Sequence record: PZ445473.1
Reading direction: 5' to 3' (one strand)
Source: a phage
Length of the DNA stretch: 64,000 nt
A model generated the notes under the pieces. That model ran no database searches, had not been told where the DNA came from, and saw nothing but the letters and a program-made list of their open reading frames with translations. Shown here in pieces: positions 1-64,000 of this stretch. Positions within the stretch are counted from its first letter, which is position 1; each line of letters opens with the position of its first letter. Made by a program: the position numbers and the translations under genes.

Positions 1-1
1 A

Positions 2-124
2 TTTCGTGTTCAGGATAAAACTTTGGAACTCCAAAAGAAAGAAGCTAATGTAACTAAGAAAGAGCAACAAGCCTCTCTCAAAGATTCACGGATTCCAGGC
101 AAACGTCTTGGAAGTAAAAAGTAA
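2..124 (+). CDS. 3' end of a gene that starts upstream of the window (possibly portal, by position before scaffold/capsid)
   Basis: Open frame from window edge to TAA at 122-124; basic C-terminus; immediately upstream of scaffold-capsid genes. Confidence 0.3.
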   Translation, partial: FRVQDKTLELQKKEANVTKKEQQASLKDSRIPGKRLGSKK

Positions 125-133
125 GGACGTCGA

Positions 134-370
134 ATGAACATTAGGCATCAATTCAATAAAGAGCACGCCGCCGCTTTGGCGGCTCTCAACCTTAACGGCA
201 GTCTTGACGCAGCATTAGAGGCATTGAAAGAGAGACTCATGACAGAAATAGTTCAAACTGAACCTCATGAGAATAAGAAACGCGAAGATTGTTATCAAAA
301 GTATAAAATGGTGGGTAGCTTAAAAGAGGTCATAAAAGCTGCTATCAATAGTGCAGGAGATGTTTCATAA
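134..370 (+). CDS. hypothetical small protein
   Basis: 78-aa ORF; stop overlaps start of next gene (TAATG). Confidence 0.45.
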   Translation: MNIRHQFNKEHAAALAALNLNGSLDAALEALKERLMTEIVQTEPHENKKREDCYQKYKMVGSLKEVIKAAINSAGDVS

Positions 371-1455
371 TGCCACAAGATAATTATATTGACCCGAACG
401 ATTTTAAATCTTTCCTCCAACTGGATGACCTGAAGGGTTCTTTCAAAGAAGAACTTGGTCGATTAGAATCTGAACAAGAACCAGAAGTGGACATTGACGA
501 TGAGTTCCCGGAAAAAGACGGTGACGATTTCGACTTTGATACCGACCTTCTCGGTGAAAGCGATGAGCTTAAGTTCGAAGATGAAGATGGTTGGGAAGAT
601 CGTGACGAGGAAGGCGAAGTCGAACAAGATGAGGAAGAATCTGACGAATCAGACGAAAGTTCTGAAGCAGATGAGGAAGACTCAAGCGATGCAGGATATG
701 GAGATGATTCTGCTGACGGTGAAGGTGAAGTCTTTGATGTAGACTATGAAACCGTTATCACCCTTCCTGATGGACGTGAGATGACTATTGAAGAACTCTC
801 CAATGGCTATCTTACTGGTGCTGATATGGCTGAACGTGAGACTACTCTTCAGCGTCACATGGAAGCATTTGAGGAACGTGTAGTAGGTTTGAAGGATGTA
901 TTAGAATTAGCGTCTTTAGAAGCAGACCGAGTAATTGAAGATTACAACGGTTTTGATTGGGACAAGCTTGCAGTAGAAGATCCTCAAGCATATGTTGAAA
1001 ACAAACGTTTCCTAGAGAAGTATACAGCTCGTCGTAACCAGCTTGAACAGGCTCAGATCCGTATTAAGCAGGAAGCAGCAGCTAAAGAGCAGGAAGCTTT
1101 CCAAGCCAAGAGCATTGAATGTGTTAATATTCTGAAACGTGAGATTCCAAATTGGGATGAAAACTTATATCAAAACTTAATGCAATACGCAATTGACTTA
1201 GGTGCTACTGAAGAAGAAGTATTGAAGGAAAACCGTCCGTCTATTTTCCTAGCCCTTCACAAAGCATACCAATTTGATAAAGGTAAGCAGCAGGTGATGG
1301 CTAAGATTAAACGTCCCGGTGCTCCACGCAAGGTTGTGAAGTCTGATGCTGCAAAGTCTCGCACTTCCAATAAGCCAGACAACGCTAAGGTTGCCAAGGC
1401 ATTCGCAGAGGGTCGCGTTAGTCACGAAGACGCATTCAAATTCCTCGTAGATTAA
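370..1455 (+). CDS. putative scaffolding protein (highly acidic N-terminal half, helical C-terminal half)
   Basis: 361 aa; long Asp/Glu runs (DEEESDESDESSEADEED); sits directly upstream of the capsid gene. Confidence 0.5.
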   Translation: MPQDNYIDPNDFKSFLQLDDLKGSFKEELGRLESEQEPEVDIDDEFPEKDGDDFDFDTDLLGESDELKFEDEDGWEDRDEEGEVEQDEEESDESDESSEADEEDSSDAGYGDDSADGEGEVFDVDYETVITLPDGREMTIEELSNGYLTGADMAERETTLQRHMEAFEERVVGLKDVLELASLEADRVIEDYNGFDWDKLAVEDPQAYVENKRFLEKYTARRNQLEQAQIRIKQEAAAKEQEAFQAKSIECVNILKREIPNWDENLYQNLMQYAIDLGATEEEVLKENRPSIFLALHKAYQFDKGKQQVMAKIKRPGAPRKVVKSDAAKSRTSNKPDNAKVAKAFAEGRVSHEDAFKFLVD

Positions 1456-1496
1456 TCGACAAATTAATTATTTAATAGTATAGGAGCTAACATAAC

Positions 1497-2558
1497 ATGG
1501 CTAATCCAACTTTATTTGTATCGTATGACCAGAATGGTAAAAAACTTTCTTTTGCTAACTGGATTTCTGTTCTGTCCCCTCAGGATACTCCGTTCGTATC
1601 TATGACCGGTAAAGAGTCTATCAACCAGACTATCTTTAGCTGGCAGACCGATGCATTGGCAAGCGTTGACGCTAATAACGCACACGTTGAAGGTTCTCGT
1701 GCGGTTGATGGTGAAATGCAACCTACCGTAATCAAATCCAACGTTACTCAGATTCTGCGTAAGGTTGTTAAAGTTTCTGATACCGCTAACACCACCGCTA
1801 ACTACGGTCGTGGTCGTGAACTGATGTATCAGCTGGAGAAGAAAGGTAAAGAGATCAAGCGTGACCTCGAGAAAATCCTTCTGTCCGGTCAGGCTCGTAC
1901 CGATGTTCTGGCTGACCAATACCTGACTAACTCCGCAACTGATCCTTCAGCTGTTGGTCTGAACGACACCCACGCAGCTCGTAAGACTGGTGCTTTCCAG
2001 TTCCTGTGTGCACACAACGGTGTTTCTGCTGGTGTTGTTAAGAAAGAAAATGGCCCTGCTGATCCGGATACTGGTGCAGTAACTGTTAAAGTTGCACAGA
2101 ATGCTTCTAACCCGACCACTAACGTTGGTTTTGATGAAGCTGATATCTTTGATATGACTCTGCAACTGTACACTGCTGGTTCTGAAGCAGATATCATCAT
2201 GATCAACCCTGCTCATGCTAAGATCTTCGCTGGTCTGCAAGAAAACACTCAGGGTTCACGTAAGCGTATCTTTGAGAACACCAAGCAGTTCATCTACGAA
2301 GTTAACAGCATCACTGACCCGCTGGGCCAGAACTACAAAATCATCGTTAACCGTTGGATGCCTACCGATGCAGTTTACTTCTTCCGTAGCGCTGACTGGA
2401 CTCAGATGGTCCTGCGTGCTCCGAAACGTACTGAACTGGCAAAAGATGGTTCTTATGAGAAGTGGATGATTGAAATGGAAGTTGGTCTGCGTCACCGCAA
2501 CCCTTATGCTTCCGGAGTTCTGTTCACTGCTGCGGGAAAGTTGGATCCGCAACAGTAG
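1497..2558 (+). CDS. major capsid protein (short form)
   Basis: 353 aa ORF after scaffold gene; AGGAG RBS at 1482-1486; followed by an in-register -1 frame Ig-like extension and a terminator. Confidence 0.65.
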   Translation: MANPTLFVSYDQNGKKLSFANWISVLSPQDTPFVSMTGKESINQTIFSWQTDALASVDANNAHVEGSRAVDGEMQPTVIKSNVTQILRKVVKVSDTANTTANYGRGRELMYQLEKKGKEIKRDLEKILLSGQARTDVLADQYLTNSATDPSAVGLNDTHAARKTGAFQFLCAHNGVSAGVVKKENGPADPDTGAVTVKVAQNASNPTTNVGFDEADIFDMTLQLYTAGSEADIIMINPAHAKIFAGLQENTQGSRKRIFENTKQFIYEVNSITDPLGQNYKIIVNRWMPTDAVYFFRSADWTQMVLRAPKRTELAKDGSYEKWMIEMEVGLRHRNPYASGVLFTAAGKLDPQQ

Positions 2559-3076
2559 ACAGTGTGACTGTTAGCCCTGCGTCTGTAGAAAGTCTAGAGA
2601 CAGGGGCTACTCAGCAGTTTACTGCAAGCGCTGAGAAGAGTGACGGCTCTACCGAAACAACTGGCTTTACTTGGTCAGTAACAGGAGGCGGCTCTATCAC
2701 TCAGTCTGGTTTGTATACTGCTCCGAGTGCGGCTCAATCCACTGATGTATCCATTACTGCGACTTTAGAGGGTGTTTCTGGTACAGCAACCATTTCTGAA
2801 ATTGTTGATCCTGCCCCTACTATTGTAGCTAAGGGTCCAATTACAGGTAAAACTGGTGGTTCTTCCACTAACTTCACTACCATGTTTACTGTAACTAATT
2901 CTACTGCTGCGGATTACACGTTTGTTGTAACCCCTGAAGAAGCTGGTACAGTAAGCGCTGCTGGTGCGTTAACCTTAGATGATGCTGCAAGTGGCGAAGT
3001 TACTGTTCAAGCAAGTTTGACAGCTGACCCGTCCATCAATGCAACATGCACTTTTACTGGTGTAACACCTGCTTAA
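1497..3076 (+). CDS. major capsid protein long form with C-terminal Ig-like (Big_2-type) domain, produced by -1 frameshift
   Basis: -1 frame ORF 2474-3076 encodes TVSPASVESLETGATQQFTASAEK...GFTWSVTGGGSITQSGLYTAP, a typical bacterial Ig-like pattern; the ORF track starts it at GTG 2564 but the frame is open back to 2474. Confidence 0.5.
2534..2540 (+). other. candidate -1 programmed ribosomal frameshift slippery heptamer G_GGA_AAG
   Basis: GGGAAAG lies in the capsid zero frame as G GGA AAG, 16 nt before the capsid stop; the -1 frame is open from 2474 to 3076. Confidence 0.5.
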
Positions 3077-3083
3077 AATTAGA

Positions 3084-3110
3084 CCCTGCCTTCGGGCGGG
3101 GTTTTTTCGT
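3084..3110 (+). terminator. rho-independent terminator after capsid genes
   Basis: Hairpin CCCTGCC-TTCG-GGCGGGG followed by TTTTTTCGTTTT. Confidence 0.6.
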
Positions 3111-3135
3111 TTTAAGACCTATACAAGCCAGCGTG

Positions 3136-3145
3136 TAATGTATAT
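3136..3145 (+). promoter_or_regulatory. TAATGTATAT motif (putative phage promoter element)
   Basis: One of at least six intergenic copies of TAATGTATA, here 33 nt upstream of the ATG at 3178. Confidence 0.4.
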
Positions 3146-3177
3146 TCTTTGTCTACATATAACAAGGAGGACAACCT

Positions 3178-3930
3178 ATGGCAATGCCAGATGTTCAATA
3201 CCCCATCAATACCTATGGGTGGCTAAAGAAGGCCGTGGCCCTCTGGGCAGATAGGGACGATGACGAATTTGTTAATCAAATTCCAAACTTTATTAACTTT
3301 GCAGAGAAAGAGATTTATCGTAACTTACGTATCCCTCCTCTGGAAAAAGAAGTGTATTTAGATATTAAAGATGGAGTAGCTTACATTCCTCCTGATTACC
3401 TAGAAGCTCAATGGATGATGAGAGCCAAAGATGGTACAATCTTCCAAGTAACCTCTCCTGAAGAGATTAGCTATCGTAGACAGCATGGAACAATTAATCC
3501 ATCTCATTGGAATAACCAACCTGTTAACTTTGCTCGTTTCGGTAGTCGTTTCATTTTCTACCCTAGCATCGAAGCAGATACTCCGTACTACCCTGATGAT
3601 GGAAGCCCTTTGATTCCAGCAGAAAACTCAGTAATTCTTAGCTATTATGCAGACCCACCGGAATTCCACGAAGATGAAGATACTAGTGCAATCCTCACTA
3701 TCGCACCAGAACTTCTTCTGTATTTCACTCTGCGTCATGCTTGCTTATTTGTTCAAGATGATAACGGAGTTCAGAAATGGTCAGCATTAGGAAAAGCTAT
3801 CCTTGATGAAATGGTAGAACAGAATAAGAAACAAGAGTACTCAGGTTCACCTATCGCAATTCCGAATAACATGACTCGACTTCAGAGCAGCTTGCCTGAT
3901 ATTTATGGTATTCGTACTTCTCGTGTATAA
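3178..3930 (+). CDS. hypothetical virion protein
   Basis: 250 aa ORF with AGGAGG RBS; located between capsid and tail fiber genes. Confidence 0.5.
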   Translation: MAMPDVQYPINTYGWLKKAVALWADRDDDEFVNQIPNFINFAEKEIYRNLRIPPLEKEVYLDIKDGVAYIPPDYLEAQWMMRAKDGTIFQVTSPEEISYRRQHGTINPSHWNNQPVNFARFGSRFIFYPSIEADTPYYPDDGSPLIPAENSVILSYYADPPEFHEDEDTSAILTIAPELLLYFTLRHACLFVQDDNGVQKWSALGKAILDEMVEQNKKQEYSGSPIAIPNNMTRLQSSLPDIYGIRTSRV

Positions 3931-3939
3931 GGAGATAAT

Positions 3940-6588
3940 ATGATCGTTTATAATAACCAAGCACCTGATGCAGTGAATAACGTTGGGCAGTTTGGTGCTA
4001 CTGAAGGTTCTATCGGAGCTTACAAGCAAGCAGCAGAATATGCAGCTGATTCTAAGTATTGGTCACTGTTGGCAGAGGCTAAGTTTGGTACAGTTGATGA
4101 CTTGATTGCTCAGGTTGAGATTCTATACAAACAAGGTGTTCTATTAAAAGAAGATATTGAAGACTTAAAACAAGACTTCATTGCACAAGACTCTCGTTTG
4201 ATGAACCTCATTGCTCAAACTAACGCAGCTGTAGCTGATGCAAATAATGCAGTTGCTCTGATTAATCAGAAACTTGTAGAAGTTCAGAATCAACTCGACG
4301 TTCTGTTGGGAATGTCTGTTGACGTAACTACACTTCCTCCGGGAACTCCGGCTACTGGCTCTTTTAATCCGAACACTGGTGTAATCTCTCTGGGTATCCC
4401 AGAAGGTGATCCCGGAAAGGATGGTTCTGTTACTGACCTATCTGCTGCTCCTACCGGTACACCGGAGCTGGGGGACATCGGTTTCTATGTTGACAAAGAT
4501 GATAACATTGTTCACAAAACAACTCTCGAAGATATTGCAAACCTGATCCCATCTGTTCGTTCTGTTTCAGTTAACGATGGCCCTGCGCTTGATGGTGAAG
4601 TTGCTCTTACACTCAACAAAGAGACGGTAGGTCTTGGGAACGTTTTGAACGTGGCTCAGTACAGCCGCCAAGAGATTAATGATAAGTTTGACAAAACAAC
4701 TAAAACCTACCAATCGAAAGCCGAAGCTGATGCGGATGCTCAATACCGACAGGTAGGAGAAAAGGTTTTGGTGTGGGACTCAACGAAGTATGAATTCTAT
4801 ACTGTTGCAGCGAATAAAACCCTTACTCCGGTTAAAACAGAAGGTCGTATCCTAACTGTTAACTCCCGTGCTCCTGATTCAACTGGTAACATCGATATCG
4901 TAATCCCAACAGGAAACCCATCTTTGTATTTAGGGGAGATGGTAATGTTCCCTTATGACCCAGCTAAAGCTGTCTCCTATCCGGGCATTCTTCCTGCGGA
5001 CGGTCGTTTGGTGTCAAAAGAATCTGCTTTGGATTTAGGCCCATCCCTTATCAGTGGACAACTCCCTGTTGTTTCTGAAACAGAGTGGCAAGCTGGTGCT
5101 AAGCAGTATTTCTCTTGGGGTAAATTAGCCGATGGCATCACTGATGCAGATTCTACTAACTATATCAATATCCGTCTTCCTGATTGGACAGGCGGTGAGG
5201 CTATTCGATCCCCTGATTCTGTAAAAGACAGTGCATATAAAGGTAATGTTCAAAGTCAGGTCCCTTATGTAGTCACTGTAAATAACCAAGCTCCTGATGA
5301 GATTACAGGTAACGTCAATATCTCCAGATCTATCTTAGGTGCTGCTGCTGCTGGTGCAAACTCTGATATAACATCTATGACTGGACTTACGACAGCGCTG
5401 TCTGTTAATCAGGGTGGAACAGGGGCGAAGAATGCCAGTGACGCCAGATCTAACTTAGGACTTGGTTCTGTTTCTACATTAAACAATATTCCAGTAGAAA
5501 ATGGTGGTACAGGTGCTAGTACTGCTGATGGTGCTAAGTCTAATTTAGGCGTAGACAGAATAGAACAAAGCTCTTGGGAGACTAAGATCTTTTCTCCGAA
5601 TAGAGAAACCTACATGTTTGTCGATAATAACGGATGGGGGTGTTACCGTACCACATCTGGATTGGCTGGTGATGTAGCTTTGTCAGTTGAAAGAGGGGGC
5701 ACCGGAGCAACAAATGCTGTAGAGGCTAGATCTAACTTGGGTTTAGGTTCTGTTGCCACTCTTAGTAATGTACCAATCGCTAGTGGTGGTACAGGTGCTA
5801 GTGATGCTGCCGGTGCAAGGTTTAATTTGGGGTTGGGAAATGTTTCTACTCTGGACAACGTACCAGTCGCTAGTGGTGGTACAGGTGCTAGTGATGCTGC
5901 CGGTGCCCGAAGCAACCTCGGAGCGCTGAGTAACACTCCAGCAAACACAGGTGCAGGTAATACTGGTGCGCGAGTCCAACATGCCACCGGAAGAGGTCTG
6001 TTTACTTTAGACATGTTTAACTGCTACTGGTATATGCAGCCAGAGGATACTAACTTCTGGGTTGCCCACGGTGTGTCATATGCAGGGCCTAATGGCGAAG
6101 CCTCAGAGTATGGTCGTATATCTTACGCAATAAAGATTGCAGATGGAACAACAAAATATGTCCATTGTCTTACAAACAAAAACACCATCATTGATACAGG
6201 CGGATTTATCAAAGCGGCATCTCCGGTAGTTAACATTTATGCCAACGGTCGGTATGAAACGAACGATGAGTCTGAGGGGGTTAGTGTCATCCGGCAGGGT
6301 ATTGGTGAATATCTGATTACCGGTTGCCTCGGTCTTAACTCTGATGCAAGATGGGGTGGAGTGGATGGGGGGTTTGAAATCCCAACAGATCGCAACAAGC
6401 AACCTAGGATTTGGCTGGACTATGAGGTTAAAGAAGATGGTTCTATTTTAGTTAAAACCTATCACAGAACTCACCCAACCTCTCCAGTTTTTGCTAGAAA
6501 CGAGATAGAAGGTTTTTCTGATGGGGACCCTATTGATATTCCAAGTGATGCTTTTATCTCAGTTCGTGTAGAGATGCCAGCTGAGTAA
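3940..6588 (+). CDS. tail fiber protein with glycine-rich phage tail-fiber repeats
   Basis: 882 aa; repeated GGTGA..ARSNLGLGSV.TL.NVP.ASGGTGASDAAGAR units matching the phage tail fibre repeat pattern. Confidence 0.65.
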   Translation: MIVYNNQAPDAVNNVGQFGATEGSIGAYKQAAEYAADSKYWSLLAEAKFGTVDDLIAQVEILYKQGVLLKEDIEDLKQDFIAQDSRLMNLIAQTNAAVADANNAVALINQKLVEVQNQLDVLLGMSVDVTTLPPGTPATGSFNPNTGVISLGIPEGDPGKDGSVTDLSAAPTGTPELGDIGFYVDKDDNIVHKTTLEDIANLIPSVRSVSVNDGPALDGEVALTLNKETVGLGNVLNVAQYSRQEINDKFDKTTKTYQSKAEADADAQYRQVGEKVLVWDSTKYEFYTVAANKTLTPVKTEGRILTVNSRAPDSTGNIDIVIPTGNPSLYLGEMVMFPYDPAKAVSYPGILPADGRLVSKESALDLGPSLISGQLPVVSETEWQAGAKQYFSWGKLADGITDADSTNYINIRLPDWTGGEAIRSPDSVKDSAYKGNVQSQVPYVVTVNNQAPDEITGNVNISRSILGAAAAGANSDITSMTGLTTALSVNQGGTGAKNASDARSNLGLGSVSTLNNIPVENGGTGASTADGAKSNLGVDRIEQSSWETKIFSPNRETYMFVDNNGWGCYRTTSGLAGDVALSVERGGTGATNAVEARSNLGLGSVATLSNVPIASGGTGASDAAGARFNLGLGNVSTLDNVPVASGGTGASDAAGARSNLGALSNTPANTGAGNTGARVQHATGRGLFTLDMFNCYWYMQPEDTNFWVAHGVSYAGPNGEASEYGRISYAIKIADGTTKYVHCLTNKNTIIDTGGFIKAASPVVNIYANGRYETNDESEGVSVIRQGIGEYLITGCLGLNSDARWGGVDGGFEIPTDRNKQPRIWLDYEVKEDGSILVKTYHRTHPTSPVFARNEIEGFSDGDPIDIPSDAFISVRVEMPAE
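5401..5925 (+). repeat. tandem coding repeats within tail fiber gene, including an exact 40-bp direct repeat
   Basis: TCGCTAGTGGTGGTACAGGTGCTAGTGATGCTGCCGGTGC occurs identically at 5777-5816 and 5867-5906. Confidence 0.8.
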
Positions 6589-6597
6589 ATAAAACAT

Positions 6598-6618
6598 GCT
6601 CCCTTCGGGGAGCTTTAT
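6598..6618 (+). terminator. terminator-like hairpin
   Basis: GCTCCC-TTCG-GGGAGC then TTTAT, just after the stop at 6588. Confidence 0.45.
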
Positions 6619-6630
6619 GGAGGATTATAA

Positions 6631-8820
6631 ATGTCTAGAGAATTAATGCCCAAATCTGGGATAATGATGCCTCATGTGGTAGTTACTAGAGATGCCGCAG
6701 TTGTGGGTGTGTCTACAGTTGATGGCGTGGCAGGTGCTGTTAATTTAACAGATAAATATCTACAAAAGTCTGATGCTGAAGCAACATATCAAACGAAAGC
6801 AGAAGGGGCTACTAAGCAATATGTAACCGATGTTATTAACCCTATTATGACAAATGCTCTGTTTAAAGATGACCCTTTTGTCAATAATGATACACCTATC
6901 CGCTCTGGTGGTGGTAATGGTGTTGAATCAGTGGATATGATTAAAGTTACTCCCGAGAACTCTATCAAACTAGGGAGTTATGCTTCTTCTGTTCAGGGGG
7001 TTGAGATTCACTCTGCTGGTCGTGTTCAGGTTGTTGATCAGAATGATGGTGGAGTAGAAACTAAGTATCCTGTTTATTCTAAACGTTATCGTCCTGAGAT
7101 TGAGGATTTGCCTTTTGCTGCTATTGGTTCTTATGTTAAAGATTCCAAGGGTCGTACTATTGGGGTTACTCGTACAGGGATTAACTCTGATATCAAACAG
7201 CTTACTCAGAAGGTGACTTTCACTCAACCAGTTACTGTTCCTGATGCAGTTGGAGATTATGATGCGGTTACTTTGAGACAGCTTCGAAACAGTGGTGGTG
7301 GTTCTGGTGGTCCTACCATGAGTGGTATTTCTAACTTTGGTATTGGTGATTTCCACTTACGAGACAGTCGAGCTTTTATCCCAGCTTTTGAAGTGTTTTC
7401 TGATGGGCAGCTTCTAAATCGTGCTGATTATCCAGACCTGTGGGCTTATGCACAGCTGTTATCCCCTATTGAAGACTCTTTGTGGCTAGAAGACCCTTAT
7501 CAAAGAGGCAGATACTCTAAGGGTGATGGCACAACTACTTTCCGTGTTCCAGACCGAAATGGTATTCAGTCTAATTCCCTTCCGGCTCTTTATGGACGAG
7601 GTGATGGTGGTGCTTCCGCAGCTAATGGTCAAGTGTTTGATTCTGCGGCCCCAGACATTATCGGCTCTGTTGCATCATACTCTGCTGGAACTTATGCCCA
7701 GCTTTTTGGAATAGCTACCAATGCATTTGAATCTAACAATGCCTTCTTTCCTGAAGGTGCAGGGGATACAATACCTCCGGGGTCTGGGCCAGTCGATGGT
7801 CGATATAACACTATTGAGTTTAAGGCTTCCAGATATAATGGAATTTACGGTCGCAGTAACTCAGAAATCATGGGTCGTAACTTTGTAGGTGTTTGGACTA
7901 TTCGTGCGCATGGTGGTTTTACTGCTGCTAATACTTCTTGGTCAGTAATCAATAGTGATGCTTCAGAACCACCTACAGGTACTCCTATTACTGGTGGATT
8001 GGTTTCTTCTAAGTATGTAGTCGGAGGTGTTGATAAGTACCGTTCTTCCATACAACTACTAGGTGCTAACGAAGTTGATCTGTCTACGAGAATTACCACC
8101 ATAAATGATAGATATGCAATTGGGGCAGCTACTTGGGATTTTAAACTGGATGGGAAACTACTTTTTAATAAATCACTTACCCCCAATGGGACAGGCTATT
8201 CTCCCGGAAACACCTATCTAACATTAGCCAACACTTGGATGACCTCTCCTTATAGTGGGTATGTTGGGTTTGTTGGGGGCGGCGTTGGTGTTTCTGGTGG
8301 CGGTTGGAGAAACTTCATCTCTTTAGGTTCTTTGATTTTCCCTGATACGAGTCATCCTACTGCTGTTATTTCTCAGGTTTATGATTATGACCTTTCTACA
8401 GGAAACCAACCTAATGGGGATATTGTCAGAAATACCTCTTTCAATGCTGGGAGTTATGATATCACTTTCGGTAACAACTCCGGTACAGTAAACTACCTCT
8501 TCAGTAAGTCCCCTGTGTCTGATGAGAATAAAAAGCATGATATCACCCCCATCAGTACAGAACAAGCCCTTCTTAATATAAACAAGATGAAATACAGCTC
8601 ATTCATCTATAATTATGATGAGAAGAATATTGTTCGCAGAGGCTTTATTGCTCAGCAACTAGAGAAGATTGACAGTCAATATGTACGTAAGTACAAAGAT
8701 GCTACTGGAGGTGAAACACTCTCTTTGGATGAGAACGTTCTGCTTTTGGATGCACTAGCTGCAATCCAAGAACTTACCAAAAAGGTTGAAGTTCTAGAAG
8801 CGAAGTTAGCAGGTAAGTAA
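6631..8820 (+). CDS. tail fiber/tail spike protein with C-terminal intramolecular chaperone (peptidase S74-like) domain
   Basis: 729 aa; C-terminus DENKKHDITPISTEQALLNINKMKYSSFIYNYDE...GFIAQQLEKIDSQYV...LLDALAAIQELTKKVEVLEAKLA resembles auto-cleaving chaperone domains of phage fibers; GGAGG RBS. Confidence 0.65.
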   Translation: MSRELMPKSGIMMPHVVVTRDAAVVGVSTVDGVAGAVNLTDKYLQKSDAEATYQTKAEGATKQYVTDVINPIMTNALFKDDPFVNNDTPIRSGGGNGVESVDMIKVTPENSIKLGSYASSVQGVEIHSAGRVQVVDQNDGGVETKYPVYSKRYRPEIEDLPFAAIGSYVKDSKGRTIGVTRTGINSDIKQLTQKVTFTQPVTVPDAVGDYDAVTLRQLRNSGGGSGGPTMSGISNFGIGDFHLRDSRAFIPAFEVFSDGQLLNRADYPDLWAYAQLLSPIEDSLWLEDPYQRGRYSKGDGTTTFRVPDRNGIQSNSLPALYGRGDGGASAANGQVFDSAAPDIIGSVASYSAGTYAQLFGIATNAFESNNAFFPEGAGDTIPPGSGPVDGRYNTIEFKASRYNGIYGRSNSEIMGRNFVGVWTIRAHGGFTAANTSWSVINSDASEPPTGTPITGGLVSSKYVVGGVDKYRSSIQLLGANEVDLSTRITTINDRYAIGAATWDFKLDGKLLFNKSLTPNGTGYSPGNTYLTLANTWMTSPYSGYVGFVGGGVGVSGGGWRNFISLGSLIFPDTSHPTAVISQVYDYDLSTGNQPNGDIVRNTSFNAGSYDITFGNNSGTVNYLFSKSPVSDENKKHDITPISTEQALLNINKMKYSSFIYNYDEKNIVRRGFIAQQLEKIDSQYVRKYKDATGGETLSLDENVLLLDALAAIQELTKKVEVLEAKLAGK

Positions 8821-8826
8821 TCTAGT

Positions 8827-8845
8827 AGCCCCTTCGGGGGCTTTA
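8827..8845 (+). terminator. terminator-like hairpin
   Basis: AGCCCC-TTCG-GGGGCT downstream of stop at 8820; weak U tract. Confidence 0.4.
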
Positions 8846-8914
8846 GTAGTAAGTACCCTTAGTAAGTAATGAAACTAATATATCCCAAGAGGTTAATATA
8901 TAGGAGACACTCAA

Positions 8915-9133
8915 ATGAAAATGATGAAACAAGCTGCATATGGTTTAGTTTGTTTAGGTGCAGGTGTTGTGGTGTCAACCGCAGTTCCTGTAGGCGCAGT
9001 TCTTCCATTAGTAACTGTCCCTGCTCCAGTAGAGAAACTTAGTTCTCAATGTAAGCAGCGAACCATTCAAAATAATCTAGTTGTTATTTGTCCTGATGCT
9101 GAATCTAACGCTCTGAGAAAGATACTACCTTAA
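8915..9133 (+). CDS. small hydrophobic/signal-peptide protein (possible holin or lysis accessory protein)
   Basis: 72 aa; N-terminal hydrophobic stretch LVCLGAGVVVSTAVPVGAVLPLV; immediately upstream of lysozyme. Confidence 0.45.
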   Translation: MKMMKQAAYGLVCLGAGVVVSTAVPVGAVLPLVTVPAPVEKLSSQCKQRTIQNNLVVICPDAESNALRKILP

Positions 9134-9162
9134 TTTAAAGGGACCACAAAAGGAGGTTAGAA

Positions 9163-9654
9163 ATGGATAACGCCGCATTGCCACCTGTACAACTAAACTT
9201 AAGTCCAGCTGGAATGGAATTCATCATGAAGCATGAGGGTATGAGAACCAAGGCTTATAAAGATTCCGCAGGTATCTGGACGATATGTGTAGGGGCTACG
9301 CGCGATATGAATGGTTATCCGGTTAGACAAGGATTAACGTATTCTATAGAGGATTGTCTAGCTCTGCTAGATAGAGACACACAAGACTCTGTTCGTGCTA
9401 CTCAGAAGAACATAAAGGTTCCTTTACTAGTTCATGAGTTTGATGCACTCACTTCTTTCAGCTTCAATGTTGGCAGTGGTGCTTTGAGCACATCTAAGTT
9501 AAGGAAGGTTATCAATGGAGAGGTCAAAGGTGATGTATACTCAGAGTTTCTTCGTTGGGATAAAATTACGGTGAATGGAGAGAAGCAGAGGAGTCAGGGT
9601 CTTCATAACAGAAGGGTTGCAGAAGCTGATCTTTACACCGAAGGTAAATATTAA
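9163..9654 (+). CDS. T4-type lysozyme (glycoside hydrolase family 24)
   Basis: 163 aa; HEGMRTKAYKDSAGIWTICVGAT matches the T4 lysozyme catalytic region (EG..L..YKD..G..TIG.G). Confidence 0.75.
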   Translation: MDNAALPPVQLNLSPAGMEFIMKHEGMRTKAYKDSAGIWTICVGATRDMNGYPVRQGLTYSIEDCLALLDRDTQDSVRATQKNIKVPLLVHEFDALTSFSFNVGSGALSTSKLRKVINGEVKGDVYSEFLRWDKITVNGEKQRSQGLHNRRVAEADLYTEGKY

Positions 9655-9666
9655 TGGAGGTGCCTT

Positions 9667-10470
9667 TTGGCTATCGAAACTAATGCGGTAGTTGTTACCG
9701 ATTTAAACCCGCTCTATCCTAGAGACAGGGATTACATCTACGAAGGGGCGGCTCAAATCCGCCTCATTAAACAAACATTACAGAACACATTCCCAAATGT
9801 TACAGAGCCAGTTCAGTTGGACTCAGATTCTCTCAATATTCTGGCTAGCAAAGTTACCTTTACTGGTGACTCTATGGATGTTGGTGGGTTGATGATCAAG
9901 AATGCCACTCCGGGTACAGGTGATAGCGATGTTGTCACTAAAGGCCAGATGGAAGCTTTCATGCAGAACTGGATGGCTAATAAACTTTACAGGATTGGCT
10001 CTTACTATATCACTGAAGAAGATATTAACCCCGGTGATAGTTCTTCTCTTGGTTTTGGCTCTTGGGCTAAAGTGACTGGTGTCATTATGGGTACTGGTGT
10101 AGTAAACCCTGATGGCTCTGTCCCTAATGCTCAGAGAGTTGAGTTCCAAGCAGGTGGTACTGGTGGTCGTGTCTTCAATACCATTCGAACAGAGAACGTA
10201 CCTTTGATGACAGTTAATGGCTCCAGCTTCTCCTTATCCAGTAACACCCACAGCCACAATATGGTATTTGGTCGTGGAGATGCTAGTGGTCATAACAGCT
10301 CACCAAACTGGTATAGTCCAGGTGGTGGTTACAGTCAGAGAACTGATAATGACACTCACACTCATACAATCTCTGGTAGTGTAAGTCTTGGTCGTGATGA
10401 TATCTCTCGTCAACCTATTAACACTTTGCCACCATTCAGAGCAGCTCACATTTGGAGACGTATTAGCTAA
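9667..10470 (+). CDS. virion protein, possible tail fiber/adhesin component
   Basis: 267 aa; TTG start with GGAGG RBS 4 nt upstream; Gly/Ser/Thr-rich C-terminal half. Confidence 0.4.
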   Translation: MAIETNAVVVTDLNPLYPRDRDYIYEGAAQIRLIKQTLQNTFPNVTEPVQLDSDSLNILASKVTFTGDSMDVGGLMIKNATPGTGDSDVVTKGQMEAFMQNWMANKLYRIGSYYITEEDINPGDSSSLGFGSWAKVTGVIMGTGVVNPDGSVPNAQRVEFQAGGTGGRVFNTIRTENVPLMTVNGSSFSLSSNTHSHNMVFGRGDASGHNSSPNWYSPGGGYSQRTDNDTHTHTISGSVSLGRDDISRQPINTLPPFRAAHIWRRIS

Positions 10471-10479
10471 GGAGGAATT

Positions 10480-13400
10480 ATGGCGCTGTATCCAATAAAG
10501 TCACTAGGTGCTGTAGGCGTTATCGCTGATCAGGCTCCGACAGACTTAGCTCCTAATGCTTTCACTAATGCTATAAATGCTCGATTTGTTGAGCAGAGAG
10601 TGTTTAAGACGGGGGGCAATGCCCCTCTTTCTTATGTAGATGAAGATAAGGATTTAACCCCTCTGTCTTTCGTGTCTATGCCTTTCGATTATTATAGCGC
10701 AGGTAATAGCTTTCTTGTTGTAGGTACGAATAAGAAGTTATATAAACTGACAGATGAAAGCTTGACTGACATTAGCCGTAAGGTTGCTACAGTCACTAAG
10801 AAGGCTTCTGCCTCAATTAAGATCTATCCAGTTGTTTCTCAAATCGTTCCTAAAGAATCAACTATTTCAATGAACTTCAATCAGACTAAGAATCTAGAAG
10901 TTTCTCTTCTTCCTGCTGATGCTAACAATACCGACCTTGTTTGGGAGGTTAGTAATTCAACCTATGGAAGTATTGCAGTAGACCCTAATGATTCTAAACT
11001 TGCTACTCTAACATCTTTTGAGAGAGAGGGGAATCTTGTAGTAACCATCTCTACTGCTGATGGTTCTGTAGTGGCTCAGATTGCTGTGAACATTATAGAT
11101 GGTGATTCGGGAATCTTCTTGAGTCAGGACACTGTTACTATCCGTAAAGGAGGGACTACCACTCTTACGGCTGTTACTGGTAAAACCCCTGTTACTTGGT
11201 CTAGCAGTAATGCTTCTATTGTATCCGTAACCCCTAACGCTAATTCTCTAACTGCTGTTATTACTGCTAATGGTGAGGGCAACGTAACAATCACTGCCGA
11301 TAATGGAACGAAGACTGCTTCTTGTGAGGTTGTTTCTATACCTCAGATTGATAGCATCTCTTTAAGCCAGTCGGATGTTATTGTAAGCAGAGGTTCTCAG
11401 TACATCTTAACTGCTACCCTTTCTCCTGCTGATGCCCCTAATCAAAACATTACTTGGACCTCTTCTAATCCAAATATTGCAACAGTATCAGGGACTAGTA
11501 CACAAGGGACGATCAATGCCTTACTTGCTGGATTTACTGAGATTACGGCTACCACTGAAGAAGGTAACAGAGTTGCTGTCTGTACTGTACGAGTAGATTT
11601 AGCTGGAAGGGCGATGAGAACAAGTGCTATGGCATTTGCTGCACCTGCATCAGAACCAATTGAATCACAAGAGGAAGAAGTAGTAACTTCTCCTGAAAGT
11701 GAAGAGACGGTTTATTTTGCTGATCCTGTGTCTGGTATCGATACGTCAGGGATGTATGAAGGTAATAACTTCTACGACTACTCTAACGTGAACGACATTG
11801 AAGGTTTTGCAAGAGCTTCTTTACTAGAAACCCCTTTGTCATCCGTAACCTTGGATGTTGTCAGTGCTTCTCTTGATGTTGGTGAGGAAATAGTTATTAC
11901 AGCTACAGCTTCTCCAGAAGGTGAGTATTCCTATCAGTGGTCTGTCGATAAGACTGGTTATGTTTCTACAACTTCAGTTACTGGTAAATCTATCAAACTG
12001 GTTGCTCTTCGTAAAGGAGAGATTAACGTAACATGTACTGTCAGTCAGATGACTCAGAAAGATTACGATGCTTTTGATGACTACCCTTGGTATCACGCTG
12101 TTATCTCTAACTGTGCAGTTGCTACAACTCACTATGAAACTCCTCAGGTAAAAGAGTTCGAATCAGAATACTTTGTAGACCTTCCGGGGTGGGGTGAGCA
12201 AACAGTTGTTGATAGTGATGGAAACCCTTCAGTCAAAAAGTTTAACTGGAAATGTGAGAGAGTAAGATCTTTTAACAACCGTCTTTTTGCTCTGAATATG
12301 AGAGAGGCTAATGCTTCTGGTGTTACCACTAACTACCCTCTTCGTCTTCGTTGGTCTAATTTTGCCAACGAGAACAAAGCTCCTACTTTATGGGATGACT
12401 TTGCCTATGATCGAGTTGTGTCTTCGGACTTGGCTTCTAACATCGTAGGACAGACTCAGGCTTTAGAAAATGGATATGCTGGTTACATCGACTTAGCTGA
12501 CTCTAACGGCAGCTTGATTGATATCCTACCTCTTAAAGATTACTTGTTCGTTTATACAGAGTTTGAAACGTACATTGGTTCTCCAACTAATAACACGTAC
12601 CAACCTCTGATGTTCAAGAAACTCTTTAACGATTCCGGTATCCTTGCTCCTGAGTGTGTAGTAGAAGTTGAAGGTAGTCATTTCGTAGTTACTCAGAACG
12701 ATGTAATCTTACACAATGGTGCAACTAAGAAGTCAATCGCTTCTAACCGTGTTAAGAATATGCTAATTAATGAGATATGTCTGGTTAACCCTTTAGCTAC
12801 TCGAGTACATTTGCATCAGGATAAGAAAGAAGTTTGGATTCTGTACGTAGGTCCGGGAGAACCAAAAGAAAGCTTCGCTTGTACTAAAGCTGCTGTATGG
12901 AACTACGAGTTTGATACTTGGTCCTTCCGTACTATTCCTTATGCTCAGTGTATCGGTCTAGTTGACCCTCCTGTTTTAGAGAGAGGTCCAATCTGGTCTG
13001 ACTTCCAAGAGATCACTTGGGATGACCAATCTATCAAAGAACTCGTTTGGAGAAAGGATGCAACAAACTTTAGACAGAGGGTTACGATAGTAGGTTCGTT
13101 CTTGAGGGGGTTCTATCAAGTGGATGTAGGTGCTCTTGATTATTTCTATGATAGGCTTAATGATAAGATTATAGAAAAACCACTGGAGATGAGGTTAGAG
13201 AGAACTGGCATTGATTTTGATAACATCACTAATGAGTGGAATCAAAAGCATATCAATAGGTTCAGACCTCAGACGACAGGTTCTGGTACGTATACTTTTG
13301 AGGCGGGTGGTAGTCAATTCTCTAACGAGTATGGTCATCCACATACATCCAAGACGTATACGATTGGTGTTGATAGGCATGTCTCGGTGAGACTGAACCA

Positions 13401-13497
13401 TCCATACCTTTTCTATAATGTTATAGATAATGATGTTAACAGCAATGCTGCTATCAATGGATTAACGATAGAGTTTGCTGTTGGCGGGCGGAGATAA
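10480..13497 (+). CDS. large virion protein with tandem Ig-like (Big_2-type) domains
   Basis: 1005 aa; repeated patterns such as LTAVTGKTPVTWSSSNASIVSVTPNANSLTAVITANGEGNVTITA and ITWTSSNPNIATVSGTSTQGTINALLAGFTEITATT. Confidence 0.55.
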   Translation: MALYPIKSLGAVGVIADQAPTDLAPNAFTNAINARFVEQRVFKTGGNAPLSYVDEDKDLTPLSFVSMPFDYYSAGNSFLVVGTNKKLYKLTDESLTDISRKVATVTKKASASIKIYPVVSQIVPKESTISMNFNQTKNLEVSLLPADANNTDLVWEVSNSTYGSIAVDPNDSKLATLTSFEREGNLVVTISTADGSVVAQIAVNIIDGDSGIFLSQDTVTIRKGGTTTLTAVTGKTPVTWSSSNASIVSVTPNANSLTAVITANGEGNVTITADNGTKTASCEVVSIPQIDSISLSQSDVIVSRGSQYILTATLSPADAPNQNITWTSSNPNIATVSGTSTQGTINALLAGFTEITATTEEGNRVAVCTVRVDLAGRAMRTSAMAFAAPASEPIESQEEEVVTSPESEETVYFADPVSGIDTSGMYEGNNFYDYSNVNDIEGFARASLLETPLSSVTLDVVSASLDVGEEIVITATASPEGEYSYQWSVDKTGYVSTTSVTGKSIKLVALRKGEINVTCTVSQMTQKDYDAFDDYPWYHAVISNCAVATTHYETPQVKEFESEYFVDLPGWGEQTVVDSDGNPSVKKFNWKCERVRSFNNRLFALNMREANASGVTTNYPLRLRWSNFANENKAPTLWDDFAYDRVVSSDLASNIVGQTQALENGYAGYIDLADSNGSLIDILPLKDYLFVYTEFETYIGSPTNNTYQPLMFKKLFNDSGILAPECVVEVEGSHFVVTQNDVILHNGATKKSIASNRVKNMLINEICLVNPLATRVHLHQDKKEVWILYVGPGEPKESFACTKAAVWNYEFDTWSFRTIPYAQCIGLVDPPVLERGPIWSDFQEITWDDQSIKELVWRKDATNFRQRVTIVGSFLRGFYQVDVGALDYFYDRLNDKIIEKPLEMRLERTGIDFDNITNEWNQKHINRFRPQTTGSGTYTFEAGGSQFSNEYGHPHTSKTYTIGVDRHVSVRLNHPYLFYNVIDNDVNSNAAINGLTIEFAVGGRR

Positions 13498-13502
13498 CAA
13501 CA

Positions 13503-13530
13503 AGGGGCTTCGTGCCCCTTTTATTGTTTT
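13503..13530 (+). terminator. rho-independent terminator
   Basis: GGGGC-TTCGT-GCCCC followed by TTTTATTGTTTTT. Confidence 0.6.
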
Positions 13531-13541
13531 TGGAGGAACTT

Positions 13542-14510
13542 ATGGGTGCAGGTGGTTTTCGTAAGAACACTGGTCGCAATAACACCACACTCCCGTACAA
13601 CGTTGGGTTTCTCAATAATGTACAGGACACAGAAACTTATAACGTAGCCGTTTATGATGAACTACAGAAAGTCAGCACAGCTACTAACCAAATGTTCCAA
13701 GCTATAGATGAAATTCACGAAGAGATTGATGTTCGTATCAAAGCTCTTCATGCGATGAATCTACAATTTGATGAGCTTGAGAATAGAATTACTACAGAGA
13801 TAGAAACAGCTATTGCAGACATTCAAACACAGATGGGGAACCTCTCCACTGATGATATTTGGGATAACTCTGTTCAACCTCCGGTAAAGCTAGAAAGCAC
13901 AGTATCTGGCTTTAAGACAAGTATTGAAGGTAACACAACTAAAATACAGACTGTCGAAGGTATTGTTAATGATCAAGGTCAAGAGATTGCTTTAGTTCAG
14001 ACAGAGATTCAAAACATTAATGGAAGCCTATCTCAGTATATGAAGCTCTCTGAGTATGAAGCTACGTGGGGTGTTAACTCTTCTGTTAATGGTCAGTACG
14101 CTGGAGTTAAGCTAACTAACAACGGAACAAACAGTCAATTCCAAGTAACCGCTAACAAGTTTGTTGTCGGTGATGGTACGACAGGGAATACACCATTTGT
14201 GTTTGAGAATGGAAGAGCTAGGATGGAGTTCGCTGATATAAAGAACGTCAACATCACAACAGCTCAGGTTGCCAACGCTAGGATTCAGTGGGCACAGATT
14301 GATAACGTATCCATCTCCAACGCCCAAATTCAGAACTTGTCAGCGGATAAAATCACTGCTGGTTCTATGTGGGGTTCTAACTGGAGACTTACTGTTGGGG
14401 GTGACTTTGTTATGGGCGGCACAGGTGGGGCACAATTGTGGATGAATGGGAACAGGATAGACTTCTATGATGGAAGTGGTGCTCTGAGAATTAGGATAGG
14501 GAGTTGGTGA
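13542..14510 (+). CDS. tail fiber-like protein
   Basis: ATG at 13542 with GGAGG RBS; the track start at 13512 lies inside the terminator; coiled-coil N-terminal half and beta-rich C-terminal half. Confidence 0.45.
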   Translation: MGAGGFRKNTGRNNTTLPYNVGFLNNVQDTETYNVAVYDELQKVSTATNQMFQAIDEIHEEIDVRIKALHAMNLQFDELENRITTEIETAIADIQTQMGNLSTDDIWDNSVQPPVKLESTVSGFKTSIEGNTTKIQTVEGIVNDQGQEIALVQTEIQNINGSLSQYMKLSEYEATWGVNSSVNGQYAGVKLTNNGTNSQFQVTANKFVVGDGTTGNTPFVFENGRARMEFADIKNVNITTAQVANARIQWAQIDNVSISNAQIQNLSADKITAGSMWGSNWRLTVGGDFVMGGTGGAQLWMNGNRIDFYDGSGALRIRIGSW

Positions 14511-14511
14511 T

Positions 14512-15531
14512 ATGGCATATGGAATATGGTGTCAACCGGTAGGTCCGGGGCCAGCCGCCCCTGCCTCTCTTTTTATAGATAGTAATTTAACATTTCCACA
14601 ATATCTAGGAGCATACAACATATCTCCTTCGTGGAGTGCTAGAAATGCTTCTTTTAACGTAGGCTCTTTTGATGGTCAAGGTGAGTTATTAATTGTCCCG
14701 ACTAGTAGACTTATTCAAGATTATTATGTAGGGACAGATTTAATGCCTAGTTTTAGTTATGTAACAGGTATAGGGACTTCTGGACAAACAGTAAATATTA
14801 ACATAGAGCCTGCTGGAGCTAGTGGTAACAATAACAGAAACTTCCCAATGTCTTTCCAAGCATATAAACTCTGGCCTAGAGGTAATAGAAGCTACGGAAT
14901 AACTTTCTCAAACTCAGCAGATTTCTTTTCTATCTCTGATAGTGGGGTTGTTGGTCAGTGTGTTTGGGCGTACAGAGGGGCTGTAGGAGACGGTTTTACT
15001 GTCCCTAATGCTGGCCCCAACGCTCTAGTATTTGCCAACTGGAATCAGGGTGGGGTGTGTGCTTCTTACAACGCAAGCAACGGTCAAATGATCATAACCC
15101 ACGATAGATCAAACCAGTCTGGCAGTAACAGAGGTGCAGTAATATATGATATGAGAATTGCTGTTTTTGCTAGTGGTGTGGGTGTACCAGAACATAATGG
15201 AGGTCTGAATATATACTCTCCCGGAACTACAACTTGTGTATTCTCTACTTACAGGACTCCGTTTGCTATCAGCAGGTTCTTCCCATCTAGTGGGGGTTAT
15301 ACAGGTCTAGGCATTCCTATGATGTGTATGAATGTCACTAATGGAGCCATAACAGCGCAAGGTGGTGGATGGATGTGGGTTCATGAAAGATCTCATACAA
15401 TGAGTGGTACGTCAGTAGGAACAGGCTTTGGCCCACTCGTGGCTAACTGGACTGACCGATACCCAATCAACGTTAACATAAACCTAGGATTCAATTACCC
15501 AATGTTGGAAGGTTCTTTAATTTATGCATAA
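14512..15531 (+). CDS. hypothetical virion protein
   Basis: 339 aa ORF tightly packed in the structural operon. Confidence 0.45.
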   Translation: MAYGIWCQPVGPGPAAPASLFIDSNLTFPQYLGAYNISPSWSARNASFNVGSFDGQGELLIVPTSRLIQDYYVGTDLMPSFSYVTGIGTSGQTVNINIEPAGASGNNNRNFPMSFQAYKLWPRGNRSYGITFSNSADFFSISDSGVVGQCVWAYRGAVGDGFTVPNAGPNALVFANWNQGGVCASYNASNGQMIITHDRSNQSGSNRGAVIYDMRIAVFASGVGVPEHNGGLNIYSPGTTTCVFSTYRTPFAISRFFPSSGGYTGLGIPMMCMNVTNGAITAQGGGWMWVHERSHTMSGTSVGTGFGPLVANWTDRYPINVNINLGFNYPMLEGSLIYA

Positions 15532-15540
15532 GGAGATATT

Positions 15541-16323
15541 ATGGCAATTAGAATGGGTATCGAAGAACTAGACCCAATGGTGCAACAGGCTTCAAAGAAG
15601 TATGGAATACCAGCTGCTTTGATTCATGCTGTAATCCAAAGGGAGTCTAGCGGTCGTCCTACGGTGGCCTCCGGAACTGGTCCTGTAGGTTTAATGCAGA
15701 TCAGTAAAGGGGTAGCCAAAGATTATGGTTACAAACTAGAAGATAGACTTGACCCGGCAAAGAACATTGATATGGGTGCTCGTTACATCAGAGACAATCT
15801 GAAAGCTTTTAATGGTGATGTTAAGAAAGCGATGGTTGGTTATTCAGAAGGTATTAGTGGTGCTAAGCAGATGTTCGCTGGTAAAAGAGGTTTTACTTCT
15901 CAGGCTCTTGACTCAATGAATAACAAACACTTTCTCCCTTTCTATGGTGACGCATCTTCTCAGATTGCTAACCCTATTGGAGCTTTACAAGCTGTTCAGC
16001 CCGTCAACCAGTTCAGTTCGGACTATTTAGATAGAGAGAAGGCTGCACAAGCTCCAACTCAGGCAGAGATTGCTGCTTCTAAGACAGGTGCTTTAGGCGG
16101 TAATCCTGTAGGGTTTTACTCTGATGAAGTGCAGGAAGGTGAAGACCAGAAGCCCCAACAGAACTTTGGTAATGCAGTATTAGGGGTGGCTGCTATGCTT
16201 GCTGGTAAACCTCCTACCTCTCAAACAGTTCAGAGGGCAAGTGCACCTCATGCAGCAGGTTCTCAGTACAGCCCACAAACACAAGCAGTGCTTAGACGTC
16301 TGGCTAGCATTGGTGTTAAGTAA
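15541..16323 (+). CDS. lytic transglycosylase (SLT domain) virion protein
   Basis: AALIHAVIQRESSGRP...GLMQISKGVAKDYG matches SLT catalytic Glu-Ser and GLMQ motifs. Confidence 0.7.
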   Translation: MAIRMGIEELDPMVQQASKKYGIPAALIHAVIQRESSGRPTVASGTGPVGLMQISKGVAKDYGYKLEDRLDPAKNIDMGARYIRDNLKAFNGDVKKAMVGYSEGISGAKQMFAGKRGFTSQALDSMNNKHFLPFYGDASSQIANPIGALQAVQPVNQFSSDYLDREKAAQAPTQAEIAASKTGALGGNPVGFYSDEVQEGEDQKPQQNFGNAVLGVAAMLAGKPPTSQTVQRASAPHAAGSQYSPQTQAVLRRLASIGVK

Positions 16324-16342
16324 TAATCGTTAAGGAGGACTT

Positions 16343-17395
16343 ATGTCTTTATTTGGAAAATCAGCTTCTAGCAAAACCTCAGTGGCTCCTTCCTCTCAGG
16401 TTGATGCCCTGCTGAAGCAGATTGTTGCTAATGCTCAGAATATGCAGAACAACGATCAGGGATTCATTTCCCAACAGCTGGCTGGGTTTAATGGCAACCA
16501 ACAAGGTGCTCTGAACAACTTGGCAGCTTCTACTACTCAAAAGCAATTGGCTGATATGTACACACCTCGTACACAGCAAGGGCTAGACCAACTGAATTCT
16601 CTTGCCCAGCAGTATCAGAATATTGTTAATGGTGGTGGCCTGACTGCTGACGGTGTTAATAACTTTAGTAGAGGTTTAAACAACTCAGCTCTTGCTCAAG
16701 CTACCAGTAAAGCAGCTTCCAATGTATCTCTTGGAAATGGTTCTGACTCAGGCTCTCTTCGTAGAGCTGCTGCTCAGGGTGCTGCTCTTAATGGTGCTAA
16801 TACAAATCTCTCTCGTACCATCAATGGTAAGAACATGGGAATTAGTGCTCTTCAACAAGATCAAAACTTCCAGAGAGGTTTGCTTGGTGCTCAGTCTGGT
16901 TTAGCTGGACAGAACCTCAATCTCGGTGCACAAGGTGTTCAGGCAACTCAGCAAGCTATCCAGAATCAACTCATGGCTGGTAATTTACAACAGCAACAAG
17001 CTCAAGCTCAAGCAGATATCAATTGGCAGAATACTATTGGTTCTCGGCAGTATGGGTGGAATCAGCTTAATAATCAGCTTAATGTATTAAACAGTGTAAG
17101 CCCGATGGCTGGATATACGATTAAGAATGCTGCTCCGGGTATTAATACAGGACAACAGCTCCTAGGTGCTGGTATTACTGGTTTAGGTATTGCAGGTCGT
17201 TTGGGTGCTTTCTCTCCTGACCAACAGACTCAGAATGCTTGGAGTTCCTATAACAATTCAGGCGGGCAATCTGGAATGGCTGGTCCTATGATTGGGGGTT
17301 CTAATCTTTCTCAACAGAAAGGTCAGTCTAACTGGTTATCCACAATGGGTAATAATATCTTAGGTGGTGTCTTAGGGGCATTCGGAGCAAACTAA
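16343..17395 (+). CDS. Gln/Asn/Gly-rich low-complexity virion protein
   Basis: 350 aa; compositionally biased; AGGAGG RBS. Confidence 0.45.
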   Translation: MSLFGKSASSKTSVAPSSQVDALLKQIVANAQNMQNNDQGFISQQLAGFNGNQQGALNNLAASTTQKQLADMYTPRTQQGLDQLNSLAQQYQNIVNGGGLTADGVNNFSRGLNNSALAQATSKAASNVSLGNGSDSGSLRRAAAQGAALNGANTNLSRTINGKNMGISALQQDQNFQRGLLGAQSGLAGQNLNLGAQGVQATQQAIQNQLMAGNLQQQQAQAQADINWQNTIGSRQYGWNQLNNQLNVLNSVSPMAGYTIKNAAPGINTGQQLLGAGITGLGIAGRLGAFSPDQQTQNAWSSYNNSGGQSGMAGPMIGGSNLSQQKGQSNWLSTMGNNILGGVLGAFGAN

Positions 17396-17407
17396 AGGAG
17401 ATTTGAT

Positions 17408-18376
17408 ATGGCTTTATTTGGAGGAGGGAATAGTAAAACTACTTCCCAAATGATTCGCCCTGAATACATTCAACAGTATATTGACCAGCTTAACCAACTG
17501 ATTGGTAATACTAGTTCAGGGGATTATGTTTATCGTGACAATGTAGGGTTTAATAATAACCAGATAGAAGCTCTTAACAACTTAGCACAATCTGGTGCTC
17601 TAGGGACTCTCTCGCAGCAATATATGGATGCAGCAGGTCAAGGGTTAGGTTATCTGGATAATGCCTATAAAGGTTATCAGAGCCTTTCTGGACAAGGCGG
17701 AGTTACTGGAGAACAGATTGGTGCTCTTGCTGGTCAACTATATGATGACGATGCTGTGCAAGCAGCTATTACAGCTAATAATGAACAAGTTCAACAAAAC
17801 CTAGCACGTAATGCTCTTCCTCAGCTAGCTCAACAATATGCTGGTCAGCAGGGTTCAGGTGCTCGTATGGCTAAATCTTTTGCTCAAGGCGATGCTCTGA
17901 ATCAGATGCAAGGACAAGCAACAGATATTACCAACAGTGCCTATAATTCGGCTATCAGTCAAGCTGAAAGCATTCTCTCTGGTAATAGACAGAATCAGGC
18001 AGCTGCTCTCTCAGGTCTTTCCAATATTGGTTCTAACCTTTCTAACTTAGGTCAGCAAGGTGCTAATTTGTCTCAACAGCAAATGTTGAATCAATGGAAT
18101 GCAGGGTTGCAGCAACAACAGCAACAACAGAATGAATATGATAATGCCTACCAGAATGCCCAGAATGCAGCTAACTGGGGATGGCAGGATATCAATAACC
18201 AACTCGGTGCAGCAGGTGTACTTAACGGCGCTCTTGGACAAACTACAACTACCAAAACATCTGGTGGTGGCGGTGGTTTCTTAGGTGGAGCTATGAGTGG
18301 TGCAGCGGCAGGTTCTTCCTTTGGACCTTGGGGTGCATTGGCAGGGGGCGTAATCGGTGGGTTGGCTAGTAATTAA
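17408..18376 (+). CDS. Gln/Asn/Gly-rich low-complexity virion protein
   Basis: 322 aa; poly-Q stretch QQQQQQN; Gly-rich C-terminus. Confidence 0.45.
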   Translation: MALFGGGNSKTTSQMIRPEYIQQYIDQLNQLIGNTSSGDYVYRDNVGFNNNQIEALNNLAQSGALGTLSQQYMDAAGQGLGYLDNAYKGYQSLSGQGGVTGEQIGALAGQLYDDDAVQAAITANNEQVQQNLARNALPQLAQQYAGQQGSGARMAKSFAQGDALNQMQGQATDITNSAYNSAISQAESILSGNRQNQAAALSGLSNIGSNLSNLGQQGANLSQQQMLNQWNAGLQQQQQQQNEYDNAYQNAQNAANWGWQDINNQLGAAGVLNGALGQTTTTKTSGGGGGFLGGAMSGAAAGSSFGPWGALAGGVIGGLASN

Positions 18377-18389
18377 TTAGGAGACAAGT

Positions 18390-20063
18390 ATGCAACAGAC
18401 AACTTACGCTCAGGTCAGAAGTCGTGACCCGAGAAATACTTTCTATGGTGTTAATCCGGGAGCGGCTTCGGCCTCTCCTTATATGGCTAGACCTATTCAG
18501 ACAGCAGATATTTCTATGTACCAACGTCCTGCTGTACCTGCTGGACTTTCTCGTCTTGTAGGTCAAACTTCAGTAGATTATCAGAATATGCTGAACCCTG
18601 TTCAGAGTAATGGACTTCCTTCTGATATTCCTAATGACGTACAACCTCAAGCACAACAAGCTGTAACTCTTCCTGAGCCTGACAATAAAGAAACTGTGCA
18701 AGATGCCGGACCTTCTCCTTCTTCTGTTCCTCAAGAATCAGAGCCTCTTCCGGTGACGCCTCCTACTAAACCGCTAGAAGATGGCCCTATGGAGTTTACT
18801 CCTTCTCAAGTGGAACAGGCACAAGGTGTTGTTACTACTCTTGCTCAAGGTCAGGACACTGGAGACGGAATGGCTGGGGCTACTCGTATTAAAGATCAGG
18901 AACGTGTTAATAATGATATCATGCAAATTGCTAAAGCTAAAGACCCTTCCGAAGCTTGGAATAAACTACAGAAAGAACCTTTCTATCAGAACTCTAGTTT
19001 CTACACAGGTTTGATGGGTGTAGGTCTTTCAATCATGTCAGGTAAATCTCCTATTGAAGCATTCCAAATTGGTCAGGGAATGGCTAATCAAGATGAGACT
19101 AAGAAGCAACTAGAAGCTAACCGTGATGCTCTGATTGAACAAGGTTTCTCTCAAGACTCAATTGCAGCTGCTATTGCTAACGGAGATCCATCTCTTCTGA
19201 AGATGAAATCTATAGACCCTGCTCAAAAAGAAGCGTGGTATGCTGAGCGTGAAAGACGTCAGAATGAGGAGTGGGATAGACGTCAAGCTATCAGTGAAGC
19301 TTCTGCTGAAAAAGGTCGTAAGGCTACTTTTGAAAACCAATTAGCTCTGGCTGAAGCTCGTGGTGAGATTACTCGTGACAACCAGTTGTTCAAGAATGAA
19401 CACAGTGTTCGTAAAACATCTCCTAAGTGGGAAAAATCAGAGGAGCTTGGTGGTATTACTCCTAATTTACGAGACAAGTTACAGCAATCTTATCGTCCTG
19501 TTATTAACGTCCTGTCTTCTCGAAACAAGTGGATGGCTCCTACAGAAGCTGCTATTGCTAAACTGGGAACTGGTACAAACTCACAAGAGAGTGCAGCTCA
19601 GCAACGTGCTGCTATTGAGAACTTAACTAAACTTATTCAAGGTGGTTTAGCTTCTATTAATGGCGAAGTTATGAATGAGCTTACAGGCGATCCAGATTGG
19701 GTTAACAACAAGTTGAATAAGATTCAGATGATGGCAGGTCAAGGTCCGACCGAATCTAATATCAAGTGGCTTAAAGCACTTGGTAAAGAGATTCAAGAAA
19801 TTGATAAAGAGGCAACTAAGTATCAAGTAGCACCTCTAGTTGAATCTTTGATACTTGACAGCAAACTCTCTCCTGAGAATGCTATCCGTGCTGCTAACTC
19901 TATCTTTGCTCCGGGTTCTGTTCGACTCACTACTGAAGAGTTTAAAGAATGGTCTCGTGGACATAGCAAAGTTCATGATAAGACATTCCCTGATGACAAG
20001 CCTTCTAAATTGAAGGGTGGTGCTTTATCTGGTTCTTCAGATACTAGCTGGTTCACTGAGTAA
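18390..20063 (+). CDS. putative internal virion protein
   Basis: 557 aa; Pro/Ser-rich N-terminal region; position between SLT protein and large internal protein. Confidence 0.45.
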   Translation: MQQTTYAQVRSRDPRNTFYGVNPGAASASPYMARPIQTADISMYQRPAVPAGLSRLVGQTSVDYQNMLNPVQSNGLPSDIPNDVQPQAQQAVTLPEPDNKETVQDAGPSPSSVPQESEPLPVTPPTKPLEDGPMEFTPSQVEQAQGVVTTLAQGQDTGDGMAGATRIKDQERVNNDIMQIAKAKDPSEAWNKLQKEPFYQNSSFYTGLMGVGLSIMSGKSPIEAFQIGQGMANQDETKKQLEANRDALIEQGFSQDSIAAAIANGDPSLLKMKSIDPAQKEAWYAERERRQNEEWDRRQAISEASAEKGRKATFENQLALAEARGEITRDNQLFKNEHSVRKTSPKWEKSEELGGITPNLRDKLQQSYRPVINVLSSRNKWMAPTEAAIAKLGTGTNSQESAAQQRAAIENLTKLIQGGLASINGEVMNELTGDPDWVNNKLNKIQMMAGQGPTESNIKWLKALGKEIQEIDKEATKYQVAPLVESLILDSKLSPENAIRAANSIFAPGSVRLTTEEFKEWSRGHSKVHDKTFPDDKPSKLKGGALSGSSDTSWFTE

Positions 20064-20083
20064 GACCTAAGTCCTGCCTTCTA

Positions 20084-20094
20084 TAATGTATATA
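20084..20094 (+). promoter_or_regulatory. TAATGTATATA motif (putative phage promoter element)
   Basis: CTATAATGTATATAGGAGG, 37 nt upstream of the ATG at 20131. Confidence 0.4.
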
Positions 20095-20130
20095 GGAGGT
20101 AGGACATTTTTATTTATAAAAGGAGACGTT

Positions 20131-23100
20131 ATGGCTAACATTAAACCGTGGGAAGAAGCTTCCAAAGCTCCTGCGTATCTGAATGCCTCTCCAGAGCGTC
20201 AAGCTCAAATGAGAGAACAATATAAGGCAGCAGGTGGCTTTATTCCTGAGGAACAACCAGTAGCACAACCACAACAAGAAGAACGTGGTGTTATAGGTGA
20301 GTTTGCTCAAGGTGTGTCAAATGCTCTTCAGTCCGGCAGTGCTAATATCTCTGCTAACCTTTCTAGAGGTATTGGCGGTTTAGTTGAGATTGGTGAAGAC
20401 CTAGTTGGAGCACAAACCGGCTATGGTAAACGTATGCAAGAGAACGCCCAGAATCTTCTTAAAGAACGTATGGATAAGATCGAGGATGGGATTGGTAAGA
20501 CAGCTGGGCAGTATGCTGGGGTGGTTGCTGATGTAGGTTTGACGGTTGCTAACCCAGCTTTGGCTGCTGCTGTCATTGCTGGACGTGAAGCAGGTCGTGC
20601 TTATGCTGACCAAACCCCAGAAGAGGGGGAAGACAAGTCAGTGTTAGATGCTGCTCTTGTTGGTGGTGCTAACTTTGTAGCTCAGAAGATTCTTCCGGGT
20701 GCCGTTGGTACAGCTGAATCCACACTTGGTCGTATCGGTCAGAACGTTGCTAGTAACGCAGTGGCTGGTGCTAAGGGTGGTGCTATTGTTGGTGCTGCTG
20801 AAGCTCAAAACAAATATGGGGATGATAACAATCTAGCTAGGACATTAGAAGGTGTTATCGAAGAAGGGGGCATAGGTGCTGCATTCGGTGGTGCAGTTGG
20901 TGGTGTTCATGGTTTGATTAGCCGTCCGGATTCTGCTGTCTTCAAGAATACTCCAGAATATGCAAAGACTGACATTGCTGCTGACGATGAGCTGATTCGT
21001 AGTGCTAAGACTGTTGATGAACTGAAAGAAGCCTACTCTAAAGCTGAAACTGCTAACGCCGCTTCCGCTCTTAATCTTCTGGATGAGAATGGATTCCGTA
21101 TTACTGATGCTGTTGCTTTAGATTCTCCTGCTGCTCAGCGTATTCTTAATACAGACCAAGCCAGTGCTGAGAAAGCTGCTTCTGCTCAGAAAGAGCATTC
21201 TAACATTCCGGGCCTCAATCCTTTGGCTCCTCCTGCTAAGACTCGTGGTAAAGCATTCGCTGATAACGAGCACAACCAGAAGAAAGCTGTCGCTATGAAA
21301 GATGCAATGGCTGACTACACCAAGGATAACACGAAAGCTCTTACAGATGTTCTAGATAACCTAGACCGTGAATTAACTGCTTACCGAGCTGCTGATGATT
21401 TTACTGGCAATCCACTTGATGTCAAGAATCGCACACAAGCTGACCGTGACTTCGTTGATGCTTATAAGACTTTCTATAATGAAGCAAATCGATTCAAAGC
21501 TCGTGATGGTGAAGACTTTAACAACTTTGTAGAGAAAGCTACTGAGCTACGGAAGATGGCTGATAACGTTTCTCCAGAGATGAAGAAAGCTATTAGTGGG
21601 TTGAAGAAACTGAAAGGTATGCCTGAAGGTTTTAACCCTATTCAAGATGCTTATACTCTGAACAATGCAGCTAAGTTCATGAGCAACCAAGACCGTGGTT
21701 GGACTTCCCTGACCGATGATGGATTCCGTGAGGCTTCTTCTCCTAGTCTGGTTATGAACACACTCGGTGCTGCTAAGTATGCTCTGAATCGCTTCTCTTC
21801 TCAGCGTGCTCGCTCTCAACGTGTTAAGCAACAAGAAGCTAACAGCGAAGCTATCCGCTCTCTGGCTCGTGGTGATTTGGAAGTTGCTCGTGCTAAATCT
21901 ACTGCTGATGAAGCTCGTGCTAAAATGGAAGAAGAACCAGTTGTTGATGACATTAAATTTAAGACGCAAAATGACGTGGAAACCGAACCGGTTCGGGAGC
22001 CTTCTTCTAGTACTGTGACGGAAGAAAATCTTCCTTCTTCCACTCCTCAAGAAGCCCCTCTTACAGCTCGCGATTTAGTTGCTCAAAGACGTGCAGTTAA
22101 GCAGGCAGAACAGCGTCGTGCTCAAGAAGAGGCCGCACAGGCTCCAGAACCCACTGTAGAGGAACCAACAGTCAAAGCCGAGCCATTACCTGCCCGTGCT
22201 CCTAAAGCTCCTAAGGAGTCTATACAGGACGTTAAACCGGCAAGTGGTGTAGAACGTTTAGCTGCCATGTCTAGTGCTGCTCGTCAGGCTACTATAGATC
22301 GTGCAGAACGTTTTGCTCGTTCTCTGTACTCTCAGACTGCTAAGGCTAAGGCCACTGCTGAAAACTTCTTGGCTTACAAGGGAAGTTATAGGGAGTTGAT
22401 GCGTCGGATTCGTCAGGAAGATAATGCTATCAACACTGAGCGTCATGAAGAGATGGCTCGTAATCAGCTAGCTTCTCAGCAAGGTATTGCTACTGCTAAG
22501 AACAACACTGTACGAACTAACTTTGCTGAATGGGTTAAGGAACGTGGTCTGCCAGAAGACATTGCTACTAAGGCATTACGTGCTGAAGAGAAGGGTTTAG
22601 ATGGGAACGTGACTAACTTAGATAGTCTGAAACGTCGTGCTGAAAGGTTGTATCAGAAGCAGCGTGAGGACGAGTTTGATAGACTGTATCAACAGGCTCT
22701 GGAAGAGAATAAAGCTTTTGATAAGAAGAATGCTCCTAAACTGGCTGACCAGAAGAAAGAGCTTCAATCTGAGATTGACACTTTGATTGATTCAGAACCT
22801 TTACGTCCTGCTCAGAAAGATGCTATGCGTAAACTAATGAATGACTTTGTAGATGAGAAGTTTAAATCTTCAGAGAAGGCTGGTAGGGAAGAAGCTTTGG
22901 AAGTAGGTCAGATGAAGGATATTTGGGATGGGTTTATTAACACCTATAACAGAGAAGTGAATGCCTTCAACAAAGCTAACAAGAACTCTCAGTATGAGGC
23001 TGCTGCTAAACACTTGCAGGCTCGTGAGGAGCGTCTTATCTCTTTACGTAACAGAGCAGAAGCTCGTGCTCAAGCGAAAGCTACAGCAGAAGCTGAACGT

Positions 23101-24438
23101 CAGTTACTCGAAGCTATTGCTGGTCAGAAGACTGAGATAGAGAAGATGTTTGATGAGTTACCTAAACCTGTCCGCGAGGCTCAGGAAAGCCGTACTCTGA
23201 AACAGCTTGCAGCTCACCATGATAAGAACTCCCCTGTTCCTCCAGAACGTTTCCGTAGTATTATCGAACGTATCCACAACGCCGAGTCAGATTACCTTGA
23301 TCGTCAGCGTCGTTTAACTGATGCAGAAGAAGATGCTCGTCAGGCTAAGTGGAACAAAATGTATGAGCAAGCGGAAGAGATGGACCGTAAGTTTGAGATA
23401 GACAAAAGGGTTAAGCGCAGTGAAGAGCTTAAAGCGGCTCAGAAGCGTGAGAATGACCTTATGGCGGTACAACGTCAACGTGACGACATCCATCGTCGCC
23501 TGATGCATACTTTGGAGGATAGGGGAATATCTAAAGAGGATGCTGAAGCATTTGCTGGTTCCTACATGGATAACCGTTATGCACTTCTTGATAAGCCTAT
23601 GACTCCTACTGAACATCAGAATGCTCGTTCTCGTATTGAGGCTGATGTTGAGAAGTTTGCTAAGAAGTACGAATCAATGACTCCTATTGAGAAAGAGATT
23701 GTTAAGGTTACTGGAGATACTGAAGGTAAGCTTGATAACTTGGATGCGGATACTAGGAAGGCTATTGAGGAGGCTCAGAAGGTAGACTCTGATATTAAGA
23801 AACTGCAAGAGGAAGAGATGGAGATGGAGAAGATTCGTTCTGCTCTGCCTGATGATGAAAGATCTCAAGCAAATTCTGATATCTTGGAAAGCATTAAACA
23901 GCAGGAAGAAGCCTTTGCTGATAAAGCAGAGAAAGCTTTCTTGAATGGGAAGAGCTTGGATGAGTTGGCTAGTGTGGCTGAAGTTTTAGACAGGGTTCAT
24001 GGTGCAGACAAGGCTGGTAACAACCGTCGCTTTGTACGTGCATTGCAGACTGCTGCTGAAAACAAGAAGAAGTATGGTGATAATCCGGTAGCTTGGTTTA
24101 GTGCTGATGATTATTCTGCTATTGCTAAACTTGGTGCTTCTTCCGCAGGTGGTAACAAATCTAGAGCACTGGAGAAAATCTTTGGTTCTACAGCTGAACA
24201 GGCTAAGAGTAAGTTGCTTGGCAGGGATGATGTAGCGAAGATGAGACGTGTAATTGAAGAGAACCCTGATATTAAGATTCCTTCTTACAAGACAACGAAT
24301 CGTACTGAGTACTTGCAGTTCTTGGAGAAGTTTAATGACGAAGGGAAGCCGAAGATTAAACGTGGCTCATTGTCAGAGAAGCTTGAACGCAGTAAGCGTC
24401 AATCGAGACTCCGTGTAAGAGTTCGATCTAAGGAGTGA
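20131..24438 (+). CDS. large internal virion/ejection-type protein (highly charged, helical)
   Basis: ATG at 20131 with AAAGGAG RBS; the track start at 20086 is upstream of the RBS; 1,436 aa rich in Ala/Glu/Lys/Arg. Confidence 0.5.
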   Translation: MANIKPWEEASKAPAYLNASPERQAQMREQYKAAGGFIPEEQPVAQPQQEERGVIGEFAQGVSNALQSGSANISANLSRGIGGLVEIGEDLVGAQTGYGKRMQENAQNLLKERMDKIEDGIGKTAGQYAGVVADVGLTVANPALAAAVIAGREAGRAYADQTPEEGEDKSVLDAALVGGANFVAQKILPGAVGTAESTLGRIGQNVASNAVAGAKGGAIVGAAEAQNKYGDDNNLARTLEGVIEEGGIGAAFGGAVGGVHGLISRPDSAVFKNTPEYAKTDIAADDELIRSAKTVDELKEAYSKAETANAASALNLLDENGFRITDAVALDSPAAQRILNTDQASAEKAASAQKEHSNIPGLNPLAPPAKTRGKAFADNEHNQKKAVAMKDAMADYTKDNTKALTDVLDNLDRELTAYRAADDFTGNPLDVKNRTQADRDFVDAYKTFYNEANRFKARDGEDFNNFVEKATELRKMADNVSPEMKKAISGLKKLKGMPEGFNPIQDAYTLNNAAKFMSNQDRGWTSLTDDGFREASSPSLVMNTLGAAKYALNRFSSQRARSQRVKQQEANSEAIRSLARGDLEVARAKSTADEARAKMEEEPVVDDIKFKTQNDVETEPVREPSSSTVTEENLPSSTPQEAPLTARDLVAQRRAVKQAEQRRAQEEAAQAPEPTVEEPTVKAEPLPARAPKAPKESIQDVKPASGVERLAAMSSAARQATIDRAERFARSLYSQTAKAKATAENFLAYKGSYRELMRRIRQEDNAINTERHEEMARNQLASQQGIATAKNNTVRTNFAEWVKERGLPEDIATKALRAEEKGLDGNVTNLDSLKRRAERLYQKQREDEFDRLYQQALEENKAFDKKNAPKLADQKKELQSEIDTLIDSEPLRPAQKDAMRKLMNDFVDEKFKSSEKAGREEALEVGQMKDIWDGFINTYNREVNAFNKANKNSQYEAAAKHLQAREERLISLRNRAEARAQAKATAEAERQLLEAIAGQKTEIEKMFDELPKPVREAQESRTLKQLAAHHDKNSPVPPERFRSIIERIHNAESDYLDRQRRLTDAEEDARQAKWNKMYEQAEEMDRKFEIDKRVKRSEELKAAQKRENDLMAVQRQRDDIHRRLMHTLEDRGISKEDAEAFAGSYMDNRYALLDKPMTPTEHQNARSRIEADVEKFAKKYESMTPIEKEIVKVTGDTEGKLDNLDADTRKAIEEAQKVDSDIKKLQEEEMEMEKIRSALPDDERSQANSDILESIKQQEEAFADKAEKAFLNGKSLDELASVAEVLDRVHGADKAGNNRRFVRALQTAAENKKKYGDNPVAWFSADDYSAIAKLGASSAGGNKSRALEKIFGSTAEQAKSKLLGRDDVAKMRRVIEENPDIKIPSYKTTNRTEYLQFLEKFNDEGKPKIKRGSLSEKLERSKRQSRLRVRVRSKE

Positions 24439-24447
24439 TAAAAGAAA

Positions 24448-24484
24448 AGCCCTCAACCGAAAGGAAGAGGGCTTTATTGTTTCT
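24448..24484. terminator. bidirectional terminator at the convergence point of the two arms
   Basis: AGCCCTC-12 nt loop-GAGGGCT flanked by an A-run upstream and a T-run downstream. Confidence 0.6.
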
Positions 24485-24652
24485 AGAGGTTATTGATGAA
24501 ATTAATCAGACGTTCTTCACTATCATCAAAAGCTTTTCCAGCTGCTTCCATGTCCCAAGTATTGGCATTGTCAATAAAGCTCTGAGCTTCTAATAGATCG
24601 TGGATTAAGTCGAAGAGTTTATTTTTATCTGATTGTGTGATCATGTAAGTTC

Positions 24653-24880
24653 CTAGATTAAATCGTAATATTGAATAATGTCAGAGAGTTTGAACTCTCG
24701 AATCTCGTCTTTCTCTACATCTATCGCTGTCATAATCCAACAAGGTTTGCCACAGTTATGAAAACGGGAGCTAGCAACGGAGGTTCGGAGTGGAATAACG
24801 GACCGGTCAGCAACCTCGCCTCTCCAATTGCGATAGCGAAAGCGAAGCACTTGTTGCGTAGATTTTTGATCATCACTCAT
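24653..24880 (-). CDS. hypothetical small protein
   Basis: Internal ATG at 24880 preceded by AAGGAA RBS; the longer track ORF overlaps the HNH gene. Confidence 0.35.
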   Translation of the reverse strand: MSDDQKSTQQVLRFRYRNWRGEVADRSVIPLRTSVASSRFHNCGKPCWIMTAIDVEKDEIREFKLSDIIQYYDLI

Positions 24881-25274
24881 TTCCTTTTTTGAATTGTTTT
24901 CTTGCATCATTCTCTTCTTTTGTTTTAATCTTATGACAAGGATCTTTACACAGAACCTGAAAACCTTCTTTCTCACACAGAGCACGAGAGATGATTTCAT
25001 CCCAAGTAGCTTCATGGTCAAGAGGTACTATAGGCTCTATGTGGTCAATAGCCATATCCTTTACAGGGTGGTCAGAACCACACATGGCACACCTAAAGTG
25101 CATTGCCAGTCTACCTGTCTTTGGATTAATCTTCTGCTCTGTCTTGGCTTCTGCTAGTGCATCGAACATGGGCTTCCACTTTCTAGTCAGAGAACGAATC
25201 CCTGACTTAATGAAAGAGTTGTAACGAGCTTCAGTCCAAGTTCCACTACAGCGTGTCTTCTCAGACTTCGCCAT
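24873..25274 (-). CDS. HNH endonuclease
   Basis: CAMCGSDHPVKDMAIDHIEPI...LCKDPCHKIK matches the HNH Cys-box and His-Asn-His pattern. Confidence 0.65.
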   Translation of the reverse strand: MAKSEKTRCSGTWTEARYNSFIKSGIRSLTRKWKPMFDALAEAKTEQKINPKTGRLAMHFRCAMCGSDHPVKDMAIDHIEPIVPLDHEATWDEIISRALCEKEGFQVLCKDPCHKIKTKEENDARKQFKKGNE

Positions 25275-25440
25275 AATCAGCTTCTTCCCAAACTCGTTTG
25301 TTTACACGATGACTCACTTTGCCCTCACGAGGAATACGACCTGTCCGCTGATCAAACAGTTGATGTTTAATCTTTTGATCTTTACGAGATTCACGATTGG
25401 AGGAGTTTTCATCATATGAACGATAATCAAATTTACCCAT
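25261..25440 (-). CDS. hypothetical small protein (below track size cutoff)
   Basis: 59-aa ORF with AAGGAT RBS; overlaps the HNH start. Confidence 0.3.
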   Translation of the reverse strand: MGKFDYRSYDENSSNRESRKDQKIKHQLFDQRTGRIPREGKVSHRVNKRVWEEADYGEV

Positions 25441-25453
25441 TATAATATCCTTA

Positions 25454-26272
25454 TTACCAAGATTTATCTAACCATGTCCAGTCGAACAGGTCTTCCGGAG
25501 CCTGACCAACAAAGAGAAGCCGAGCATTCTCAAGCATTTTCTCTTCATCTTCAGTATCGAACTTCTTATAATATTCCATTCGTACTATATGATACATGGT
25601 CCACTTATCTGTAACCCCAGCCAACAACTTAGCTGCTGCTTTCTTCCCTATCCCTTGACGTCGAAGCTGGAGCTTACCGCCCCACATCACTTCTTTACGT
25701 TCACCACATCCGGGAATATTATCTGTTCCATCTCCAATCAGCATCTGATAGAAGAAATTTTGCCATGAAACTAAATCAGATACGTAGTGAGGAGGAACCT
25801 CTTTTTGTCTTTCTCCACAAGCCCAACGGTAATGCCATCCGGGAGTTATTAACAAATCTTTGTCTCTAGTACAGATGATAGTGTTCTTATCTCTACGTTG
25901 CCTTTCAGCTAGTGCATCATCAGCCTCTCTCCCAAATACATCTATGTATTCATACTTACCTTTAATATAATCACCGACATTTTGCCAGTGAAAAGGTCTT
26001 TCTCCGGGAGGTCTGTTTGCTTTGTAGTCTTGCTGCTTAGCAACATCGAAACGGAAGTTACCGCCTTCGCTGAAGTAGAACACAACCTTGCTGCAACCTG
26101 AGCGAGCAATGATAGTATCTATCTTGTACTGAAGTCGTTCAATCATGAAATTATAATCAACTGGAACACGTCCTGTGTCAAGAAAGGGATGCTCCTGAGT
26201 AAGAGCACCCACTTCATATCGAAGAACGTCAGCATCCACTATAGCTATTTCAGGGAGCTTAACGTCTTCCAT
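25454..26272 (-). CDS. 5'-3' exonuclease / flap endonuclease
   Basis: LIGDGTDNIPGCGERKEV...GIGKKAAAKLLAG matches the GD.SDNIPG...GIG..A..LL helix-3-turn-helix motif of the FEN family. Confidence 0.7.
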   Translation of the reverse strand: MEDVKLPEIAIVDADVLRYEVGALTQEHPFLDTGRVPVDYNFMIERLQYKIDTIIARSGCSKVVFYFSEGGNFRFDVAKQQDYKANRPPGERPFHWQNVGDYIKGKYEYIDVFGREADDALAERQRRDKNTIICTRDKDLLITPGWHYRWACGERQKEVPPHYVSDLVSWQNFFYQMLIGDGTDNIPGCGERKEVMWGGKLQLRRQGIGKKAAAKLLAGVTDKWTMYHIVRMEYYKKFDTEDEEKMLENARLLFVGQAPEDLFDWTWLDKSW

Positions 26273-26273
26273 A

Positions 26274-27444
<1,171 letters not shown>

Positions 27445-27692
27445 AATGCATCTCTTTATAAATAGTTTCCGTGTTCTTCTTCCAGTTAGATAAACCGGTA
27501 AGAACCCTCTGAGCAACTTCATCAGCTGCCTTACTTCTTTCAATCTCTAACTCTTGTTGATGCTTTTCTTTATCCAGATTGTTACTATCTGTTCTGTACT
27601 CATTAAACTTCATTCCGCCAAAGAACACCAGAGCAGAGAAGATAACAAATCCTAGATTATCACTTAAAGTGCTTTGCATATTGACCCCAACG

Positions 27693-27716
27693 AAAAAAGC
27701 CACCCGAAGGTGGCTA
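27693..27716 (-). terminator. rho-independent terminator (minus strand)
   Basis: Minus-strand AGCCACC-TTCG-GGTGGCT followed by TTTTTT. Confidence 0.55.
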
Positions 27717-27736
27717 AGCTATAACAAGGAGAGTTA

Positions 27737-28483
27737 TTAGAATGGGCTGTCGTTGTCGTCTTCGTAGGTAGAAGCAGGCTCTTTATCAATCGTAGGGATT
27801 GAAGGGGTAGCTTCTTTCTGTTCTGTTTCAGAAGCACGAGTAATTTCACGACCAGCCAGAGGAATGTTCTTAGCGTCATTAGCTTGAGTAAGCAGGTTGC
27901 GCTGGAACGGGAACATCAGTTGATAAGATGCTACGTTCTCATCGGTTTCCGCATACGGTTCGAAGAATACCAGAGGACTACGAGCTTCACCAACTGCTGC
28001 ACGATATTTGGTTGGGATTGGAGAAATGGTTTTGATGGAGTTTTTAACTTCACCAGCTTTGTTAGTGTAGGAGTTAACCAGAATGTTAACAGGCTGACCT
28101 AACAGCACATCCTTAAACCAAGACAGATCACCTTTCAGTGCTTGAATGCTTGGGTCAATCATCTTGCAAAGATCAAGGATACCAGAGTTCTTAGCTCGTG
28201 GGTTTACATCATAACTCTTGAACTGGCAAGCAGGACGTGGTTCTAATGCCTTACCATCGGAATCTTTACCCGTAGCATCAACACCAATCAGCTCGAAAGC
28301 CAAATCCATACGGAAAGCTGGATTCTTAGGAGTTACTGCTTTGGTCTTCGGGTCAATCCAAGGGTCACGATTGTGAACACCCAAACCTACTACACGAACA
28401 ATACGTGCTTCGTATTCACCATCAGGGATTACATCGTAGTTGGATTTACGAGAAGAAGTTGCGATAGTTGGAATCATAGACAT
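27737..28483 (-). CDS. ssDNA-binding protein-like (acidic C-terminal tail ending in Phe)
   Basis: 248 aa ending YEDDNDSPF, resembling the acidic C-terminal tail of SSB proteins. Confidence 0.45.
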   Translation of the reverse strand: MSMIPTIATSSRKSNYDVIPDGEYEARIVRVVGLGVHNRDPWIDPKTKAVTPKNPAFRMDLAFELIGVDATGKDSDGKALEPRPACQFKSYDVNPRAKNSGILDLCKMIDPSIQALKGDLSWFKDVLLGQPVNILVNSYTNKAGEVKNSIKTISPIPTKYRAAVGEARSPLVFFEPYAETDENVASYQLMFPFQRNLLTQANDAKNIPLAGREITRASETEQKEATPSIPTIDKEPASTYEDDNDSPF

Positions 28484-28541
28484 ATTTTAATTTCCTTATT
28501 TAATTTGAAAGATTGTTGCTCTCTTTGAGCGGTTATGTATA

Positions 28542-28551
28542 GTATACATTA
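28542..28551 (-). promoter_or_regulatory. TAATGTATAC motif (minus strand), about 58 nt upstream of the SSB-like gene
   Basis: Plus GTATACATTA = minus TAATGTATAC; part of the perfect palindrome ATGTATAGTATACAT. Confidence 0.4.
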
Positions 28552-28614
28552 CGCTTATACCGATAAGAGTACTATATAATATAAGTATCTTTGGTAGTAG
28601 ATATAACACACTAG

Positions 28615-28626
28615 TAATGTATATAT
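28615..28626 (+). promoter_or_regulatory. TAATGTATATAT motif on plus strand inside a 420-nt gene-free region
   Basis: CTAGTAATGTATATATTG; oriented away from the SSB gene. Confidence 0.3.
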
Positions 28627-28905
28627 TGTATAGCTGATAAAGTTATTGCAGGCTTGTATATTGGGCAATTCATAGAATCCCTTGCAAGTACCGAAGGGCA
28701 GGAGCCACCTGCGAGATAAAAAATAGAGAATTAAGGAATCCTTGATTTAGGTTGTAGGGACTCCTAGGGACTTTGATTCTCTATTTAAAAGAATAAATAA
28801 TTACTATATCTAATACTAAACAGACTGAAACAAAGATAAGAAACTTCTTATAAATACTCATTACTTATCATCTAAATAGTTAACTAATCTCTGATATAAA
28901 GAAGT

Positions 28906-29094
28906 TTAAATCAAGCATCCATCACAAACATAGTCTCCACTAAGAGACTCTTGTAACAAACGATTTTGTTCCTCTGAATATAGAGAATTTACTAATTCTT
29001 TTAACTCTGAAAGAGTGATGAAATCAATAGTATTTCCATTATCTAAAATAGAAGAGTTAAGTAAATATTCATTGTCTTTAATTTTATTAATCAT
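28906..29094 (-). CDS. hypothetical small protein
   Basis: 62-aa ORF. Confidence 0.35.
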   Translation of the reverse strand: MINKIKDNEYLLNSSILDNGNTIDFITLSELKELVNSLYSEEQNRLLQESLSGDYVCDGCLI

Positions 29095-29391
29095 TCTTCA
29101 TTTCCTTTTACTTCAGCGTAGACTTTGATAATGCCCTTAAGAACTTCCTTAGAAGCAATAGCACTTTCTTCAGAGGTGTGAATAGTAGAAAACTCTTTCT
29201 TTCCAATCTTGTAAGTGTGAACCCAAATCATACTTATTCCTCGTATTCCCAATTTCTTTCATAATATCCAGAGTTATAATTTAGAGCGCATCTCTCAGCC
29301 TCTTCTATGTCATCAGTGTTTAGGATATTTACCCACCCACCAACTTCATCAAAACCTTCTTCCTCTTCGTTAAACCATACACTATACTTTT

Positions 29392-29784
29392 TCATCGAAT
29401 CACCAAAGGCTCTTCAGAGTACACAGGAGCGGCTATTTCTACAGGAGGTGCTGCCCTAAGGTCATTAAGTCTTACTCCCTTCAGCATCCCATCTAGGTGG
29501 TCCTTTTTGGGTATTCCAACAGGGAAGTCGTCAATCCAGATATCTACAAAGAAACCTAACTGGCGACATACGTCATCTTTCTGAACACCATTGCAAAAGA
29601 TGATAGGAATCTGCAAACGCTCTGCATCAATCTTAATGTCATGATTATCATACCCATTAGGCTCTGCAAAGCGATAAGTTACAAAACGTACATCATAACC
29701 TTTGGCTTGCATTAATGCCACCACAGATCGCCACAGCTCTTTATCTGAGGTGTAAGTATCATCGTAATCTAAACCAATATTCAT
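29392..29784 (-). CDS. hypothetical protein
   Basis: 130-aa ORF. Confidence 0.45.
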   Translation of the reverse strand: MNIGLDYDDTYTSDKELWRSVVALMQAKGYDVRFVTYRFAEPNGYDNHDIKIDAERLQIPIIFCNGVQKDDVCRQLGFFVDIWIDDFPVGIPKKDHLDGMLKGVRLNDLRAAPPVEIAAPVYSEEPLVIR

Positions 29785-30022
29785 GTTGAATCCTTTTAGA
29801 CAAGAAAAGCCGCCCTAAGGCAGCTTCTTATTTAACTATTCACTTTAGCTTCAAGTGTTTCATTTTCAATACTCAAGTCAATCACTACGCCAGTAAGCTC
29901 AACGACTGCTTGGCGAAGGGCGTCTTTACCCATAGAATGTACTTGAGATAAGAAGAAAGCTTTACCTTCTTCCGTGGATAGGGTTTCTTTTAATTCAGAA
30001 GCAGTCATTGATATTCCTTATT

Positions 30023-30214
30023 TTACATTGTATAAATTCGCATGATTGTACCACCATCAGCTTCAATAGCAGAAACAACTTCATCTCGTTCTTCATCCGT
30101 GTACACTAGTACGCTTTTAAACGAGCCAGTCACATCTGTGTACAAAATGTTGTACTTGGGAGGTGGTTTACGGTAAATACCTTCCATCATTCTTTCTCCT
30201 CTCGTTCTTTCCAC
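30023..30214 (-). CDS. hypothetical small protein
   Basis: 63-aa ORF. Confidence 0.35.
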   Translation of the reverse strand: MERTRGERMMEGIYRKPPPKYNILYTDVTGSFKSVLVYTDEERDEVVSAIEADGGTIMRIYTM

Positions 30215-30384
30215 AGTTCAGCAAGCTCTAGGTAGAACTCAGCTTCATCAGGACGTCCTTGTTCATTACAGATGGCGCTTTGACGATAACACCAATCTGA
30301 TGGCATCTCTTCCACTTCAATCTCCTTATTATGAACTAATCAATAAGACTAGTTCATTTGTATTTCAATCTTTCAGTTCTGAAT

Positions 30385-32229
30385 TTAGTGTGTATGCATC
30401 CAGTTTAACCCAATCTGACAATCAGAAGCCAGAGGACATTCCATGTTCAAGTACTCACCAGCCTTCTTAACACAAAGCTCGGTGTACTCTTTGAGTTTCT
30501 GTACATCATTACGGTTCACTGAGAACTGGCCCTCATCGTGCATATCAATTACCTTAGCACAACGAACTCCATCTTTCTCAATCCACTTGTTAAGGAACAT
30601 CATAGCATATTTCATAACAACAGCACCAGCACATTGCAGGAGTGTGTTAAGGGCTTTATGAACCATAACCTTACCAGTGGCATCCCGTCTCATTGTAATC
30701 TTACGACCATCAACGCCAATCAAATACCCTTGAGCAGCTTTCTCTGTCATACGATCAATGAGGATTGCAATACATGGGTTCTCTGCCAAGAAGCGTGCTC
30801 GCATCACTGAACCTTCGTCAGCTCCACCACCTACGATTGAACCAAGCTTAGCATCACCAGCACCATAGTTAAACGCGTAGATAAACGTTTTAGCGTTGTC
30901 ACGAGTAGGAAGACCAGCAAGTTTCTGGTTGTGGGAGTGGATATCACCTTCAAGAAGGATATCACGATACATAATAGCAGAAGCTAAACCACGTTCTGCC
31001 AGAGCTTTCTTAGCTGGATTATTCTCTTCGATTGCTTCAGCAAGCATATCCCTACACTCTTTAATGAGGTAGTGAGCGAGCATACGAAGTTCAAGTCCAG
31101 AACCATCATACCCTAAGAATACTTCTTTACCAGCGGGTATGTAATATTTGTAAGCACCTACAGGCTTATCTTTCTTCCCCGGCTTACCTTTCTCGTAAAT
31201 TACGTTAGTACCTTTTCGTATATAACAACCATCAGGAACAACGTTAGTAATAACGAAAGGACGAGAGTGATCACTGTCTGAATTATAGTCAGACTCAAAC
31301 AAACTGCGACACTCATGACCAAACAAACCACGGGAGGGAATATTAACCACGATACGATGTTTGAATCGAAAAGTTGGCGTAGCGCAGCTGTTAGCTTCTG
31401 CCGAAAGTTTACCATCTTCGCGTTCCTTTGCTATGAGTCCACTGATAAGACCTAGCCTGTGAGCCGCTACAACGCGCCTCTTAAGCAAACTTCCAACACT
31501 CCCTAGCTCGCCCCCTAACCCTTCTTCAAGAGTCTCCTCGAGGTTTGTAGGAGCTGTAGGCCACTTGTTTGAGGTAGCTAGTGCTATCTTAATCTCATCA
31601 AACGTGATAGGTCTACTTCGGTTAGGGTTTAAACCTAAACCAAACACATAAGCCTTCATATAGTTCTTAGTCTTAAACCTAAAATGCTTCTCTAAGAACC
31701 TCCTAATATCTGCGTCAACCATCTCGGCTGTCTGCTTCTGTTTAGCATTACCTCGCATCCAAGCTGAATACCATGCTTGGTATGTCCCATACTTTCGAAT
31801 ATCTTTCTTGATTTCAAAAGTATTCCAAGGTTTCTTTGATACGTTAAACTCTGGAGGAAGAAAACCCTCATCCATAAGGGCTTCTTTAACTCGTGCATCT
31901 TTCGATGGGTCAAAGTCTACATACTCAACACAGGTGAATGCTCCACCAATGTCTTCTCTCTTAAGGCCAACTCTATCACAGTAGGCTTGAGGCCACTTCT
32001 GTAAAGCTCCAGACTTCTTAAATGGCTTCATATAAGTAGAGCCATCTAATCTCATCTTAGGTAAGAGAGGGATCAGTTCTTTGTCGATATTAACAATAAT
32101 CTCTTTAAGGAGGTGAACATACCACCGAGCATTTCTTCGGTTGAAACTCACTCCGTGCTTCGCTTGCTTAGAGATTATATCAGCGACAGTCATCTCTGTC
32201 AAAAATGGGAGAGCGTCCGGGTTGCTCAC
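30385..32229 (-). CDS. DNA polymerase, family A (polymerase domain only)
   Basis: Motif A LGYDGSGLELRMLAHY, motif B RDNAKTFIYAFNYGAGDAKLG, motif C VIDMHDEGQF. Confidence 0.85.
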   Translation of the reverse strand: MSNPDALPFLTEMTVADIISKQAKHGVSFNRRNARWYVHLLKEIIVNIDKELIPLLPKMRLDGSTYMKPFKKSGALQKWPQAYCDRVGLKREDIGGAFTCVEYVDFDPSKDARVKEALMDEGFLPPEFNVSKKPWNTFEIKKDIRKYGTYQAWYSAWMRGNAKQKQTAEMVDADIRRFLEKHFRFKTKNYMKAYVFGLGLNPNRSRPITFDEIKIALATSNKWPTAPTNLEETLEEGLGGELGSVGSLLKRRVVAAHRLGLISGLIAKEREDGKLSAEANSCATPTFRFKHRIVVNIPSRGLFGHECRSLFESDYNSDSDHSRPFVITNVVPDGCYIRKGTNVIYEKGKPGKKDKPVGAYKYYIPAGKEVFLGYDGSGLELRMLAHYLIKECRDMLAEAIEENNPAKKALAERGLASAIMYRDILLEGDIHSHNQKLAGLPTRDNAKTFIYAFNYGAGDAKLGSIVGGGADEGSVMRARFLAENPCIAILIDRMTEKAAQGYLIGVDGRKITMRRDATGKVMVHKALNTLLQCAGAVVMKYAMMFLNKWIEKDGVRCAKVIDMHDEGQFSVNRNDVQKLKEYTELCVKKAGEYLNMECPLASDCQIGLNWMHTH

Positions 32230-32245
32230 TTTATACTCCTTTAAA

Positions 32246-32668
32246 TTATTGGTAAAGTAAATCTGTAAATGCTTGGTTGTCTTCTACTACATCTAGCAAG
32301 GTTGCTTCGTTACTATAAGACCTAACCGTCCCGTTGACAACTGTCCGAGTAGGAGAGGGAGGTGGTGTATGGTTAGCTCTAGCTTCGCGAGGTTGCTCTC
32401 GTACTAAATGAGCCATAGCCATTTGGTTAGCGACTTCTTCTCTTTCTCGAATAGCTCTCTGAATATAAGCTAGCTTCATGCCCCAAGCTTCTTCAAATTC
32501 TTGAGGATGTTTGTCACTGATAACCACATATTGACGTTCAGGGATACCAGAGCGAATCTCTGATAAGAGTTCACAGAACAAATCCAGTTCGTGTTCAGTG
32601 AGATTCATTTCGATATCATCCCACTTGAGAACTAGGAAACGGTTTTGATATCTAGTCGGTAATGGCAT
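32246..32668 (-). CDS. hypothetical protein
   Basis: 140-aa ORF. Confidence 0.45.
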   Translation of the reverse strand: MPLPTRYQNRFLVLKWDDIEMNLTEHELDLFCELLSEIRSGIPERQYVVISDKHPQEFEEAWGMKLAYIQRAIREREEVANQMAMAHLVREQPREARANHTPPPSPTRTVVNGTVRSYSNEATLLDVVEDNQAFTDLLYQ

Positions 32669-32671
32669 AGC

Positions 32672-32926
32672 TTAACCTTTAGGGAATGGGATGAGGTTTT
32701 CTACTGCAACACGGAATTCTTTCTCTACATCTTTATTCTTATAAGAAATAAATTTCCCATCAGCACCACGGAGGATTACGTTAGTACGAGCTGTTTTTGG
32801 GTTATGACTGATTTGGTTTGCAATGAGACTAATGTTGAGTTTAGTGTTGTGGTTATTGGTGAATTTCCACTTAGCCAGACGATTAGTCATTACATCAATG
32901 ATAGTTACAGTTTTTACAATAGACAT
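32672..32926 (-). CDS. hypothetical protein
   Basis: 84-aa ORF. Confidence 0.45.
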   Translation of the reverse strand: MSIVKTVTIIDVMTNRLAKWKFTNNHNTKLNISLIANQISHNPKTARTNVILRGADGKFISYKNKDVEKEFRVAVENLIPFPKG

Positions 32927-32960
32927 AGTTATTACCTAAGAAGTTTAGTTTGGTTTATAT

Positions 32961-32990
32961 AAAAGAAAAGGCCACCCATTTGGGTAGCCT
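32961..32990 (-). terminator. rho-independent terminator (minus strand)
   Basis: Minus-strand AGGCTACCCA-AA-TGGGTGGCC followed by TTTTCTTTT. Confidence 0.55.
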
Positions 32991-32994
32991 CATA

Positions 32995-33312
32995 TTACGA
33001 TGAGCTTAAAGCTCCTTTGCGTGCTCCAGCTGCCTTCCCAGTTCGATCTCCACTTTTGCCGCCAGCTGAACGATTTCCGCTGACTGTTTCAACACGTAAG
33101 TTGCTTGACGCATTAGAGCCTCCTGACTTGATAGCTCGTTTGTGTCCAACGTCTTTACCTCTGACAGCAGCTTTTCCATCGCGCTTTTCAACGATGCGAC
33201 GTGCACGGTGGCGCTGAGCATCTCCGCTCTTGCTACCAATTCCCGTTTCACCCCTTGCGATGGCGGTACGTCTTTCTTGTGCATAATCTCTCTTTCCTAC
33301 ATGGTCTGCCAT
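32995..33312 (-). CDS. basic Gly/Arg/Lys-rich protein
   Basis: 105 aa; strong AAGGAG RBS; chosen over the overlapping frame 33006-33284. Confidence 0.5.
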   Translation of the reverse strand: MADHVGKRDYAQERRTAIARGETGIGSKSGDAQRHRARRIVEKRDGKAAVRGKDVGHKRAIKSGGSNASSNLRVETVSGNRSAGGKSGDRTGKAAGARKGALSSS

Positions 33313-33347
33313 TTAGAACTCCTTAATATATCAGTGTACACTAAGGA

Positions 33348-33357
33348 GTATACATTA
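33348..33357 (-). promoter_or_regulatory. TAATGTATAC motif (minus strand), 36 nt upstream of the ATG at 33312
   Basis: Plus GTATACATTA = minus TAATGTATAC. Confidence 0.4.
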
Positions 33358-33729
33358 TGAATGATGTTAAAACTCTGCTAAGTATTTAATATCAGAGGCA
33401 TATACCTCATCAAAGGAAATAATTTCTCCATTGTAAAGAAGTTCTATCTTCAATATACCAGAGCATTTGGTGTCTTTAGAATCAACCCTGATAGAGAGCT
33501 TATCAACTATCTGAGCTTTAATCTCTTCTATCATTAACTCTTGAGTGTTATTCACTCCACCCTCCCGGTGGTACAAAATCATCAGGAACGTCAATGATAG
33601 TAGGTTCTCCATTATTCATGCAGGTGTCTTCATTGAACTCTTCACACTCAAAGCATGCTCGTTCGATATTTTTGTAGAAGTCGATGGTTGCTGAACCATC
33701 ACCACAATCTCGGATAACTAGAGCTACTT

Positions 33730-34473
33730 TCATTTCTCTTGTCCTTTTTCCATTGCTTTAACAATAGCTTTACAGAAACCAGAACGAACAATGTCATCTG
33801 ATTCACCATCTACAATCTCAGCGAACTCATACAGATCATGTTCATCAATAAAGTTAGTAGCCCAAGTAAGACCACTCTCACGACCACGCATGTCATGCTG
33901 GTTAGTATCACCCATGCAGAACAGTTGAGAGGTTTCTCCCAATCGAGTCATGATTGAGAAGGCTTCATCTTTAGTGGTGTTCTGGAATTCATCAACAATA
34001 ACAACAGCATCATTGAAAGAACGACCACGGAGATATTCCAGAGGTACGAACTCAATATTACTGTTACCAAGCTGGCATTCATAGAACCCCTTACCATATC
34101 GCTGAGTAATAACATCGATGATAGGCATCAGGTATGGTTCAAACTTCTCACGCATCCCTCCCGGAAGTAACCCAAGAGAGTTGCCCATACCAACTGAAGG
34201 ACGGCTAAGAATGATCTTCTGAATCTTACCACTCTTCAGAGCATCGATAACTGTAGAAGTGATTACATAGGTCTTACCACAGCCCGCAGGAGCGTCTGTG
34301 AACACCACTTGTTTAGTCTTGATAGCATTGAGTAGCTCAGATTGAAACTGATTCTGAGGAACCACTGGCTTCGCTAAAACAACCTCTTCATACTCACGCT
34401 TACCTTTCTTAGTGACCAAGGCTTCACGACGTAAATCTTTACGAGATTCTCTACGGGACTGTCTACGGCTCAT
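33730..34473 (-). CDS. phoH: PhoH-like ATPase
   Basis: Walker A PAGCGKTY; LSRPSVGMGNSLGLLPG and VIVDEFQNTT match PhoH family motifs. Confidence 0.8.
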   Translation of the reverse strand: MSRRQSRRESRKDLRREALVTKKGKREYEEVVLAKPVVPQNQFQSELLNAIKTKQVVFTDAPAGCGKTYVITSTVIDALKSGKIQKIILSRPSVGMGNSLGLLPGGMREKFEPYLMPIIDVITQRYGKGFYECQLGNSNIEFVPLEYLRGRSFNDAVVIVDEFQNTTKDEAFSIMTRLGETSQLFCMGDTNQHDMRGRESGLTWATNFIDEHDLYEFAEIVDGESDDIVRSGFCKAIVKAMEKGQEK

Positions 34474-34655
34474 TTGCGCTCTCCTAGCTCTTCGTAATTA
34501 AATACAGAGGTTCGACAATCTTTACATGTTGTTGTATAGACTCGAACATTAATGTACTTCTTGTTCTTCCCTTTGGTTGGAGAGCCTTTAGCAAGCTCTC
34601 TGATAACCTTGTTACTTAAGTGAAGGTTTGTGCCTTCGCATTTAGAGCACTTCAC
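34470..34655 (-). CDS. small zinc-ribbon protein
   Basis: CSKCEG ... CKDCRT paired Cys motifs in 61 aa. Confidence 0.45.
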   Translation of the reverse strand: MKCSKCEGTNLHLSNKVIRELAKGSPTKGKNKKYINVRVYTTTCKDCRTSVFNYEELGERK

Positions 34656-34876
34656 TCAGGCTCACCAACAGTAACTTCCCATACAACTTGAGAGATGATA
34701 TTGTTGATCTGTTTGATTTGCTCGTAAGTCAGTTGCATACCTTTCATCTTCCGAGAGGCATTGCTTCGTGCTCTTCGCTGACGGTAGAAGTTATTCTTTT
34801 TAGTAGAGTGTAATCTACTCATTTCACAAGCTCCACTTCTTCAATACTGTACCCTTCAAAATACTCACCATCTTGA

Positions 34877-35233
34877 TCATACTGGTTGATTGCTCTTGTT
34901 AGTACCCACACTTTCATTATTCTTCTCTTTATGAAGTCTATAAACAGCTGTCGCCATGCAAGCAACAGCTTCATTGTGTGGGAGATGCATCCCTGTAGAA
35001 CCATCCCAATCTTTGAACTCATTGTCAAAGACTCCGGTAGGCTCTGGATACAGAGCTTGCAGCTCAACCAAATCATTAGCAACTTGTTGCCATTTATCAT
35101 CAGACCAGATAGGGTCATCCAACCAGTAATACAAATAGGAATGGATGATTAATTGCCTTCTGTGCCGATTAATTACTTCAGCGGGACTTATCTCACTTCC
35201 ATTTGAAGTCCTAAATGTATTACTGTCAATCAT
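34877..35233 (-). CDS. hypothetical protein
   Basis: 118-aa ORF. Confidence 0.4.
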   Translation of the reverse strand: MIDSNTFRTSNGSEISPAEVINRHRRQLIIHSYLYYWLDDPIWSDDKWQQVANDLVELQALYPEPTGVFDNEFKDWDGSTGMHLPHNEAVACMATAVYRLHKEKNNESVGTNKSNQPV

Positions 35234-35235
35234 GA

Positions 35236-35892
35236 TTAATTATTCCAAGTAGTTGATAAGGCTTTCCAAGAGATAGGATAAAGTTTCTTCATTTCTTCAT
35301 CAATAGTTTGTGCAAACAGTCGGACCTCATACTGAGCGTGCTCTGACAGACGTTGACGGCACACATCTGACCAGCCATATAGAGAGCCAGTCCACACCCA
35401 CTCAGTGATCATCCCCTGAGGAAGAACAAATCGAGCTTGCTCTGGTGCAACAAATTCAATCAACTTATCATATGCTGCTAGAGAGGATTCATATGCATCG
35501 TTAATCAGCATTAATGCTTCAGCTCGTTCTCCATCGATGAGTTGAATCCCTGAACCTGCATGGAGGTCCGAAGGTCTCGCAAAAATCTCTTTAGGGATGA
35601 AGACTTCAACTGCTCCATCTTTATACCGACGGGACATTTCGTTCCACGAGAATCCAACCTGATGCTTGCCCAGCTGTCTCGCAATTGCGATAGGTGCTTT
35701 GCATCGGAAACTGACTTGTGGGTGTCGGAATGGAGTAACATGCTTTTCTCTTGCGAGGAAGTTGATGAGACGTTCATCACGTTCATTTAAATCACCTTCA
35801 CGGGTTACGCCAAAGGAAACTCGAGCTGCGTTTACTACGCTACGATCGCTTCCCATAGCTTCGATTAATGTTGCTTGTAGTTGTTCATTCAT
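35236..35892 (-). CDS. thyX: flavin-dependent thymidylate synthase (ThyX)-like
   Basis: AARVSFG, HVTPFRHPQVSFRC, MSRRY and HAQYEVRLFAQ follow the ThyX motif order; the canonical RHR is replaced by KHQ. Confidence 0.55.
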   Translation of the reverse strand: MNEQLQATLIEAMGSDRSVVNAARVSFGVTREGDLNERDERLINFLAREKHVTPFRHPQVSFRCKAPIAIARQLGKHQVGFSWNEMSRRYKDGAVEVFIPKEIFARPSDLHAGSGIQLIDGERAEALMLINDAYESSLAAYDKLIEFVAPEQARFVLPQGMITEWVWTGSLYGWSDVCRQRLSEHAQYEVRLFAQTIDEEMKKLYPISWKALSTTWNN

Positions 35893-35907
35893 CCGTGAAT
35901 ATCCTTA

Positions 35908-36183
35908 TTATTTATTGCTCAGTGCTGTGTCCAAAAATGCTTTCAGGTTTGCTTCAGTCTGCATACCAGAGAGGCTGTAATGTGCGCCACTATTCCGGTC
36001 AGGCACAACGAAAGCAGGAATGCTTCGTACACCATACTTAACAGCTTGTTCACGACCGTCACCCTCAAGGATATTAATCTCTTCCACTTCTACATCGAAC
36101 TCCTTAACAACCTTCTCAAAGATAGGAGCCATTGCTTTACATGGAGCACACTGATCACTATAAAACTTAATTACTTTAGACAT
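35908..36183 (-). CDS. thioredoxin/glutaredoxin-fold protein
   Basis: 91 aa with CAPC redox motif in thioredoxin-like context. Confidence 0.55.
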   Translation of the reverse strand: MSKVIKFYSDQCAPCKAMAPIFEKVVKEFDVEVEEINILEGDGREQAVKYGVRSIPAFVVPDRNSGAHYSLSGMQTEANLKAFLDTALSNK

Positions 36184-36191
36184 GTAAATCC

Positions 36192-36371
36192 TTATGCAGT
36201 CAGGAGGTGAAGCAGGAATGGGATAACAACAGCTACGACAACCATGATAGTTGATGCTGTTTGAATCTCACCTTTCTTGTCAGGGGTTTCTTCGATAAGC
36301 TTACCAGAAGCCCAATAGATACCACCACCAATAAAGATAGCCCAAATACCCCATACAATAGCTGATAACAT
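36192..36371 (-). CDS. small two-TM membrane protein (below track size cutoff)
   Basis: 59 aa MLSAIVWGIWAIFIGGGIYWASGK...IMVVVAVVIPFLLHLL; AAGGA RBS. Confidence 0.4.
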   Translation of the reverse strand: MLSAIVWGIWAIFIGGGIYWASGKLIEETPDKKGEIQTASTIMVVVAVVIPFLLHLLTA

Positions 36372-36384
36372 ATATTCATATCCT

Positions 36385-36419
36385 TATAAATAGAAAACCC
36401 CGTCTATTCCTAGACAGGG
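36385..36419 (-). terminator. terminator-like hairpin (minus strand)
   Basis: Imperfect 9-bp stem CCCCGTCTA/TAGACAGGG followed on minus strand by TTTTCTATTT. Confidence 0.4.
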
Positions 36420-36428
36420 CTTGAGTTT

Positions 36429-36992
36429 TTAGTAAGACACATCACCACTTGAGTGGGACATGTTGCTCTTGACGAAGTAGCAATACTTGCCAAGACCTTC
36501 ATTGATTTCTTGAAGCATACTTTGATCGACTGGATAAGTGGCTAAATCGCCATCAAACTCATCCATCTTCTCAATAATACACATCAAGGTCATGCACATA
36601 TCAGAGAGCATACCGTCCATGTCTAGATCAGCGTTACCCTCTGAGAACCAAGCATGAGAGAGGTAGTTAGCTGCTGTAGCATCCACTTTAACACAGTGGT
36701 AACGCATACGTTCAGCAATACGATCTCCTACTTGTCGTGCGTAATCTTCCAGCTCGTCAAACATACCATGAACACCCTGAAATCCTGCACCAGAGACGTT
36801 CCAGTGGTAGTTTTTAGCTTTGATGTGCAAGAGTTCCATATTAGCTTGTAAGCAGCTCAGGATGTGTTCTAGGCTGTTTCCGCTAATCATGCCTTGCATT
36901 GTTTCAAGGCGAGAGATTGAAAGCTCAGACCGGTCTAACATGCTGTAGCTGTCACGACCAATCTCAGGTAAATCAAAGACATTCTTATGCAT
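36429..36992 (-). CDS. Dps/ferritin-like protein
   Basis: HIKAKNYHWNVSGAGFQGVHGMFDELEDYARQVGDRIAERM matches the Dps ferroxidase-region pattern; start taken at ATG 36992. Confidence 0.5.
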   Translation of the reverse strand: MHKNVFDLPEIGRDSYSMLDRSELSISRLETMQGMISGNSLEHILSCLQANMELLHIKAKNYHWNVSGAGFQGVHGMFDELEDYARQVGDRIAERMRYHCVKVDATAANYLSHAWFSEGNADLDMDGMLSDMCMTLMCIIEKMDEFDGDLATYPVDQSMLQEINEGLGKYCYFVKSNMSHSSGDVSY

Positions 36993-37314
36993 TTGGGTTT
37001 TCTCCATCAAGTTCAACTGAGTTAGCAACGTTACGTGCAATATTGTCCATTACCTGCTGGGTAATTACGATGCAGTTCTGTGGGTCTACTGACTTAGAAC
37101 GCCCCATTTCTGGGTCATACACCTTAACACGCTTAGCAGTTGAACCTGTAACCTGAAGAACCTTCAACAGATATCCCTGATTACCGATAGACCAAGCAAC
37201 AACATCACGATTCTTGATAAAGCGACCAAGCATATCACGATGATAAAACTGTTGCATCACCTTGGATTTTGTAATCTCTTCAGTGGGCGGGGCCACTTTA
37301 CTCAAATCTAACAT
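36985..37314 (-). CDS. hypothetical protein
   Basis: 109-aa ORF. Confidence 0.4.
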   Translation of the reverse strand: MLDLSKVAPPTEEITKSKVMQQFYHRDMLGRFIKNRDVVAWSIGNQGYLLKVLQVTGSTAKRVKVYDPEMGRSKSVDPQNCIVITQQVMDNIARNVANSVELDGENPNA

Positions 37315-37596
37315 AACTCTCTCCTGTAAAATACAAACTCTTATTGTACTCTATATACATTTGAGAGTTACCATATCTACTACCAATCAGTAGTGAACTT
37401 TTCCGCTAATATAAACACGACCAGAGGAATACTCTTTGGCCTTATGGATACTGATACTCTTAGTTAAATCTGTATTGAACATAGACTTTTTAAAATCTCG
37501 AGCCTGTTGACGAGTAGGAAGTGCAGTCATGGTCATACCACCTGATGCCCACTTAATCTTTGCTAACCAAAACTGTCTCATAATGATTGGCCTCAT

Positions 37597-38130
37597 TTAC
37601 ACACCTTTAGATGCAACTACACCTTCAGAGTTATTATAACGACCCTTCACTGCATAGGAATGCTCCCCTGCATGAGAGTGCTCAAACATGACCATCTGAC
37701 CAACACGCATACCAGCACGAACTCGTAAGCTGTGGTGCTTTGTTACGTTATGAAATTCAAATGTCAGCTTACTGCTATTAAATCCAGCGTCTGCCCACCC
37801 AGCGTGGAGGTGGTTCAAACCACAACGAGCCATAGATGAACGCAGGACAAACAGGCTTGAAATGTTATCTGGAAGGTTAAACTCCTCCATAGAGTGAGCC
37901 AAGAAGAACTGACCCGGAGTGATAACCAAACCCTCTTCAGGAATTTTTACTTCCTTCCACTGAAGATTCTCTTTCGCATCAATATCAACGATGCCATCAG
38001 CCTGTTCTTCAACAAGGATAGTATCACCAATACGGATATCCACACTAGCAGCGTTAACATACTTATGCTCCGCATCCAGATAGCCATTGTCAATTACATC
38101 ATGCAGTTCAATACTTCCTAGTAAACTCAT
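37597..38130 (-). CDS. dCTP deaminase/dUTPase-family protein
   Basis: RSSMARCGL, AGWADAGF and GMRVGQMVMF match dCTP deaminase family motifs. Confidence 0.6.
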   Translation of the reverse strand: MSLLGSIELHDVIDNGYLDAEHKYVNAASVDIRIGDTILVEEQADGIVDIDAKENLQWKEVKIPEEGLVITPGQFFLAHSMEEFNLPDNISSLFVLRSSMARCGLNHLHAGWADAGFNSSKLTFEFHNVTKHHSLRVRAGMRVGQMVMFEHSHAGEHSYAVKGRYNNSEGVVASKGV

Positions 38131-38139
38131 TCTTATTCC

Positions 38140-39384
38140 TTAGTTGTTTGTTTCTATGTCAAAAGAGAATCCACGACCCGCTTCATCGGCAAACCGAGCT
38201 GTATGGGTTTGAGGCTCTAATACTTCAGGGTTGTTAGCAATAAAGCGAGCGGCGAGATTATCTTCCACATCTTGACTAGAGGGCTGACGTGCACTAACGT
38301 TGAAGCCATTCGGTCGACCACGAGAAGGACTAGACATCCATCTTTCCATAGAATCACTTGTAACACCAAGAGCTTCTTCAAAAGATGTTCTACGGGTAGA
38401 GCTTAGATTTCGTGCTTCATGTGCCACTCTTGCAGGGGTTACAAATAACCCTTCAATTGCATTATGTCGATTAGGTTCATCTTCCCGACCAAGGAGATCA
38501 CCTCCTGCATTAGTTGTTAAGTTTGTCAACCCTTCAGACCAATACGCACGAATCTGGCTAGAGCCATAAATGCCTGACATTAACTGAATCTCTTCATAAG
38601 GTATATCAAAGAATCGACTCATGTCTCGGTTAACACAATACTGAGCACTTGTTGTATCCTCAATAAGAGCAACCTGACCCCGTTCGTTGACCAGATGACT
38701 AACCGGCTGAGGTGTGGGAAGGTGTCGAGTTTGGGCCATGTATTGATATGCAGCTGCTGGATAGGAAAATCTCAACACTTGCGAGTTAGGCCACTTCTTG
38801 TGAACATACCTGATTTCACGACTAGAAACAACCACTGGACAAGGGGCGGTCATAGCCAAGTATCCATGAGGGGTCATGAATAAGTTATCAAGAGTCATCG
38901 CACCACGGCACATCATAGGAAAATTATCCAATACCTCTTCAATAGAAGTAGGATAATTAAACATGAATTGGATACGAACACCATTCCACTGAAACTCAAT
39001 AATATCAGTGAATGTTAATTGAGAACCCCCAGCATATGGCTCATCTGTAGCTTCAACAAGAAGAGATGAATACTCAATATCTTGTGATTCAAGCCATTCC
39101 TTCACATTACTTTCAATCTCCCGCCCAAGCATTTGCCACTGCTCGGTTGGGATAAAGGTGTTTCGAGTTCTTGGTGTTTGTCCTCTGACAATAAAGATAT
39201 CGATGTCATGTGGAGCTGTGTTATTAAGAACAGCATCACGAATAGCCCCACCAGTAATGATAGGGCAAATACCATCTGGAATCAAGTTGTTGTTAATCAA
39301 CTGTTCAATGAAGTGACGACCAACAGTGATATCAGGTTGTTGAGCAACCTTATCTTCAATTCGGTTAATCGGGATAACAATCAT
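38140..39384 (-). CDS. nucleotidyltransferase of the CCA-adding/poly(A) polymerase type
   Basis: ITGGAIRDAVLNNTAPHDIDIF matches the GG.VRD...DiDi head-domain motif; ATG at 39384 is adjacent to the upstream stop. Confidence 0.45.
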   Translation of the reverse strand: MIVIPINRIEDKVAQQPDITVGRHFIEQLINNNLIPDGICPIITGGAIRDAVLNNTAPHDIDIFIVRGQTPRTRNTFIPTEQWQMLGREIESNVKEWLESQDIEYSSLLVEATDEPYAGGSQLTFTDIIEFQWNGVRIQFMFNYPTSIEEVLDNFPMMCRGAMTLDNLFMTPHGYLAMTAPCPVVVSSREIRYVHKKWPNSQVLRFSYPAAAYQYMAQTRHLPTPQPVSHLVNERGQVALIEDTTSAQYCVNRDMSRFFDIPYEEIQLMSGIYGSSQIRAYWSEGLTNLTTNAGGDLLGREDEPNRHNAIEGLFVTPARVAHEARNLSSTRRTSFEEALGVTSDSMERWMSSPSRGRPNGFNVSARQPSSQDVEDNLAARFIANNPEVLEPQTHTARFADEAGRGFSFDIETNN

Positions 39385-39385
39385 T

Positions 39386-39940
39386 TTACATTTTCCAATA
39401 TAATGAAGGTGGGTCATAAGGATCAAATCCTGTGTGTTCACACAAGTATTTATAAACCTTAACAGTTAAGTTAACGTCCTGTTCACAGTAAGTAAACATA
39501 TCTTCAGTGAAAGCATCCCATGCTTCCTCCTGCTCACCGTAATCTCCTTTAAGTTCCCCTAAGAACTCACCCCATTGCTTCAAACCGTGACCTCTTGGGC
39601 CATGTCTAGGGTCGCCTTTCGGATACTCAGGACTGTCACCAATACGGTCAGGTTTAAGATATCGACTAAGACACAGAGTGTCGAAGACGTTAAAACGATA
39701 TTTAATCAGATTGGGATATATTTTCTTCAGAGCACAAAGGTCGAAGTCAATAATGTTATGGCCCACGAGCACATCAGCTTCTGTAAGTTTACGAATCCCA
39801 TCTTCAATTTGGTGAGGCCTGTAGCCCCACCTTTCACCAGTTTCAACATCGAAAATGTAAATACACCATACTTTAGTTATATCATCGTACAGTGCGTTAC
39901 TTTCGATATCAAATGCAAACACTTTCTTTTTCTTTACCAC
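39386..39940 (-). CDS. 3'-5' exonuclease (DEDD family), stand-alone
   Basis: Exo I FAFDIESN, Exo [10 protein letters not shown], Exo III YCEQDV. Confidence 0.7.
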
Positions 39941-41724
39941 GGTGAAGCTCCATCTGCTTGGTTAACGAGAGAAGCTGCATCCTCTCCGTTAGTTAAAACG
40001 AATGGATTATCTTCATCAACTTCAAAGTCTTCCCTTTCTACAAGTCTACCGGTTTCACTGATATACTTAGTATAACAGACACCAGTCTGACCGTAGTTAC
40101 GTTCTTTCAGTAATCGAATGACCGAGAGGTTCTTAGCTAAGCCATCAGCTTGCTTGTCACGTTCAAAGCCAATGATGCACTGACACCAACGCATAAGGGA
40201 ACGAGAACCAGTGAACTGCACTTCACGTACCTGTCCACCTTCTTCGTGAGGAGCACCACCTGCCGGGGCATTAAGGTGAGATAACACGAAAGCTGTAAAG
40301 TCTAATTCTTTACACATACCAGCAAGCTCGGAAGCAATCTTACTGATTTCAGTGTTAATCTCTGAAGGTGTTAAATGAGATACCAGAGCGGTAATGTTAT
40401 CAAGGATGATGAACTTACACTGGTTTTCAACTACCCAGAAACGTATACACTGTTTAATGTCTTCCCATTCATTCTGTCCGAAGTTGTCATACAAGAAGAA
40501 TTTATCTGCATAACGAAGTGCTTCATTACGCAAATCTTCCTCGTCATATTCAACATCAGGTCGGTGGAAAGGGATTGATGCTGACTTACCAGCAATATTC
40601 TTAACAGACATGCCTACCTTCTCTTCCAAGAAGAAGCCACCCCCATTAAAACCATGCTCTAAGCACAGATGAGCAACCAGTTCGTGAGCAATTAGTGTTT
40701 TACCACTGCCTACACCACCACCTATTGCTACCACCTCTCCCCATCGAATACCGAAGGTCATCTCATTCAGAGTTTTCCACGGATAGGGAATACCCCACTC
40801 CGCTTTCTTCAGAGCATCATCAAGGCAATCAAAGATTGTTACAGCGCCAGCAGGAGATTCCCGCTTTGCTGAATACTTGAGAATGTTGAATAACTCTTGA
40901 CCACGACCAGACAGAAGCATGTCATTCGCATCCTTAATCTCTTTCTCCACACCGTTGTATGGGAAGGTTCCTTTAGGGATACGAGCAAATTTGACATGAG
41001 GGAATAAAGAACGACCTTTTGTTAAAGCTATCTCACCTGCATCGTCATTGTCCATGCAGAGCACAACCTCCTCAAAACCATTTACGAAGTCCCGATTACG
41101 AGACAACACAGAAGAGATTGAACCTGCACCGAACGGTAAAGAAACACATGCTGGTTTAATGTTTGTTGCATTTGTAAAAGCTGTAAGGACGTGGAAACCA
41201 GACATACAAGATAGCGGGTCTTCAAAAATGAATAGCTTCTTGTTGTACACATCCCCACGTTGAGCTTGTGCCATACCAAAAAGATCTGCTTCTTTTACAC
41301 TACCTACGTAATAGAACTTCTTACTATCTAGCAGCTTAACCTCGTAACCAACAATGTTTCCATCACGTTCACGAGGAAAGAAGTAGCTGTCCGGAGTCTG
41401 TCCATCAGTCTGACTTAGACCGATGCGACACTCAAAACGCTCTGATACAGCTTTAGGGATTAGACGTCGAGTGAGTTCACCCTGAGGAAGTTCTAAGCAA
41501 TCATCTAAGACTTCTCTTAACTCTTCAGGGGATAACTCTTTCTTCTCATTTGGAGTAGGTGCAGTGCCCTTTTCGAACACTTCGTAATTCCCACAACGGT
41601 TACAACTTCCCCACTCCTCACCTGTCTCTTCGTTACGGAAGAGAATCATGTGGTTGTGGGTTTTATCACGACCATGAGAGATACATTCTTTACAACCTGT
41701 GTCTCCCAAAATGATCTTTGACAT
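39934..41724 (-). CDS. bifunctional primase-helicase
   Basis: N-terminal Cys-rich zinc motif (CKECISHG...CNRCG), central acidic MDNDDAGE, C-terminal Walker [10 protein letters not shown]. Confidence 0.8.
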
Positions 41725-41943
41725 GCTCTTCCTCCTTGGAATCCTTGAGCTTAGTAGAACGAACGAATTTCATCCCACACTTGTTCCTGTTCTTTCCTAT
41801 AAAAAGAAAGTTGGGTCTTGAACATCTCCACTGATGATTCAAAGTTTTTAGATTGTGCAGCTTCAACGAAACGTTCATGTCGGTTGATTTTGCACCGTAG
41901 CATTAAATACTTGGCTTCAAGTCTCCGAAGAGCCTGTCTTTTC

Positions 41944-42363
41944 TCAAGATTCACTTTTCAGATACTCTGACCAGTCGCCAGATTCAACCAGAACGTCTTG
42001 TTCTTCGTCGATGTGATAAATCCAAGCGATAACAGTTTCACCTGAGTCCATCTTAACTGGAATCTGAGTGCGTTGATAGAAACTATCTTCAGGGCTACGT
42101 TTGTTGTAACCTTCCAGTCGGTCATATGGACCTTCCAGACCTTCTTTGTCAGTAGCAAACACTTCTACACGAACAGGCTTATTGTTATTGCTGTGTGCGA
42201 GAGAGATGCTTGGGAAGTAGGAACCACCATAACGGAACAGATCAAAGTTGTCTTCAGTCCAACCTTCACCAATTGACTTAGCACCAGCTCGGTCATTAAC
42301 TAAATAGTTAGCTTGACCACGACGAAGAGAACCATAAGTTGCTACGTAAATTACTTCTGACAT
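41944..42363 (-). CDS. gamma-glutamyl cyclotransferase-like (GGCT/AIG2 fold) protein
   Basis: ATYGSLRRGQANY ... GSYFP ... YDRLEGY follows the GGCT-like YGS...G.YP...E pattern. Confidence 0.5.
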   Translation of the reverse strand: MSEVIYVATYGSLRRGQANYLVNDRAGAKSIGEGWTEDNFDLFRYGGSYFPSISLAHSNNNKPVRVEVFATDKEGLEGPYDRLEGYNKRSPEDSFYQRTQIPVKMDSGETVIAWIYHIDEEQDVLVESGDWSEYLKSES

Positions 42364-42869
42364 TATTTATACCTTTGTTGGTTTGTTTGGTTTATCCGAA
42401 CTAGCCTCCTCTTTCGAAGAGGCTAAAGCAGATTACTCTGTAATAAAGATTTTGATTACACCGCAGATTGCCGCACTTTCAAATACTGCAACAGCTTCAC
42501 TCCCTTGAAAAAAGGCCACCTTGCCATCAGAGAAGTTAAACATGTCGGCATCTAGGTCCATTGCTCGCATTTCACCAGCTGCATTGGTATCTTTAAACAG
42601 AACTTTATACTTATTCACAGATATGTTACTCCCTTGTCTTGTTGTGCTTCAGTGATGATACGTTCTACACATTCCATAGAATATTTATCACCACGTTTCA
42701 GAAAAGTTACAATTGCAGAGAACTGGTTGCCAATCATTCGCTGATTAGTGATACCCCATTCTTCACACAATTTACGCAACTCTTTACGAGAGCCTACAAT
42801 CAGAGGCTCTTTTTGTTCCATCATTCCATTTTGTACTAGATCTTCCAATGAAAACATATCCATATATCC

Positions 42870-44063
42870 TTAGTAGTTTACAACAGTACCATCATTCAGG
42901 GTAATGCTATTAATCTGCAACACACGACCAAGCTGACGATTACTGATTGGTGCGTTCCATCCAGAACGGTAGAAGTTACGACCGCAGAAGAACAAGATCA
43001 CATTACTTGCTACAATTGAACCATTCTCAGGGTGCTTAATGTTAGCGATATAATAACCACGACGAAGATTGCGACGGGTGATTGGAGTGATCTCTAACCC
43101 TTGCTCTTCAACTTGCATTGTTTCAGGAACAGGTTCCGAAGACTCTTCAGCAACTGGCTCAGCTGTCAATGCAGAGTTCTCATCACCTGCCGATTCAGCA
43201 GATTCTTCCACTTCTTCAACAGGCAGTTCGTAAGCAACACGGTAGTTAGGCTCAACTCCAGAGAAGCTCTTAACAAATTCAACGATGTTATGAGTGTAAG
43301 TTTCCAGAGTTGTACCAGTCAGGCCCGGAGCTGTATTGACTTCCAGAACCCAAGCGTTAGTTCCTTTACTGATCAGGTCAACAGCACCGAAGTTTAAACC
43401 TAGAGCAGATACAGCTTTGTGAGCTTGAATCAGAACTTGATCAGGAGGAGCTTCAGTGAATGCGTTAGAGTAAACCCAACCAGTGTGATGGTTACGAATA
43501 TCTTCACGATAGCTTTCCAGTTCACGATAACCGTTACGACGGATTTTCTTCTGAACGTAAGTGATAACGCCTTCGAACACATGAACACGCCACTCACGAC
43601 GTGGGCCTTGAATACCACGGGTATAGAGAGGGGCGGGAGCTATACCTTCACCTGGAAGACGAACAGTGATACCTTCTCCAGAATGACCATTCAAAATAGC
43701 ACGTTCATAAACAATACTATCCAGATTCCATTCTGACGCCTGAGCAGCACGGATTGAGTACTCTACAGTGGATACCCCAGCAGCTTCCAGAGTTTGAAAT
43801 GCTGTGATTTTGTTAGCCGCTCGGTTCAGAGCTTCAACAGGATTCAGTACAGTTGCACCACCAAAGAAAGAAGCATCATAACGACGGTTGCCATAGTTTA
43901 TAACAATATCACCAGTACGAGAACGATAACGAGAACCCTCTGATACCAGAGACATTACGTTAGCATTTAAGCGAAGTTCCTGAACCTTAGTATTGATTGC
44001 AGAAGTAAGTTCACGAACTGAATCAGAAGGGCCATAAGGAAGAACACGGATACGAGTAGTCAT
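42870..44063 (-). CDS. ATP-grasp fold enzyme
   Basis: GAVDLISKGTNAWVLEVNTAPGL matches the ATP-grasp C-terminal G.D.....VLEVN..PG motif. Confidence 0.55.
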   Translation of the reverse strand: MTTRIRVLPYGPSDSVRELTSAINTKVQELRLNANVMSLVSEGSRYRSRTGDIVINYGNRRYDASFFGGATVLNPVEALNRAANKITAFQTLEAAGVSTVEYSIRAAQASEWNLDSIVYERAILNGHSGEGITVRLPGEGIAPAPLYTRGIQGPRREWRVHVFEGVITYVQKKIRRNGYRELESYREDIRNHHTGWVYSNAFTEAPPDQVLIQAHKAVSALGLNFGAVDLISKGTNAWVLEVNTAPGLTGTTLETYTHNIVEFVKSFSGVEPNYRVAYELPVEEVEESAESAGDENSALTAEPVAEESSEPVPETMQVEEQGLEITPITRRNLRRGYYIANIKHPENGSIVASNVILFFCGRNFYRSGWNAPISNRQLGRVLQINSITLNDGTVVNY

Positions 44064-44508
44064 TGTTAGATACCTTTAAGTTTAAGAATTTCGTTACGAG
44101 TTTTTTGAATCTGAGCTTCAATTTCGAAGTAGTCATTGAACGCATCGTTCTCTACTTCATCGGATGGTGCATCAATCAGACCGAAAGCAAACGGATACAG
44201 CTTTCGCTGCTCCGTTACTAATTCGATATGAACTCCTATGTAATACTGTAGGAGAGTAATCTTCGGTTTCTTAGGAACCAGACTTAACATGAGGTTCTAC
44301 CTTAATGCCTTTAATTTTTACATAATCAGCAAGTACGTTATTGATCACCGTTGGGAATGGAACCTCAACTTGTGTCTCAAGTACTTGACCAATACCAGCT
44401 TGCATCCACTTCTGGATTGCACGAAGGTTATCACATCCTGTGCTCGTCATCGGGATACGTCGAGTAGTTACAACGTTATCCAACATCATTTTTCTGATTT
44501 CCATAAAC

Positions 44509-46539
44509 TTAACCTCTATTCAATGAACATTTAGGAGAATTACAATAAACTTGATTCATAGAACCAAGCGTACAACTTTCAGCATCGCGCCACGGAATCT
44601 GCTTAAAACACCCTGAGCAGTAGCCGAGGGTTGACCACATTGCTTTGGTGAAGTCAGTGCTTCGGTTTCCGTCGAAGCTGACAACAGTTTTTCGGAGAGC
44701 TGTTCGTGATTCAGGAAACACACCTGCTTTCTCAGCAGGTTCCTCCTTTTTTGGCTTAGTTGAGATTGCAAAAATACTGTTGCTACGTTTCTCAACATAA
44801 GCATCAACAACATCCTCCAGAGTAATGCCTGTCTGTTTCGCTGAGGAAGGTAATATAGTCATACGACCAATCATATCTTCAGTTACACGTAAAGCAAATT
44901 CAGGACGACGGGAGTTTGTTGTATCTGTTGCTTTAATCCAGACATAACCATCTTTGATCGTAGCATTAGATACTTTCTTCTTTATATCTACAGCGCAGAC
45001 TTTACAGATATCTTCACCACGAAGACGACTGAGTTCATCATCAAACTCGTTCTCTGTTTTAACTTCACCACAGATTTCACAAACACCAATAGGAGTTTCC
45101 TCCTCTTCTTCATCTTTAGGCTTAGTCAAACCTTCCAGACATTCAGGGTGCCAGTAGCATTGATATGCGAAGACTGCTTTAGGTGCATCCTTCCAATCAA
45201 TGTGTTTATCACAACCGCCACAATCACCATGAGAATGTGCTTCCCAGAATTTACGAGTGATAGTAACGCCATTCTTGTTGACGAAACTATCATTCATATC
45301 AAAAGGGATATCATCATCAAAGTCAGCAGTAGTTGACTCAGGCTCCTTTTTCTCCAGAGATGGGTCAACAAAACGACCTGCTGTGATCACTAAACGAACC
45401 ATAGCATTAACTTCGGAGATACAGGATACTGTCCCACGGTAAACAATTTTAGGGTCTTTCAGGGCATCCTGATAAGCCTTAATGTCTACGTTATGAACAT
45501 CACCTTCGATATACTCTTGAGATTTCTCATCGTAGATATAACCAATCATCTTACCACGAGAAGGAACAGCACCAGCAGTTGCATAAGGGACAAACTCATG
45601 TGGTGTGATCTCCACAGTCATGTCGCGGCGAATGTCAATGTTTCGATCGCTTGCGATTTTGTTTTGACTTACCACTGCGTTTCTTCGACGAACGTCTGCC
45701 GCTGTCACTCCCGGCTTCGTGTCGTAAGGATTGCTTGTACTGCTTTTTGAGGAACTTTGATAGTTGCTTTGGCTGTAGTTGTTCGAGTAGTAATTGCCCC
45801 AACGATTGATTACCGTAAAAACCGGAAGCTCGTGGGCGACCTCTTCAACTAGAGTCATGCTGTTGTTTGACACATCAAAGATGTATTCTGTACCAACTTT
45901 ACATTCAAAGTGCTCATCAATGCGATTCTTGTGAGACCTAGAACGCTTCAGAATCCACATCAACATATCTTCTTCAGAAGCACCAAACCAATCTCTGTTA
46001 CAACGTGCAAGATGGAAAGGACGCTCTTCATTACGGATGATATGAAGACGATTATCAGAAGCATCATGCCAGATTAAGGTGAAAGCACCATCCAGCTTTT
46101 GAATAGTCTCTGCTGCACCAATAGTGTTAATAGAGTGGCAGATGTTTTCACTGTCTACCTCGAAGTTTTTACTGTCAGGTAACAGGTCTTGGTTCATCAA
46201 GGTTCCGTTATGAACCAGAGTGATGTTACCGTGTTGGAAAGGATGGGCGTTCTTGGCGTTAACTGCACCTTTCGTTGCATGACGGCTGTGACCAACAATC
46301 CATGAAGGTGCTACAGTGTAAGCTGTTTCACCAGTGGTGTGCTTCTTGTACTCATCTTGAAGGATGAATGCGAAAGAAGGAAGTGCCTCTTTATAAGTGA
46401 AGACTTCTTTAGTGCTTTTACGCTGACCAAAGATACCAGAGGAGTGCTGTCCTCGGAATACTCCAGCATAAAAGAGTTGGTTAAATATATCTAAATCAGT
46501 GCTTGACAGATTACCGCCAGCTAATACGATGCCACAAAT
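44509..46539 (-). CDS. class II (Ntn) glutamine amidotransferase-domain protein with Cys-rich C-terminal region; apparent AUU start
   Basis: Frame is open upstream of the track start to 46539; encodes (I)CGIVLAGG...RGQHSSGIFG...GHSRHATKG...NAHPF...LVHNGT; Cys codon 46534-46536 is preceded by ATT and a TAG stop, with AGGTGG 8 nt upstream. Confidence 0.55.
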   Translation of the reverse strand: MCGIVLAGGNLSSTDLDIFNQLFYAGVFRGQHSSGIFGQRKSTKEVFTYKEALPSFAFILQDEYKKHTTGETAYTVAPSWIVGHSRHATKGAVNAKNAHPFQHGNITLVHNGTLMNQDLLPDSKNFEVDSENICHSINTIGAAETIQKLDGAFTLIWHDASDNRLHIIRNEERPFHLARCNRDWFGASEEDMLMWILKRSRSHKNRIDEHFECKVGTEYIFDVSNNSMTLVEEVAHELPVFTVINRWGNYYSNNYSQSNYQSSSKSSTSNPYDTKPGVTAADVRRRNAVVSQNKIASDRNIDIRRDMTVEITPHEFVPYATAGAVPSRGKMIGYIYDEKSQEYIEGDVHNVDIKAYQDALKDPKIVYRGTVSCISEVNAMVRLVITAGRFVDPSLEKKEPESTTADFDDDIPFDMNDSFVNKNGVTITRKFWEAHSHGDCGGCDKHIDWKDAPKAVFAYQCYWHPECLEGLTKPKDEEEEETPIGVCEICGEVKTENEFDDELSRLRGEDICKVCAVDIKKKVSNATIKDGYVWIKATDTTNSRRPEFALRVTEDMIGRMTILPSSAKQTGITLEDVVDAYVEKRSNSIFAISTKPKKEEPAEKAGVFPESRTALRKTVVSFDGNRSTDFTKAMWSTLGYCSGCFKQIPWRDAESCTLGSMNQVYCNSPKCSLNRG

Positions 46540-46618
46540 TTTCTAATCCACCTGAAGGGTAAACCCTTTCATCTAATTAACCTTTAAATTGTGCCCCTTC
46601 GTCAGAGGCACCCATTGA

Positions 46619-47722
46619 TTACAGCGCTTGCTCTAACTGATTTTCCAGATGATCTGGAATATATCCTGTGATGTTGTTATCACTGTGTCCTGACTCACGT
46701 AGCAAGTCAAAAATAGCACGGATACGCTGTTCTGATGCAGATCGTACAGTAGATAGGTCAGTTGTACGAAGCATAACCAGAATTTCTTGGTACAAGTTGT
46801 TAGCGTTCCCTCGAATATACCCAAGGAACCCATAGAAGTCTGGAATAAGACGTAAGTCAACAAGAACTTCTCCGTTGGAGTCGGTTCGACGTAAACGAAT
46901 ACGACCAGACTGCTCTACTTCATGAGAACGACAATACAAAACATCACGGGCCATACAATACCCTGAATGCAAATCCGATTCGTCCAGATTGTAATCCAGA
47001 GGAAGATAAGGAAGCATTGGGGCAAATCGTACAGTATTTAAATGCTCAATAAACTGGTCATTGCTCATCTCTGCGTTATCTAAAGCCAGCTTCTTCAACA
47101 TTAAGAAGCGGTTAACCAGATTGAGAAGTTGACCACGTTTCCACTTAGGCTCGCTGATACGAAACTCAATTGAGCCGTATTGGGCAAGTGGCAGAAGGTT
47201 CAGAGATGTATACTTATCCCATGAACGAACCAGACGGTTGAAGAACTCTTCACCGTCGTAGTTAAATGCGTCAGAGGCGTTCATTACCTGTGCTTGTACC
47301 ACTGCGAAAGCAGGGCAGAAGTTGCTACGGTAACGATGATAGCCTGAACACTTGAACAACATTTTTTCATAGAAGGTCCAAGCGAGGATGGTTTTCTTGA
47401 GGATATTACTATCAGCATCCCTCATATCCATATGAACGTGAGTAGAGCAACGCCAAGTCCCCTCGGCGTGCGATTCAGCTACTGCTTCACTCAGGTTGTT
47501 GATAGCGTCTAACAACTCCTGTCCATTGTAAGGTCGTGAACATACCATTTCACAACCATTACGCAGGGAACCATCCTCTGTACAATCCCACATATCTGCT
47601 TCAATATGGTCGGAACCTTCGAGTTCTAGTTCGATACCGATACCGCACTGAAGTGCAATTGAACTATGCGCCTCAGTTAAACGACCTTCTCGGTATCCAA
47701 AAGTTTGCGCTACAGTTGTCAT
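46619..47722 (-). CDS. glutamine synthetase-like amidoligase (Amidoligase_2-like)
   Basis: GIGIELELEG...EDGSL..GCEMVCSRP and THVHMD resemble amidoligase family motifs. Confidence 0.4.
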   Translation of the reverse strand: MTTVAQTFGYREGRLTEAHSSIALQCGIGIELELEGSDHIEADMWDCTEDGSLRNGCEMVCSRPYNGQELLDAINNLSEAVAESHAEGTWRCSTHVHMDMRDADSNILKKTILAWTFYEKMLFKCSGYHRYRSNFCPAFAVVQAQVMNASDAFNYDGEEFFNRLVRSWDKYTSLNLLPLAQYGSIEFRISEPKWKRGQLLNLVNRFLMLKKLALDNAEMSNDQFIEHLNTVRFAPMLPYLPLDYNLDESDLHSGYCMARDVLYCRSHEVEQSGRIRLRRTDSNGEVLVDLRLIPDFYGFLGYIRGNANNLYQEILVMLRTTDLSTVRSASEQRIRAIFDLLRESGHSDNNITGYIPDHLENQLEQAL

Positions 47723-48336
47723 AACGAATCCACCAACGTAATATTATAATTGCTAAGATTTTCAGAGATGTGATGAAAATGTTCCAGAAGTCGCATCGGT
47801 TGCTGACCATAAGAGTCACGAGGTGCTTCTAGATCTACTTGTCCTACCAGTGCACCTTTATAATGCACTTTACCATCTGTAGGGTTGATGTAAATGTAAC
47901 GAGTGACCAATCCATCAAACTCTGGATTGAACAAACTGTAAACCATCTCCCCAGAGATAGAACGACCAATCCCAGGAGCATTTCGAATCTTATTACCCAT
48001 TAAACCCTTTGCTCTCTGACGAACAGGGTTAATATGAGTCCAGCTCACAGTGTTACCGTTATGGAACAGATAACCAACATCAGGTGATTCAAGAATCAAG
48101 GTTGGGTCGAACACTGGAATATTCATCACAGTGTTTCGAAGATTCCCATGCTCGTTCTTGTACCACTGCTCTACAACAAAATACAGAGCCTGCTCTGCTT
48201 CGTGAGAGAAGTCATCGCTGCGGAAGTTACCGCTCTGCTCAACACCAATCACAAAACATGGAAGGTTGATATTACCTGCTCGTTTAGCAATCCATGTACC
48301 GTTATAGTAATGAGAAAAATCAGATACTAAGCTCAC
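47719..48336 (-). CDS. hypothetical protein (amidoligase cluster)
   Basis: 205-aa ORF; start overlaps the upstream stop. Confidence 0.45.
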   Translation of the reverse strand: MSLVSDFSHYYNGTWIAKRAGNINLPCFVIGVEQSGNFRSDDFSHEAEQALYFVVEQWYKNEHGNLRNTVMNIPVFDPTLILESPDVGYLFHNGNTVSWTHINPVRQRAKGLMGNKIRNAPGIGRSISGEMVYSLFNPEFDGLVTRYIYINPTDGKVHYKGALVGQVDLEAPRDSYGQQPMRLLEHFHHISENLSNYNITLVDSL

Positions 48337-48345
48337 GATAACCTC

Positions 48346-49152
48346 TTATGCTACCTGAAGGCGTTTAATCTGCTGGTCCGCTTCTTTAACGTTATTACCG
48401 TTAATGATTTCATGAAGCTTCTCAATCGGAAGGCGAGAGTGCAATGCCATCAGAGTGGACATGTCACACTGCTGAACAACCTTGTCAACCTGATCATAAA
48501 CAAACTTACGGTTTTCACGATCACTAATCCAGAAGTTAGACAGGGAACGATATTCAATACCATAGTCCTTGTAGCGGATTGCAGATGCTTTACCGTAGAG
48601 TTCTTTACGGCGAGTGTCTTTATCCATAATAACTGCTGGGAGGGATAGGAAGTAGTCACACAGCACACCCAGCATCATCTGAGTTTGCAGGGTGATATCC
48701 AAAGCACCAACTACGCCAAGATGTACGTGACCACCGGCAGTACGAAGCCCCTTATTTTGAGAAGTCGGGGATGGGTTCTTCTGACCAGTGAAAGCGTTGA
48801 AATCAGGAGTACATCCAAAGATGAACGCTGATTCATTGAAAGTCTTCATCTCTTCTTCAGTGAAGATGTGAGAGCTAACACCCGGAGCTGTTTCCATGTC
48901 CAGTTTGTTCAGGACATTATTGGTGAGATCGATACCACGTTGCATGTTGTCATTAAACGCTTCAAAACCACTCTGTGGGTCAATATCAAACTCAGCCAGT
49001 ACGTTGTCCTCTTGAAGACGAACATCCTTAGCCAGAGCGATCTTATCGTCCTTAGAACAACCTAACAGACCAGCTACAGAAGTGATGATTCCTTTGCTGG
49101 TACGAACGAACATTTCCGGATCCGATCCTATTAAGAATTTGCGCTTAGTCAT
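48346..49152 (-). CDS. hypothetical protein, possible second COOH-NH2 ligase-type enzyme
   Basis: FLIGSDPEMFV and GGHVHLGV loosely resemble ligase E..E/H.H motifs. Confidence 0.35.
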   Translation of the reverse strand: MTKRKFLIGSDPEMFVRTSKGIITSVAGLLGCSKDDKIALAKDVRLQEDNVLAEFDIDPQSGFEAFNDNMQRGIDLTNNVLNKLDMETAPGVSSHIFTEEEMKTFNESAFIFGCTPDFNAFTGQKNPSPTSQNKGLRTAGGHVHLGVVGALDITLQTQMMLGVLCDYFLSLPAVIMDKDTRRKELYGKASAIRYKDYGIEYRSLSNFWISDRENRKFVYDQVDKVVQQCDMSTLMALHSRLPIEKLHEIINGNNVKEADQQIKRLQVA

Positions 49153-50116
49153 TGTAATACTCCACTAGTTCAGAAAAGAGAGATGAGATTGTGTTACCGA
49201 TTTCTTCAGGATTAAGACCAGAATCTATTCCAGTACGCTGAATTATTCGTGCTGTAAAGTTTTGTACTGTAATGTTTTCCAACTTATTATCTATTGCTTC
49301 ACGTTTGTGACCATAACAGTTGGACCAGAGTTTTAACCACTCTGACATTGTTTCATACTCATCTGGATCTTGATCTTTAGCACGAGCAAATCTTCGTAAG
49401 ACATCTGTGTTGTGGTTACGAACATAACCATTCTCGTTGTCACCAACACCGAAGGGGTTTTGAACCCATACTTGCTTCGTGTATTCATCAGAGTCAACAA
49501 CCAAAGGAAGGAATGCTGCTGCTGACATATTGTTGTCAATAACAACAGACGTGCTTTCACTACTCCCATTGGAAGCTCCTCGTTGAGACCACCTACCAAA
49601 GAAGTCACGACCCAACCCAGCTAACAACAGAGCGATGCCAATGCGTTTACGCTTCAGCCACTCTTCCCTGTCTTCAATTCCTTCTGCTAGGAAATCCATT
49701 CCACGATACTGCCCTTCCAAAATGCTACGGAAGAGCATAAGTCCTGTGAAGATTTGATCTGCTGGATGCTCACGGAGGTTGACAGCTACGCTATTCGCTG
49801 AAGTGATTGTGAATACATCGCGATAGCAAGACATGGAGTTCATAATATCTGCTGTTTCAACCAAGTTCTTTTCAATATAAGATGCATCATGACCGTGAAA
49901 AGAGTGAGTCCAGTAATTCAGCATCTCCAGTTGCAAGTTGATATCACGGTTGAAGCGTCTATAACGCCCCTCTTCCATGATAACTTCGCCATTAATATCG
50001 CTTACACATTGGCCTTGCATGTAGTTGTGAATACCGAAGCACCCACGACCTAAGAACTTCTGTTCCCCTAAATCTTGTTGAAGATTCAGAGGTACGATCG
50101 TTGTGGAGATTGACAT
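49145..50116 (-). CDS. hypothetical protein (amidoligase cluster)
   Basis: 323-aa ORF. Confidence 0.45.
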   Translation of the reverse strand: MSISTTIVPLNLQQDLGEQKFLGRGCFGIHNYMQGQCVSDINGEVIMEEGRYRRFNRDINLQLEMLNYWTHSFHGHDASYIEKNLVETADIMNSMSCYRDVFTITSANSVAVNLREHPADQIFTGLMLFRSILEGQYRGMDFLAEGIEDREEWLKRKRIGIALLLAGLGRDFFGRWSQRGASNGSSESTSVVIDNNMSAAAFLPLVVDSDEYTKQVWVQNPFGVGDNENGYVRNHNTDVLRRFARAKDQDPDEYETMSEWLKLWSNCYGHKREAIDNKLENITVQNFTARIIQRTGIDSGLNPEEIGNTISSLFSELVEYYND

Positions 50117-50126
50117 AACTAACCTT

Positions 50127-51323
50127 TTATTTTCCTAAAAATAATCCGCTCATAATACCATCCCACTCAGAGGATGGAATCACTGAATACTCCGAACTTT
50201 GGTCCAGAGTTCCACTACTAAATCTCTGAACAATGTTATAGATGTTGAACAGGTCTTTAGCCTCAGTACGGATACCGTAGACTAATTTATCAGATGTTCT
50301 TTCATCTTTAGATACCCGACGAGCAAAATTAACCAGAAGGTTGTCACATTTAAGCGTTTCTGACCCACTCTCTACCAAATCAGGGTGCATCACAGGCAAG
50401 AACATCGAGTTATTGACTCGCAACTCTGCTGTTTCGTCATTCTCATAATGAATCCACTTAAAGTCTTCATCACGGAAGTGACCACAACCGTCTCTGTACG
50501 ACTGCTGACGCCAAGGCACTTTAAATGCTTTAGCATACTTATCAGCCATGCCAACTGTAAACAACGACGCTGGGAAGATGCAAGCATCCCAATCATTACC
50601 GACCAGAGTTGCTTTCGTTTCACCCAAGAGGTTAGTATAAGTGCTAATCATTCGGGAATAAATATAAGCCTGAAGGATTGTCCAACCTTCAATCAACCAT
50701 TTATGAAGGAAGGTTTCAACTTGACTCTCTTCGTCTTCGCAATAGAAGGTTCGGTCTAGCATTAAATAGAACAGACAACGATCAGCAGGGATGTTCTCAG
50801 TTGCTACACCCATAAAACCTTTCTCGTGCCAGCGTAAACAGGAGGGACGATCTTTGTCCACAAATGCTTCCATAGCTTCCAGTACAGCACGAGGTGAGGT
50901 TTGGTATTCAGGGTTTTTACTATTCCAACGATCAATGTTGTTCTTAGGAGGTGTGTCTTCATCTTCATACGAACACCAACTTAAAGCTTCAGATACGTGC
51001 TTTTCATCACACCAATGCCTAAAACCTAACATCTTCATGTGAGTTCCGGAGTTCCAGATATGCTTGATTTTACACATATCCATCTCTCGGCTTAACAGGA
51101 ACTCTTCCCCATCAGCGCTACGAACGTTAGCTTCTTCATTCCACACTCGAACGTGCATATTCCACCCATAAGTTGCCTCATACGTGTTAGGGTCGAAGTA
51201 TTCATATTCGTCATCATCTTCATCAACGCCACCGTTATAGTTGCGGAGCTGAAGGAATCCATAGCAAGGAGGATAGACCGTTAAAACTCTACCTTCAATA
51301 TCTTCTAATGTTACTGGAAACAT
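50127..51323 (-). CDS. hypothetical protein (amidoligase cluster)
   Basis: 398-aa ORF. Confidence 0.45.
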   Translation of the reverse strand: MFPVTLEDIEGRVLTVYPPCYGFLQLRNYNGGVDEDDDEYEYFDPNTYEATYGWNMHVRVWNEEANVRSADGEEFLLSREMDMCKIKHIWNSGTHMKMLGFRHWCDEKHVSEALSWCSYEDEDTPPKNNIDRWNSKNPEYQTSPRAVLEAMEAFVDKDRPSCLRWHEKGFMGVATENIPADRCLFYLMLDRTFYCEDEESQVETFLHKWLIEGWTILQAYIYSRMISTYTNLLGETKATLVGNDWDACIFPASLFTVGMADKYAKAFKVPWRQQSYRDGCGHFRDEDFKWIHYENDETAELRVNNSMFLPVMHPDLVESGSETLKCDNLLVNFARRVSKDERTSDKLVYGIRTEAKDLFNIYNIVQRFSSGTLDQSSEYSVIPSSEWDGIMSGLFLGK

Positions 51324-51334
51324 TATACCAACCT

Positions 51335-51697
51335 CTATTGGTTTTTAATCAACTCAATAGACTTACGGATATAAAGAATATCTCGGAAGTTTCTGTAGTT
51401 GTTCATAAATTGATGCTTCTGGAACTCAGCTTCTTCCAGAGCTTTCTTTGCGTCTGCATAGCCCTTACGAGCAAGATATACAACACGCTCTGGTAACATG
51501 TTTGCACGATGGATTAGATACTTGTGAGCTTTCATGTTGCTTTGCTCACGAGCAATCTTACCTTTAGCAACTTTGATACCATTTGCAATCCAAGCAAGTT
51601 CTTGCTCAAGCTCATCGTTGGACATTCCACCGAGGTTTGATGCAACCTTGTTCAGAGTTTCAATATTAACGTTGCCCTTGATGGGACGTGTATTCAT
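51335..51697 (-). CDS. hypothetical protein
   Basis: 120-aa ORF. Confidence 0.4.
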   Translation of the reverse strand: MNTRPIKGNVNIETLNKVASNLGGMSNDELEQELAWIANGIKVAKGKIAREQSNMKAHKYLIHRANMLPERVVYLARKGYADAKKALEEAEFQKHQFMNNYRNFRDILYIRKSIELIKNQ

Positions 51698-51699
51698 AC

Positions 51700-51852
51700 T
51701 TACTCCTGTTGTTTACACTCGTCAATAACCCACTGATAAGTGGATTGCCCAGAAAAGAAACACTGAATAAATCCAGACGTTCTCTGCGTTACCAGTGCTA
51801 GTGCACAAATCACTACCGCTGCTGCTAGCAGTTTTAAATCTAATTTAGACAT
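51700..51852 (-). CDS. small signal-peptide protein
   Basis: Internal ATG at 51852 with GAGAGG RBS; MSKLDLKLLAAAVVICALALV. Confidence 0.35.
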   Translation of the reverse strand: MSKLDLKLLAAAVVICALALVTQRTSGFIQCFFSGQSTYQWVIDECKQQE

Positions 51853-52052
51853 ATTTCCTCTCTTTGAATTTAAAAAAGGACTCTCCGAAAAGAGCCAAGC
51901 TTTAAATCCAAAAAAGATATTACCCAATATCTGTGGATAACCTGCTCTTAAAATATCTATCCGACGGATGTTTGAGGAACACTCCTCGCCCTAGCATCGG
52001 CCCCATACGGGAAATAAATTAAGATTAGGTTAGTTGAGTCAGAATAACTCAC

Positions 52053-52078
52053 ATAGCCTTCTCCGGAAGAAGGCTATA
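52053..52078 (-). promoter_or_regulatory. conserved hairpin element at gene 3' end (copy 1)
   Basis: CTCACATAGCCTTCTCCGGAAGAAGGCTATA; shares an 11-mer and stem with the copy at 55278-55303; no U tract. Confidence 0.4.
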
Positions 52079-52082
52079 GATG

Positions 52083-52316
52083 TTACTCGCCTTTCTTAGC
52101 ACGATCTTTGGCAGTTTTGCCAGTGCGGATGCGGTGTGAAACGTTAACCAGAGTGCCGCCATCAACTACGGTAACGCTCTTGTTTTTAGCCAGATCAAAC
52201 ACAGCCTTCTCTGTGCCACCCAAGCGAATTTGCTTAGGCTCACTGAAGGTTTGGGTTGATTTGGATTGGAACTGGAACGGTTGACGGATTGCATCAATTG
52301 CACTTACTTTAGACAT
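52083..52316 (-). CDS. hypothetical protein
   Basis: 77-aa ORF. Confidence 0.4.
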   Translation of the reverse strand: MSKVSAIDAIRQPFQFQSKSTQTFSEPKQIRLGGTEKAVFDLAKNKSVTVVDGGTLVNVSHRIRTGKTAKDRAKKGE

Positions 52317-52388
52317 AGGGGAAATTCCTTAAAAATTCATGGCTGCGTAGAGGGAATTCCCTACGCAAATTGGGCCGCCTAAAAAGAG

Positions 52389-52410
52389 GCGTCATAGTAC
52401 TAAAAGGAGG
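52389..52410. promoter_or_regulatory. conserved 22-nt element GCGTCATAGTACTAAAAGRRGG (copy 1)
   Basis: 18-nt core identical to the copy at 57932-57949; contains the palindrome TAGTACTA. Confidence 0.4.
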
Positions 52411-52616
52411 AGAGAAGAGGGCTTATTTAGCTACCTTTTTCTGACCATTTACGAACCAGATAATTGTGCCATCAGGCTGCCGTTGACCGAAGCCTTTAAT
52501 AGTTAGCATGTCTTCCGAAAACTCTTTAAAAGTAATCATTTACTTATCCTTACATTAGAGTTAATATGATCTCTGCTTTGGCAAACTTCTCACCAACTTC
52601 GAGAGTATCAGCAATC

Positions 52617-52862
52617 CTACTCCTGAACCACAGACATACGAATCATTTCCACCGGAGTGTCACCCTTCATAACACCCAGCACACCAGACATAAGGTTAAC
52701 TGTGGTAATCCAGTCTTTTTCTACAGAGATTTTGCTGGACACATTGGCAACACGCATATAATACTGAGGTGATGCTGAACCTCGCTGGACTACGAAAGGA
52801 TTTCCGGGGATGATAGTATCCAGCGGATGTGTGTTATCTTTAATCTTAGGGATAATTTTCAT
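52617..52862 (-). CDS. hypothetical protein
   Basis: 81-aa ORF. Confidence 0.4.
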   Translation of the reverse strand: MKIIPKIKDNTHPLDTIIPGNPFVVQRGSASPQYYMRVANVSSKISVEKDWITTVNLMSGVLGVMKGDTPVEMIRMSVVQE

Positions 52863-52870
52863 CTTGATTC

Positions 52871-53182
52871 CTATTTAAGTTTGAGGCTGATATTAAGGTG
52901 CATACACGCCCTGTTCTGTACAGCGGCATAACTTCTGCCGAGCATGTCTGCCATTCTCTGAATAGGCATGAACCCAGCATTACGAATAACAAACTGATCT
53001 TCTTCTTCCGTCCACTTGACACGAAGAGTAGCTCTGGAAATTTTGAACTTGGTACAGGCTGTGTTAACAGCATTCTCTGTAACATTCATAATCTGAGCAA
53101 CCTCTTGAACCGAGTACTCTTTGATCAGTCTCCGAAGATTTTCAATCTGCATCGGAGTCCATATAGTTCTTCGTGCTTTCAT
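52871..53182 (-). CDS. putative transcriptional regulator with two HTH-like segments
   Basis: SVQEVAQIMNVTENAVNTA and IQRMADMLGRSYAAVQNRA; GGAGGG RBS; first gene of the leftward arm. Confidence 0.4.
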   Translation of the reverse strand: MKARRTIWTPMQIENLRRLIKEYSVQEVAQIMNVTENAVNTACTKFKISRATLRVKWTEEEDQFVIRNAGFMPIQRMADMLGRSYAAVQNRACMHLNISLKLK

Positions 53183-53676
53183 ATACCCTCCAATTAAACA
53201 TTTATATAAGACTTGCTTAGATAAAGATTCAATAAAATAGGGGGAGGGGACGAATCCTCCCTTATCCTATTAATTAGTATTGCATGTAAGACCTAACAAT
53301 CGGTTTCCTTTGTAGGAATAAGCGTTATGCTCATCCAGCACTAAACTCCCGCCCCCTTAGTGGGCTGGGTTATTAAAGGGTAACGCCCTTATGGGCTAGT
53401 TACGTGAATGTTAGTTTGATAGGAGATCTGAAGTCCTATCTCAAAGGACTCTCGTAAGAATCCTTCACGATAAGCTCTTAATATACTAATCCGTGTAAGA
53501 GAAACACTCTCTTAGTTAACTCTGCTTTAGCTCTGTAATAAGCCGTAGAACCTAACAGGCGGCTCTTAACAAAGAACTTGATGTCATTGCTTACGTCTTG
53601 TATTAAACGCTCCTGTACAGCTTCTGAGGAGCTATTAATTGAATCAATTAACACCTTTGTAGATGTGTAATTCACA

Positions 53677-53958
53677 TCACCACTCCTTACCGGTTGTAGT
53701 TGTAGAGCCACCACACCACTGTGCATTAGATAAGGTTTTAGTCTCCTCATCCATTGCTGCACCATTCATGCATGAGATACCATTGTAACGCATATCAATT
53801 TCGCCAGAAGGAACCTTCTCACCTTTATGCCAGCGAGATACACAAATACCTTCCACTGCTACTGCACACCATCCATCAGGACGGCTCTGTACGCAGCCTG
53901 TAAGGGCCACACAGACAATGAAGATACAGATTAAGGATATTACACCACCCCAACTCAT
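53677..53958 (-). CDS. lipoprotein
   Basis: Signal peptide with lipobox LTGC (MSWGGVISLICIFIVCVALTGC); AGGAG RBS. Confidence 0.5.
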   Translation of the reverse strand: MSWGGVISLICIFIVCVALTGCVQSRPDGWCAVAVEGICVSRWHKGEKVPSGEIDMRYNGISCMNGAAMDEETKTLSNAQWCGGSTTTTGKEW

Positions 53959-53977
53959 AACTATCTCCTAATTGATT

Positions 53978-54022
53978 TGGTGCGCCCTACAGGATTTGAA
54001 CCTGTAACCAATAGCTTAGAAG
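53978..54022 (-). pseudogene. tRNA 3'-half remnant (anticodon loop, T-arm, acceptor 3' strand, CCA) lacking a foldable 5' half
   Basis: Minus-strand CTTCTAA GCTAT TGGTT ACAGG TTCAAAT CCTGT AGGGCGC A CCA; no complementary 5' acceptor or anticodon strand upstream. Confidence 0.4.
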
Positions 54023-54056
54023 TAAAACTTCTATCCTTGTAATGAAGTTTTCATTG

Positions 54057-54131
54057 TGGCGTTCCCTCGTGGAATCGAACCACGAATAAGAGCTTAGAAG
54101 GCTCCAGTTATATCCGTTTAACTAAGGGAAC
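54057..54131 (-). tRNA. tRNA-Arg (anticodon UCU)
   Basis: Hand-folded cloverleaf: acceptor GTTCCCT/AGGGAAC, D stem GTTA/TAAC, anticodon stem GGAGC/GCTCT, loop CTTCTAA, T arm CGTGG-TTCGATT-CCACG, discriminator G, CCA. Confidence 0.8.
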
Positions 54132-54137
54132 ATTACA

Positions 54138-54488
54138 ATGAAAACTTGCACAACCTGTCACACCCAAAAGGAAGATTCAGATTTTTACAAGAAAGGAGAT
54201 CGACTTCATTCTATGTGTAAACAATGTTTCAATGCCTACTGTATTGAACGTTGGAGGCAAAGAAAGACTCAAGCGGTTAAAGATTTCGGAGGTAAATGTC
54301 ATGACTGCAATCAAGAATACCCCGATGCAGTCTTTGATTTCCACCACCTAGACCCCTCTGAAAAAGATTTTGATTGGAATAAACTTAGACTCCGATCTAT
54401 TGACTCTATCAGAGAAGAGTTAAGCAAGTGCGTAATGCTCTGTGCTAACTGCCACCGTATTCGTCACATTGATTACCCTATCCATTGA
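54138..54488 (+). CDS. HNH endonuclease-like protein
   Basis: CTTCH...CKQCF zinc motifs, FDFHHLDP and LCANCHRIRH; lone plus-strand gene next to the tRNA. Confidence 0.55.
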   Translation: MKTCTTCHTQKEDSDFYKKGDRLHSMCKQCFNAYCIERWRQRKTQAVKDFGGKCHDCNQEYPDAVFDFHHLDPSEKDFDWNKLRLRSIDSIREELSKCVMLCANCHRIRHIDYPIH

Positions 54489-54562
54489 GCTAAGAGCGCT
54501 TAATTTATTTAGATCATATCTCGCTTGGTGATAGGACCACACACTTTACATTCATACCAACC

Positions 54563-54814
54563 TTAAGCACATGCAGGGAGTGTGATGATTTCAGGTTTAC
54601 CTTCGAACTCTTCAAACAAACCCAAGAATGTAGGGCTATACGTACCAGTACAAACAAACTCATCAAAGAGTTCATTGTATGAGGGCTTAATCTTCCAAGC
54701 CCACACATAGCCCATCTTATCAATTGCAATGTAACGAGTGTTTAGAGGAACAGTCATCATCACACCATCAACTTCGACCACTTTAGTGATTGGTGCAGCT
54801 TGGAAGTTTTTCAT
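54563..54814 (-). CDS. hypothetical protein
   Basis: 83-aa ORF. Confidence 0.4.
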   Translation of the reverse strand: MKNFQAAPITKVVEVDGVMMTVPLNTRYIAIDKMGYVWAWKIKPSYNELFDEFVCTGTYSPTFLGLFEEFEGKPEIITLPACA

Positions 54815-55277
54815 ACTTTACCCTTAATTAAAACAACAAAGGCCACCCGATTGGGCAGCCTTTTTTATTTGTTAACTGTTATAGATCCAATTACCTTGCT
54901 TGTTACGGATAGTGGACATTGCATGAACCCAGAAGCCTTCCAGTTTCAGAGCACCATTAGTTACTGCATCCATACGTTCAGGGCGGTTCATACGTTTGGT
55001 TGATACTTTCATACCTATCTCTCTCTTTGTTAGTGGAGGCATTATTGCCAGTTGATATAGCAGATAACCCTATTAAAAGGACTACCGACTATCTAAACTG
55101 GTGAAGACTCCCTACCCCTAGAGAGTCTCCTGAATCCCAAACCAATATGTACCCCTACATATCGGAAAGTCTACCGAAAATTAACAGGTTTTAGTCTAAC
55201 ACCGGATGTTCGAGCAAGCTCTCCCTAGCGGTGTGGCATATGCCTGATTTAATAAGTTAATGAGGAACACCCTCACA

Positions 55278-55303
55278 TAGCCCTCTGATAAGCACAAGGG
55301 CTA
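55278..55303 (-). promoter_or_regulatory. conserved hairpin element at gene 3' end (copy 2)
   Basis: CTCACATAGCCCTCT-N-AGGGCTATA, 11 nt past the stop of 55314-55610. Confidence 0.4.
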
Positions 55304-55313
55304 TAAGTCGGTG

Positions 55314-55610
55314 TTACTTGTCGGCTTCAATCTCTTGATGCTTAGCTATAGCTACTCTCAAGTCCTCATTAGCACGAGTAAGGCGTAATACTTCATGGTT
55401 GAGATTCTGAAGACGCTTGTTTCTATCTTCAACTTGCGTAATAAGATCATTAAGAGTTTCTTTAACTTTCTCACTATACATCTCATCCACTCGGACTAGA
55501 GATTTGTACATTCTCTCCCAGCTTGCTGCTTTGTTCCTAAGGATAATAAATCCTATAACGCTGATAGTTAAACAGCTTACAAAAAGGAATTTATATATCT
55601 CTAAAGTCAT
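55314..55610 (-). CDS. membrane-anchored coiled-coil protein (i-spanin-like architecture)
   Basis: N-terminal TM FLFVSCLTISVIGFIIL then charged helical region. Confidence 0.4.
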   Translation of the reverse strand: MTLEIYKFLFVSCLTISVIGFIILRNKAASWERMYKSLVRVDEMYSEKVKETLNDLITQVEDRNKRLQNLNHEVLRLTRANEDLRVAIAKHQEIEADK

Positions 55611-55809
55611 ATTATTTACCCTTTATCAGAGATTAAAAGTAATATTATTTAAGTAAGTTATATTTAGTAAACTTATTTTCTAAGAAATTTTCAAAGGGTC
55701 TATATACAGAGCATTACCCATAGTCCCAGAACACTACCATCTTTTTCAATAAATTTACTAAGTGGTTGGTTTATAAAGGAATTTAGTTTGTCAAATCTGG
55801 CACTAGAGA

Positions 55810-56199
55810 TTATTCCCTAGAGCTATTATCGAACACTAAATCACCACAATACATAGGATTGGCATACCATTTTGGCACCCCTTCGCTCTTACTCTGAAAG
55901 TAAGTCCCACTATACAGCGGAACATAATTCTTCTTAAGGGCACGTTTAGCAAGTCGCTCGCTTTCTCCAATGGCTTGCTTAGTCATCGGATTTTTATCAC
56001 GAATCAGCTTTACATAACGTTTATAAGGTTTCTCCTGTTTTAATAGTACCGGAATCCACTCAAACTGGTTCTTTTGTCTTATCACCTGTTCAGCGGTCAG
56101 TTTTCGTTGGGCCATTCTATTTATCACGGTATCCGCAACTAAAGCCTTACATGCGGTTGGCTGATTCCCTGCCTCATAATAAATAGTCAATGTCAACAT
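55810..56199 (-). CDS. cell wall hydrolase (SleB/Hydrolase_2-like)
   Basis: TIYYEAGNQPTACKALVADTVINRMA ... NQFEW resembles the SleB-type hydrolase N-terminal motif. Confidence 0.5.
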   Translation of the reverse strand: MLTLTIYYEAGNQPTACKALVADTVINRMAQRKLTAEQVIRQKNQFEWIPVLLKQEKPYKRYVKLIRDKNPMTKQAIGESERLAKRALKKNYVPLYSGTYFQSKSEGVPKWYANPMYCGDLVFDNSSRE

Positions 56200-56453
56200 T
56201 AGCTGGGCCGTTGTTATCAGAACTTGCTACCTCCTCTCAGGATAAAACACCTTTCATGTATGCCTTACTCGAAGCCCTCCTTGTGGCTTTTAGTATGGAT
56301 TGCTTAGCCTTAGTCTTAGCTTCTTCTGTCATTCCATCAAAAACACCGAGCTTAGTTAGCTCCTTACTAGGAGGCTTATAGGAAGGGTTTAAAGCATTAG
56401 ATAAATTATGACCATAGGCATGACCACGGCACAATAAAGAAGAAAGATTAAGC

Positions 56454-56819
56454 CTATGGATTTACACATTGACCGTTACCGGATGCGATTTCATTCATTG
56501 ACTCATCAAACAAGGTTAGGGATGAGCGCATCAAGTGATCGACCGTGATTTGTTTACCGGTAGTTTCATTTACCAGTTGAATAGTTTTATCATATGATTG
56601 CACATGATCGAAATCATTTACATGCAAAATAATAACTTTAGGTGACTTTTTACCAGTCGAATAGTTTTCTATCAAATAGGTGCACTGTAAACCTTCCACC
56701 GTATCAGGGGAAAATGTTGCAGCCTTTACACTACCCATAGCCGATAGGAGAACGCCCAGCAGGAGAACGACCAGAAAAAAACCTACAACCATTTTAATGA
56801 TGAATTTAATAAACCACAT
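56454..56819 (-). CDS. membrane-anchored periplasmic protein
   Basis: N-terminal TM FFLVVLLLGVLLSAMG then soluble domain with two Cys. Confidence 0.4.
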   Translation of the reverse strand: MWFIKFIIKMVVGFFLVVLLLGVLLSAMGSVKAATFSPDTVEGLQCTYLIENYSTGKKSPKVIILHVNDFDHVQSYDKTIQLVNETTGKQITVDHLMRSSLTLFDESMNEIASGNGQCVNP

Positions 56820-56922
56820 AACTATAAACCTTTTAATCAGAGGATGTAAGAATAAAGCATATCAGCGACGAATAACGCCACTGTAACGACGAATAAGCAA
56901 CGCCAGAAAAAATCATTAAGCA

Positions 56923-57168
56923 TCATTTTAATCCGTGATTCAGTAGGTTCGCCAGTGATAGCCCACCGTCAAAATAAATTGAACGGAAGTCATCGCGGGT
57001 AATTTCAATCCCTACAGCAGATAACCAATCTTTGGCCTTTTTAAAATCCATGACGCAGAAAGTAACGGTCGGGATTATTACATCACCAGCTTGCAAGCTA
57101 AACGCAATAAAAGTATCACACACAAAACAAGAAAATCCGCTAGACAATTTAACTTCTTTGATAGCCAT
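56923..57168 (-). CDS. hypothetical protein
   Basis: 81-aa ORF. Confidence 0.35.
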   Translation of the reverse strand: MAIKEVKLSSGFSCFVCDTFIAFSLQAGDVIIPTVTFCVMDFKKAKDWLSAVGIEITRDDFRSIYFDGGLSLANLLNHGLK

Positions 57169-57182
57169 AATTTTAACCCTTA

Positions 57183-57671
57183 TTATTTAGCACTGATGCA
57201 ATTAGCTAGGTTGATGTGTACGGTATAAACCGCATTATTCTCACTATTGTAAACCGTGGTGGCAAGCATTGATTCGTTTATCGGGCCATAACTGACTAGA
57301 TTTGTAACAGCTTTCGCATGTTTGTAACGTTGTACAGTGCCAAATGTAACTAGTTCGGGATCGTTATCAGTGCGCTTTAATAGCAAATCATCATTGCCCT
57401 GATTATCTAGTGTTTTGGTACTAACGACCAGACCATCACGGGAAACGTTACTAAATTTAACCTTTAAGACGATTTGATTGGTGTCACTATCCGCACCGTT
57501 ACAGATTAACCATTTGTTAGGTGCATCCTTCACGAACAAACTAGCGGCATTATTAGCAGAAGCAGAACTAGCGATAGCGTTGTCAGAAAAAGAAGTTACC
57601 AGTGCACTGACACCGATGGCTGTAACCAGTGCATAACTTGCCAGATTAATAGTCTGCATTACTTTCGCCAT
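57183..57671 (-). CDS. secreted protein with signal peptide
   Basis: Cleavable-looking signal MAKVMQTINLASYALVTAIGVSALVTSFS. Confidence 0.45.
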   Translation of the reverse strand: MAKVMQTINLASYALVTAIGVSALVTSFSDNAIASSASANNAASLFVKDAPNKWLICNGADSDTNQIVLKVKFSNVSRDGLVVSTKTLDNQGNDDLLLKRTDNDPELVTFGTVQRYKHAKAVTNLVSYGPINESMLATTVYNSENNAVYTVHINLANCISAK

Positions 57672-57775
57672 TTTTGCTACTCCTTAGATAGAATCAATTA
57701 ACTATTGCCACTTCTATAATACAAAGACGGTATTCAAGGTTACTACTCATACTTATACCTCCTGTTTTACGGGCA

Positions 57776-57801
57776 TAAAAAGCCCCAGCCGTAGCCGGGG
57801 C
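57776..57801 (-). terminator. rho-independent terminator (minus strand)
   Basis: Minus-strand GCCCCGGC-TAC-GCTGGGGC followed by TTTTTAT. Confidence 0.6.
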
Positions 57802-57865
57802 AAACCTGAAAGCAACGCATGACCGTTGCTATAAATACACTCGCAAATGCACTTACAGCAACGCA

Positions 57866-57886
57866 AAAAGCCGCTCAAAGGCGGCT
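57866..57886 (-). terminator. rho-independent terminator (minus strand), in tandem with the previous one
   Basis: Minus-strand GCCGCC-TTTGA-GCGGC followed by TTTTTG. Confidence 0.6.
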
Positions 57887-57931
57887 ATGTGGAAGCTTCA
57901 AATGGGGAGAGGGCACGACGCGGCAGAAAGA

Positions 57932-57955
57932 GCGTCATAGTACTAAAAGAGGGGG
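57932..57955. promoter_or_regulatory. conserved element GCGTCATAGTACTAAAAGAGGGG (copy 2)
   Basis: 18-nt core identical to 52389-52406. Confidence 0.4.
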
Positions 57956-57967
57956 GCTGCATTCCTA

Positions 57968-58411
57968 CTACTTAACCCTTGCTTCTTTGATGGGGTCAAT
58001 GTATTTTTCAACTCCCCACTTGCGTTTACTGTCAGCGTAGAAAACATCAGGTGCACACTGGCTTGTCTTAGGAAATGCTTGCGGGTCTTTCGTGCTACCT
58101 TTAAACTTCTGTTTACCACGGGTGCGACCATTACAGAAGATCTCTAACTTCTTCTCTTCTTCTGTTTTAGCGCCACCGCTCCGTAATAAAGAGCGTTTAT
58201 GATCGGCTAACAATAACGCATCAGCACGATGGACACGATGACCTAAACGTTTTGCCACACTGGAAGGAATATGAGATTCAGCTTCAGCCTTTGCAGCACG
58301 ACGCTTTAAACTACGCTTGCTAACGTGATTGGTTGCCTTTGGTTTCTCTTTCTCCAATTCAGAAATAGAAAAACAACGCCCGCCCTTCATGCTGATTTTA
58401 GATTTAGCCAC
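57968..58411 (-). CDS. hypothetical basic protein
   Basis: 147-aa ORF. Confidence 0.4.
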   Translation of the reverse strand: MAKSKISMKGGRCFSISELEKEKPKATNHVSKRSLKRRAAKAEAESHIPSSVAKRLGHRVHRADALLLADHKRSLLRSGGAKTEEEKKLEIFCNGRTRGKQKFKGSTKDPQAFPKTSQCAPDVFYADSKRKWGVEKYIDPIKEARVK

Positions 58412-58480
58412 TATCTTATTCCTTTCAGTGATAAGTTATATCGGGCAAGCCCATCAAGGCGATAGGCTTGAACAAATAAC

Positions 58481-58690
58481 TCAACCAAGTAAACCAAATG
58501 ATTTCCAACTACGCAGTAAGATCGTACCATCATCCATAGTTACGCATAATTTTAGTAGTCGCTTACTGGTACTGCTCACCGTTGTGATTCGTCCGGTTGT
58601 GCATTTACCTTTATTGCTATAAAGATATATAACACGATGGCCTAACAAACGAGATGGCGCTTTCTTAAATTCTGAGATGTTAGTGATCAT
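58481..58690 (-). CDS. hypothetical small protein
   Basis: 69-aa ORF abutting the next gene. Confidence 0.35.
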   Translation of the reverse strand: MITNISEFKKAPSRLLGHRVIYLYSNKGKCTTGRITTVSSTSKRLLKLCVTMDDGTILLRSWKSFGLLG

Positions 58691-58908
58691 TATCCATATA
58701 CCTTAACATGATTGATTCGACGTGAATGATGATAAGAAGACTCAACAGCCATTGCCTTTAATTCTTCTTTTCGTTGGTTAGTGTGTACAATATCCCAATG
58801 ATTATGATCGTGTTGGCGCTGTAATATCTTACTACATTTGCGATGGTTTCCCGTGCTGCGACGTTTCTCACAAATAGGACACTTGCCAAAATTATTACTG
58901 AATATCAT
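58690..58908 (-). CDS. small Cys/His-rich protein
   Basis: GKCPICEKRR...HDHNHWD. Confidence 0.35.
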   Translation of the reverse strand: MIFSNNFGKCPICEKRRSTGNHRKCSKILQRQHDHNHWDIVHTNQRKEELKAMAVESSYHHSRRINHVKVYG

Positions 58909-59132
58909 TTTCTCAATCCTAACTTTCTTAAGACACGGCCTAACGTTGTTTCTTGGGTGATAATATACCTGACCGCTTCACGTTCCAACGTTTCAATCTT
59001 CATTGGCGACGGATACCATTCACCGGTAAGCATACACCTATACTCAACGCCATACTTTTTAGATAGGCGGTAATGTTGACCGTTGATAAGGTTCCTATAA
59101 ATCGTGGTATGCGTCGTTAACATAATCGTCAC
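58905..59132 (-). CDS. hypothetical small protein
   Basis: 75-aa ORF with overlapping stop/start. Confidence 0.35.
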   Translation of the reverse strand: MTIMLTTHTTIYRNLINGQHYRLSKKYGVEYRCMLTGEWYPSPMKIETLEREAVRYIITQETTLGRVLRKLGLRK

Positions 59133-59235
59133 CTTTGATTAGATTCTTTGATTAGTACACTGAATCAATGCACTGATAAAAGAAAAGGCGCTACCCGTTA
59201 AAGATAGCGCCTCATGTTTATTTAGATTGTCTTAC

Positions 59236-60144
59236 TTATGCCGCCTGACGTGCCGCCATAATTTCAGCCGCTTTACGCAATACTTCTTCCTCTTCTGCTT
59301 TCGCCGCTTGTTCGGTACGGGTAGCAACCGTTGAAGAGATACGACCGCGCAGACTTTCTAACTTCTCTTGCATAGCTGCGATGGTCTTTTCCATTTCATC
59401 AGCGTATGAATCCAGTGATTCCAATTCCTTGCTTGATGCGTTCATCAGATAATCATCCGAGATCGCTACCGTTGAGGCCGTCACTTTCTTGATGAGTGAG
59501 TCGAATGACTTCTTAACCTTGCCGACTTCTTCACTTAAGGCAATAGTGTTATCACTGGTAGCGCCGTTGCGCTCATCGGCCAACAATTTTGCTTCAATAC
59601 GGATTGCATTCAAGCGTTCAACTAAAGCGTAAATATCCTGATTAAAATCTTCCTTGTTTTTCGCCGGGATTTGCAGATGGGCCGCCACGTTGTCATTGCA
59701 ACCTTTATAAAAGTTAGGATTATCCACTTCAATTGCACGACCTAAAGCAAAATTCTCGAAAGCATTCGACCAGCGAGCGCGGTTTTGTTCCATTTTGGCC
59801 TTAATTTGCGCTTCTTTCGCATCTTCTTTCGCTTTCGCCTCGCCTTCCAGATTAATCCATTTTTTACGACCGTTCGCCGCCTCGGTGTTAAACTTGATTG
59901 GAGTTAAGAAAGTAATTGCAGTGGCAATAACATCCATATCGCGGAAACGTTCAGTTAACAGAAAATCGACCGCCGCTTGCAATACATCTAACTTTTTACC
60001 GTTGCTGCGAAAGTGCTGCAAATGCCCTAAAAGGAAGTTAGAAACATCTTGTTTAATCGCCGCGTTATTTTTGCGGATGTTGTTTGCCAGCGCGTTAAAA
60101 CCGGATTCTTTTACCAGATTAAAAACTTTAGCCATGATATTCAC
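59236..60144 (-). CDS. hypothetical helical protein
   Basis: 302-aa ORF; GC- and CpG-rich by eye. Confidence 0.45.
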   Translation of the reverse strand: MNIMAKVFNLVKESGFNALANNIRKNNAAIKQDVSNFLLGHLQHFRSNGKKLDVLQAAVDFLLTERFRDMDVIATAITFLTPIKFNTEAANGRKKWINLEGEAKAKEDAKEAQIKAKMEQNRARWSNAFENFALGRAIEVDNPNFYKGCNDNVAAHLQIPAKNKEDFNQDIYALVERLNAIRIEAKLLADERNGATSDNTIALSEEVGKVKKSFDSLIKKVTASTVAISDDYLMNASSKELESLDSYADEMEKTIAAMQEKLESLRGRISSTVATRTEQAAKAEEEEVLRKAAEIMAARQAA

Positions 60145-61062
60145 CTTTCAATTATAAGGGCACTATTGCCCCGCTCGCTATGAGCTTTTAAGCCATTATT
60201 GACTTAGCTATAGTCACTCACTAATAAATAACTATAGGTAAGCGGAGCGGTCTTATCAGGAGTTAACCTTGCCGCTCCCTTATCCGTGGTCTTTCATCTG
60301 GTGGATTCAATTAATCGCTATAAAGAAAGCCGATTTGCCAGCGATGATCAATCACCACAATAAGGCTAGTGTGTCCGACCCTAATTAGTTACAATAATGC
60401 AACCGTCGGCAATATCGTTTACTTTGCTTTCGCTCCCGCCTATCCTTTTATATCAGCTCTTTATCGCTAGTCATCGCCCACTACGGGATACTATTGCGAA
60501 AAAGTCACTAACCGCCTATTATTCCGGCGTTTTATATCTTTCAACGGGTTTACTACATTACCCGACTATGTACTTTCATCATCAGACGAATCTCAAGCCG
60601 TTCGCATCGTAAACGTTCACACTGACACCTTATTGTTAAATAGCAATTCGCTACTCTTTAACCGTTCGCCGCCGCTCTCAATTGAGCGTTAATTCGTCGG
60701 GATTGCCTACCCTGATCAACTTCTTTCACCGTAGCGCCTTTTTAGCTAGGCCGCCGCTACCCATTAACCGTGGGCGATTAGTTTTAGCCTTGCGTGCACT
60801 CGATGAATCCGCTTATCAGTGGTGACGTTTCCAGTTAAGGGATTGTAAAGCTGTTTACCCTGATAATTTAGGGAGCTTTACGCCGTTTTATCTGGTATGT
60901 TTTCCGATGGTCATTATCATCCAACATATGCAACCGATATAGGGGAACGTTTAAATTATTAAAGAGCGGTAAATCTGTCAGTGTGCTTTCTCACACTACG
61001 CAACTGTTAGCCGTTGTGTCGCTTTTTCACTGAAGCGGTGATTTGCTTAGTGACTTGTGCTC

Positions 61063-61091
61063 ATTATGAACCATGTTGTTTTAGTTGTCAA
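61063..61091 (-). promoter_or_regulatory. sigma-70-type promoter (minus strand): -35 TTGACA, 17-bp spacer, -10 CATAAT
   Basis: Plus TGTCAA 61086-61091 and ATTATG 61063-61068; A-rich tract upstream on minus strand. Confidence 0.5.
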
Positions 61092-61372
61092 TCACTTTTT
61101 TAATCTTTTTTCGTCGCTCCCCTTATTGGGAGGATATATCAATCAGCTATATTTGATTGAAGATTAAGCGATGAATGCTTAAACTTATGATTCATATTTT
61201 TAAAGAGCGGTGGAGCATTTACAGCTTAACACGTCGTGTTAGCTTGTCAATCTCTTTTTTTATCGTCTTCTTTGATTCTCTTCCCTTATCTCGCTTGATT
61301 CTATGCGAAAGGGCAAGACGATAATTTTTTAAAGAGCGAGATGTTTTAAGTCATCGCTGACCTTGTACACTC

Positions 61373-61400
61373 ATTATAGGTTAGGCTTTTCAGTTGTCAA
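61373..61400 (-). promoter_or_regulatory. sigma-70-type promoter (minus strand): -35 TTGACA, 16-bp spacer, -10 TATAAT
   Basis: Plus TGTCAA 61395-61400 and ATTATA 61373-61378; A-rich tract upstream on minus strand. Confidence 0.55.
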
Positions 61401-62052
61401 ATACTTTTTCAAGTATTTTTTCACTTTCTAGCCTGATTTTTAAAGAGCGGGGCAATTTCTTGCCTTGTATGTTTTACATCGTACCCGATGGAAATGAGTA
61501 TACGCGAGCCTTTAGAAAGTGCAATAGGGGAAAGCAAATTATTTTAAACTTTTTCACTGTAGGGAAGATAGAAGAGCGGGCTGACGTGGTACACCATAGA
61601 AAACGGCTTGTAAAGCGATAAGAAACGGCCTTGAACGCGCTACAGTGAGCTAAAAGGGAGTAAGGAATACAACCCCCTTAGAAAAGAGAAAAGCCTCATG
61701 GTGAGGCTTATGGGAATGATTTAAAGCATCAGATAGATTATGACCGCAGAACAGACCACGGGAAACGTGCCAGATAATGCGGTAGTAATATTCCACTTAA
61801 ATAATCATCAACTCATAAAAGAAAAGAATAAAAGAAACGCTGAAAAAGAAAAGAATAAAAGAAATAATCATCCACTTTATTAATATATACATCATTATTG
61901 CACTCATAATTATCACCATTGAAACTATTATCAACGTAACTATGGGGATGGCGATAGTTGCTATCCGGTATTAATAGCCTCGATATAATCAAGCCTTTAC
62001 TAGTTCGTTATCAGTGCTAGCCTTTCCCATACTCTTTAAGGGGGCACTAAAT

Positions 62053-62122
62053 AAACGGGTATTAAATGTATAGGATGGTATACACGGGGCAATAACTGCA
62101 CGGGATAGGGCACGGGAAAAGT
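62053..62122. repeat. clustered ACGGG-core repeats
   Basis: AAACGGGTA, ACACGGGGCA, GCACGGGATA, GCACGGGAAAA within 70 bp; TACACGGG recurs at about 62483 and 62622. Confidence 0.4.
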
Positions 62123-62256
62123 GGAACGTTGAAAAAGAAGGTAAAGGCATTGCCAATATCCCTTTTTTAAATGAGGACTCCCCCTTTTTAACAATTCGCC
62201 GCGGAGTGCCTAGCCCCACTCGGTCAAATCAGAATTTTAAACTCTTATATATAAGG

Positions 62257-62409
62257 ATGAGTATGAATCTGGACACTAAAGAGTTCATTGAGATTGCAAT
62301 AGAAAACAACTTAAAGAAAGTATCAAATCCCTCTCTTCCAGATGGTGAACGGGTAGAAGCAGTCTCTTTAGTATTAATGCTAACTAAGGCTTTACGGGAG
62401 ATGGAATGA
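62257..62409 (+). CDS. hypothetical small protein (first gene of the rightward arm)
   Basis: ATG at 62257 or 62263 after AAGGA; track start 62206 has no RBS. Confidence 0.4.
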   Translation: MSMNLDTKEFIEIAIENNLKKVSNPSLPDGERVEAVSLVLMLTKALREME

Positions 62410-62567
62410 ATCTAATTAAAGTATTTAGACGAATGAAATGTAAGCACAATTACTATCTTCTTCGTAAAGCTTACGGGGATGAAAGAATACACGGGCTATA
62501 CTTATCAACATGGAAATGTAAGGAATGTGGTAAGCTTAAACACAGCACATGGATGGATAGGCCTTAA
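62406..62567 (+). CDS. small zinc-ribbon-like protein (below track size cutoff)
   Basis: 53 aa with CKHN...CKECG; start overlaps the upstream stop (ATGGAATGA). Confidence 0.35.
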   Translation: MNLIKVFRRMKCKHNYYLLRKAYGDERIHGLYLSTWKCKECGKLKHSTWMDRP

Positions 62568-62706
62568 CGTGACTAGGCCTTAACATGATGTCCCCTTTAT
62601 GACATGCCCTTTACTTCAGCGTACACGGGTTATTGGTATGAGGGTAGTCATCAGAGATGACATGGCCTTTACGGGTAGGTCTTATGATGTGCCCTTTATA
62701 CTTCAG
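62558..62706. repeat. iteron-like direct repeat cluster
   Basis: GGCCTTAAC twice; ATGATGTCCCCTTTAT, GACATGCCCTTTAC, GACATGGCCTTTAC, ATGATGTGCCCTTTAT. Confidence 0.5.
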
Positions 62707-62747
62707 AGACAGCTACTACGTAGCGTCGTATTCAGAGGAGAAGAATT

Positions 62748-62969
62748 ATGAATTTAGTATTAGACTTTTTATCAGAGGTTGTGCCTCGCTTTCGTACGGA
62801 GACTTGTGCCTTCGTTAAAATATCCCCTGAAGAATTAGAATGCATTGGTCGTCTGGTTGACTTGGATGACGATGAAGAATTTGATGCAACGATGGAAGTT
62901 AGTAGCCTAGGATGGTTATTCTTCCGAGCGTTCACCACTATCAAACCACACACTTATAAGGAATACTAA
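62748..62969 (+). CDS. hypothetical protein
   Basis: 73-aa ORF with GAGGAG RBS. Confidence 0.45.
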   Translation: MNLVLDFLSEVVPRFRTETCAFVKISPEELECIGRLVDLDDDEEFDATMEVSSLGWLFFRAFTTIKPHTYKEY

Positions 62970-62972
62970 TTT

Positions 62973-63404
62973 ATGTTAGATTGTAAATATCAAGGAGATG
63001 ATATGTTAGATTTAATCCACACTACTCGCCCTAATTCTAAAACTAAAACACAACCATCTACTCTGGAAGTAATTGAATACGAATCTACTAAACATGATCA
63101 CCTCCCTGACTATGCTCGTGCAATGATTGAGATGATTGAAGAAGCTGAATATGAAATGCTCCATGATTACATCACCTCCAAAGATGAATGGCATCGTGAT
63201 GTTCGAATCGAAGAAGATGGTACAGAAATAATTACGTGGGTTCACAAGAGCGAGTTAGTAGACGACGCACTGCGAGACTACGAAAAATTTTTGGTCGACG
63301 GCTCTATTCTTTTAGAGGAAGAGAAGGGTGTAGAACTTCCGTGGGAGGGTGAGACAGTTGCTTTAGGTAAGATGTTTAACCTGTCCGTTGGTGATTGTAA
63401 GTAA
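62973..63404 (+). CDS. hypothetical acidic protein
   Basis: ORF from 62973; a better RBS (AAGGAG) precedes the internal ATG at 63003. Confidence 0.45.
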   Translation: MLDCKYQGDDMLDLIHTTRPNSKTKTQPSTLEVIEYESTKHDHLPDYARAMIEMIEEAEYEMLHDYITSKDEWHRDVRIEEDGTEIITWVHKSELVDDALRDYEKFLVDGSILLEEEKGVELPWEGETVALGKMFNLSVGDCK

Positions 63405-63409
63405 TGTTT

Positions 63410-63431
63410 GCCTCTTTTGGGAGGCTTTTTG
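63410..63431 (+). terminator. rho-independent terminator
   Basis: GCCTC-TTTTGG-GAGGC followed by TTTTT. Confidence 0.55.
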
Positions 63432-63440
63432 TGTTGTTGA

Positions 63441-63454
63441 TAATGTAGAAGGAG
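63441..63454 (+). promoter_or_regulatory. TAATGTAGAAGGAG motif (TAATGTA promoter-like element plus RBS)
   Basis: GATAATGTAGAAGGAG immediately upstream of the ATG at 63461. Confidence 0.35.
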
Positions 63455-63460
63455 TATAAA

Positions 63461-63931
63461 ATGTTTGGAGAAAACGGAGAACTCACACCTGCACAGGTAG
63501 CTGAGATTACAGGAAGATTACCCGGAGTAACGGAAGAACTTGAATCCAAGGGTATGAACCCAAGCAATGGGAAGTTTCAAAAGGGAAATAAATTCGGACG
63601 ACCCAAAGGTAGTAGAGGTAAACTGACACAATTAATGTTGGACCGTGTTGCTGCAAGTCATTTGTCTCCTGATGAAGTGTTAATTCAAATTTACGAAGAT
63701 CCTAATATTCCACCTGATCTTAGATTCAAGGCTGCATCAAAAGTTGCAGATCTGGTATATCCTAAGGCGGCCTCTGTTGAAGTTAAGATTGAGGAAGAGA
63801 ATGTAGTCAACGAAGAATCACTGAATGCACAAATCAAGGACTTCTTGACTGGAGCACTTGGTATCGACGTTATGCCTCCAGAAGACAACTCCGAGGACGC
63901 TGAAAAGGGGGAGGAAGCGGACGAGAGTTAA
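63461..63931 (+). CDS. hypothetical protein, possible DNA-binding/packaging protein
   Basis: 156 aa; basic N-terminal region GRPKGSRGK then acidic C-terminus; terminase role is a guess from position. Confidence 0.4.
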   Translation: MFGENGELTPAQVAEITGRLPGVTEELESKGMNPSNGKFQKGNKFGRPKGSRGKLTQLMLDRVAASHLSPDEVLIQIYEDPNIPPDLRFKAASKVADLVYPKAASVEVKIEEENVVNEESLNAQIKDFLTGALGIDVMPPEDNSEDAEKGEEADES

Positions 63932-64000
63932 GTAAAGGAAAGAAGGGGAGGTTCTTTGACGAAGGGACTTTCCCTTTTCTATTTTTAAACTGGAGGAAGT

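Follow-up and report, generated by a model that had tools for sequence, protein, structure and literature searches.

An HNH endonuclease and tRNA-Arg(UCU) cassette splits the resident tRNA-Arg(UCU) gene of Escherichia phage Bas92: a probable homing element with its own rescue copy

The 3' halves of tRNA genes are classical att sites, and some bacterial tRNA genes contain group I introns that carry homing endonucleases. In synthetic Cleave-and-Rescue (ClvR) elements, a nuclease destroys the wild-type form of a useful gene, and a linked, recoded and cleavage-resistant copy serves as the rescue. To our knowledge, this combination of a nuclease with a resistant copy is known only from engineered gene drives. 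In nrdA of Aeromonas phage Aeh1 and in other fractured genes, the two protein fragments reportedly reassemble and remain functional. Such fractured genes with homing endonucleases, including Aeh1 mobE, have been reviewed (PMC2988022; PMC2677866). The phage T4 endonuclease SegB cuts tRNA genes and drives the inheritance of its tRNA region (PMC2330249).

The DNA analysed here (the window; 64,000 nt) is from Escherichia phage Bas92, which is phiEco32-like (record PZ445473.1). An earlier sequence-only reading had described an intact tRNA-Arg(UCU), a tRNA 3' piece running from a CTTCTAA loop through the acceptor to CCA, and an adjacent HNH gene on the opposite strand, and all three are present. The 3' piece (53978-54022, minus strand) covers nt 32-76 of a tRNA-Arg(UCU) gene and comprises the anticodon loop CTTCTAA, the 3' anticodon stem, the variable loop, the T arm, the acceptor 3' strand, the discriminator A, and CCA. 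The intact gene, with an encoded CCA, occupies 54057-54131 (minus strand), leaving a 34-nt gap to the homologous part of the remnant. The HNH gene (54138-54488, plus strand; 116 aa) begins 6 nt away from that tRNA's 5' end and is antisense to every neighbouring gene. The span given in that reading ended at 54488, which was too short and missed the 5' partner of the remnant: a 26-nt fragment at 54474-54499 (minus strand) holds nt 1-26 of the resident gene, that is, the acceptor 5' strand and the whole D arm. The whole feature thus reaches 54499. Between the two fragments lies an inserted cassette of 451 bp (54023-54473), which alignment to the empty site of LAMP places exactly where resident nt 27-31 (GTAGC) had been.

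The remnant reads CTTCTAAGCTATTGGTTACAGGTTCAAATCCTGTAGGGCGCACCA from 54022 to 53978 on the minus strand. Covariance scoring of both tRNA loci separates them clearly. The intact gene is called tRNA-Arg(tct) by ARAGORN and reaches 59.3 bits in Rfam family RF00005, against a gathering score of 29, while the remnant, scored as a whole tRNA over 53978-54048, reaches 17.1 bits (E=1.2) and is therefore not a complete tRNA; nt 1-31 are missing at its own place. The remnant is identical at 45/45 positions to nt 32-76 of the intact LAMP tRNA-Arg(UCU), the orthologous gene at the same locus, and so is not a chance match. The 5' fragment agrees with LAMP at 24/26 positions, its upstream flank is 98-100% identical to LAMP, and the Bas92 flanks align with LAMP at 98-100% identity right up to both junctions. 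The uninterrupted gene, or empty site, is present in LAMP and in phiEco32. The halves stand 451 bp apart on either side of the cassette, and GCGCUCU of the 5' fragment pairs with AGGGCGC of the remnant. On these alignments, the remnant is the phage lineage's own tRNA-Arg(UCU), evidently split by insertion of the cassette. The earlier suggestion of a simply decayed second tRNA does not fit, as the remnant belongs to a resident gene split by a cassette bearing both the HNH gene and the tRNA that would now be functional.

The remnant-side junction contains a palindromic hairpin, TAGAAGT-TTT-ACTTCTA (54016-54036, no strand assigned), seen in the sequence and in the RNA fold. It combines a duplicate of the D-loop motif GGATAGA (54036 to 54030), an A/T-rich filler standing where the 5' anticodon stem was, and the anticodon loop of the remnant. 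Many relatives have similar hairpins (GGWTAGAA-loop-TTCTAWCC) upstream of the HNH start. A strict regular expression matched in only 9/77 loci, against a background of 0.03 per 260 nt, so this feature rests on examples and not on statistics. Simple homing does not account for the 7-nt duplication of GGATAGA or for the scrambling of nt 24-31.

The 116-aa protein matches PHROG 2255 'HNH endonuclease' with E=1e-31. Pfam (E<=0.1) and NCBIfam scans gave no match to an HNH model, the sole Pfam match being a weak one to zf-RING_14; one homologue, P0111, carries PF01844. Foldseek gave no significant match. The residues FHH (H69, H70), C102-A-N104-C105-H106, H110 and C54xxC57 are invariant in 26-30 homologues. 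Both the catalytic residues of the motif (His, Asn and His) and the flanking CxxC zinc site are present, and the protein conforms to the beta-beta-alpha-metal fold. The 3' end of the gene overlaps the tRNA 5' fragment, whose complement supplies the last five codons and the TGA stop; the TGA corresponds to the complement of resident tRNA nt 12-14. No promoter was found for the antisense HNH gene: a sigma-70 scan gave none near the locus, and TAATGTATA, a phiEco32 late-promoter-like motif, is neither near the locus nor enriched in the window.

The replacement tRNA differs strongly from the resident LAMP-type tRNA, with which it is identical at 52/75 positions. The tRNA cluster of Klebsiella phage KP12 contains a tRNA-Arg with 90.7% identity to the replacement tRNA. 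KP12_140, an ORF of equal size beside that tRNA-Arg, was considered as an HNH homologue and rejected as not homologous. The D stem of the replacement tRNA is GTTA/TAAC, giving an A:T pair at 13:22. An A or T at nt 22 occurs in 12-13 of 14 tRNAs linked to antisense-oriented HNH genes, and G22 (GGATAGAGC) occurs in the split fragments and in 21/21 phage tRNA-Arg(UCU) genes of a control set that was picked by T-arm pattern and may be lineage-biased. The control genes come from an IMG/VR scan with the remnant's T-arm pattern, whose matches were nearly all unrelated, intact tRNA-Arg genes. Of the Arg codons in the window, 18.5% are AGA, so that a tRNA(UCU) is useful to the phage (see also PMC9965538). 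AGA would now be decoded by the cassette tRNA.

A 23-nt inverted repeat (left arm 54045-54067, right arm 54125-54147), whose arms are 87% complementary, adds about 13-15 bp to the acceptor stem of the new tRNA. Folds of this region have z-scores of -5.8 and -6.1 on the two strands. On the plus strand, the right arm holds the SD-like AAGGGA and the AUG of the HNH gene, so that the HNH start site would be masked in a long plus-strand transcript. The stem may have a regulatory role, by analogy with the homing endonuclease genes of T4 (PMC2988022). Neither the repeat nor the 13-15-bp stem is conserved in the related loci L090 and L091, and it is thus not taken as a family feature.

The cassette, consisting of the antisense HNH gene and the divergent intact tRNA-Arg(UCU), moves as a unit among kuraviruses. 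It is 97-100% identical in Bas92, TH38, Ptacy1532, and Ptacy1479, while the flanks of these four phages are 78-95% identical and differ in gene content. It is present in 4 of about 99 related phage records. Sporadic presence with an empty target allele, and a cassette identity above that of the flanks, are features of a free-standing homing endonuclease gene. The 5' fragment alleles are recipient-specific (GCGCTCT, GCACCCT, and GCGCCGT), which implies repeated fresh insertions. The 3' remnant was co-transferred with the cassette in TH38, Ptacy1532, and Ptacy1479. In Bas92, the T arm of the remnant is back to the LAMP allele, which looks like the end of a conversion tract. Bas92 and Bas93 come from one river and have flanks that are 99.8% identical, with different endonuclease/tRNA pairs at the site. 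Bas94 has a tRNA-like element at the site, without an endonuclease gene there.

Other, uncultured phages show the split-and-replace layout again in their tRNA clusters, at HNH protein identities of 50-70% (loci L089-L092, L094, L100, L101, and L114). In most of these loci, the distance from the HNH start to an intact tRNA-Arg(UCU) is 4-58 nt and the 3' remnant starts with GGWTAGA. The typical 5' fragment ends in ...GGATAGAGCA and is fused to the HNH C-terminus, and a junction after about nt 25-26 is common to most relatives with the divergent arrangement. In both loci examined, Bas92 and L091, the HNH stop codon derives from the D-loop TCA, and in Bas92, L090, and L091 the complement of the acceptor strand of the replacement tRNA provides the HNH SD. 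In a set of 77 distinct family members, tRNAs within 60 nt of the HNH gene are Arg(UCU) in 30/45 cases, compared with 5/168 farther away in the same loci, an odds ratio of 65 that treats the 77 distinct proteins without regard to kinship. The link of this HNH family to tRNA-Arg(UCU) is specific. For about 60% of the family, no intact tRNA-Arg(UCU) was called next to the HNH gene.

The locus is probably a homing cassette built on a free-standing HNH endonuclease, with tRNA-Arg(UCU) genes as its target and an immune copy of its own for rescue. Entry of the cassette broke the resident gene, which is intact in LAMP, after nt 26. During mixed infection, the HNH protein would cut or nick the intact tRNA-Arg(UCU) genes of cassette-free relatives, presumably near the junction of the D stem and anticodon stem. 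Repair would then copy the donor cassette, with the tRNA 5' fragment (or the upstream flank) and the 3' remnant as homology arms, and homing would be expected in crosses. The donor itself is proposed to be immune because its resident gene is split and the D stem of its replacement tRNA differs. The cassette would in this way both destroy and rescue one useful gene, a natural 'cleave and rescue'.

Four other explanations bear on parts of this evidence. The sequence-only reading had viewed the remnant as a scar left by past recombination with DNA of a host or prophage, or by a site-specific integration event in a tRNA gene, and had thought its 3' end host-type. The acceptor AGGGCGC-N-CCA is indeed that of E. 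coli tRNA-Arg(UCU), to which the full LAMP-type tRNA is 77.9% identical, but this common end reflects isoacceptor ancestry, and the remnant matches the phage gene at 45/45 positions, the chromosomal E. coli tRNA-Arg(UCU) at only 35/45, and an extra tRNA-Arg of an O157:H16 strain at 38/45. A recombination scar it is, with the HNH gene relevant to it, though not one of host or prophage origin. Integration at an att site is countered by the other gene half 451 bp away, by the lack of any annotated integrase in the surrounding 4.7 kb, by relatives that are virulent phiEco32-like phages, and by the same architecture in tRNA clusters of unrelated lytic-type phage contigs; an origin of this kind is very improbable. 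It is just as hard to credit that the split tRNA still functions, whether the 451-nt insert were an intron or the pieces came together in trans by joining or annealing. Bacterial tRNA genes do harbour group I introns with homing endonucleases, and both halves are kept in many lineages, yet the 5' anticodon-stem strand (nt 27-31) is missing, and AGTTTTA, the filler, is unable to pair with GCTAT. The ORF is antisense, the TH38 5' fragment GCACCCT cannot pair with its co-transferred remnant AGGGCGC, and no Rfam intron family matched at the gathering threshold or at E<=10. An intron was rejected on account of the missing nt 27-31 and the absence of an Rfam intron match.

An HNH gene without tRNA specificity could have entered a non-essential spot by illegitimate recombination after duplication or replacement of the tRNA, one copy of which then decayed. 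HNH genes are scattered in phage genomes, four of them in YF01 (PMC9965538), the GGATAGA duplication and scrambled junction resemble illegitimate repair, and about 60% of the family lack a called adjacent intact tRNA-Arg(UCU). The junction shared by most divergent-arrangement relatives, the preference for Arg(UCU) over all other tRNAs of the same clusters, the arrival of an unrelated second HNH at the same site, and the fresh insertions implied by the recipient-specific 5' alleles make this explanation unlikely. Slightly less probable again as the main account, and compatible with homing, is that the cassette is kept mainly for a beneficial tRNA, for instance one resistant to a host anticodon nuclease or a better decoder of AGA, with the HNH gene only as vehicle or amplifier. 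SegB amplifies tRNA genes and thereby escapes Septu defence (PMC13096335), AGA usage is high, and the tRNA(UCU) at this locus has been replaced repeatedly by very different alleles. This benefit leaves the fixed split site of the resident gene unaccounted for, and the retention of the loop CUUCUAA in all tRNA(UCU) alleles argues against evasion of an anticodon-loop nuclease. Homing into tRNA-Arg(UCU) genes remains the preferred reading.

The second HNH (PHROG 14913), unrelated to the first, is found in Bas93, YF01, and FH3, where it splits the same tRNA gene at nt 19-30; a replacement tRNA(UCU) likewise follows it. One of the alleles found at the kuravirus locus is D-arm-less. This 79-nt tRNA(UCU) has no D arm at the position proposed to be attacked; its anticodon arm sits inside a D-stem-like helix, and UAAYUGGAGUAU, a D-loop-like segment, comes after it. 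Sequences resembling it occur in 145 phage records, some weaker matches among which may be ordinary tRNAs, and span Felix O1-like and phi92-like phages, Vequintavirinae, and some kuraviruses. The study of the locus thus also brings to light a conserved non-canonical tRNA(UCU) missed by standard tRNA finders. No description of a D-arm-less phage tRNA or of the split-and-replace architecture was found in the literature, the coverage of which was incomplete, so that this is absence of evidence only. It is conceivable, though doubtful, that tRNA-Arg(UCU) genes are a battleground of a natural 'cleave-and-rescue' drive, with at least two unrelated HNH families that each bring an immune rescue tRNA, and that serial replacement led to the 79-nt tRNA. 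If so, attack on the D-stem/anticodon-stem DNA would have driven the serial replacement of tRNA-Arg(UCU), the D-arm-less form being its extreme.

What had looked like an annotation oddity, made up of a tRNA, a pseudo-tRNA, and an HNH gene, turns out to be a defined mobile unit whose borders are exact, for which an empty site is known and whose target can be predicted. Should the HNH protein cut tRNA-Arg(UCU) genes, the unit would be a selfish element of natural origin, which destroys a useful RNA gene while supplying a resistant copy of it. This would account for the variability of the single tRNA of phiEco32-like phages between near-identical genomes. Bas92, Bas93, and Bas94 constitute a ready experimental system in the BASEL collection.

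Among described systems, T4 SegB (PMC2330249; PMC13096335) resembles the Bas92 cassette in being a free-standing endonuclease gene among phage tRNA genes. It recognises tRNA-gene DNA (the TpsiC motif), is co-inherited with neighbouring tRNA genes, and has homologues that are statistically tRNA-associated. In contrast, SegB is a GIY-YIG and not an HNH enzyme, lies between genes and splits none, and its described unit includes no resistant replacement tRNA. Its homologues show no isotype preference, whereas the Bas92 HNH family is tied to tRNA-Arg(UCU). Aeh1 mobE, an HNH gene in nrdA (the 'genes-in-pieces' case), and other fractured genes share with Bas92 a free-standing HNH gene that physically splits its target gene. 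Unlike in Aeh1, the split RNA gene of Bas92 is evidently dead, and function would come from a divergent second copy in the cassette. Integrative elements that target tRNA genes have the same type of target, duplicate a piece of the tRNA at the border, and preserve tRNA function. They restore the same gene through an integrase and att recombination, whereas the Bas92 cassette brings a whole alternative tRNA and both old fragments remain.

The closest homologues from cultured phages, at 51-52% identity, are Felix O1 ORF45 and related HNH genes of Felixounavirus tRNA clusters. They too lie inside the tRNA cluster, 19 nt downstream of a tRNA(UCU). They differ in that the HNH gene and tRNA are on the same strand, the 79-nt D-arm-less tRNA(UCU) serves as partner, and a split resident gene was not seen beside them. 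The synthetic ClvR elements have the same destroy-and-rescue logic, provided that the Bas92 HNH protein cleaves as proposed. In contrast to ClvR, the Bas92 version would be natural and phage-borne, act on an RNA gene, and also home into the cut site.

The window is 100% identical in this region to Escherichia phage JacquesWildberger_Bas92 (PQ850610), a phiEco32-like podophage, and its tRNA and surrounding genes lie on the minus strand. The only tRNA that ARAGORN calls across the 64 kb is tRNA-Arg(tct), at 54057-54131 (minus strand); it scores 59.3 bits with the Rfam tRNA model and bears out the intact tRNA-Arg(UCU) of the sequence-only reading. The tRNA 3' piece and the adjoining HNH gene described there are also present. 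The 3' remnant lies on the tRNA strand from 54022 to 53978 (CTTCTAA GCTAT TGGTT ACAGG TTCAAAT CCTGT AGGGCGC A CCA), 34 nt downstream of the intact tRNA rather than the forty noted, and the HNH open reading frame (54138-54488, plus strand, 116 aa) has 6 nt between its start and the 5' end of that tRNA. With the covariance model the remnant scores only 17.1 bits (E=1.2) as a complete tRNA, so the full fold that would have refuted the sequence-only reading is not obtained. A 5' fragment that fits the remnant is found past the 3' end of the HNH frame, at 54499 to 54474 on the minus strand (GCGCTCTTAGCTCAATGGATAGGGTA). It comprises the acceptor 5' strand and a complete D arm, and its GCGCUCU pairs with AGGGCGC of the remnant. 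The uninterrupted gene occurs at the same locus in phage LAMP, with gp108 and gp106 homologues as flanks in both phages; this intact tRNA-Arg, GCGCTCTTAGCTCAATGGATAGAGCAGTAGCCTTCTAAGCTATTGGTTACAGGTTCAAATCCTGTAGGGCGCACCA, scores 73.6 bits. LAMP nt 1-26 match the Bas92 5' fragment at 24/26 positions, LAMP nt 32-76 match the remnant at 45/45, and the flanks are 98-100% identical as far as both junctions. Thus, the resident gene now contains 451 bp (54023-54473) in place of nt 27-31 (GTAGC); it is split at exact junctions, and LAMP retains the empty site. A strong intrinsic-terminator-like hairpin (54838-54863, minus strand; 11 bp with 6 GC pairs, then a T run) is located just upstream of the gp108 homologue and is the only such site in 53600-55000.

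The remnant had been proposed as a scar of recombination with host or prophage DNA, or as a decayed second tRNA. It does resemble host genes, with 35/45 positions identical to the E. coli chromosomal tRNA-Arg(UCU) beside fimZ and 38/45 to the extra tRNA-Arg of an O157:H16 strain, compared with 45/45 for phage LAMP. Judged by these identities, a host origin falls away: the host likeness is ordinary isoacceptor similarity, and the remnant is phage DNA.

The minus-strand order is 5' fragment, reverse complement of the HNH gene, 6-nt spacer, replacement tRNA, 20-nt spacer, GGATAGA with filler, and remnant. GGATAGA (54036 to 54030, minus strand) is a second copy of a D-loop motif and is followed by the A/T-rich filler AGTTTTA. 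RNA folding gives a small palindromic hairpin, GGATAGAAGT-TTT-ACTTCTAAGC. A 23-nt inverted repeat (54045-54067 and 54125-54147) adds 13-15 bp to the acceptor stem of the new tRNA, and on the plus strand the HNH AUG and an SD-like AAGGGA are buried within this stem. T4 limits translation of homing endonucleases by such sequestration (PMC2988022). The stem is not conserved among the distant relatives compared, and is thus given little weight. The 13 nt around the HNH start (ACAATGAAAACTT) recur inverted across the new tRNA (54043-54055 and 54135-54147), creating a minus-strand 7-codon frame, MKTSLQG; this copy may be a trace of inversion or of tRNA entry into the cassette. The replacement tRNA is identical to the resident type at only 52/75 positions, and is 90.7% identical to a tRNA-Arg that Klebsiella phage KP12 (Vequintavirinae) carries in its tRNA cluster. 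Usage of AGA is high: it makes up 18.5% of arginine codons in 50 long frames of the window, in line with 20.2% in phage YF01, and is rare in E. coli (PMC9965538).

The tRNA D arm, read on the opposite strand, encodes the last five codons of the HNH protein (D, then Y P I H) and its TGA stop, which is the complement of TCA at tRNA nt 12-14. Pfam and NCBIfam models do not recognise the protein. PHROG 2255, 'HNH endonuclease', matches it at 1e-31; it has four CxxC pairs, FHH, CANCH, and a final His, all of them invariant when 26-30 homologues are aligned, and its AlphaFold model has a pLDDT of 89.8. This evidence points to a predicted intact HNH nuclease.

Among about 99 related records, the 449-bp insert is found in only four, at 98-100% mutual identity: Bas92, TH38, Ptacy1532, and Ptacy1479. 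Across the locus, the cassette is 97-100% identical in these phages, and the flanks are 78-95% identical with differing extra genes. The 5' fragments vary between carriers (GCGCTCT..., GCACCCT..., GCGCCGT...) and look like the recipient's own allele in each case; the GCACCCT type occurs intact in another phage contig of 77 kb (L051). The remnant of TH38 and the Ptacy phages is identical to the cassette-linked version and cannot pair with the TH38 5' fragment, so it was co-transferred. The cassette has moved into different alleles as a unit. The Bas92 remnant has a T arm that is back to the LAMP allele (TTCAAAT versus TTCGAGT), as a conversion-tract end inside the remnant would look. Together these observations form the pattern expected from homing by double-strand-break repair.

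This layout predates the kuraviruses and reaches beyond them. The nearest HNH homologues outside the kuraviruses (P0003, P0004, and P0006; 66-70% identity) are encoded on contigs of uncultured phages, close to tRNA clusters and to genes for NAPRTase, RtcB, and TerD, and the HNH is the sole plus-strand gene in each. Loci L090, L091, and L092 have an intact tRNA-Arg(UCU) on the opposite strand, 4-5 nt from the HNH start, and the pair is flanked by two pieces of another tRNA-Arg(UCU). The minus strand of L091 has GGGGCATAGCTCAGTTGGATAGAGCA followed by ATGTGACGAAT, a fusion of nt 1-26 with the HNH C-terminus, whose stop likewise comes from the D-loop TCA; past the intact tRNA comes GGATAGA-ATTTCAAAA-TCTAAGCCGTGGGTCGCAGGTTCGAATCCTGC...CCA. 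L089 has lost the replacement tRNA and kept matching fragments (GCCCTGT... and ...ACAGGGT). The acceptor 5' strand of the replacement tRNA, read on its complement, supplies the HNH Shine-Dalgarno (AAGGGA or AGAGGA) in Bas92, L090, and L091, which couples both genes physically. Further divergent-type loci (L094, L100, L101, and L114) have a tRNA 5' fragment past the HNH stop, and many loci carry a 3' remnant, a GGWTAGAA-loop-TTCTAWCC hairpin ahead of the HNH start, or both. This hairpin recurs whatever the gene orientation (L095, L096, L099, L102, L103, L108, L109, L110, L114, L116, L119, and L120), with a T4-late-promoter-like motif, TATAAATA, in or beside the loop of several copies. Candidate explanations are a promoter or operator, a terminator, and a target relic. 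L090 also contains two Rfam tRNA matches of 116-118 nt (505-622 and 1521-1636, minus strand; 43.4 and 40.7 bits), a length that suggests large insertions within tRNA genes of this uncultured phage's tRNA cluster. Several orphan T-arm/acceptor fragments are present in L091 and L065.

A profile-based IMG/VR scan added 80 loci, with counts based on 77 distinct proteins. An intact tRNA-Arg(UCU) lies within 60 nt in 30/77 loci. This isotype accounts for 30/45 tRNAs within 60 nt and 5/168 elsewhere in the loci (odds ratio 65, Fisher p 2e-20, not phylogeny-corrected), linking the HNH family to tRNA-Arg(UCU). The 27 distinct adjacent sequences fall into divergent, window-like (6), convergent (8), same-strand tRNA-first (10), and same-strand HNH-first (3) arrangements. 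G22 is present in the split genes and in 21/21 distinct control phage tRNA-Arg(UCU) genes, a set picked by T-arm pattern that may be biased; the D-stem 3' strand of G22 genes is GAGC, GAAC, or GTGC, within GGATAGAGC. The intact tRNAs of the divergent and convergent arrangements have A or T at nt 22 in 12-13/14 distinct cases, with D-stem 3' strands such as TAAC, AAAC, AAGT, and ATTC. Position 22 adjoins the insertion site (nt 26/27) and a scrambled stretch (nt 24-31). A or T at this position is hypothesised to be a candidate immunity signature, and the recognition or cleavage site would span roughly nt 17-32.

Bas93, from the same river, has flanks 99.8% identical to those of Bas92 and different content at the tRNA site. 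One strand carries a LAMP-type 5' fragment (nt 1-27), a ribosome-binding site, a second HNH of 149 aa (L002 2173-2622, minus strand; PHROG 14913, 2e-53) unrelated to the window HNH, and a 79-nt tRNA-like element. The second HNH follows nt 30 in YF01 (L173 766-1215, plus strand), with another canonical tRNA-Arg(UCU) after it, and nt 19 in FH3 (L174 499-939, plus strand), with the 79-nt element after it. Two unrelated nucleases have converged on one split-and-replace design in one gene, the strongest circumstantial argument for the tRNA gene as target. At the kuravirus locus of phage Paul, a fourth, very divergent tRNA-Arg(UCU) (L011 2448-2525, minus strand) has a third HNH just downstream (L011 1906-2418, minus strand; 170 aa, annotated SPO1-like). 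An element of about 120 nt, GGGCTAGTATGGGTGCGGCACC...CTGGTTCGATTCCAGATAGTCCACCA, lies between the lipoprotein gene and the tRNA locus in TH38 (L006 ~1265-1385, minus strand) and YF01 (L173 ~1300-1420, plus strand). It has a tRNA-like acceptor, T arm, CCA, and a long interior, and is called by no tool.

The invariably 79-nt RNA gene, which is absent from the window, is common to Bas93, Bas94, TH42, phi92, A7_1, Felix O1, and many metagenomic contigs (L002 and L004 2083-2161, minus strand; L065 1208-1286, L063 ~1499-1577, and L010 2404-2481, plus strand; L067-L088). It comprises a 7-bp acceptor stem, U8 A9 U10, a 3-bp helix CUC/GAG around a 5-bp anticodon stem with loop CUUCUAA (UCU), a bulge CGUUAAYC, a D-loop-like UAAYUGGAGUAU, and a normal T arm, without a D arm in the usual place. 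It scores 29.7-36.4 bits with the Rfam tRNA model and is missed by ARAGORN. Across 19 distinct sequences, 98.9% of cells are paired and 13/20 pairs show compensatory changes; 0/500 shuffles reach any measure, and slid registers drop to 36-46% paired. These values are evidence for a real structured RNA. By BLAST, 145 phage records contain similar sequences, which a few of them annotate as 'tRNA-OTHER'; many of these hits are partial or have identities near 80%, and ordinary tRNAs may account for some. The element fills the tRNA-Arg slot of some kuraviruses, replacing the canonical tRNA-Arg, and no other tRNA is called within the 4.4-4.7 kb examined in Bas93 and Bas94; it is therefore probably a functioning AGA decoder with a rewired D region. 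More speculatively, it may represent an allele immune to the endonuclease. The closest cultured homologue of the window HNH (51-52% identity) is found in Felix O1 and a Felix-like contig, where the true start of the HNH gene is preceded, at a distance of 19 nt, by the 79-nt element. The annotated start of Felix O1 ORF45 (L010 2456-2848) falls within the 79-nt tRNA(UCU), and the conserved protein begins MKTCLKC near position 2501. In the databases, several homologues of the HNH carry a C- or N-terminal tail (ALSN, RDSNP, GIEPP) that translates an antisense tRNA D or T arm; these tails are probably gene-calling read-through artefacts.

In the proposed mechanism, the window HNH would cut or nick intact tRNA-Arg(UCU) DNA, repair would copy the cassette with the tRNA pieces as homology arms, and the cassette tRNA would be immune and functional. 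The locus is directly testable with BASEL collection phages Bas92, Bas93, and Bas94 and the published phage LAMP. The literature searched contains no homing cassette that both splits an RNA gene and brings a resistant replacement, and no isotype-specific linkage. Of the characterised systems, T4 SegB comes closest: it recognises tRNA-gene DNA and drives the inheritance of its own tRNA region (PMC2330249); recent work shows that SegB amplifies tRNA genes against a defence system (PMC13096335). SegB homologues are tRNA-associated without isotype preference (PMC13096335), whereas the window HNH family favours Arg(UCU) neighbours. Genes split by homing endonucleases are known from Aeh1 mobE/nrdA and other fractured genes (PMC2988022, PMC2677866). 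Those genes encode proteins, while the split gene here is an RNA gene.

Follow-up and report, generated by a model that had tools for sequence, protein, structure and literature searches.

The minus-strand block at 55,314–60,144 of the window, the 64,000-nt stretch of phage DNA analyzed here (PZ445473.1), carries small membrane, exported and basic proteins, raising the question of whether it is a foreign island or a regular part of the phage program. The whole window matches PQ850610.1 with 100% identity and represents Escherichia phage JacquesWildberger_Bas92. This phiEco32-like Kuravirus has its relatives among Kuravirus and Nieuwekanaalvirus phages. Published work placed the early genes of phiEco32 and SU10 in this region, with σ70 promoters in the spacer, and assigned the region to the early class with a presumed host-takeover role (PMC4281155; PMC8948821). 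Our analysis favors, with a probability of about 0.7, the promoter-proximal part of an ordinary, genus-wide, σ70-dependent early "host-takeover" operon of a phiEco32-like coliphage. A previous reading made from the letters of the DNA (the sequence-only reading) had proposed a horizontally acquired module.

Gene content and conservation

The minus-strand ORFs listed by the sequence-only reading were all found in place. Eleven of them (D, E, G, H, I, J, L, M, N, O and P) are real genes, with orthologues at 59–100% amino acid identity in all or nearly all of ten relatives spanning two genera. Their dN/dS values of 0.04–0.28 over 8–10 relatives indicate purifying selection, and they are kept in about 94–99 related phage records. 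ORF F (56,237–56,434, dN/dS 0.71) and ORF K (57,753–57,878, dN/dS 1.27), the latter overlying terminators, were rejected as genes. No homologues of known function were found for D, G, H, I, J, L, M, N, O and P, and the protein functions proposed below are putative.

Early promoters and leader RNA

Two σ70 promoter sequences precede the block on the minus strand. The distal one (TTGACA-16-TATAAT, 61,373–61,400) matches 12 of 12 consensus positions and lies outside the block that it would drive; eight of the ten relatives have promoters resembling it 1250–1690 nt ahead of gene P. The proximal one (TTGACA-17-CATAAT, 61,063–61,091) matches 11 of 12 positions, and seven of the ten relatives keep it ~950 nt ahead of the start codon of P. 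SU10 (CDS 115–125) and phiEco32 carry the same genes and the same ORF-free spacer with σ70 promoters, three of them in SU10 (PMC4281155). The distance from these promoters to the first gene is ~0.9–1.3 kb; the physical right end of the genome, mapped to ~62.0–62.2 kb of the window, is ~1 kb away from them. The phage-sigma late promoter motif TAATGTATA had no exact match on the minus strand right of 33.3 kb. Promoter-like sites in 54–62 kb occurred at chance level (20 found versus 19.5 expected), so internal promoters for E, D and the cassette described below can be neither called nor excluded.

The early operon begins with an ORF-free leader of ~920 nt (60,136–61,056, minus strand), beyond the right edge of the block. 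Neither ORFs of at least 35 aa on the minus strand nor codon periodicity of substitutions were found in it. RNAalifold gave 269 pairs in 40 helices, with pairing in 98.7% of all cells. Compensatory pairs numbered 43, versus 20.9 ± 2.9 in shuffles (reached in 0 of 500) and 1–7 in slid controls, and the result persisted once the Suseptimavirus phage UKE3 and E20-1, a phage of similar divergence, were included. A search of Rfam 15 returned no match. The leader is a covariation-supported structured RNA not described before. Like ROOL and GOLLD, it is multi-helix, several hundred nucleotides long, covariation-supported and phage-encoded; like the cis-acting antiterminator RNA put of HK022, it lies upstream of terminators needing to be passed, although it is far larger than put (~70 nt). 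Unlike these RNAs, it is a 5′ leader joined to an mRNA and fits no Rfam family.

Proximal genes and their terminators

Gene P (59,236–60,135, minus strand; 299 aa, orthologue of phi32_124) is the first early gene and is present in 98 phage records. It encodes a cytoplasmic, helical protein with a confident AF2 fold and shows a strong third-position substitution bias. Directly 3′ of P, a terminator-like hairpin on the same strand (59,185–59,213) combines a 12-bp stem with a U tract (ΔG −18.7 kcal/mol, z −6.3), and phage 4E8 has an annotated terminator at the same place. Four genes for basic proteins follow on the minus strand: O (58,905–59,123; 72 aa, pI 9.9, 85–99% conserved, dN/dS 0.28), N (58,690–58,908; 72 aa, 72–99%, 0.25), M (58,481–58,690; 69 aa, 76–100%, 0.10) and L (57,968–58,411; 147 aa, 96–98%, 0.04). 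M to O correspond to phi32_121–123 and L to phi32_120. L is very basic (37 K+R, pI 10.2), and N is Cys/His-rich, with 8 His, 3 Cys and a CPIC...H..KC motif. The small basic or Cys/His-rich proteins of the sequence-only reading were borne out, with pI values of 9.9–10.3 across L, M, N and O.

L is the last gene ahead of two tandem minus-strand terminators. These had been proposed at 57,866–57,886 and 57,776–57,801 and were recovered as T1 (57,886–57,869; 6-bp GC stem and U tract, ΔG −10.2 kcal/mol) and T2 (57,801–57,782; 8-bp stem with 7 GC pairs and U tract, ΔG −19.1 kcal/mol). Both are invariant in 9 aligned phages and in both genome arrangements, and the T1–T2 segment has ~96% identity to relatives versus 88–89% for the flanking genes. 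Terminator-like sites in 54–62 kb exceeded expectation (20 found versus 6.1 ± 2.5). Gene spacing was somewhat loose, as previously remarked (80% coding; gaps of 199, 254, 296 and 112 nt). Of the supposed long AT-rich gaps, the one between D and E qualifies (GC 0.27), but the remaining gaps have GC of 0.36–0.46.

A relocated cassette behind the terminators

Behind T2 lies a cassette of 1,528 bp (56,228–57,755, minus strand) comprising J-I-H-G, a 3′ UTR and ~150 nt of extra sequence. J (57,183–57,671; 162 aa) matches the C-terminal half of phi32_128 and lacks the 128-aa N-terminal extension annotated there. It carries a signal peptide (AIA/S cleavage) and 2 invariant Cys, and its confident AF2 fold predicts an exported periplasmic 8-stranded β-barrel. 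J is present in 94 phage records. It diverges rapidly, forming 72 clusters at 90% identity, a pace to be expected of envelope proteins caught up in an arms race. Its alleles depart from the phage phylogeny, Bas92 J being 88% identical to that of KBNP1711, from a different genus, and 69% to that of IMEP8. I (56,923–57,168; 81 aa, phi32_127 orthologue, 59–100% conserved, dN/dS 0.25) matches phrog_14176, whose PHROG label "polymerase" is spurious. H (56,837–56,926) is a 29-aa single-TM peptide with TM-like hydropathy, kept in 10 of 10 relatives (dN/dS 0.26). G (56,454–56,819; 121 aa, phi32_125 orthologue, 89–100% conserved, dN/dS 0.13) joins an N-terminal membrane anchor to a domain of ~85 aa with 2 Cys; its maximum 19-residue Kyte–Doolittle average, 2.93, falls inside a TM-like segment at residues 1–36, and the label "terminase" of its match, phrog_13168, is spurious. 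The signal peptide of J and the long hydrophobic anchor of G agree with the signal-peptide and membrane-anchored proteins seen by the sequence-only reading.

Among 99 matching phage records, 93 break exactly at window position 56,235, and the junction is spanned only in four phages, Bas92, Bas94, EcoN5 and IMEP8 (6 records). [quoted passage not shown] The 8-bp direct repeat AGGAGGTA flanks the insert (57,756–57,763 and 56,228–56,235). The cassette entered at this microhomology, and the slot that received it behind the terminators is a variable one. The slot holds different accessory genes in different relatives; in phiEco32 these are gp118 and gp119 (YadA-anchor/collagen), absent from Bas92, where the gp125–128 unit has moved in between gp120 and gp117. 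Because Suseptimavirus and Nieuwekanaalvirus carry the right-end arrangement, it is the ancestral one. In most relatives the cassette sits at the extreme right end as a self-contained unit running from promoter to terminator; a small clade had a copy inserted behind the terminators, after which the right-end copy decayed. Bas94, whose right end still carries a diverged extra copy of gene I, seems to represent an intermediate stage of the move. The cassette's own σ70 promoter is present in 4E8, KBNP1711, EcoN5 and IMEP8 and was lost through a ~120-nt deletion in Bas92 and Bas94. An element of its 3′ UTR (56,371–56,429, minus strand) has a second copy, 81% identical, at 61,703–61,761 (direct repeat D1), which marks the emptied right-end site. 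In the alignment, the loop of the cassette's terminator hairpin is broken at the internal site, and the hairpin is intact at 61,709–61,691.

Morons of lambdoid phages are reportedly promoter-gene-terminator units, as described by Juhala et al. in 2000. The J-I-H-G cassette likewise carries its own σ70 promoter and terminator in most relatives and is inserted between existing genes at short sequence identity. It differs in being near-universal in the subfamily and not sporadic, in belonging to the early program of a strictly lytic phage and, in Bas92, in having its promoter deleted and its terminator hairpin broken. J, G and H may act in envelope modification or exclusion, and a superinfection-exclusion role of the cassette is possible. 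T4 Imm and Sp and T5 Llp are superinfection-exclusion proteins of lytic phages; J, G and H would likewise be small, early-expressed and located in the inner membrane or periplasm. The likeness is a functional analogy without homology or fold match, J being a generic 8-stranded barrel.

Proposed order of early expression

Taken together, the block would belong to a leftward early (host-takeover) transcription unit dependent on host RNA polymerase. Strong σ70 promoters would launch transcription through the structured leader into an immediate-early module encoding P, followed by the small basic O, N, M and L, all five of them cytoplasmic. An attenuator 3′ of P, together with the two invariant tandem intrinsic terminators after L, would close this module. 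Polymerase reading through would express the envelope-directed cassette, with periplasmic β-barrel J, I, membrane peptide H and bitopic G, then the conserved E, a SleB-type protein of muramidase fold, and D, which is bitopic, before continuing into the remaining early genes. We infer both the timing classes of these genes and read-through or antitermination past the terminators; the putative split into immediate-early and delayed-early genes has the terminator positions as its sole basis.

Alternative readings of the block

The early-operon reading was weighed against three others. An annotation or by-eye artefact, with chance small ORFs in non-coding DNA, would fit the failure of F and K as genes and the GenBank names "DNA helicase", "terminase", "polymerase" and "tail protein", which are meaningless and derive from tiny kuravirus-only PHROGs. 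The selection on eleven ORFs, the substitution bias in P and the AF2 folds of J and P make this explanation extremely improbable, and for 11 of the 13 ORFs it is already refuted. Acquisition of the whole 4.8-kb block as an accessory island with its own terminators, for superinfection exclusion or lysis timing, as the sequence-only reading had it, draws support from composition. The stretch at 56.9–60.1 kb had been called more GC- and CpG-rich than the phage core; its CpG o/e is indeed raised (1.22 versus 0.70 in the window; range 1.1–1.4, peaking at 1.3–1.4 in 58–61 kb), but its GC is not (0.421, and 0.406 for 55,314–60,144, versus 0.423 for the window). Among codons of the four-fold families (Ala, Pro, Thr and four-codon Ser), the NCG fraction is 0.29 in L–P versus 0.07 elsewhere (Fisher p = 2 × 10−13). 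Since other intergenic DNA is also CpG-poor (0.65), the difference lies at the DNA level. Composition is not uniform, because CpG differs, and the raised CpG falls outside the early-operon explanation. The positionally variable cassette, the hotspot nature of its slot and the exported, fast-evolving J with its discordant alleles also speak for acquisition. However, every gene is found in nearly all relatives across three genera under purifying selection, and the CpG-normal signature also occurs in phiEco32, 172-1 and MN05, which makes it old and genus-wide and places any acquisition before the subfamily arose. The tandem terminators are part of the 3′ end of the conserved L gene and not of an inserted unit. 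The block has neither an integrase nor an att site, 5,426 E. coli genomes contained no match to it, and homologues of known exclusion proteins were not found among its products. With its genes conserved, under purifying selection and of ordinary GC, the block as a whole was rejected as a foreign island, an origin we regard as unlikely; in favor of the acquired module stand the uneven CpG and the positional variability of the 1.5-kb sub-block of membrane and exported proteins.

A second functional lysis set, with E as endolysin and D, G or H as holin, antiholin or spanin-like partners, can also be considered. Gene E (55,810–56,199, minus strand; 129 aa, phi32_117 orthologue) encodes a minimal SleB/CwlJ-type (Hydrolase_2) domain that scores 32.2 bits against Pfam PF07486 (Hydrolase_2/SleB; gathering cutoff 27), confirming the SleB-type hydrolase noticed before. 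It was found in 99 close phage records, with 89–100% identity across kuraviruses and dN/dS of 0.13, and Glu8 of its TIYxEAG motif is invariant. Homologues at 30–35% identity are annotated as endolysins in the sister family Grimontviridae (7-11-like, Cronobacter, Crifsvirus and Proteus phages). Because E gave no sequence alignment to solved SleB structures (HMMER without a match to solved SleB chains), its activity is presumed from one invariant Glu and its place in the Pfam family. E has in common with SleB/CwlJ hydrolases and the Grimontviridae endolysins the domain family, this Glu in the N-terminal helix motif, and the QF and YF motifs; it differs in being a bare domain without a peptidoglycan-binding or export segment, in having GDLVF in place of GNHYF/GKHYF of the Grimontviridae homologues, and in its probable early-region expression beside a separate late PF00959 lysozyme. 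Gene D (55,314–55,610, minus strand; 98 aa, phi32_116 orthologue, 69–98% conserved, dN/dS 0.19) has an N-terminal TM-like segment (residues 3–27) and a charged helical tail. Its GenBank label "DNA helicase" is spurious, and of the TM plus coiled-coil protein formerly described the TM part held, while coiled-coil matches were weak and sub-threshold. The domain score, endolysin annotations and conservation of E and the small membrane proteins nearby would suit a lysis set. Nevertheless, a holin-like gene and a PF00959 lysozyme (endolysin) already sit together in the late cluster at 8,915–9,654, the genes here lie in the σ70 early region without the late promoter motif, and E has no signal peptide, export signal or signal-anchor-release (SAR) segment. 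D is unlinked to the E homologue in Grimontviridae, and G and H are part of a cassette normally 4–6 kb away at the genome end. A second lysis set is therefore doubtful and the earlier claim of one weak; the supposed duplication of the lysozyme at 9,163 fails, the two proteins being of different families (PF00959 versus PF07486). Within the early operon, E may be an auxiliary, holin-dependent cell-wall hydrolase.

Comparison with other early regions

The phiEco32 early region (phi32_116 to phi32_128) also contains ~940 bp of small genes beside D that are missing from Bas92. In phage T7, the early region consists of promoters A1–A3, genes 0.3–1.3 and terminator TE. Bas92 resembles T7 in having several strong promoters for the host polymerase that point inward near the leading end of the genome, and a short first-expressed takeover gene set bounded by intrinsic termination, without sequence homology. 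Unlike T7, Bas92 has a gene for a sigma factor but none for an RNA polymerase, its genes beyond the terminators still need the host polymerase, and its early transcript would open with a ~920-nt highly structured leader.

Identity of the Block and Conservation of Its Genes

The DNA at 55000-60400 of the window matches Escherichia phage JacquesWildberger_Bas92 (PQ850610.1, 67,748 bp; record position = window position + 3721) at 100% identity. This phage is part of the public BASEL collection and can be grown on E. coli K-12 in which the O16 antigen is restored. About 100 related records were found, from phiEco32-like podophages of Escherichia and Shigella, and the annotated relatives belong to Gordonclarkvirinae (genera Kuravirus, Nieuwekanaalvirus, and Suseptimavirus). 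These phages are common in nature and in use for phage therapy, and their early region is known but poorly understood. In SU10, CDS 69-125 are early genes, the spacer separating genes 120 and 121 has three sigma70 promoters, and genes 125-121 form a separate promoter-terminator unit (PMC4281155). The study of phage 7-11 describes this gene cluster as the most diverse and a likely host-takeover region (PMC8948821). Both papers attribute early transcription in phiEco32 and SU10 to host RNA polymerase by secondary citation (PMC4281155, PMC8948821). The final 400 nt of the phiEco32 and SU10 genomes align with window 61844-62190, which puts the physical right genome end at about 62.0-62.2 kb, about 1 kb beyond the early promoters.

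The minus-strand ORFs that the sequence-only reading had listed for 55314-60144 are present. When 16 window ORFs were searched against ten relatives with tblastn, all genes were recovered, each in all or nearly all of the ten, with orthology and synteny to phi32_116-128 and with the order kept except for one cassette. Identities were 69-98% for D, 89-100% for E and G, 61-100% for H, 59-100% for I, 68-100% for J, 96-98% for L, 76-100% for M, 72-99% for N, 85-99% for O, and 91-99% for P. Pooled dN/dS values of these genes (D, E, G-J, and L-P) were 0.04-0.28. ORFs F and K, the latter a 41-aa "tail protein" ORF over the terminators, gave 0.71 and 1.27 and are therefore not genes. In the whole phage collection, P was present in 98 records, J in 94, and E in 99 close and 29 distant records.

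Hydropathy supported a transmembrane segment in D and a long N-terminal anchor in G, and H is a 29-aa membrane peptide by the same measure. A signal peptide is predicted for J. The small basic and Cys/His-rich proteins were also as described, with pI values of 9.9-10.3 for L, M, N, and O and with 8 His and 3 Cys in N. The loose spacing with long AT-rich gaps held in part: coding density is 80%, and only the D-E gap is strongly AT-rich. E was the only protein of the block with a Pfam family. A role in superinfection exclusion had been suggested, and no significant match to known superinfection-exclusion or defence proteins was obtained in Pfam, PHROGs, NCBIfam, or PADLOC; PADLOC and NCBIfam scans of ten proteins gave chance-level matches only. 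E, P, and J had no meaningful sequence match among PDB chains, and fold searches with J returned only generic barrels and uncharacterised phage proteins. P is predicted to be helical (pLDDT 77), had no informative fold match, and belongs to a tiny family with 12 representatives in a profile search of 1.84 billion proteins. Its distant relatives carry only phrog_1448, to which no function is assigned there, and no Pfam domain.

The GenBank names "DNA helicase" (D, 98 aa), "terminase" (G, 121 aa), and "polymerase" (I, 81 aa) derive from small kuravirus-only PHROGs. We rejected the product names of Bas92_0084, 0087, 0089, and 0091 (window 55314-57878) as artefacts of such tiny groups. RefSeq records of relatives carry these labels as well. 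The J alleles (57183-57671) form a mosaic: the Bas92 protein shares 88% identity with J of KBNP1711, a phage of a different genus, and only 68-70% with J of phiEco32, SU10, and IMEP8, the last of which has the same rare gene arrangement. This pattern suggests that J alleles may be exchanged by recombination.

Composition and the Question of Foreign Origin

The block had been proposed to be a horizontally acquired island, in part because its 56.9-60.1 kb section appeared richer in GC and CpG than the phage core. GC content is not elevated, at 0.406 in the block and 0.421 at 56.9-60.1 kb versus 0.423 in the window, which places these spans at the 13th-40th percentile of same-size windows. CpG is raised, with an observed/expected ratio of 1.10 in the block and 1.22 at 56.9-60.1 kb versus 0.70 in the window. 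The ratio climbs to 1.3-1.4 in 58-61 kb, and the rest of the genome shows 0.28-0.97, mostly below 0.9, with the deepest depletion (0.28) at 16-18 kb. The block lies at the 94th-96th percentile for CpG and at the 93rd for Karlin dinucleotide-signature distance (delta*). CpG at codon positions 2-3 occurs at 20.4 per kb in L-P versus 4-7 per kb elsewhere, and the share of NCG among codons of four-fold families (Ala, Pro, Thr, and four-codon Ser) is 0.29 in L-P versus 0.07 elsewhere (Fisher p 2e-13). The depletion in the rest of the genome extends to intergenic DNA (0.65) and therefore operates at the DNA level, with the right-terminal domain spared. This domain extends over about 57.7-62.2 kb, with ratios of 1.1-1.4 for CpG and 1.3-1.4 for GpC. 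The CpG profile is common to phiEco32, 172-1, and MN05, where it spans L-P, the spacer, and the cassette at the right end. These results define a conserved right-terminal domain with a distinct dinucleotide regime.

Of the features from which an island had been read, the genes, the terminators, and the CpG excess thus stood, and the GC excess did not. The patchy presence expected of an island was not found either, with the genes in 94-99 records and only the position of a 1.5-kb cassette being patchy. The block holds no integrase or transposase, and its sole island-type boundary feature is an 8-bp microhomology at that cassette. Recent capture from the host was ruled out, as a megablast search of 55314-62200 against all complete E. 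coli genomes gave no match. The reading as an acquired module is mostly wrong for the whole block, which is core, conserved, presumably early, and no lysis set; it holds in part for the 1.5-kb cassette of envelope proteins, which occupies a variable slot. The island idea dissolves, and the block is the known early region of phiEco32-like phages.

Early Promoters, Terminators, and a Structured Leader RNA

Two near-consensus sigma70 promoters lie on the minus strand at 61400..61373 (12/12 consensus positions) and 61091..61063 (11/12). Nearly all relatives have counterparts, at distances of about 950 nt and 1250-1690 nt upstream of P. The exact phage-sigma motif TAATGTATA does not occur on the minus strand right of 33.3 kb; therefore, the minus-strand genes of 33-61 kb must be reached by host polymerase past several terminators. 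The two tandem minus-strand terminators noticed earlier were confirmed downstream of L, T1 at 57886..57869 (-10.2 kcal/mol) and T2 at 57801..57782 (-19.1 kcal/mol). P, too, is followed by a strong hairpin, at 59213..59185 (-18.7 kcal/mol, z -6.3). All three combine a GC-rich hairpin with a U tract and are predicted intrinsic terminators, and terminator-like sites reach about 3x expectation in 54-62 kb. T1 and T2 are invariant in 9/9 aligned phages, and the segment holding both is about 96% identical to relatives versus 88-89% for the neighbouring genes. Segment 57770-57892 (minus strand) has a folding energy of -54.5 kcal/mol (z -4.7), and its predicted fold includes an 18-bp hairpin between T1 and T2. 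Three pairs of this hairpin are lost to uncompensated substitutions in 4E8, so the 18-bp element is unsupported.

From the proximal promoter to the P start codon, about 920 nt (60136..61056, minus strand) contain no ORF of at least 35 aa on that strand. Substitutions in this leader show no codon periodicity, whereas those in P, used as a control, fall 81/54/629 by codon phase. The leader changes at about 0.10-0.13 substitutions per site versus about 0.23 at P third positions, with almost no indels, and its identity is 85-89% across three genera. Its single-sequence fold reached -282 kcal/mol versus -239 +/- 10 for shuffles. RNAalifold on ten phages gave 269 pairs in 40 helices, with 98.7% of cells paired and compensatory double changes at 43 pairs (104 cells). 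Shuffled controls gave 20.9 +/- 2.9 such pairs and 31.7 +/- 5.2 cells, and 0/500 reached the observed values. Sliding the registers by 1-3 columns left 1-7 compensatory pairs and 36-46% pairing. The set was then widened by the Suseptimavirus phage UKE3 and the similarly divergent E20-1; relative to Bas92, their identity is about 80% in P, about 40% in J, and 85-86% in the leader. With both added, 262 pairs were predicted, of which 48 were compensatory, at 98.8% pairing. The leader is a highly structured noncoding RNA whose pairs are kept by compensatory substitutions beyond the controls.

Rfam 15 had no family matching 54-64 kb at E <= 1, the matches in 60050-61800 at E <= 10 were at chance level, and a literature search found no description of this RNA. 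K-mer enrichment within the leader yielded nothing decisive. A covariance model of one 118-nt leader domain found three Gordonclarkvirinae copies and none in the ORF-free right end, about 1 kb long, of phage 7-11. In that phage, a member of Grimontviridae, about 1 kb without annotated genes separates the first early gene, gp151, from the right end (4365-5417 of its DNA, L016).

The layout points to an immediate-early module that would comprise the leader, P, O, N, M, and L and would be bounded by T1/T2, with the genes beyond being delayed-early. Candidate read-through factors would be the small basic proteins or the leader. For phage 7-11, the antitermination strategy is described as still to be defined (PMC8948821). 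One reading, to which we give a probability of roughly one in five, centers on the leader. Transcribed first after infection from the tandem sigma70 promoters, the leader would control the operon in cis as a large phage RNA of a new class and may render host polymerase resistant to the hairpin after P, to T1 and T2, and to later terminators. It may also gate translation of P through a predicted invariant long-range helix, which would cover the P Shine-Dalgarno sequence and which, for want of any substitution, leaves covariation nothing to show. The CpG-normal domain would then reflect a constraint from RNA structure and expression, not foreign origin. If true, leader-driven terminator resistance would supply the antitermination strategy that has been postulated, but not defined, for phiEco32-like phages. 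An RNA absent from Rfam together with invariant terminators offers a testable handle on how early transcription passes terminators, and the leader, these terminators, and the CpG domain merit follow-up.

Relocation of the Envelope-Protein Cassette

The one part of the block out of order is cassette J-I-H-G. It corresponds to an insert of 1,528 bp at window 56228-57755, flanked on both sides by the direct repeat AGGAGGTA. The empty site of SU10 reads ...CAGGAGGTA|GCAAGTT.... DNA comparison showed 55329-56235 and 57756-61324 to be contiguous in SU10, Paul, 4E8, and MN05; KBNP1711, phiEco32, and 172-1 each have short insertions of their own at this point or close by. In these seven relatives, window 56371-57727 maps beyond a 2-kb spacer at the right genome end, as phi32_125-128 in phiEco32 and CDS 121-125 in SU10. 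A junction query found 93/99 records to break exactly at window 56235, which was crossed only by Bas92, Bas94, EcoN5, and IMEP8. The right-end arrangement occurs in Suseptimavirus and Nieuwekanaalvirus, so it is ancestral.

Traces of the move remain at both sites. At its downstream end, the internal cassette has its own terminator hairpin cut in the loop, and about 150 nt of other DNA come next. In Bas92, the vacated right-end site retains a 59-nt copy of the cassette 3' UTR (81% identical) and an intact terminator. Bas94 carries the internal cassette plus a second, diverged gene I at the right end (69% identity; 9956-10207 of its DNA, L004), a state that resembles a step between cassette duplication and loss of the original copy. 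Upstream of J, about 170 nt are shared by 4E8 and KBNP1711 (right-end) and EcoN5 and IMEP8 (internal); this stretch holds a sigma70 promoter, which reads TTGACA...TATAGT in 4E8. A deletion of about 120 nt removed the -35 region in Bas92 and Bas94, where the cassette probably depends on read-through of T1/T2. The unit is moron-like in having its own promoter in 4E8, KBNP1711, EcoN5, and IMEP8 and its own terminator in the right-end phages, but in Bas92 the -35 is deleted and the terminator hairpin broken. These sites give a base-by-base record of a promoter-to-terminator unit copied between two slots at an 8-bp Shine-Dalgarno-like microhomology, a clean example of phage mosaic formation of which Bas94 preserves an intermediate state.

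The slot behind T2 varies among relatives. It is empty in SU10 and 4E8 and holds a 41-aa ORF in KBNP1711 and an HTH_37 protein in 172-1. In phiEco32, it is filled by gp118 and a signal-peptide protein that combines collagen repeats with a YadA anchor. A 57-aa ORF lies a little upstream of the slot, between L and T1, in Paul and MN05. The phiEco32 protein phi32_119, annotated "tail protein" (7719-8516 of the phiEco32 DNA, L006; slot at about window 56228), has a signal peptide, collagen-like repeats, and a YadA-type anchor (PF03895, E 3.4e-19). It resembles an accessory gene (moron) of trimeric-autotransporter-like type within the early region of a lytic phage.

Protein E and Lysis

The assignment of E (55810-56199) as a SleB-type hydrolase was borne out by a match to Hydrolase_2/SleB PF07486 (32.2 bits versus a cut-off of 27, E-value 1.7e-7), and its homologues carry precomputed PF07486 assignments. 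Glu8 in a TIYxEAG motif is invariant across kuravirus and Grimontviridae homologues; it may correspond to the SleB catalytic Glu in the GEARGE motif. A profile of E homologues had no meaningful match in the PDB and no alignment to a solved SleB structure. The homologues in Grimontviridae, at 30-35% identity, are annotated as endolysins.

The sequence-only reading had further taken E as part of a second lysis-like set that partly duplicates the lysozyme at 9163. The late cluster contains a holin-like gene (8915-9133) and a lysozyme of family PF00959 (9163-9654, E 1.9e-32); therefore E, a PF07486 protein, is not a copy of the latter. Nor does E form a second set: it belongs to the early region, no late promoter motif accompanies it, and the holin-like gene and the lysozyme are located at 8915-9654. 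Inspection of E for export or wall access revealed no signal peptide, SAR segment, wall-binding domain, or extra domain, and it lacks a hydrophobic segment (maximum 19-residue Kyte-Doolittle average 0.29). The most economical reading is that E may be an auxiliary or ancestral wall hydrolase that would reach the wall only through the holin. D was considered as an i-spanin partner of E and rejected: no lipoprotein gene is adjacent, and the genes after the Grimontviridae E homologues are unrelated. D is not linked to E homologues outside kuraviruses.

Neighboring Loci

Immediately downstream of D (window 55319-55329), about 0.9-1.0 kb present in SU10, phiEco32, Paul, and others is missing from Bas92. 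The absent DNA holds three or four small genes (phi32_113-115), and their absence is in keeping with the 67-69 kb genomes of this Kuravirus clade. Further left, an HNH endonuclease gene (54138-54488, plus strand), on the strand opposite to all its neighbors, adjoins tRNA-Arg(TCT) (54057-54131, minus strand). Phage Paul has an HNH gene on the other side of the tRNA, and this neighborhood is probably a homing-endonuclease hotspot. Left of the tRNA, window 53677-53958 (minus strand) encodes a 93-aa lipoprotein with an LTGC lipobox and a match to PF24052 (Phage_lipoprotein, E 8e-36), which would be another early envelope protein.

Follow-up and report, generated by a model that had tools for sequence, protein, structure and literature searches.

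Predicted tandem promoters and BoxA sites head a large covarying RNA structure in the gene-free gap of phage Bas92

A conserved RNA structure of about 0.9 kb lies in front of the early genes of Escherichia phage JacquesWildberger_Bas92, a phiEco32-like Kuravirus whose 64,000-nt sequence (record PZ445473.1) is referred to here as the window. The structure is part of a gene-free gap that is a composite of three elements: i) an array of promoters and BoxA sites; ii) the ~0.9-kb RNA; and iii) terminal DNA. The gap probably forms the front of the main early leftward transcription unit, joined in the circular record to genome-terminal DNA. This early unit is probably rrn-operon-like, with tandem promoters, BoxA and a long structured RNA as the selected product. 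The BoxA sites and the large RNA are apparently new; the tandem promoters were already known. The RNA and the gene behind it are laid out as follows:

60150..61056, minus strand: large structured ncRNA or leader, from the predicted P3 start to the RBS of the phi32_124 homologue; it begins with three 5' hairpins and BoxA4
60955-60657: domain I of the RNA
60656-60638: hairpin
60636-60357: domain II
60356-60157: 3' hairpin series
59236..60135, minus strand: phi32_124 homologue (gp124, phrog_13018), the first early gene downstream of the RNA

The RNAalifold consensus of 17 phages contains 242 base pairs in 38 helices. Compensatory changes occur in 76 of the 242 pairs, compared to 6-8 in slid controls, and the covariation score is 0.270 against 0.04-0.07 in such controls; the structure was picked by a covariation-aware predictor from sequences of a single subfamily (73-98% identity), with few independent events behind the signal. 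Paired cells amount to 99.0% in the consensus and 92.4% in shuffles, and the MFE z-score is -5.8. Nine further sequences, used as an out-of-sample check, are 97.5-99.6% paired in the same structure. By composition the RNA is rich in G and poor in C (G 24.5%, C 19%), and A makes up 46% of its unpaired positions. Compensatory changes in a non-coding sequence are the general marks of a structured functional ncRNA, and both are found here.

That the gap from 60145 to 62263 is free of genes, as an earlier note on this DNA had claimed, was borne out. The minus strand has no ORF of at least 30 aa in 60145-61420, the remainder of the gap holds only short ORFs that are not conserved, and GenBank PQ850610.1 has zero annotated features within it. 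The last minus-strand gene starts at ATG 60135 (RBS 60142-60149) and not, as had been supposed, at GTG 60144; the annotated start of the first plus-strand gene is ATG 62263. Variable columns of the RNA are spread evenly over the three phases (0.41/0.40/0.43, p=0.72), showing no codon periodicity, in contrast to those of gene 124 (0.26/0.17/0.78, p=1e-59). Its mean pairwise identity (85.6%) exceeds that of the adjacent gene 124 (82.9%). The suggestion that the 60.2-60.9 kb part could hold an ncRNA is strongly supported by the covariation, the lack of codon periodicity and the strand asymmetry described below. The other suggestion made for it, a decayed gene, is excluded by the lack of codon periodicity and by a search of the relatives for a conserved frame, which found none. 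Some records do annotate 5-10 tiny ORFs in the block, and NJ01 a "cathepsin L-like" protein; the chance that it represents a decayed gene or several small genes is close to negligible, since no ORF is conserved across relatives, no 150-column window shows codon periodicity and conservation is above that of the adjacent gene. Across the ~100 deposited genomes the block is either unannotated or filled with spurious small ORFs. The CpG richness noticed earlier in this part is real (observed/expected 1.40, window mean 0.71, sd 0.23; top 2%); it is not specific to the gap, because the CpG-rich zone spans 58.45-61.25 kb and also covers coding early genes.

The strand of the RNA can be read from the structure. 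Pairing reaches 99.0% on the minus strand and 89.2% on the other, the deficit being due to 415 G·U cells, and this asymmetry fits a minus-sense RNA. It also bears on whether the conserved block is a DNA element, i.e., a transcription-activated replication origin of the T7 phi1.1A/B or ColE1 RNA II type, or a packaging or ejection signal. The block does lie downstream of strong promoters and 0.8-2 kb from the predicted right physical end of Bas92, with the minimum of the cumulative GC skew at ~60.8 kb. However, gene orientation switches at the skew minimum, phiEco32 has the block 3-5 kb away from its end, and the helix-keeping compensatory changes together with the 10-point G·U asymmetry argue for selection on a folded minus-sense RNA, making a DNA element quite improbable.

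Searches for homologues returned only close relatives. Rfam 15 scans of the region with E-values up to 1 and 10 gave noise (best hits 12-18 bits, E-values 0.9-6.5, far under the gathering scores), and a tRNA/tmRNA search found none in the gap. The RNA does not derive from host rRNA, an rRNA leader or a prophage, because 60145-61530 had no blastn match in any of 5,426 complete E. coli genomes. In the phage database, blastn retrieved 98 records, all Escherichia/Shigella Gordonclarkvirinae, and tblastn with gp124 the same 98 genomes. An IMG/VR motif scan yielded 11 loci, five of them true and all ~86-87% identical. The BoxA4 motif picked out 12 metagenome loci: eight Kuravirus-like (85-91% identity), two in which the motif fell at the edge of a contig, and two from freshwater without a match to the RNA, of which the one inspected was unrelated. 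Thus neither the phage database, IMG/VR, the metagenomes nor the gp124 searches gave an RNA homologue outside Gordonclarkvirinae, and for want of a distant member the covariation signal comes from a single subfamily. The right-end 7.9 kb of Salmonella phage 7-11 has zero BoxA. That phage has its own ORF-free leader of ~1 kb (3 sequences only).

Four tandem sigma70 promoters are predicted on the minus strand upstream of the RNA, between 61063 and 61524:

61497..61524, minus strand: promoter P0, TTGCAC-16-TATACT, weaker (8/12), with an A/T-rich tract upstream
61373..61400, minus strand: promoter P1, TTGACA-16-TATAAT (12/12), with A-tracts upstream; predicted start ~61366; listed for SU10
61223..61250, minus strand: promoter P2, TTGACA-16-TAAGCT (weak -10), with an A-tract upstream; listed for SU10
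61063..61091, minus strand: promoter P3, TTGACA-17-CATAAT (11/12), with the upstream A-tract AAAAAAGTG; predicted start ~61056

P1 and P3 are the two consensus-like promoters of the earlier note, and both their positions and their A-rich upstream tracts were confirmed. The third -35 box that it had seen (TTGACA, 61250-61245) is also real, its partner being the weak -10 TAAGCT at 61228-61223, which reads TAGAAT in relatives of the SU7 clade. Spacings of 16-17 bp and A-tracts upstream of all four are the features expected of sigma70 promoters with putative UP elements. P1 and P3 are two of only four sites in the 64-kb window that match at least 11/12 positions, and their hexamers are invariant in the alignment of 17 relatives. 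P0 is replaced in phiEco32, SU10, E20-1 and EP335 by TTGACA-16-TAATAT together with a different hairpin and BoxA. By number alone, promoter-like sites are no more frequent here than chance predicts (8 compared to 8.4), so that what counts is only how good, how clustered and how conserved the four are. Tandem promoters of this kind have been published as predicted sigma70 early promoters for SU10 and phiEco32; P3 is one of the early promoters listed for SU10, which were said to be like those of phiEco32. Capture of host RNA polymerase, as proposed earlier, agrees with strong tandem host-type early promoters and likely makes up just one part of the logic.

The remainder of that logic may lie in a short box that recurs downstream of the promoters. 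The box TTTAAAGAGCGG, to which no role had been assigned, does repeat where it had been noticed; its four copies (60959, 61200, 61329 and 61440, none elsewhere in the window) are spaced at 241, 129 and 111 bp and not at a uniform 110-130 bp. On the transcribed strand the box reads GCTCTTTAA(A/T)A and fits without a mismatch the enterobacterial consensus of BoxA, at which NusB/S10 act in rrn operons and lambda nut; by this identity of sequence it is a predicted antitermination signal. The published gamma-proteobacterial consensus GYTCTTTAANA is perfectly matched at four places on the minus strand (60957, 61198, 61327 and 61438). The window holds five consensus matches where 0.59 are expected, and none of 100 shuffles reaches five. 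The sites and the hairpins that adjoin them are:

61567..61578, minus strand: degenerate BoxA-like remnant CGCTCTTCTATC, which fails the consensus (putative fifth copy, ~61571)
61451..61464, minus strand: BoxB-like hairpin GGCAA-GAAA-TTGCC, directly abutting BoxA1
61438..61448, minus strand: BoxA1, GCTCTTTAAAA
61350..61361, minus strand: BoxB-like hairpin GTCA-GCGA-TGAC with a GNRA loop, upstream of BoxA2
61327..61337, minus strand: BoxA2, GCTCTTTAAAA
61258..61324, minus strand: near-invariant 67-nt hairpin between BoxA2 and P2
61198..61208, minus strand: BoxA3, GCTCTTTAAAA, conserved, ~10 nt past the predicted P2 start
60957..60967, minus strand: BoxA4, GCTCTTTAATA, a perfect consensus match, invariant in 17 phages

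One BoxA lies downstream of each promoter, ~10-100 nt past the predicted start site. All 17 relatives have 3-5 copies on the same strand and in the same place. Promoter-to-BoxA modules have been swapped, duplicated or replaced between lineages with the architecture kept. BoxA4 lies inside AGATTTACCGCTCTTTAA (60976-60959), which is the longest run of invariant positions in the region. Several relatives have GCTCTTTAACAATTTA at this site, a 16-nt sequence also present in the E. coli rrnB leader, and Bas92 matches 15 of the 16. Hairpins precede BoxA1, BoxA2 and BoxA4 (the last with a 6-nt AGAAAG loop) and none precedes BoxA3; in the rrnB leader the order is hairpin-ACT-GCTCTTTAACAATTTATCA. The loop of the BoxA2-associated hairpin is GCGA in Bas92 and GUGA in the SU7 clade. 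The 67-nt hairpin has 19 pairs, with one compensatory change from G:C to A:U (6 versus 9 sequences).

These elements suggest the following sequence of events. Host sigma70 RNA polymerase would initiate at P0-P3, aided by their UP-like A-tracts. Within ~10-100 nt of each start the nascent transcript would expose a BoxA, at BoxA1 and BoxA2 directly after a small GNRA hairpin, which would reproduce the boxB-then-boxA order of rrn leaders. BoxA would recruit NusB-S10 and, with NusA, NusG and SuhB, convert the polymerase into an rrn-type antitermination complex. Such a complex could escape termination by Rho over ~0.9-1.4 kb of untranslated RNA, aid co-transcriptional folding as at rRNA, and read on into the early genes, gp124 first. 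The ~0.9-kb RNA, with its ornate multi-domain fold, would itself be the selected product and the first thing the phage makes, perhaps released by processing.

The E. coli rrn leader consists of tandem P1/P2 promoters with an UP element, boxB, boxA and boxC, followed by 16S rRNA. Shared with it are the strong tandem sigma70 promoters with A/T-rich upstream tracts, the hairpin immediately before BoxA, the long structured untranslated RNA that follows, the 16-nt identity of BoxA and its 3' flank in several relatives and, possibly, a leader-trailer type pairing. It differs in having two promoters and one BoxA instead of four promoter-BoxA units; the phage lacks an evident GC-rich discriminator, its RNA is unrelated to rRNA, and protein-coding genes share the transcript. 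Several points weigh against an rrn-type mechanism. Where transcription starts, the existence of the RNA as a separate species and the binding of Nus factors are all inferred. No boxC-like GU-rich UGUGUGGG follows any of the four BoxA copies, and BoxA3, which has no hairpin, is only ~10 nt from the predicted start; boxB and boxC are, as far as known, not essential in rrn. Furthermore, a G-rich, C-poor RNA may resist Rho by itself, which would make antitermination less necessary and leave the folding role in place.

The hairpins raise the alternative that hairpin and BoxA together form lambda-type nut sites, on which a phage N-like protein would bind the GNRA hairpins. As at nut, BoxA stands beside a small GNRA-type hairpin in an early transcript just past the early promoters; the hairpins adjoining BoxA1 and BoxA2 have 4-5 bp stems with GNRA kept across clades, and no function is known for many of the small early proteins. 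In lambda, the order is boxA then boxB and the boxA is CGCTCTTA, whereas here the order is reversed, as in rrn, and the BoxA is the exact rrn consensus. Bas92 is virulent and has four copies, BoxA3 has no hairpin, and a non-exhaustive search of neighbouring early proteins found no N homologue or N-like family among those tested. As the promoters must also work before any phage protein exists, a nut-type arrangement appears improbable. In the literature, BoxA is placed ahead of long untranslated transcripts, CRISPR arrays among them, and the Nus complex is described as helping rRNA to fold. The BoxA sites of CRISPR arrays and suhB, which like those of Bas92 stand at the start of a long untranslated transcript or near an RBS, act with host factors only (Stringer 2020; Baniulyte 2017); in Bas92 the downstream RNA is one large fold rather than a repeat array, and the setting is a phage genome. 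Depending on context, e.g., at suhB, the effect of Nus factors can also be translational repression or enhanced termination by Rho. The put RNA of HK022 offers a parallel, as a structured RNA just past early promoters with possible cis action on polymerase, and the 67-nt hairpin is close to it in size; put differs in working without Nus factors, and no sequence similarity is known to Bas92 with its canonical BoxA sites. T7 heads its early region near a genome end with the tandem strong host-type promoters A1/A2/A3, and is a podovirus with short terminal repeats; Bas92 shares this placement and adds a BoxA for each promoter and 0.9 kb of structured RNA before the first gene.

The BoxA copies might alternatively serve as a sponge that titrates NusB/S10 off host rrn operons, a form of host shut-off. 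The longest transcript would carry four of them, made from strong promoters. Each BoxA, however, lies just past its own promoter as expected for cis action, the 0.9-kb fold is left unexplained, and we are not aware of any instance in which impaired ribosome biogenesis benefits a short lytic cycle. A sponge is thus very improbable.

Most likely, the RNA of the rrn-like unit is a stable RNA or RNP with a part in taking over the host or evading its defences, and doubles as the 5' leader of early mRNA. In trans it could have ribozyme activity, serve as a scaffold for an RNP, or disable a host factor or defence system by acting as a decoy. We put forward, tentatively, that it represents an undescribed class of large ornate RNA (~0.9 kb, ~38 helices) in Gordonclarkvirinae, made by an rrn-operon mimic and acting in trans as the first effector before any protein. 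GOLLD, ROOL, OLE and raiA are in the same 0.5-0.9 kb size class, with many covarying helices, A-rich loops and no assigned function; GOLLD and ROOL are often phage-associated. In contrast to these, the Bas92 RNA matches no Rfam family by sequence or structure, is confined to E. coli/Shigella phages and is embedded as an operon leader with defined promoters. No mention of such an RNA was found in the literature on Kuravirus transcriptomes and ncRNA, nor of BoxA in that on phiEco32, although the phiEco32 papers (Savalia 2008; Pavlova 2012) may comment on the long leader.

A purely cis-acting role would make the RNA a 5' leader only, stabilizing the mRNA (an RNase E guard, T7-like RNase III sites), gating gp124 translation, or both. 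It is contiguous with the gp124 RBS, with no conserved strong terminator between, and BoxA-dependent translational repression is known for suhB. Long-range pairing is predicted between AUUUACC beside BoxA4 and GGUGAAU in the RBS, and the GGUAAAU found at the RBS in TH34 and TH43 is compatible with it. This pairing, however, lacks covariation support (helix 3 has 0 compensatory pairs), and 38 conserved helices in 900 nt with A-rich loops far exceed the needs of known leaders, so that a leader function alone seems unlikely. For gp124 and the neighbouring early genes, PHROGs and Pfam give no assignable function.

Large, intricately folded RNAs without an assigned function are rare and most occur in hard-to-handle organisms. 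The phages carrying this one plate on E. coli K-12 (BASEL collection), making deletion, compensatory mutagenesis, pull-downs and cryo-EM feasible. If the rrn-like reading is true, it would stand as a clear example of the N-independent rrn antitermination and folding factors of the host being exploited by a virulent phage, through four BoxA sites, and as a natural system for studying Nus complex action on long structured RNAs. It might also explain how the sigma70-driven early transcription of phiEco32-like phages stays processive, a question left open by the authors of the 7-11 study for that related phage.

The part of the gap beyond the promoters belongs to the genome ends:

61681..61709, minus strand: intrinsic terminator, AAGCCTCACCATGAGGCTT and a T-run
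61741..62018, no strand assigned: right-end unique DNA, homologous to the right end of phiEco32
61817-61870: 27-bp tandem repeat within the right-end unique DNA
62019..62211, no strand assigned: equivalent of the direct terminal repeat (193 bp in phiEco32), aligning to both ends of NC_010324
62212..62262, plus strand: leader at the left end, with the RBS of the first plus-strand gene

The gap is not a single divergent control region, since ~550 bp of it consist of the terminator, right-end DNA, terminal repeat and left end; such a picture is partly an artefact of the circularised record, because 61681-62263 holds genome-terminal parts. In relatives the terminator closes the rightmost early operon (phiEco32 genes 128-125), which is missing from Bas92. 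A direct terminal repeat has been described for the group (PMC9965538), and by alignment the physical ends of Bas92 would lie in 62019-62211, present as one collapsed copy in the circularised record.

The gene-free gap reported between 60145 and 62263 is real, except that the minus-strand gene bordering it begins at ATG 60135 and not, as the earlier note had it, at 60144. The window belongs to Escherichia phage JacquesWildberger_Bas92 (PQ850610.1; 100% identity except one 27-bp repeat unit), a phiEco32-like podovirus of the Kuravirus clade of Gordonclarkvirinae (67-69 kb genomes). The first 1.6 kb of the gap (60145 to ~61745) were found in 98/98 Gordonclarkvirinae records of the phage collection at 74-89% identity, invariably adjoining the homologue of phi32_124 (gene 124, the first early gene) on its 5' side in minus-strand sense. 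In phiEco32 the corresponding stretch is the gap of 1.9 kb that separates gene 124 from gene 125. The block is without annotation in nearly all of these records. Some carry 5-10 tiny "hypothetical proteins" in it (CHD5UKE1, L014 3202-4792; pEC-N1203-2Af.1), and the NJ01 record has a "cathepsin L-like cysteine proteinase" there. Since the block shows neither a conserved ORF nor codon periodicity, these look like over-annotation.

Two strong minus-strand promoters, P1 and P3, lie exactly where they had been placed, the proposed third -35 box (P2) is real, and a weaker fourth promoter, P0, is added here. P1 and P3 are two of only four sites with at least 11/12 matches in the 64-kb window, and their hexamers are invariant across the 17 aligned relatives. 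The only other near-consensus sigma70 promoters of the window are at 32202 (-) (TTGACA-17-TATAAT, 12/12) and 21425 (-) (TTGACA-16-TAAAAT, 11/12). The promoters are already known: the sigma70 early promoters predicted for SU10, "like phiEco32", include the three strong ones, which lie in the "spacer" between CDS120 and CDS121. Each promoter heads a module:

61524-61497, minus strand: P0, TTGCAC-16-TATACT
61464-61451, minus strand: hairpin GGCAA-GAAA-TTGCC
61448-61438, minus strand: BoxA1
61400-61373, minus strand: P1, TTGACA-16-TATAAT
61361-61350, minus strand: hairpin GTCA-GCGA-TGAC
61337-61327, minus strand: BoxA2
61324-61258, minus strand: near-invariant 67-nt hairpin
61250-61223, minus strand: P2, TTGACA-16-TAAGCT
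61208-61198, minus strand: BoxA3, followed by hairpins
61091-61063, minus strand: P3, TTGACA-17-CATAAT, followed by three hairpins
60967-60957, minus strand: BoxA4

The recurrent box reads CCGCTCTTTAA(A/T)AAT on the promoter-transcribed strand and, by sequence match, is a BoxA. The published gamma-proteobacterial consensus GYTCTTTAANA (Baniulyte et al.) has four perfect matches within 60957-61448, every one on the minus strand, out of 5 in the entire window, where 0.59 would be expected. All 17 relatives have 3-5 matches, with strand and place unchanged. The recurrence noted earlier thus holds, with four copies in the gap only, but the 110-130 bp regularity does not, the spacings being 241, 129 and 111 bp. 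A fifth consensus match, GTTCTTTAAGA at 20457-20467 (-), is distant from the early region and is probably due to chance, since 0.59 matches are expected per window.

Between lineages the modules have been exchanged, duplicated or replaced. The P0 module differs in phiEco32 and SU10, Bas93 (L013) has one additional promoter-BoxA module inside the array, and the SU7 clade has a hairpin variant with a GUGA loop. Despite this turnover, the order promoter, hairpin, BoxA is preserved in all lineages, which marks a function under selection and not mere sequence inheritance. KBNP1711, SGF2 and TH34 have a ~140-nt lineage-specific insertion after a TTAACA-type promoter inside the array. The 67-nt hairpin between BoxA2 and P2 (61258-61324, minus strand) is almost invariant in the 17 phages, exceeding its surroundings; it could be an antitermination-site RNA element or a DNA site for a P2 activator.

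The E. coli rrnB leader has the order boxB hairpin, ACT, GCTCTTTAACAATTTATCA. BoxA4 of several relatives, GCTCTTTAACAATTTA, shares 16 identical bases with that leader, and Bas92 has one difference over the same stretch. N-dependent nut sites are disfavoured: the elements stand in another order, and the sites would have to work ahead of any phage protein. A sponge for Nus factors was also considered. In the rrn-like mechanism, which is a reading of the sequence, host sigma70 polymerase would initiate at P0-P3, and the nascent BoxA would recruit NusB-S10 and other Nus factors in the style of rrn operons. The modified polymerase would be fast and Rho-resistant over 0.9-1.4 kb of untranslated RNA, would help this RNA to fold co-transcriptionally, as proposed for Nus-modified polymerase on rRNA, and would reach the early genes by continuing transcription. 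CRISPR arrays offer a precedent for BoxA at the start of long untranslated RNAs. Overall, a virulent phage would appear to carry an rrn-like unit. The BoxA cassette is new in these phages, other BoxA sites being already known; no mention of BoxA, antitermination or structured RNA was found in the literature searched on these phages, which did not include the two primary phiEco32 papers. An exact 22-mer, ACCGCTCTTTAACAATTTAAAC, is present in metagenome contig Ga0315903_10028116 (JGI; L039 1679-1700, minus strand), an unrelated, GC-richer phage-like contig, 3' of two tRNA-like fragments and 5' of small genes, and hints that rrn-type BoxA may be used by other phages also.

The stretch at 60.2-60.9 kb, for which an ncRNA or a decayed gene had been suggested, has strong support as a large structured RNA on the minus strand. 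An alignment of 17 phages with pairwise identities of 73-98%, running from 61056, the inferred P3 start, as far as the start codon of gp124, gave an RNAalifold consensus of 242 pairs in 38 helices, with compensatory double changes at 76/242 pairs and two or more covarying pairs in at least 18 helices; the predictor itself uses covariation and the sequence diversity is that of one subfamily. In the structure 99.0% of cells are paired vs 92.4% in column shuffles (0/500 reach 99.0%). Pairs with compensatory changes number 76, vs 39 in column shuffles and 6-8 when the 3' partners are slid 1-3 columns, which also lowers the covariation score from 0.270 to 0.04-0.07. In nine sequences outside the derivation, pairing amounts to 97.5-99.6%; of the 32 novel pair states that they contribute, 23 are still standard pairs. 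The slid-partner and out-of-sample controls argue against circularity. A predicted long-range helix, which has no covariation support, would join BoxA and the RBS. A makes up 46% of the unpaired positions, a feature shared with known large functional RNAs.

A decayed gene did not stand, and small genes are likewise excluded: no conserved ORF runs across the relatives, and variable columns are spread evenly over the phases (0.41/0.40/0.43, p=0.72; even in every 150-column window), whereas adjacent gene 124 gives 0.26/0.17/0.78 (p=1e-59). Mean pairwise identity is higher in the RNA block than in gene 124 (85.6% vs 82.9%). A DNA-level origin or packaging element is disfavoured by the strand asymmetry of the covariation: the plus-strand mirror is only 89.2% paired, vs 99.0%, because of 415 G·U cells. 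MFE z-scores are -5.8 for the minus and -4.3 for the plus strand. The RNA is under strong structural selection and, from its position, would be the first phage product. It is a new family of a kind not yet nameable, with no match in Rfam 15, no similar DNA in 5,426 complete E. coli genomes and solely Kuravirus-like contigs in IMG/VR and metagenome scans. A stable RNA or RNP for takeover or defence evasion is weakly favoured over a purely cis-acting leader.

The Salmonella phage 7-11 group, distantly related, has a ~1.05-kb ORF-free stretch from the first early gene, gp151, to the right end (NC_015938 88864-89916, L032 6865-7917; counterparts L033, L034). Its ~450-nt core is nearly identical in the three phages available, with a fold z-score of -2.7; the stretch lacks BoxA and may represent a leader RNA of analogous kind.

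The CpG richness reported for this part is confirmed (observed/expected 1.40 vs mean 0.71), but the zone is wider, including coding early genes: values of 1.3-1.5 cover 58450-61250, the earliest-transcribed ~3 kb of a genome elsewhere CpG-depleted. The sole tRNA of the window is tRNA-Arg(TCT) at 54057-54131 (-).

Terminal DNA makes up the remainder of the gap. A conserved minus-strand terminator (61709-61691 plus T-run) closes the operon of genes 128-125 in relatives; Bas92 lacks these genes. Beyond it, 61741-62018 is homologous to the phiEco32 unique right end, and 62019-62211 corresponds to the 193-bp direct terminal repeat (DTR; PMC9965538) of phiEco32, aligning with each end of that phage's record. 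The virion would thus have the leftward early unit at its right end and the plus-strand genes at its left end, the two becoming neighbours, on this homology, only through circularisation of the record or in concatemers. The 27-bp tandem unit AAAAGAAAAGAATAAAAGAAACGCTGA (61817-61870) is present in 2 copies in the window vs 3 in PQ850610.1, the only difference found over 60145-62300. CACGGG(A/G)AA-type motifs (61757-61769 and 62084-62123), one in right-end unique DNA and three within the terminal-repeat equivalent, may be terminase or end-processing sites. The promoter motif core of the phage sigma factor gp36, matched 7 times across the window against an expectation of 2.7, occurs within the terminal repeat as AATGTATA at 62065-62072 (+), directed at the left-end genes; the phiEco32 sequence at this spot is AATGAATA.
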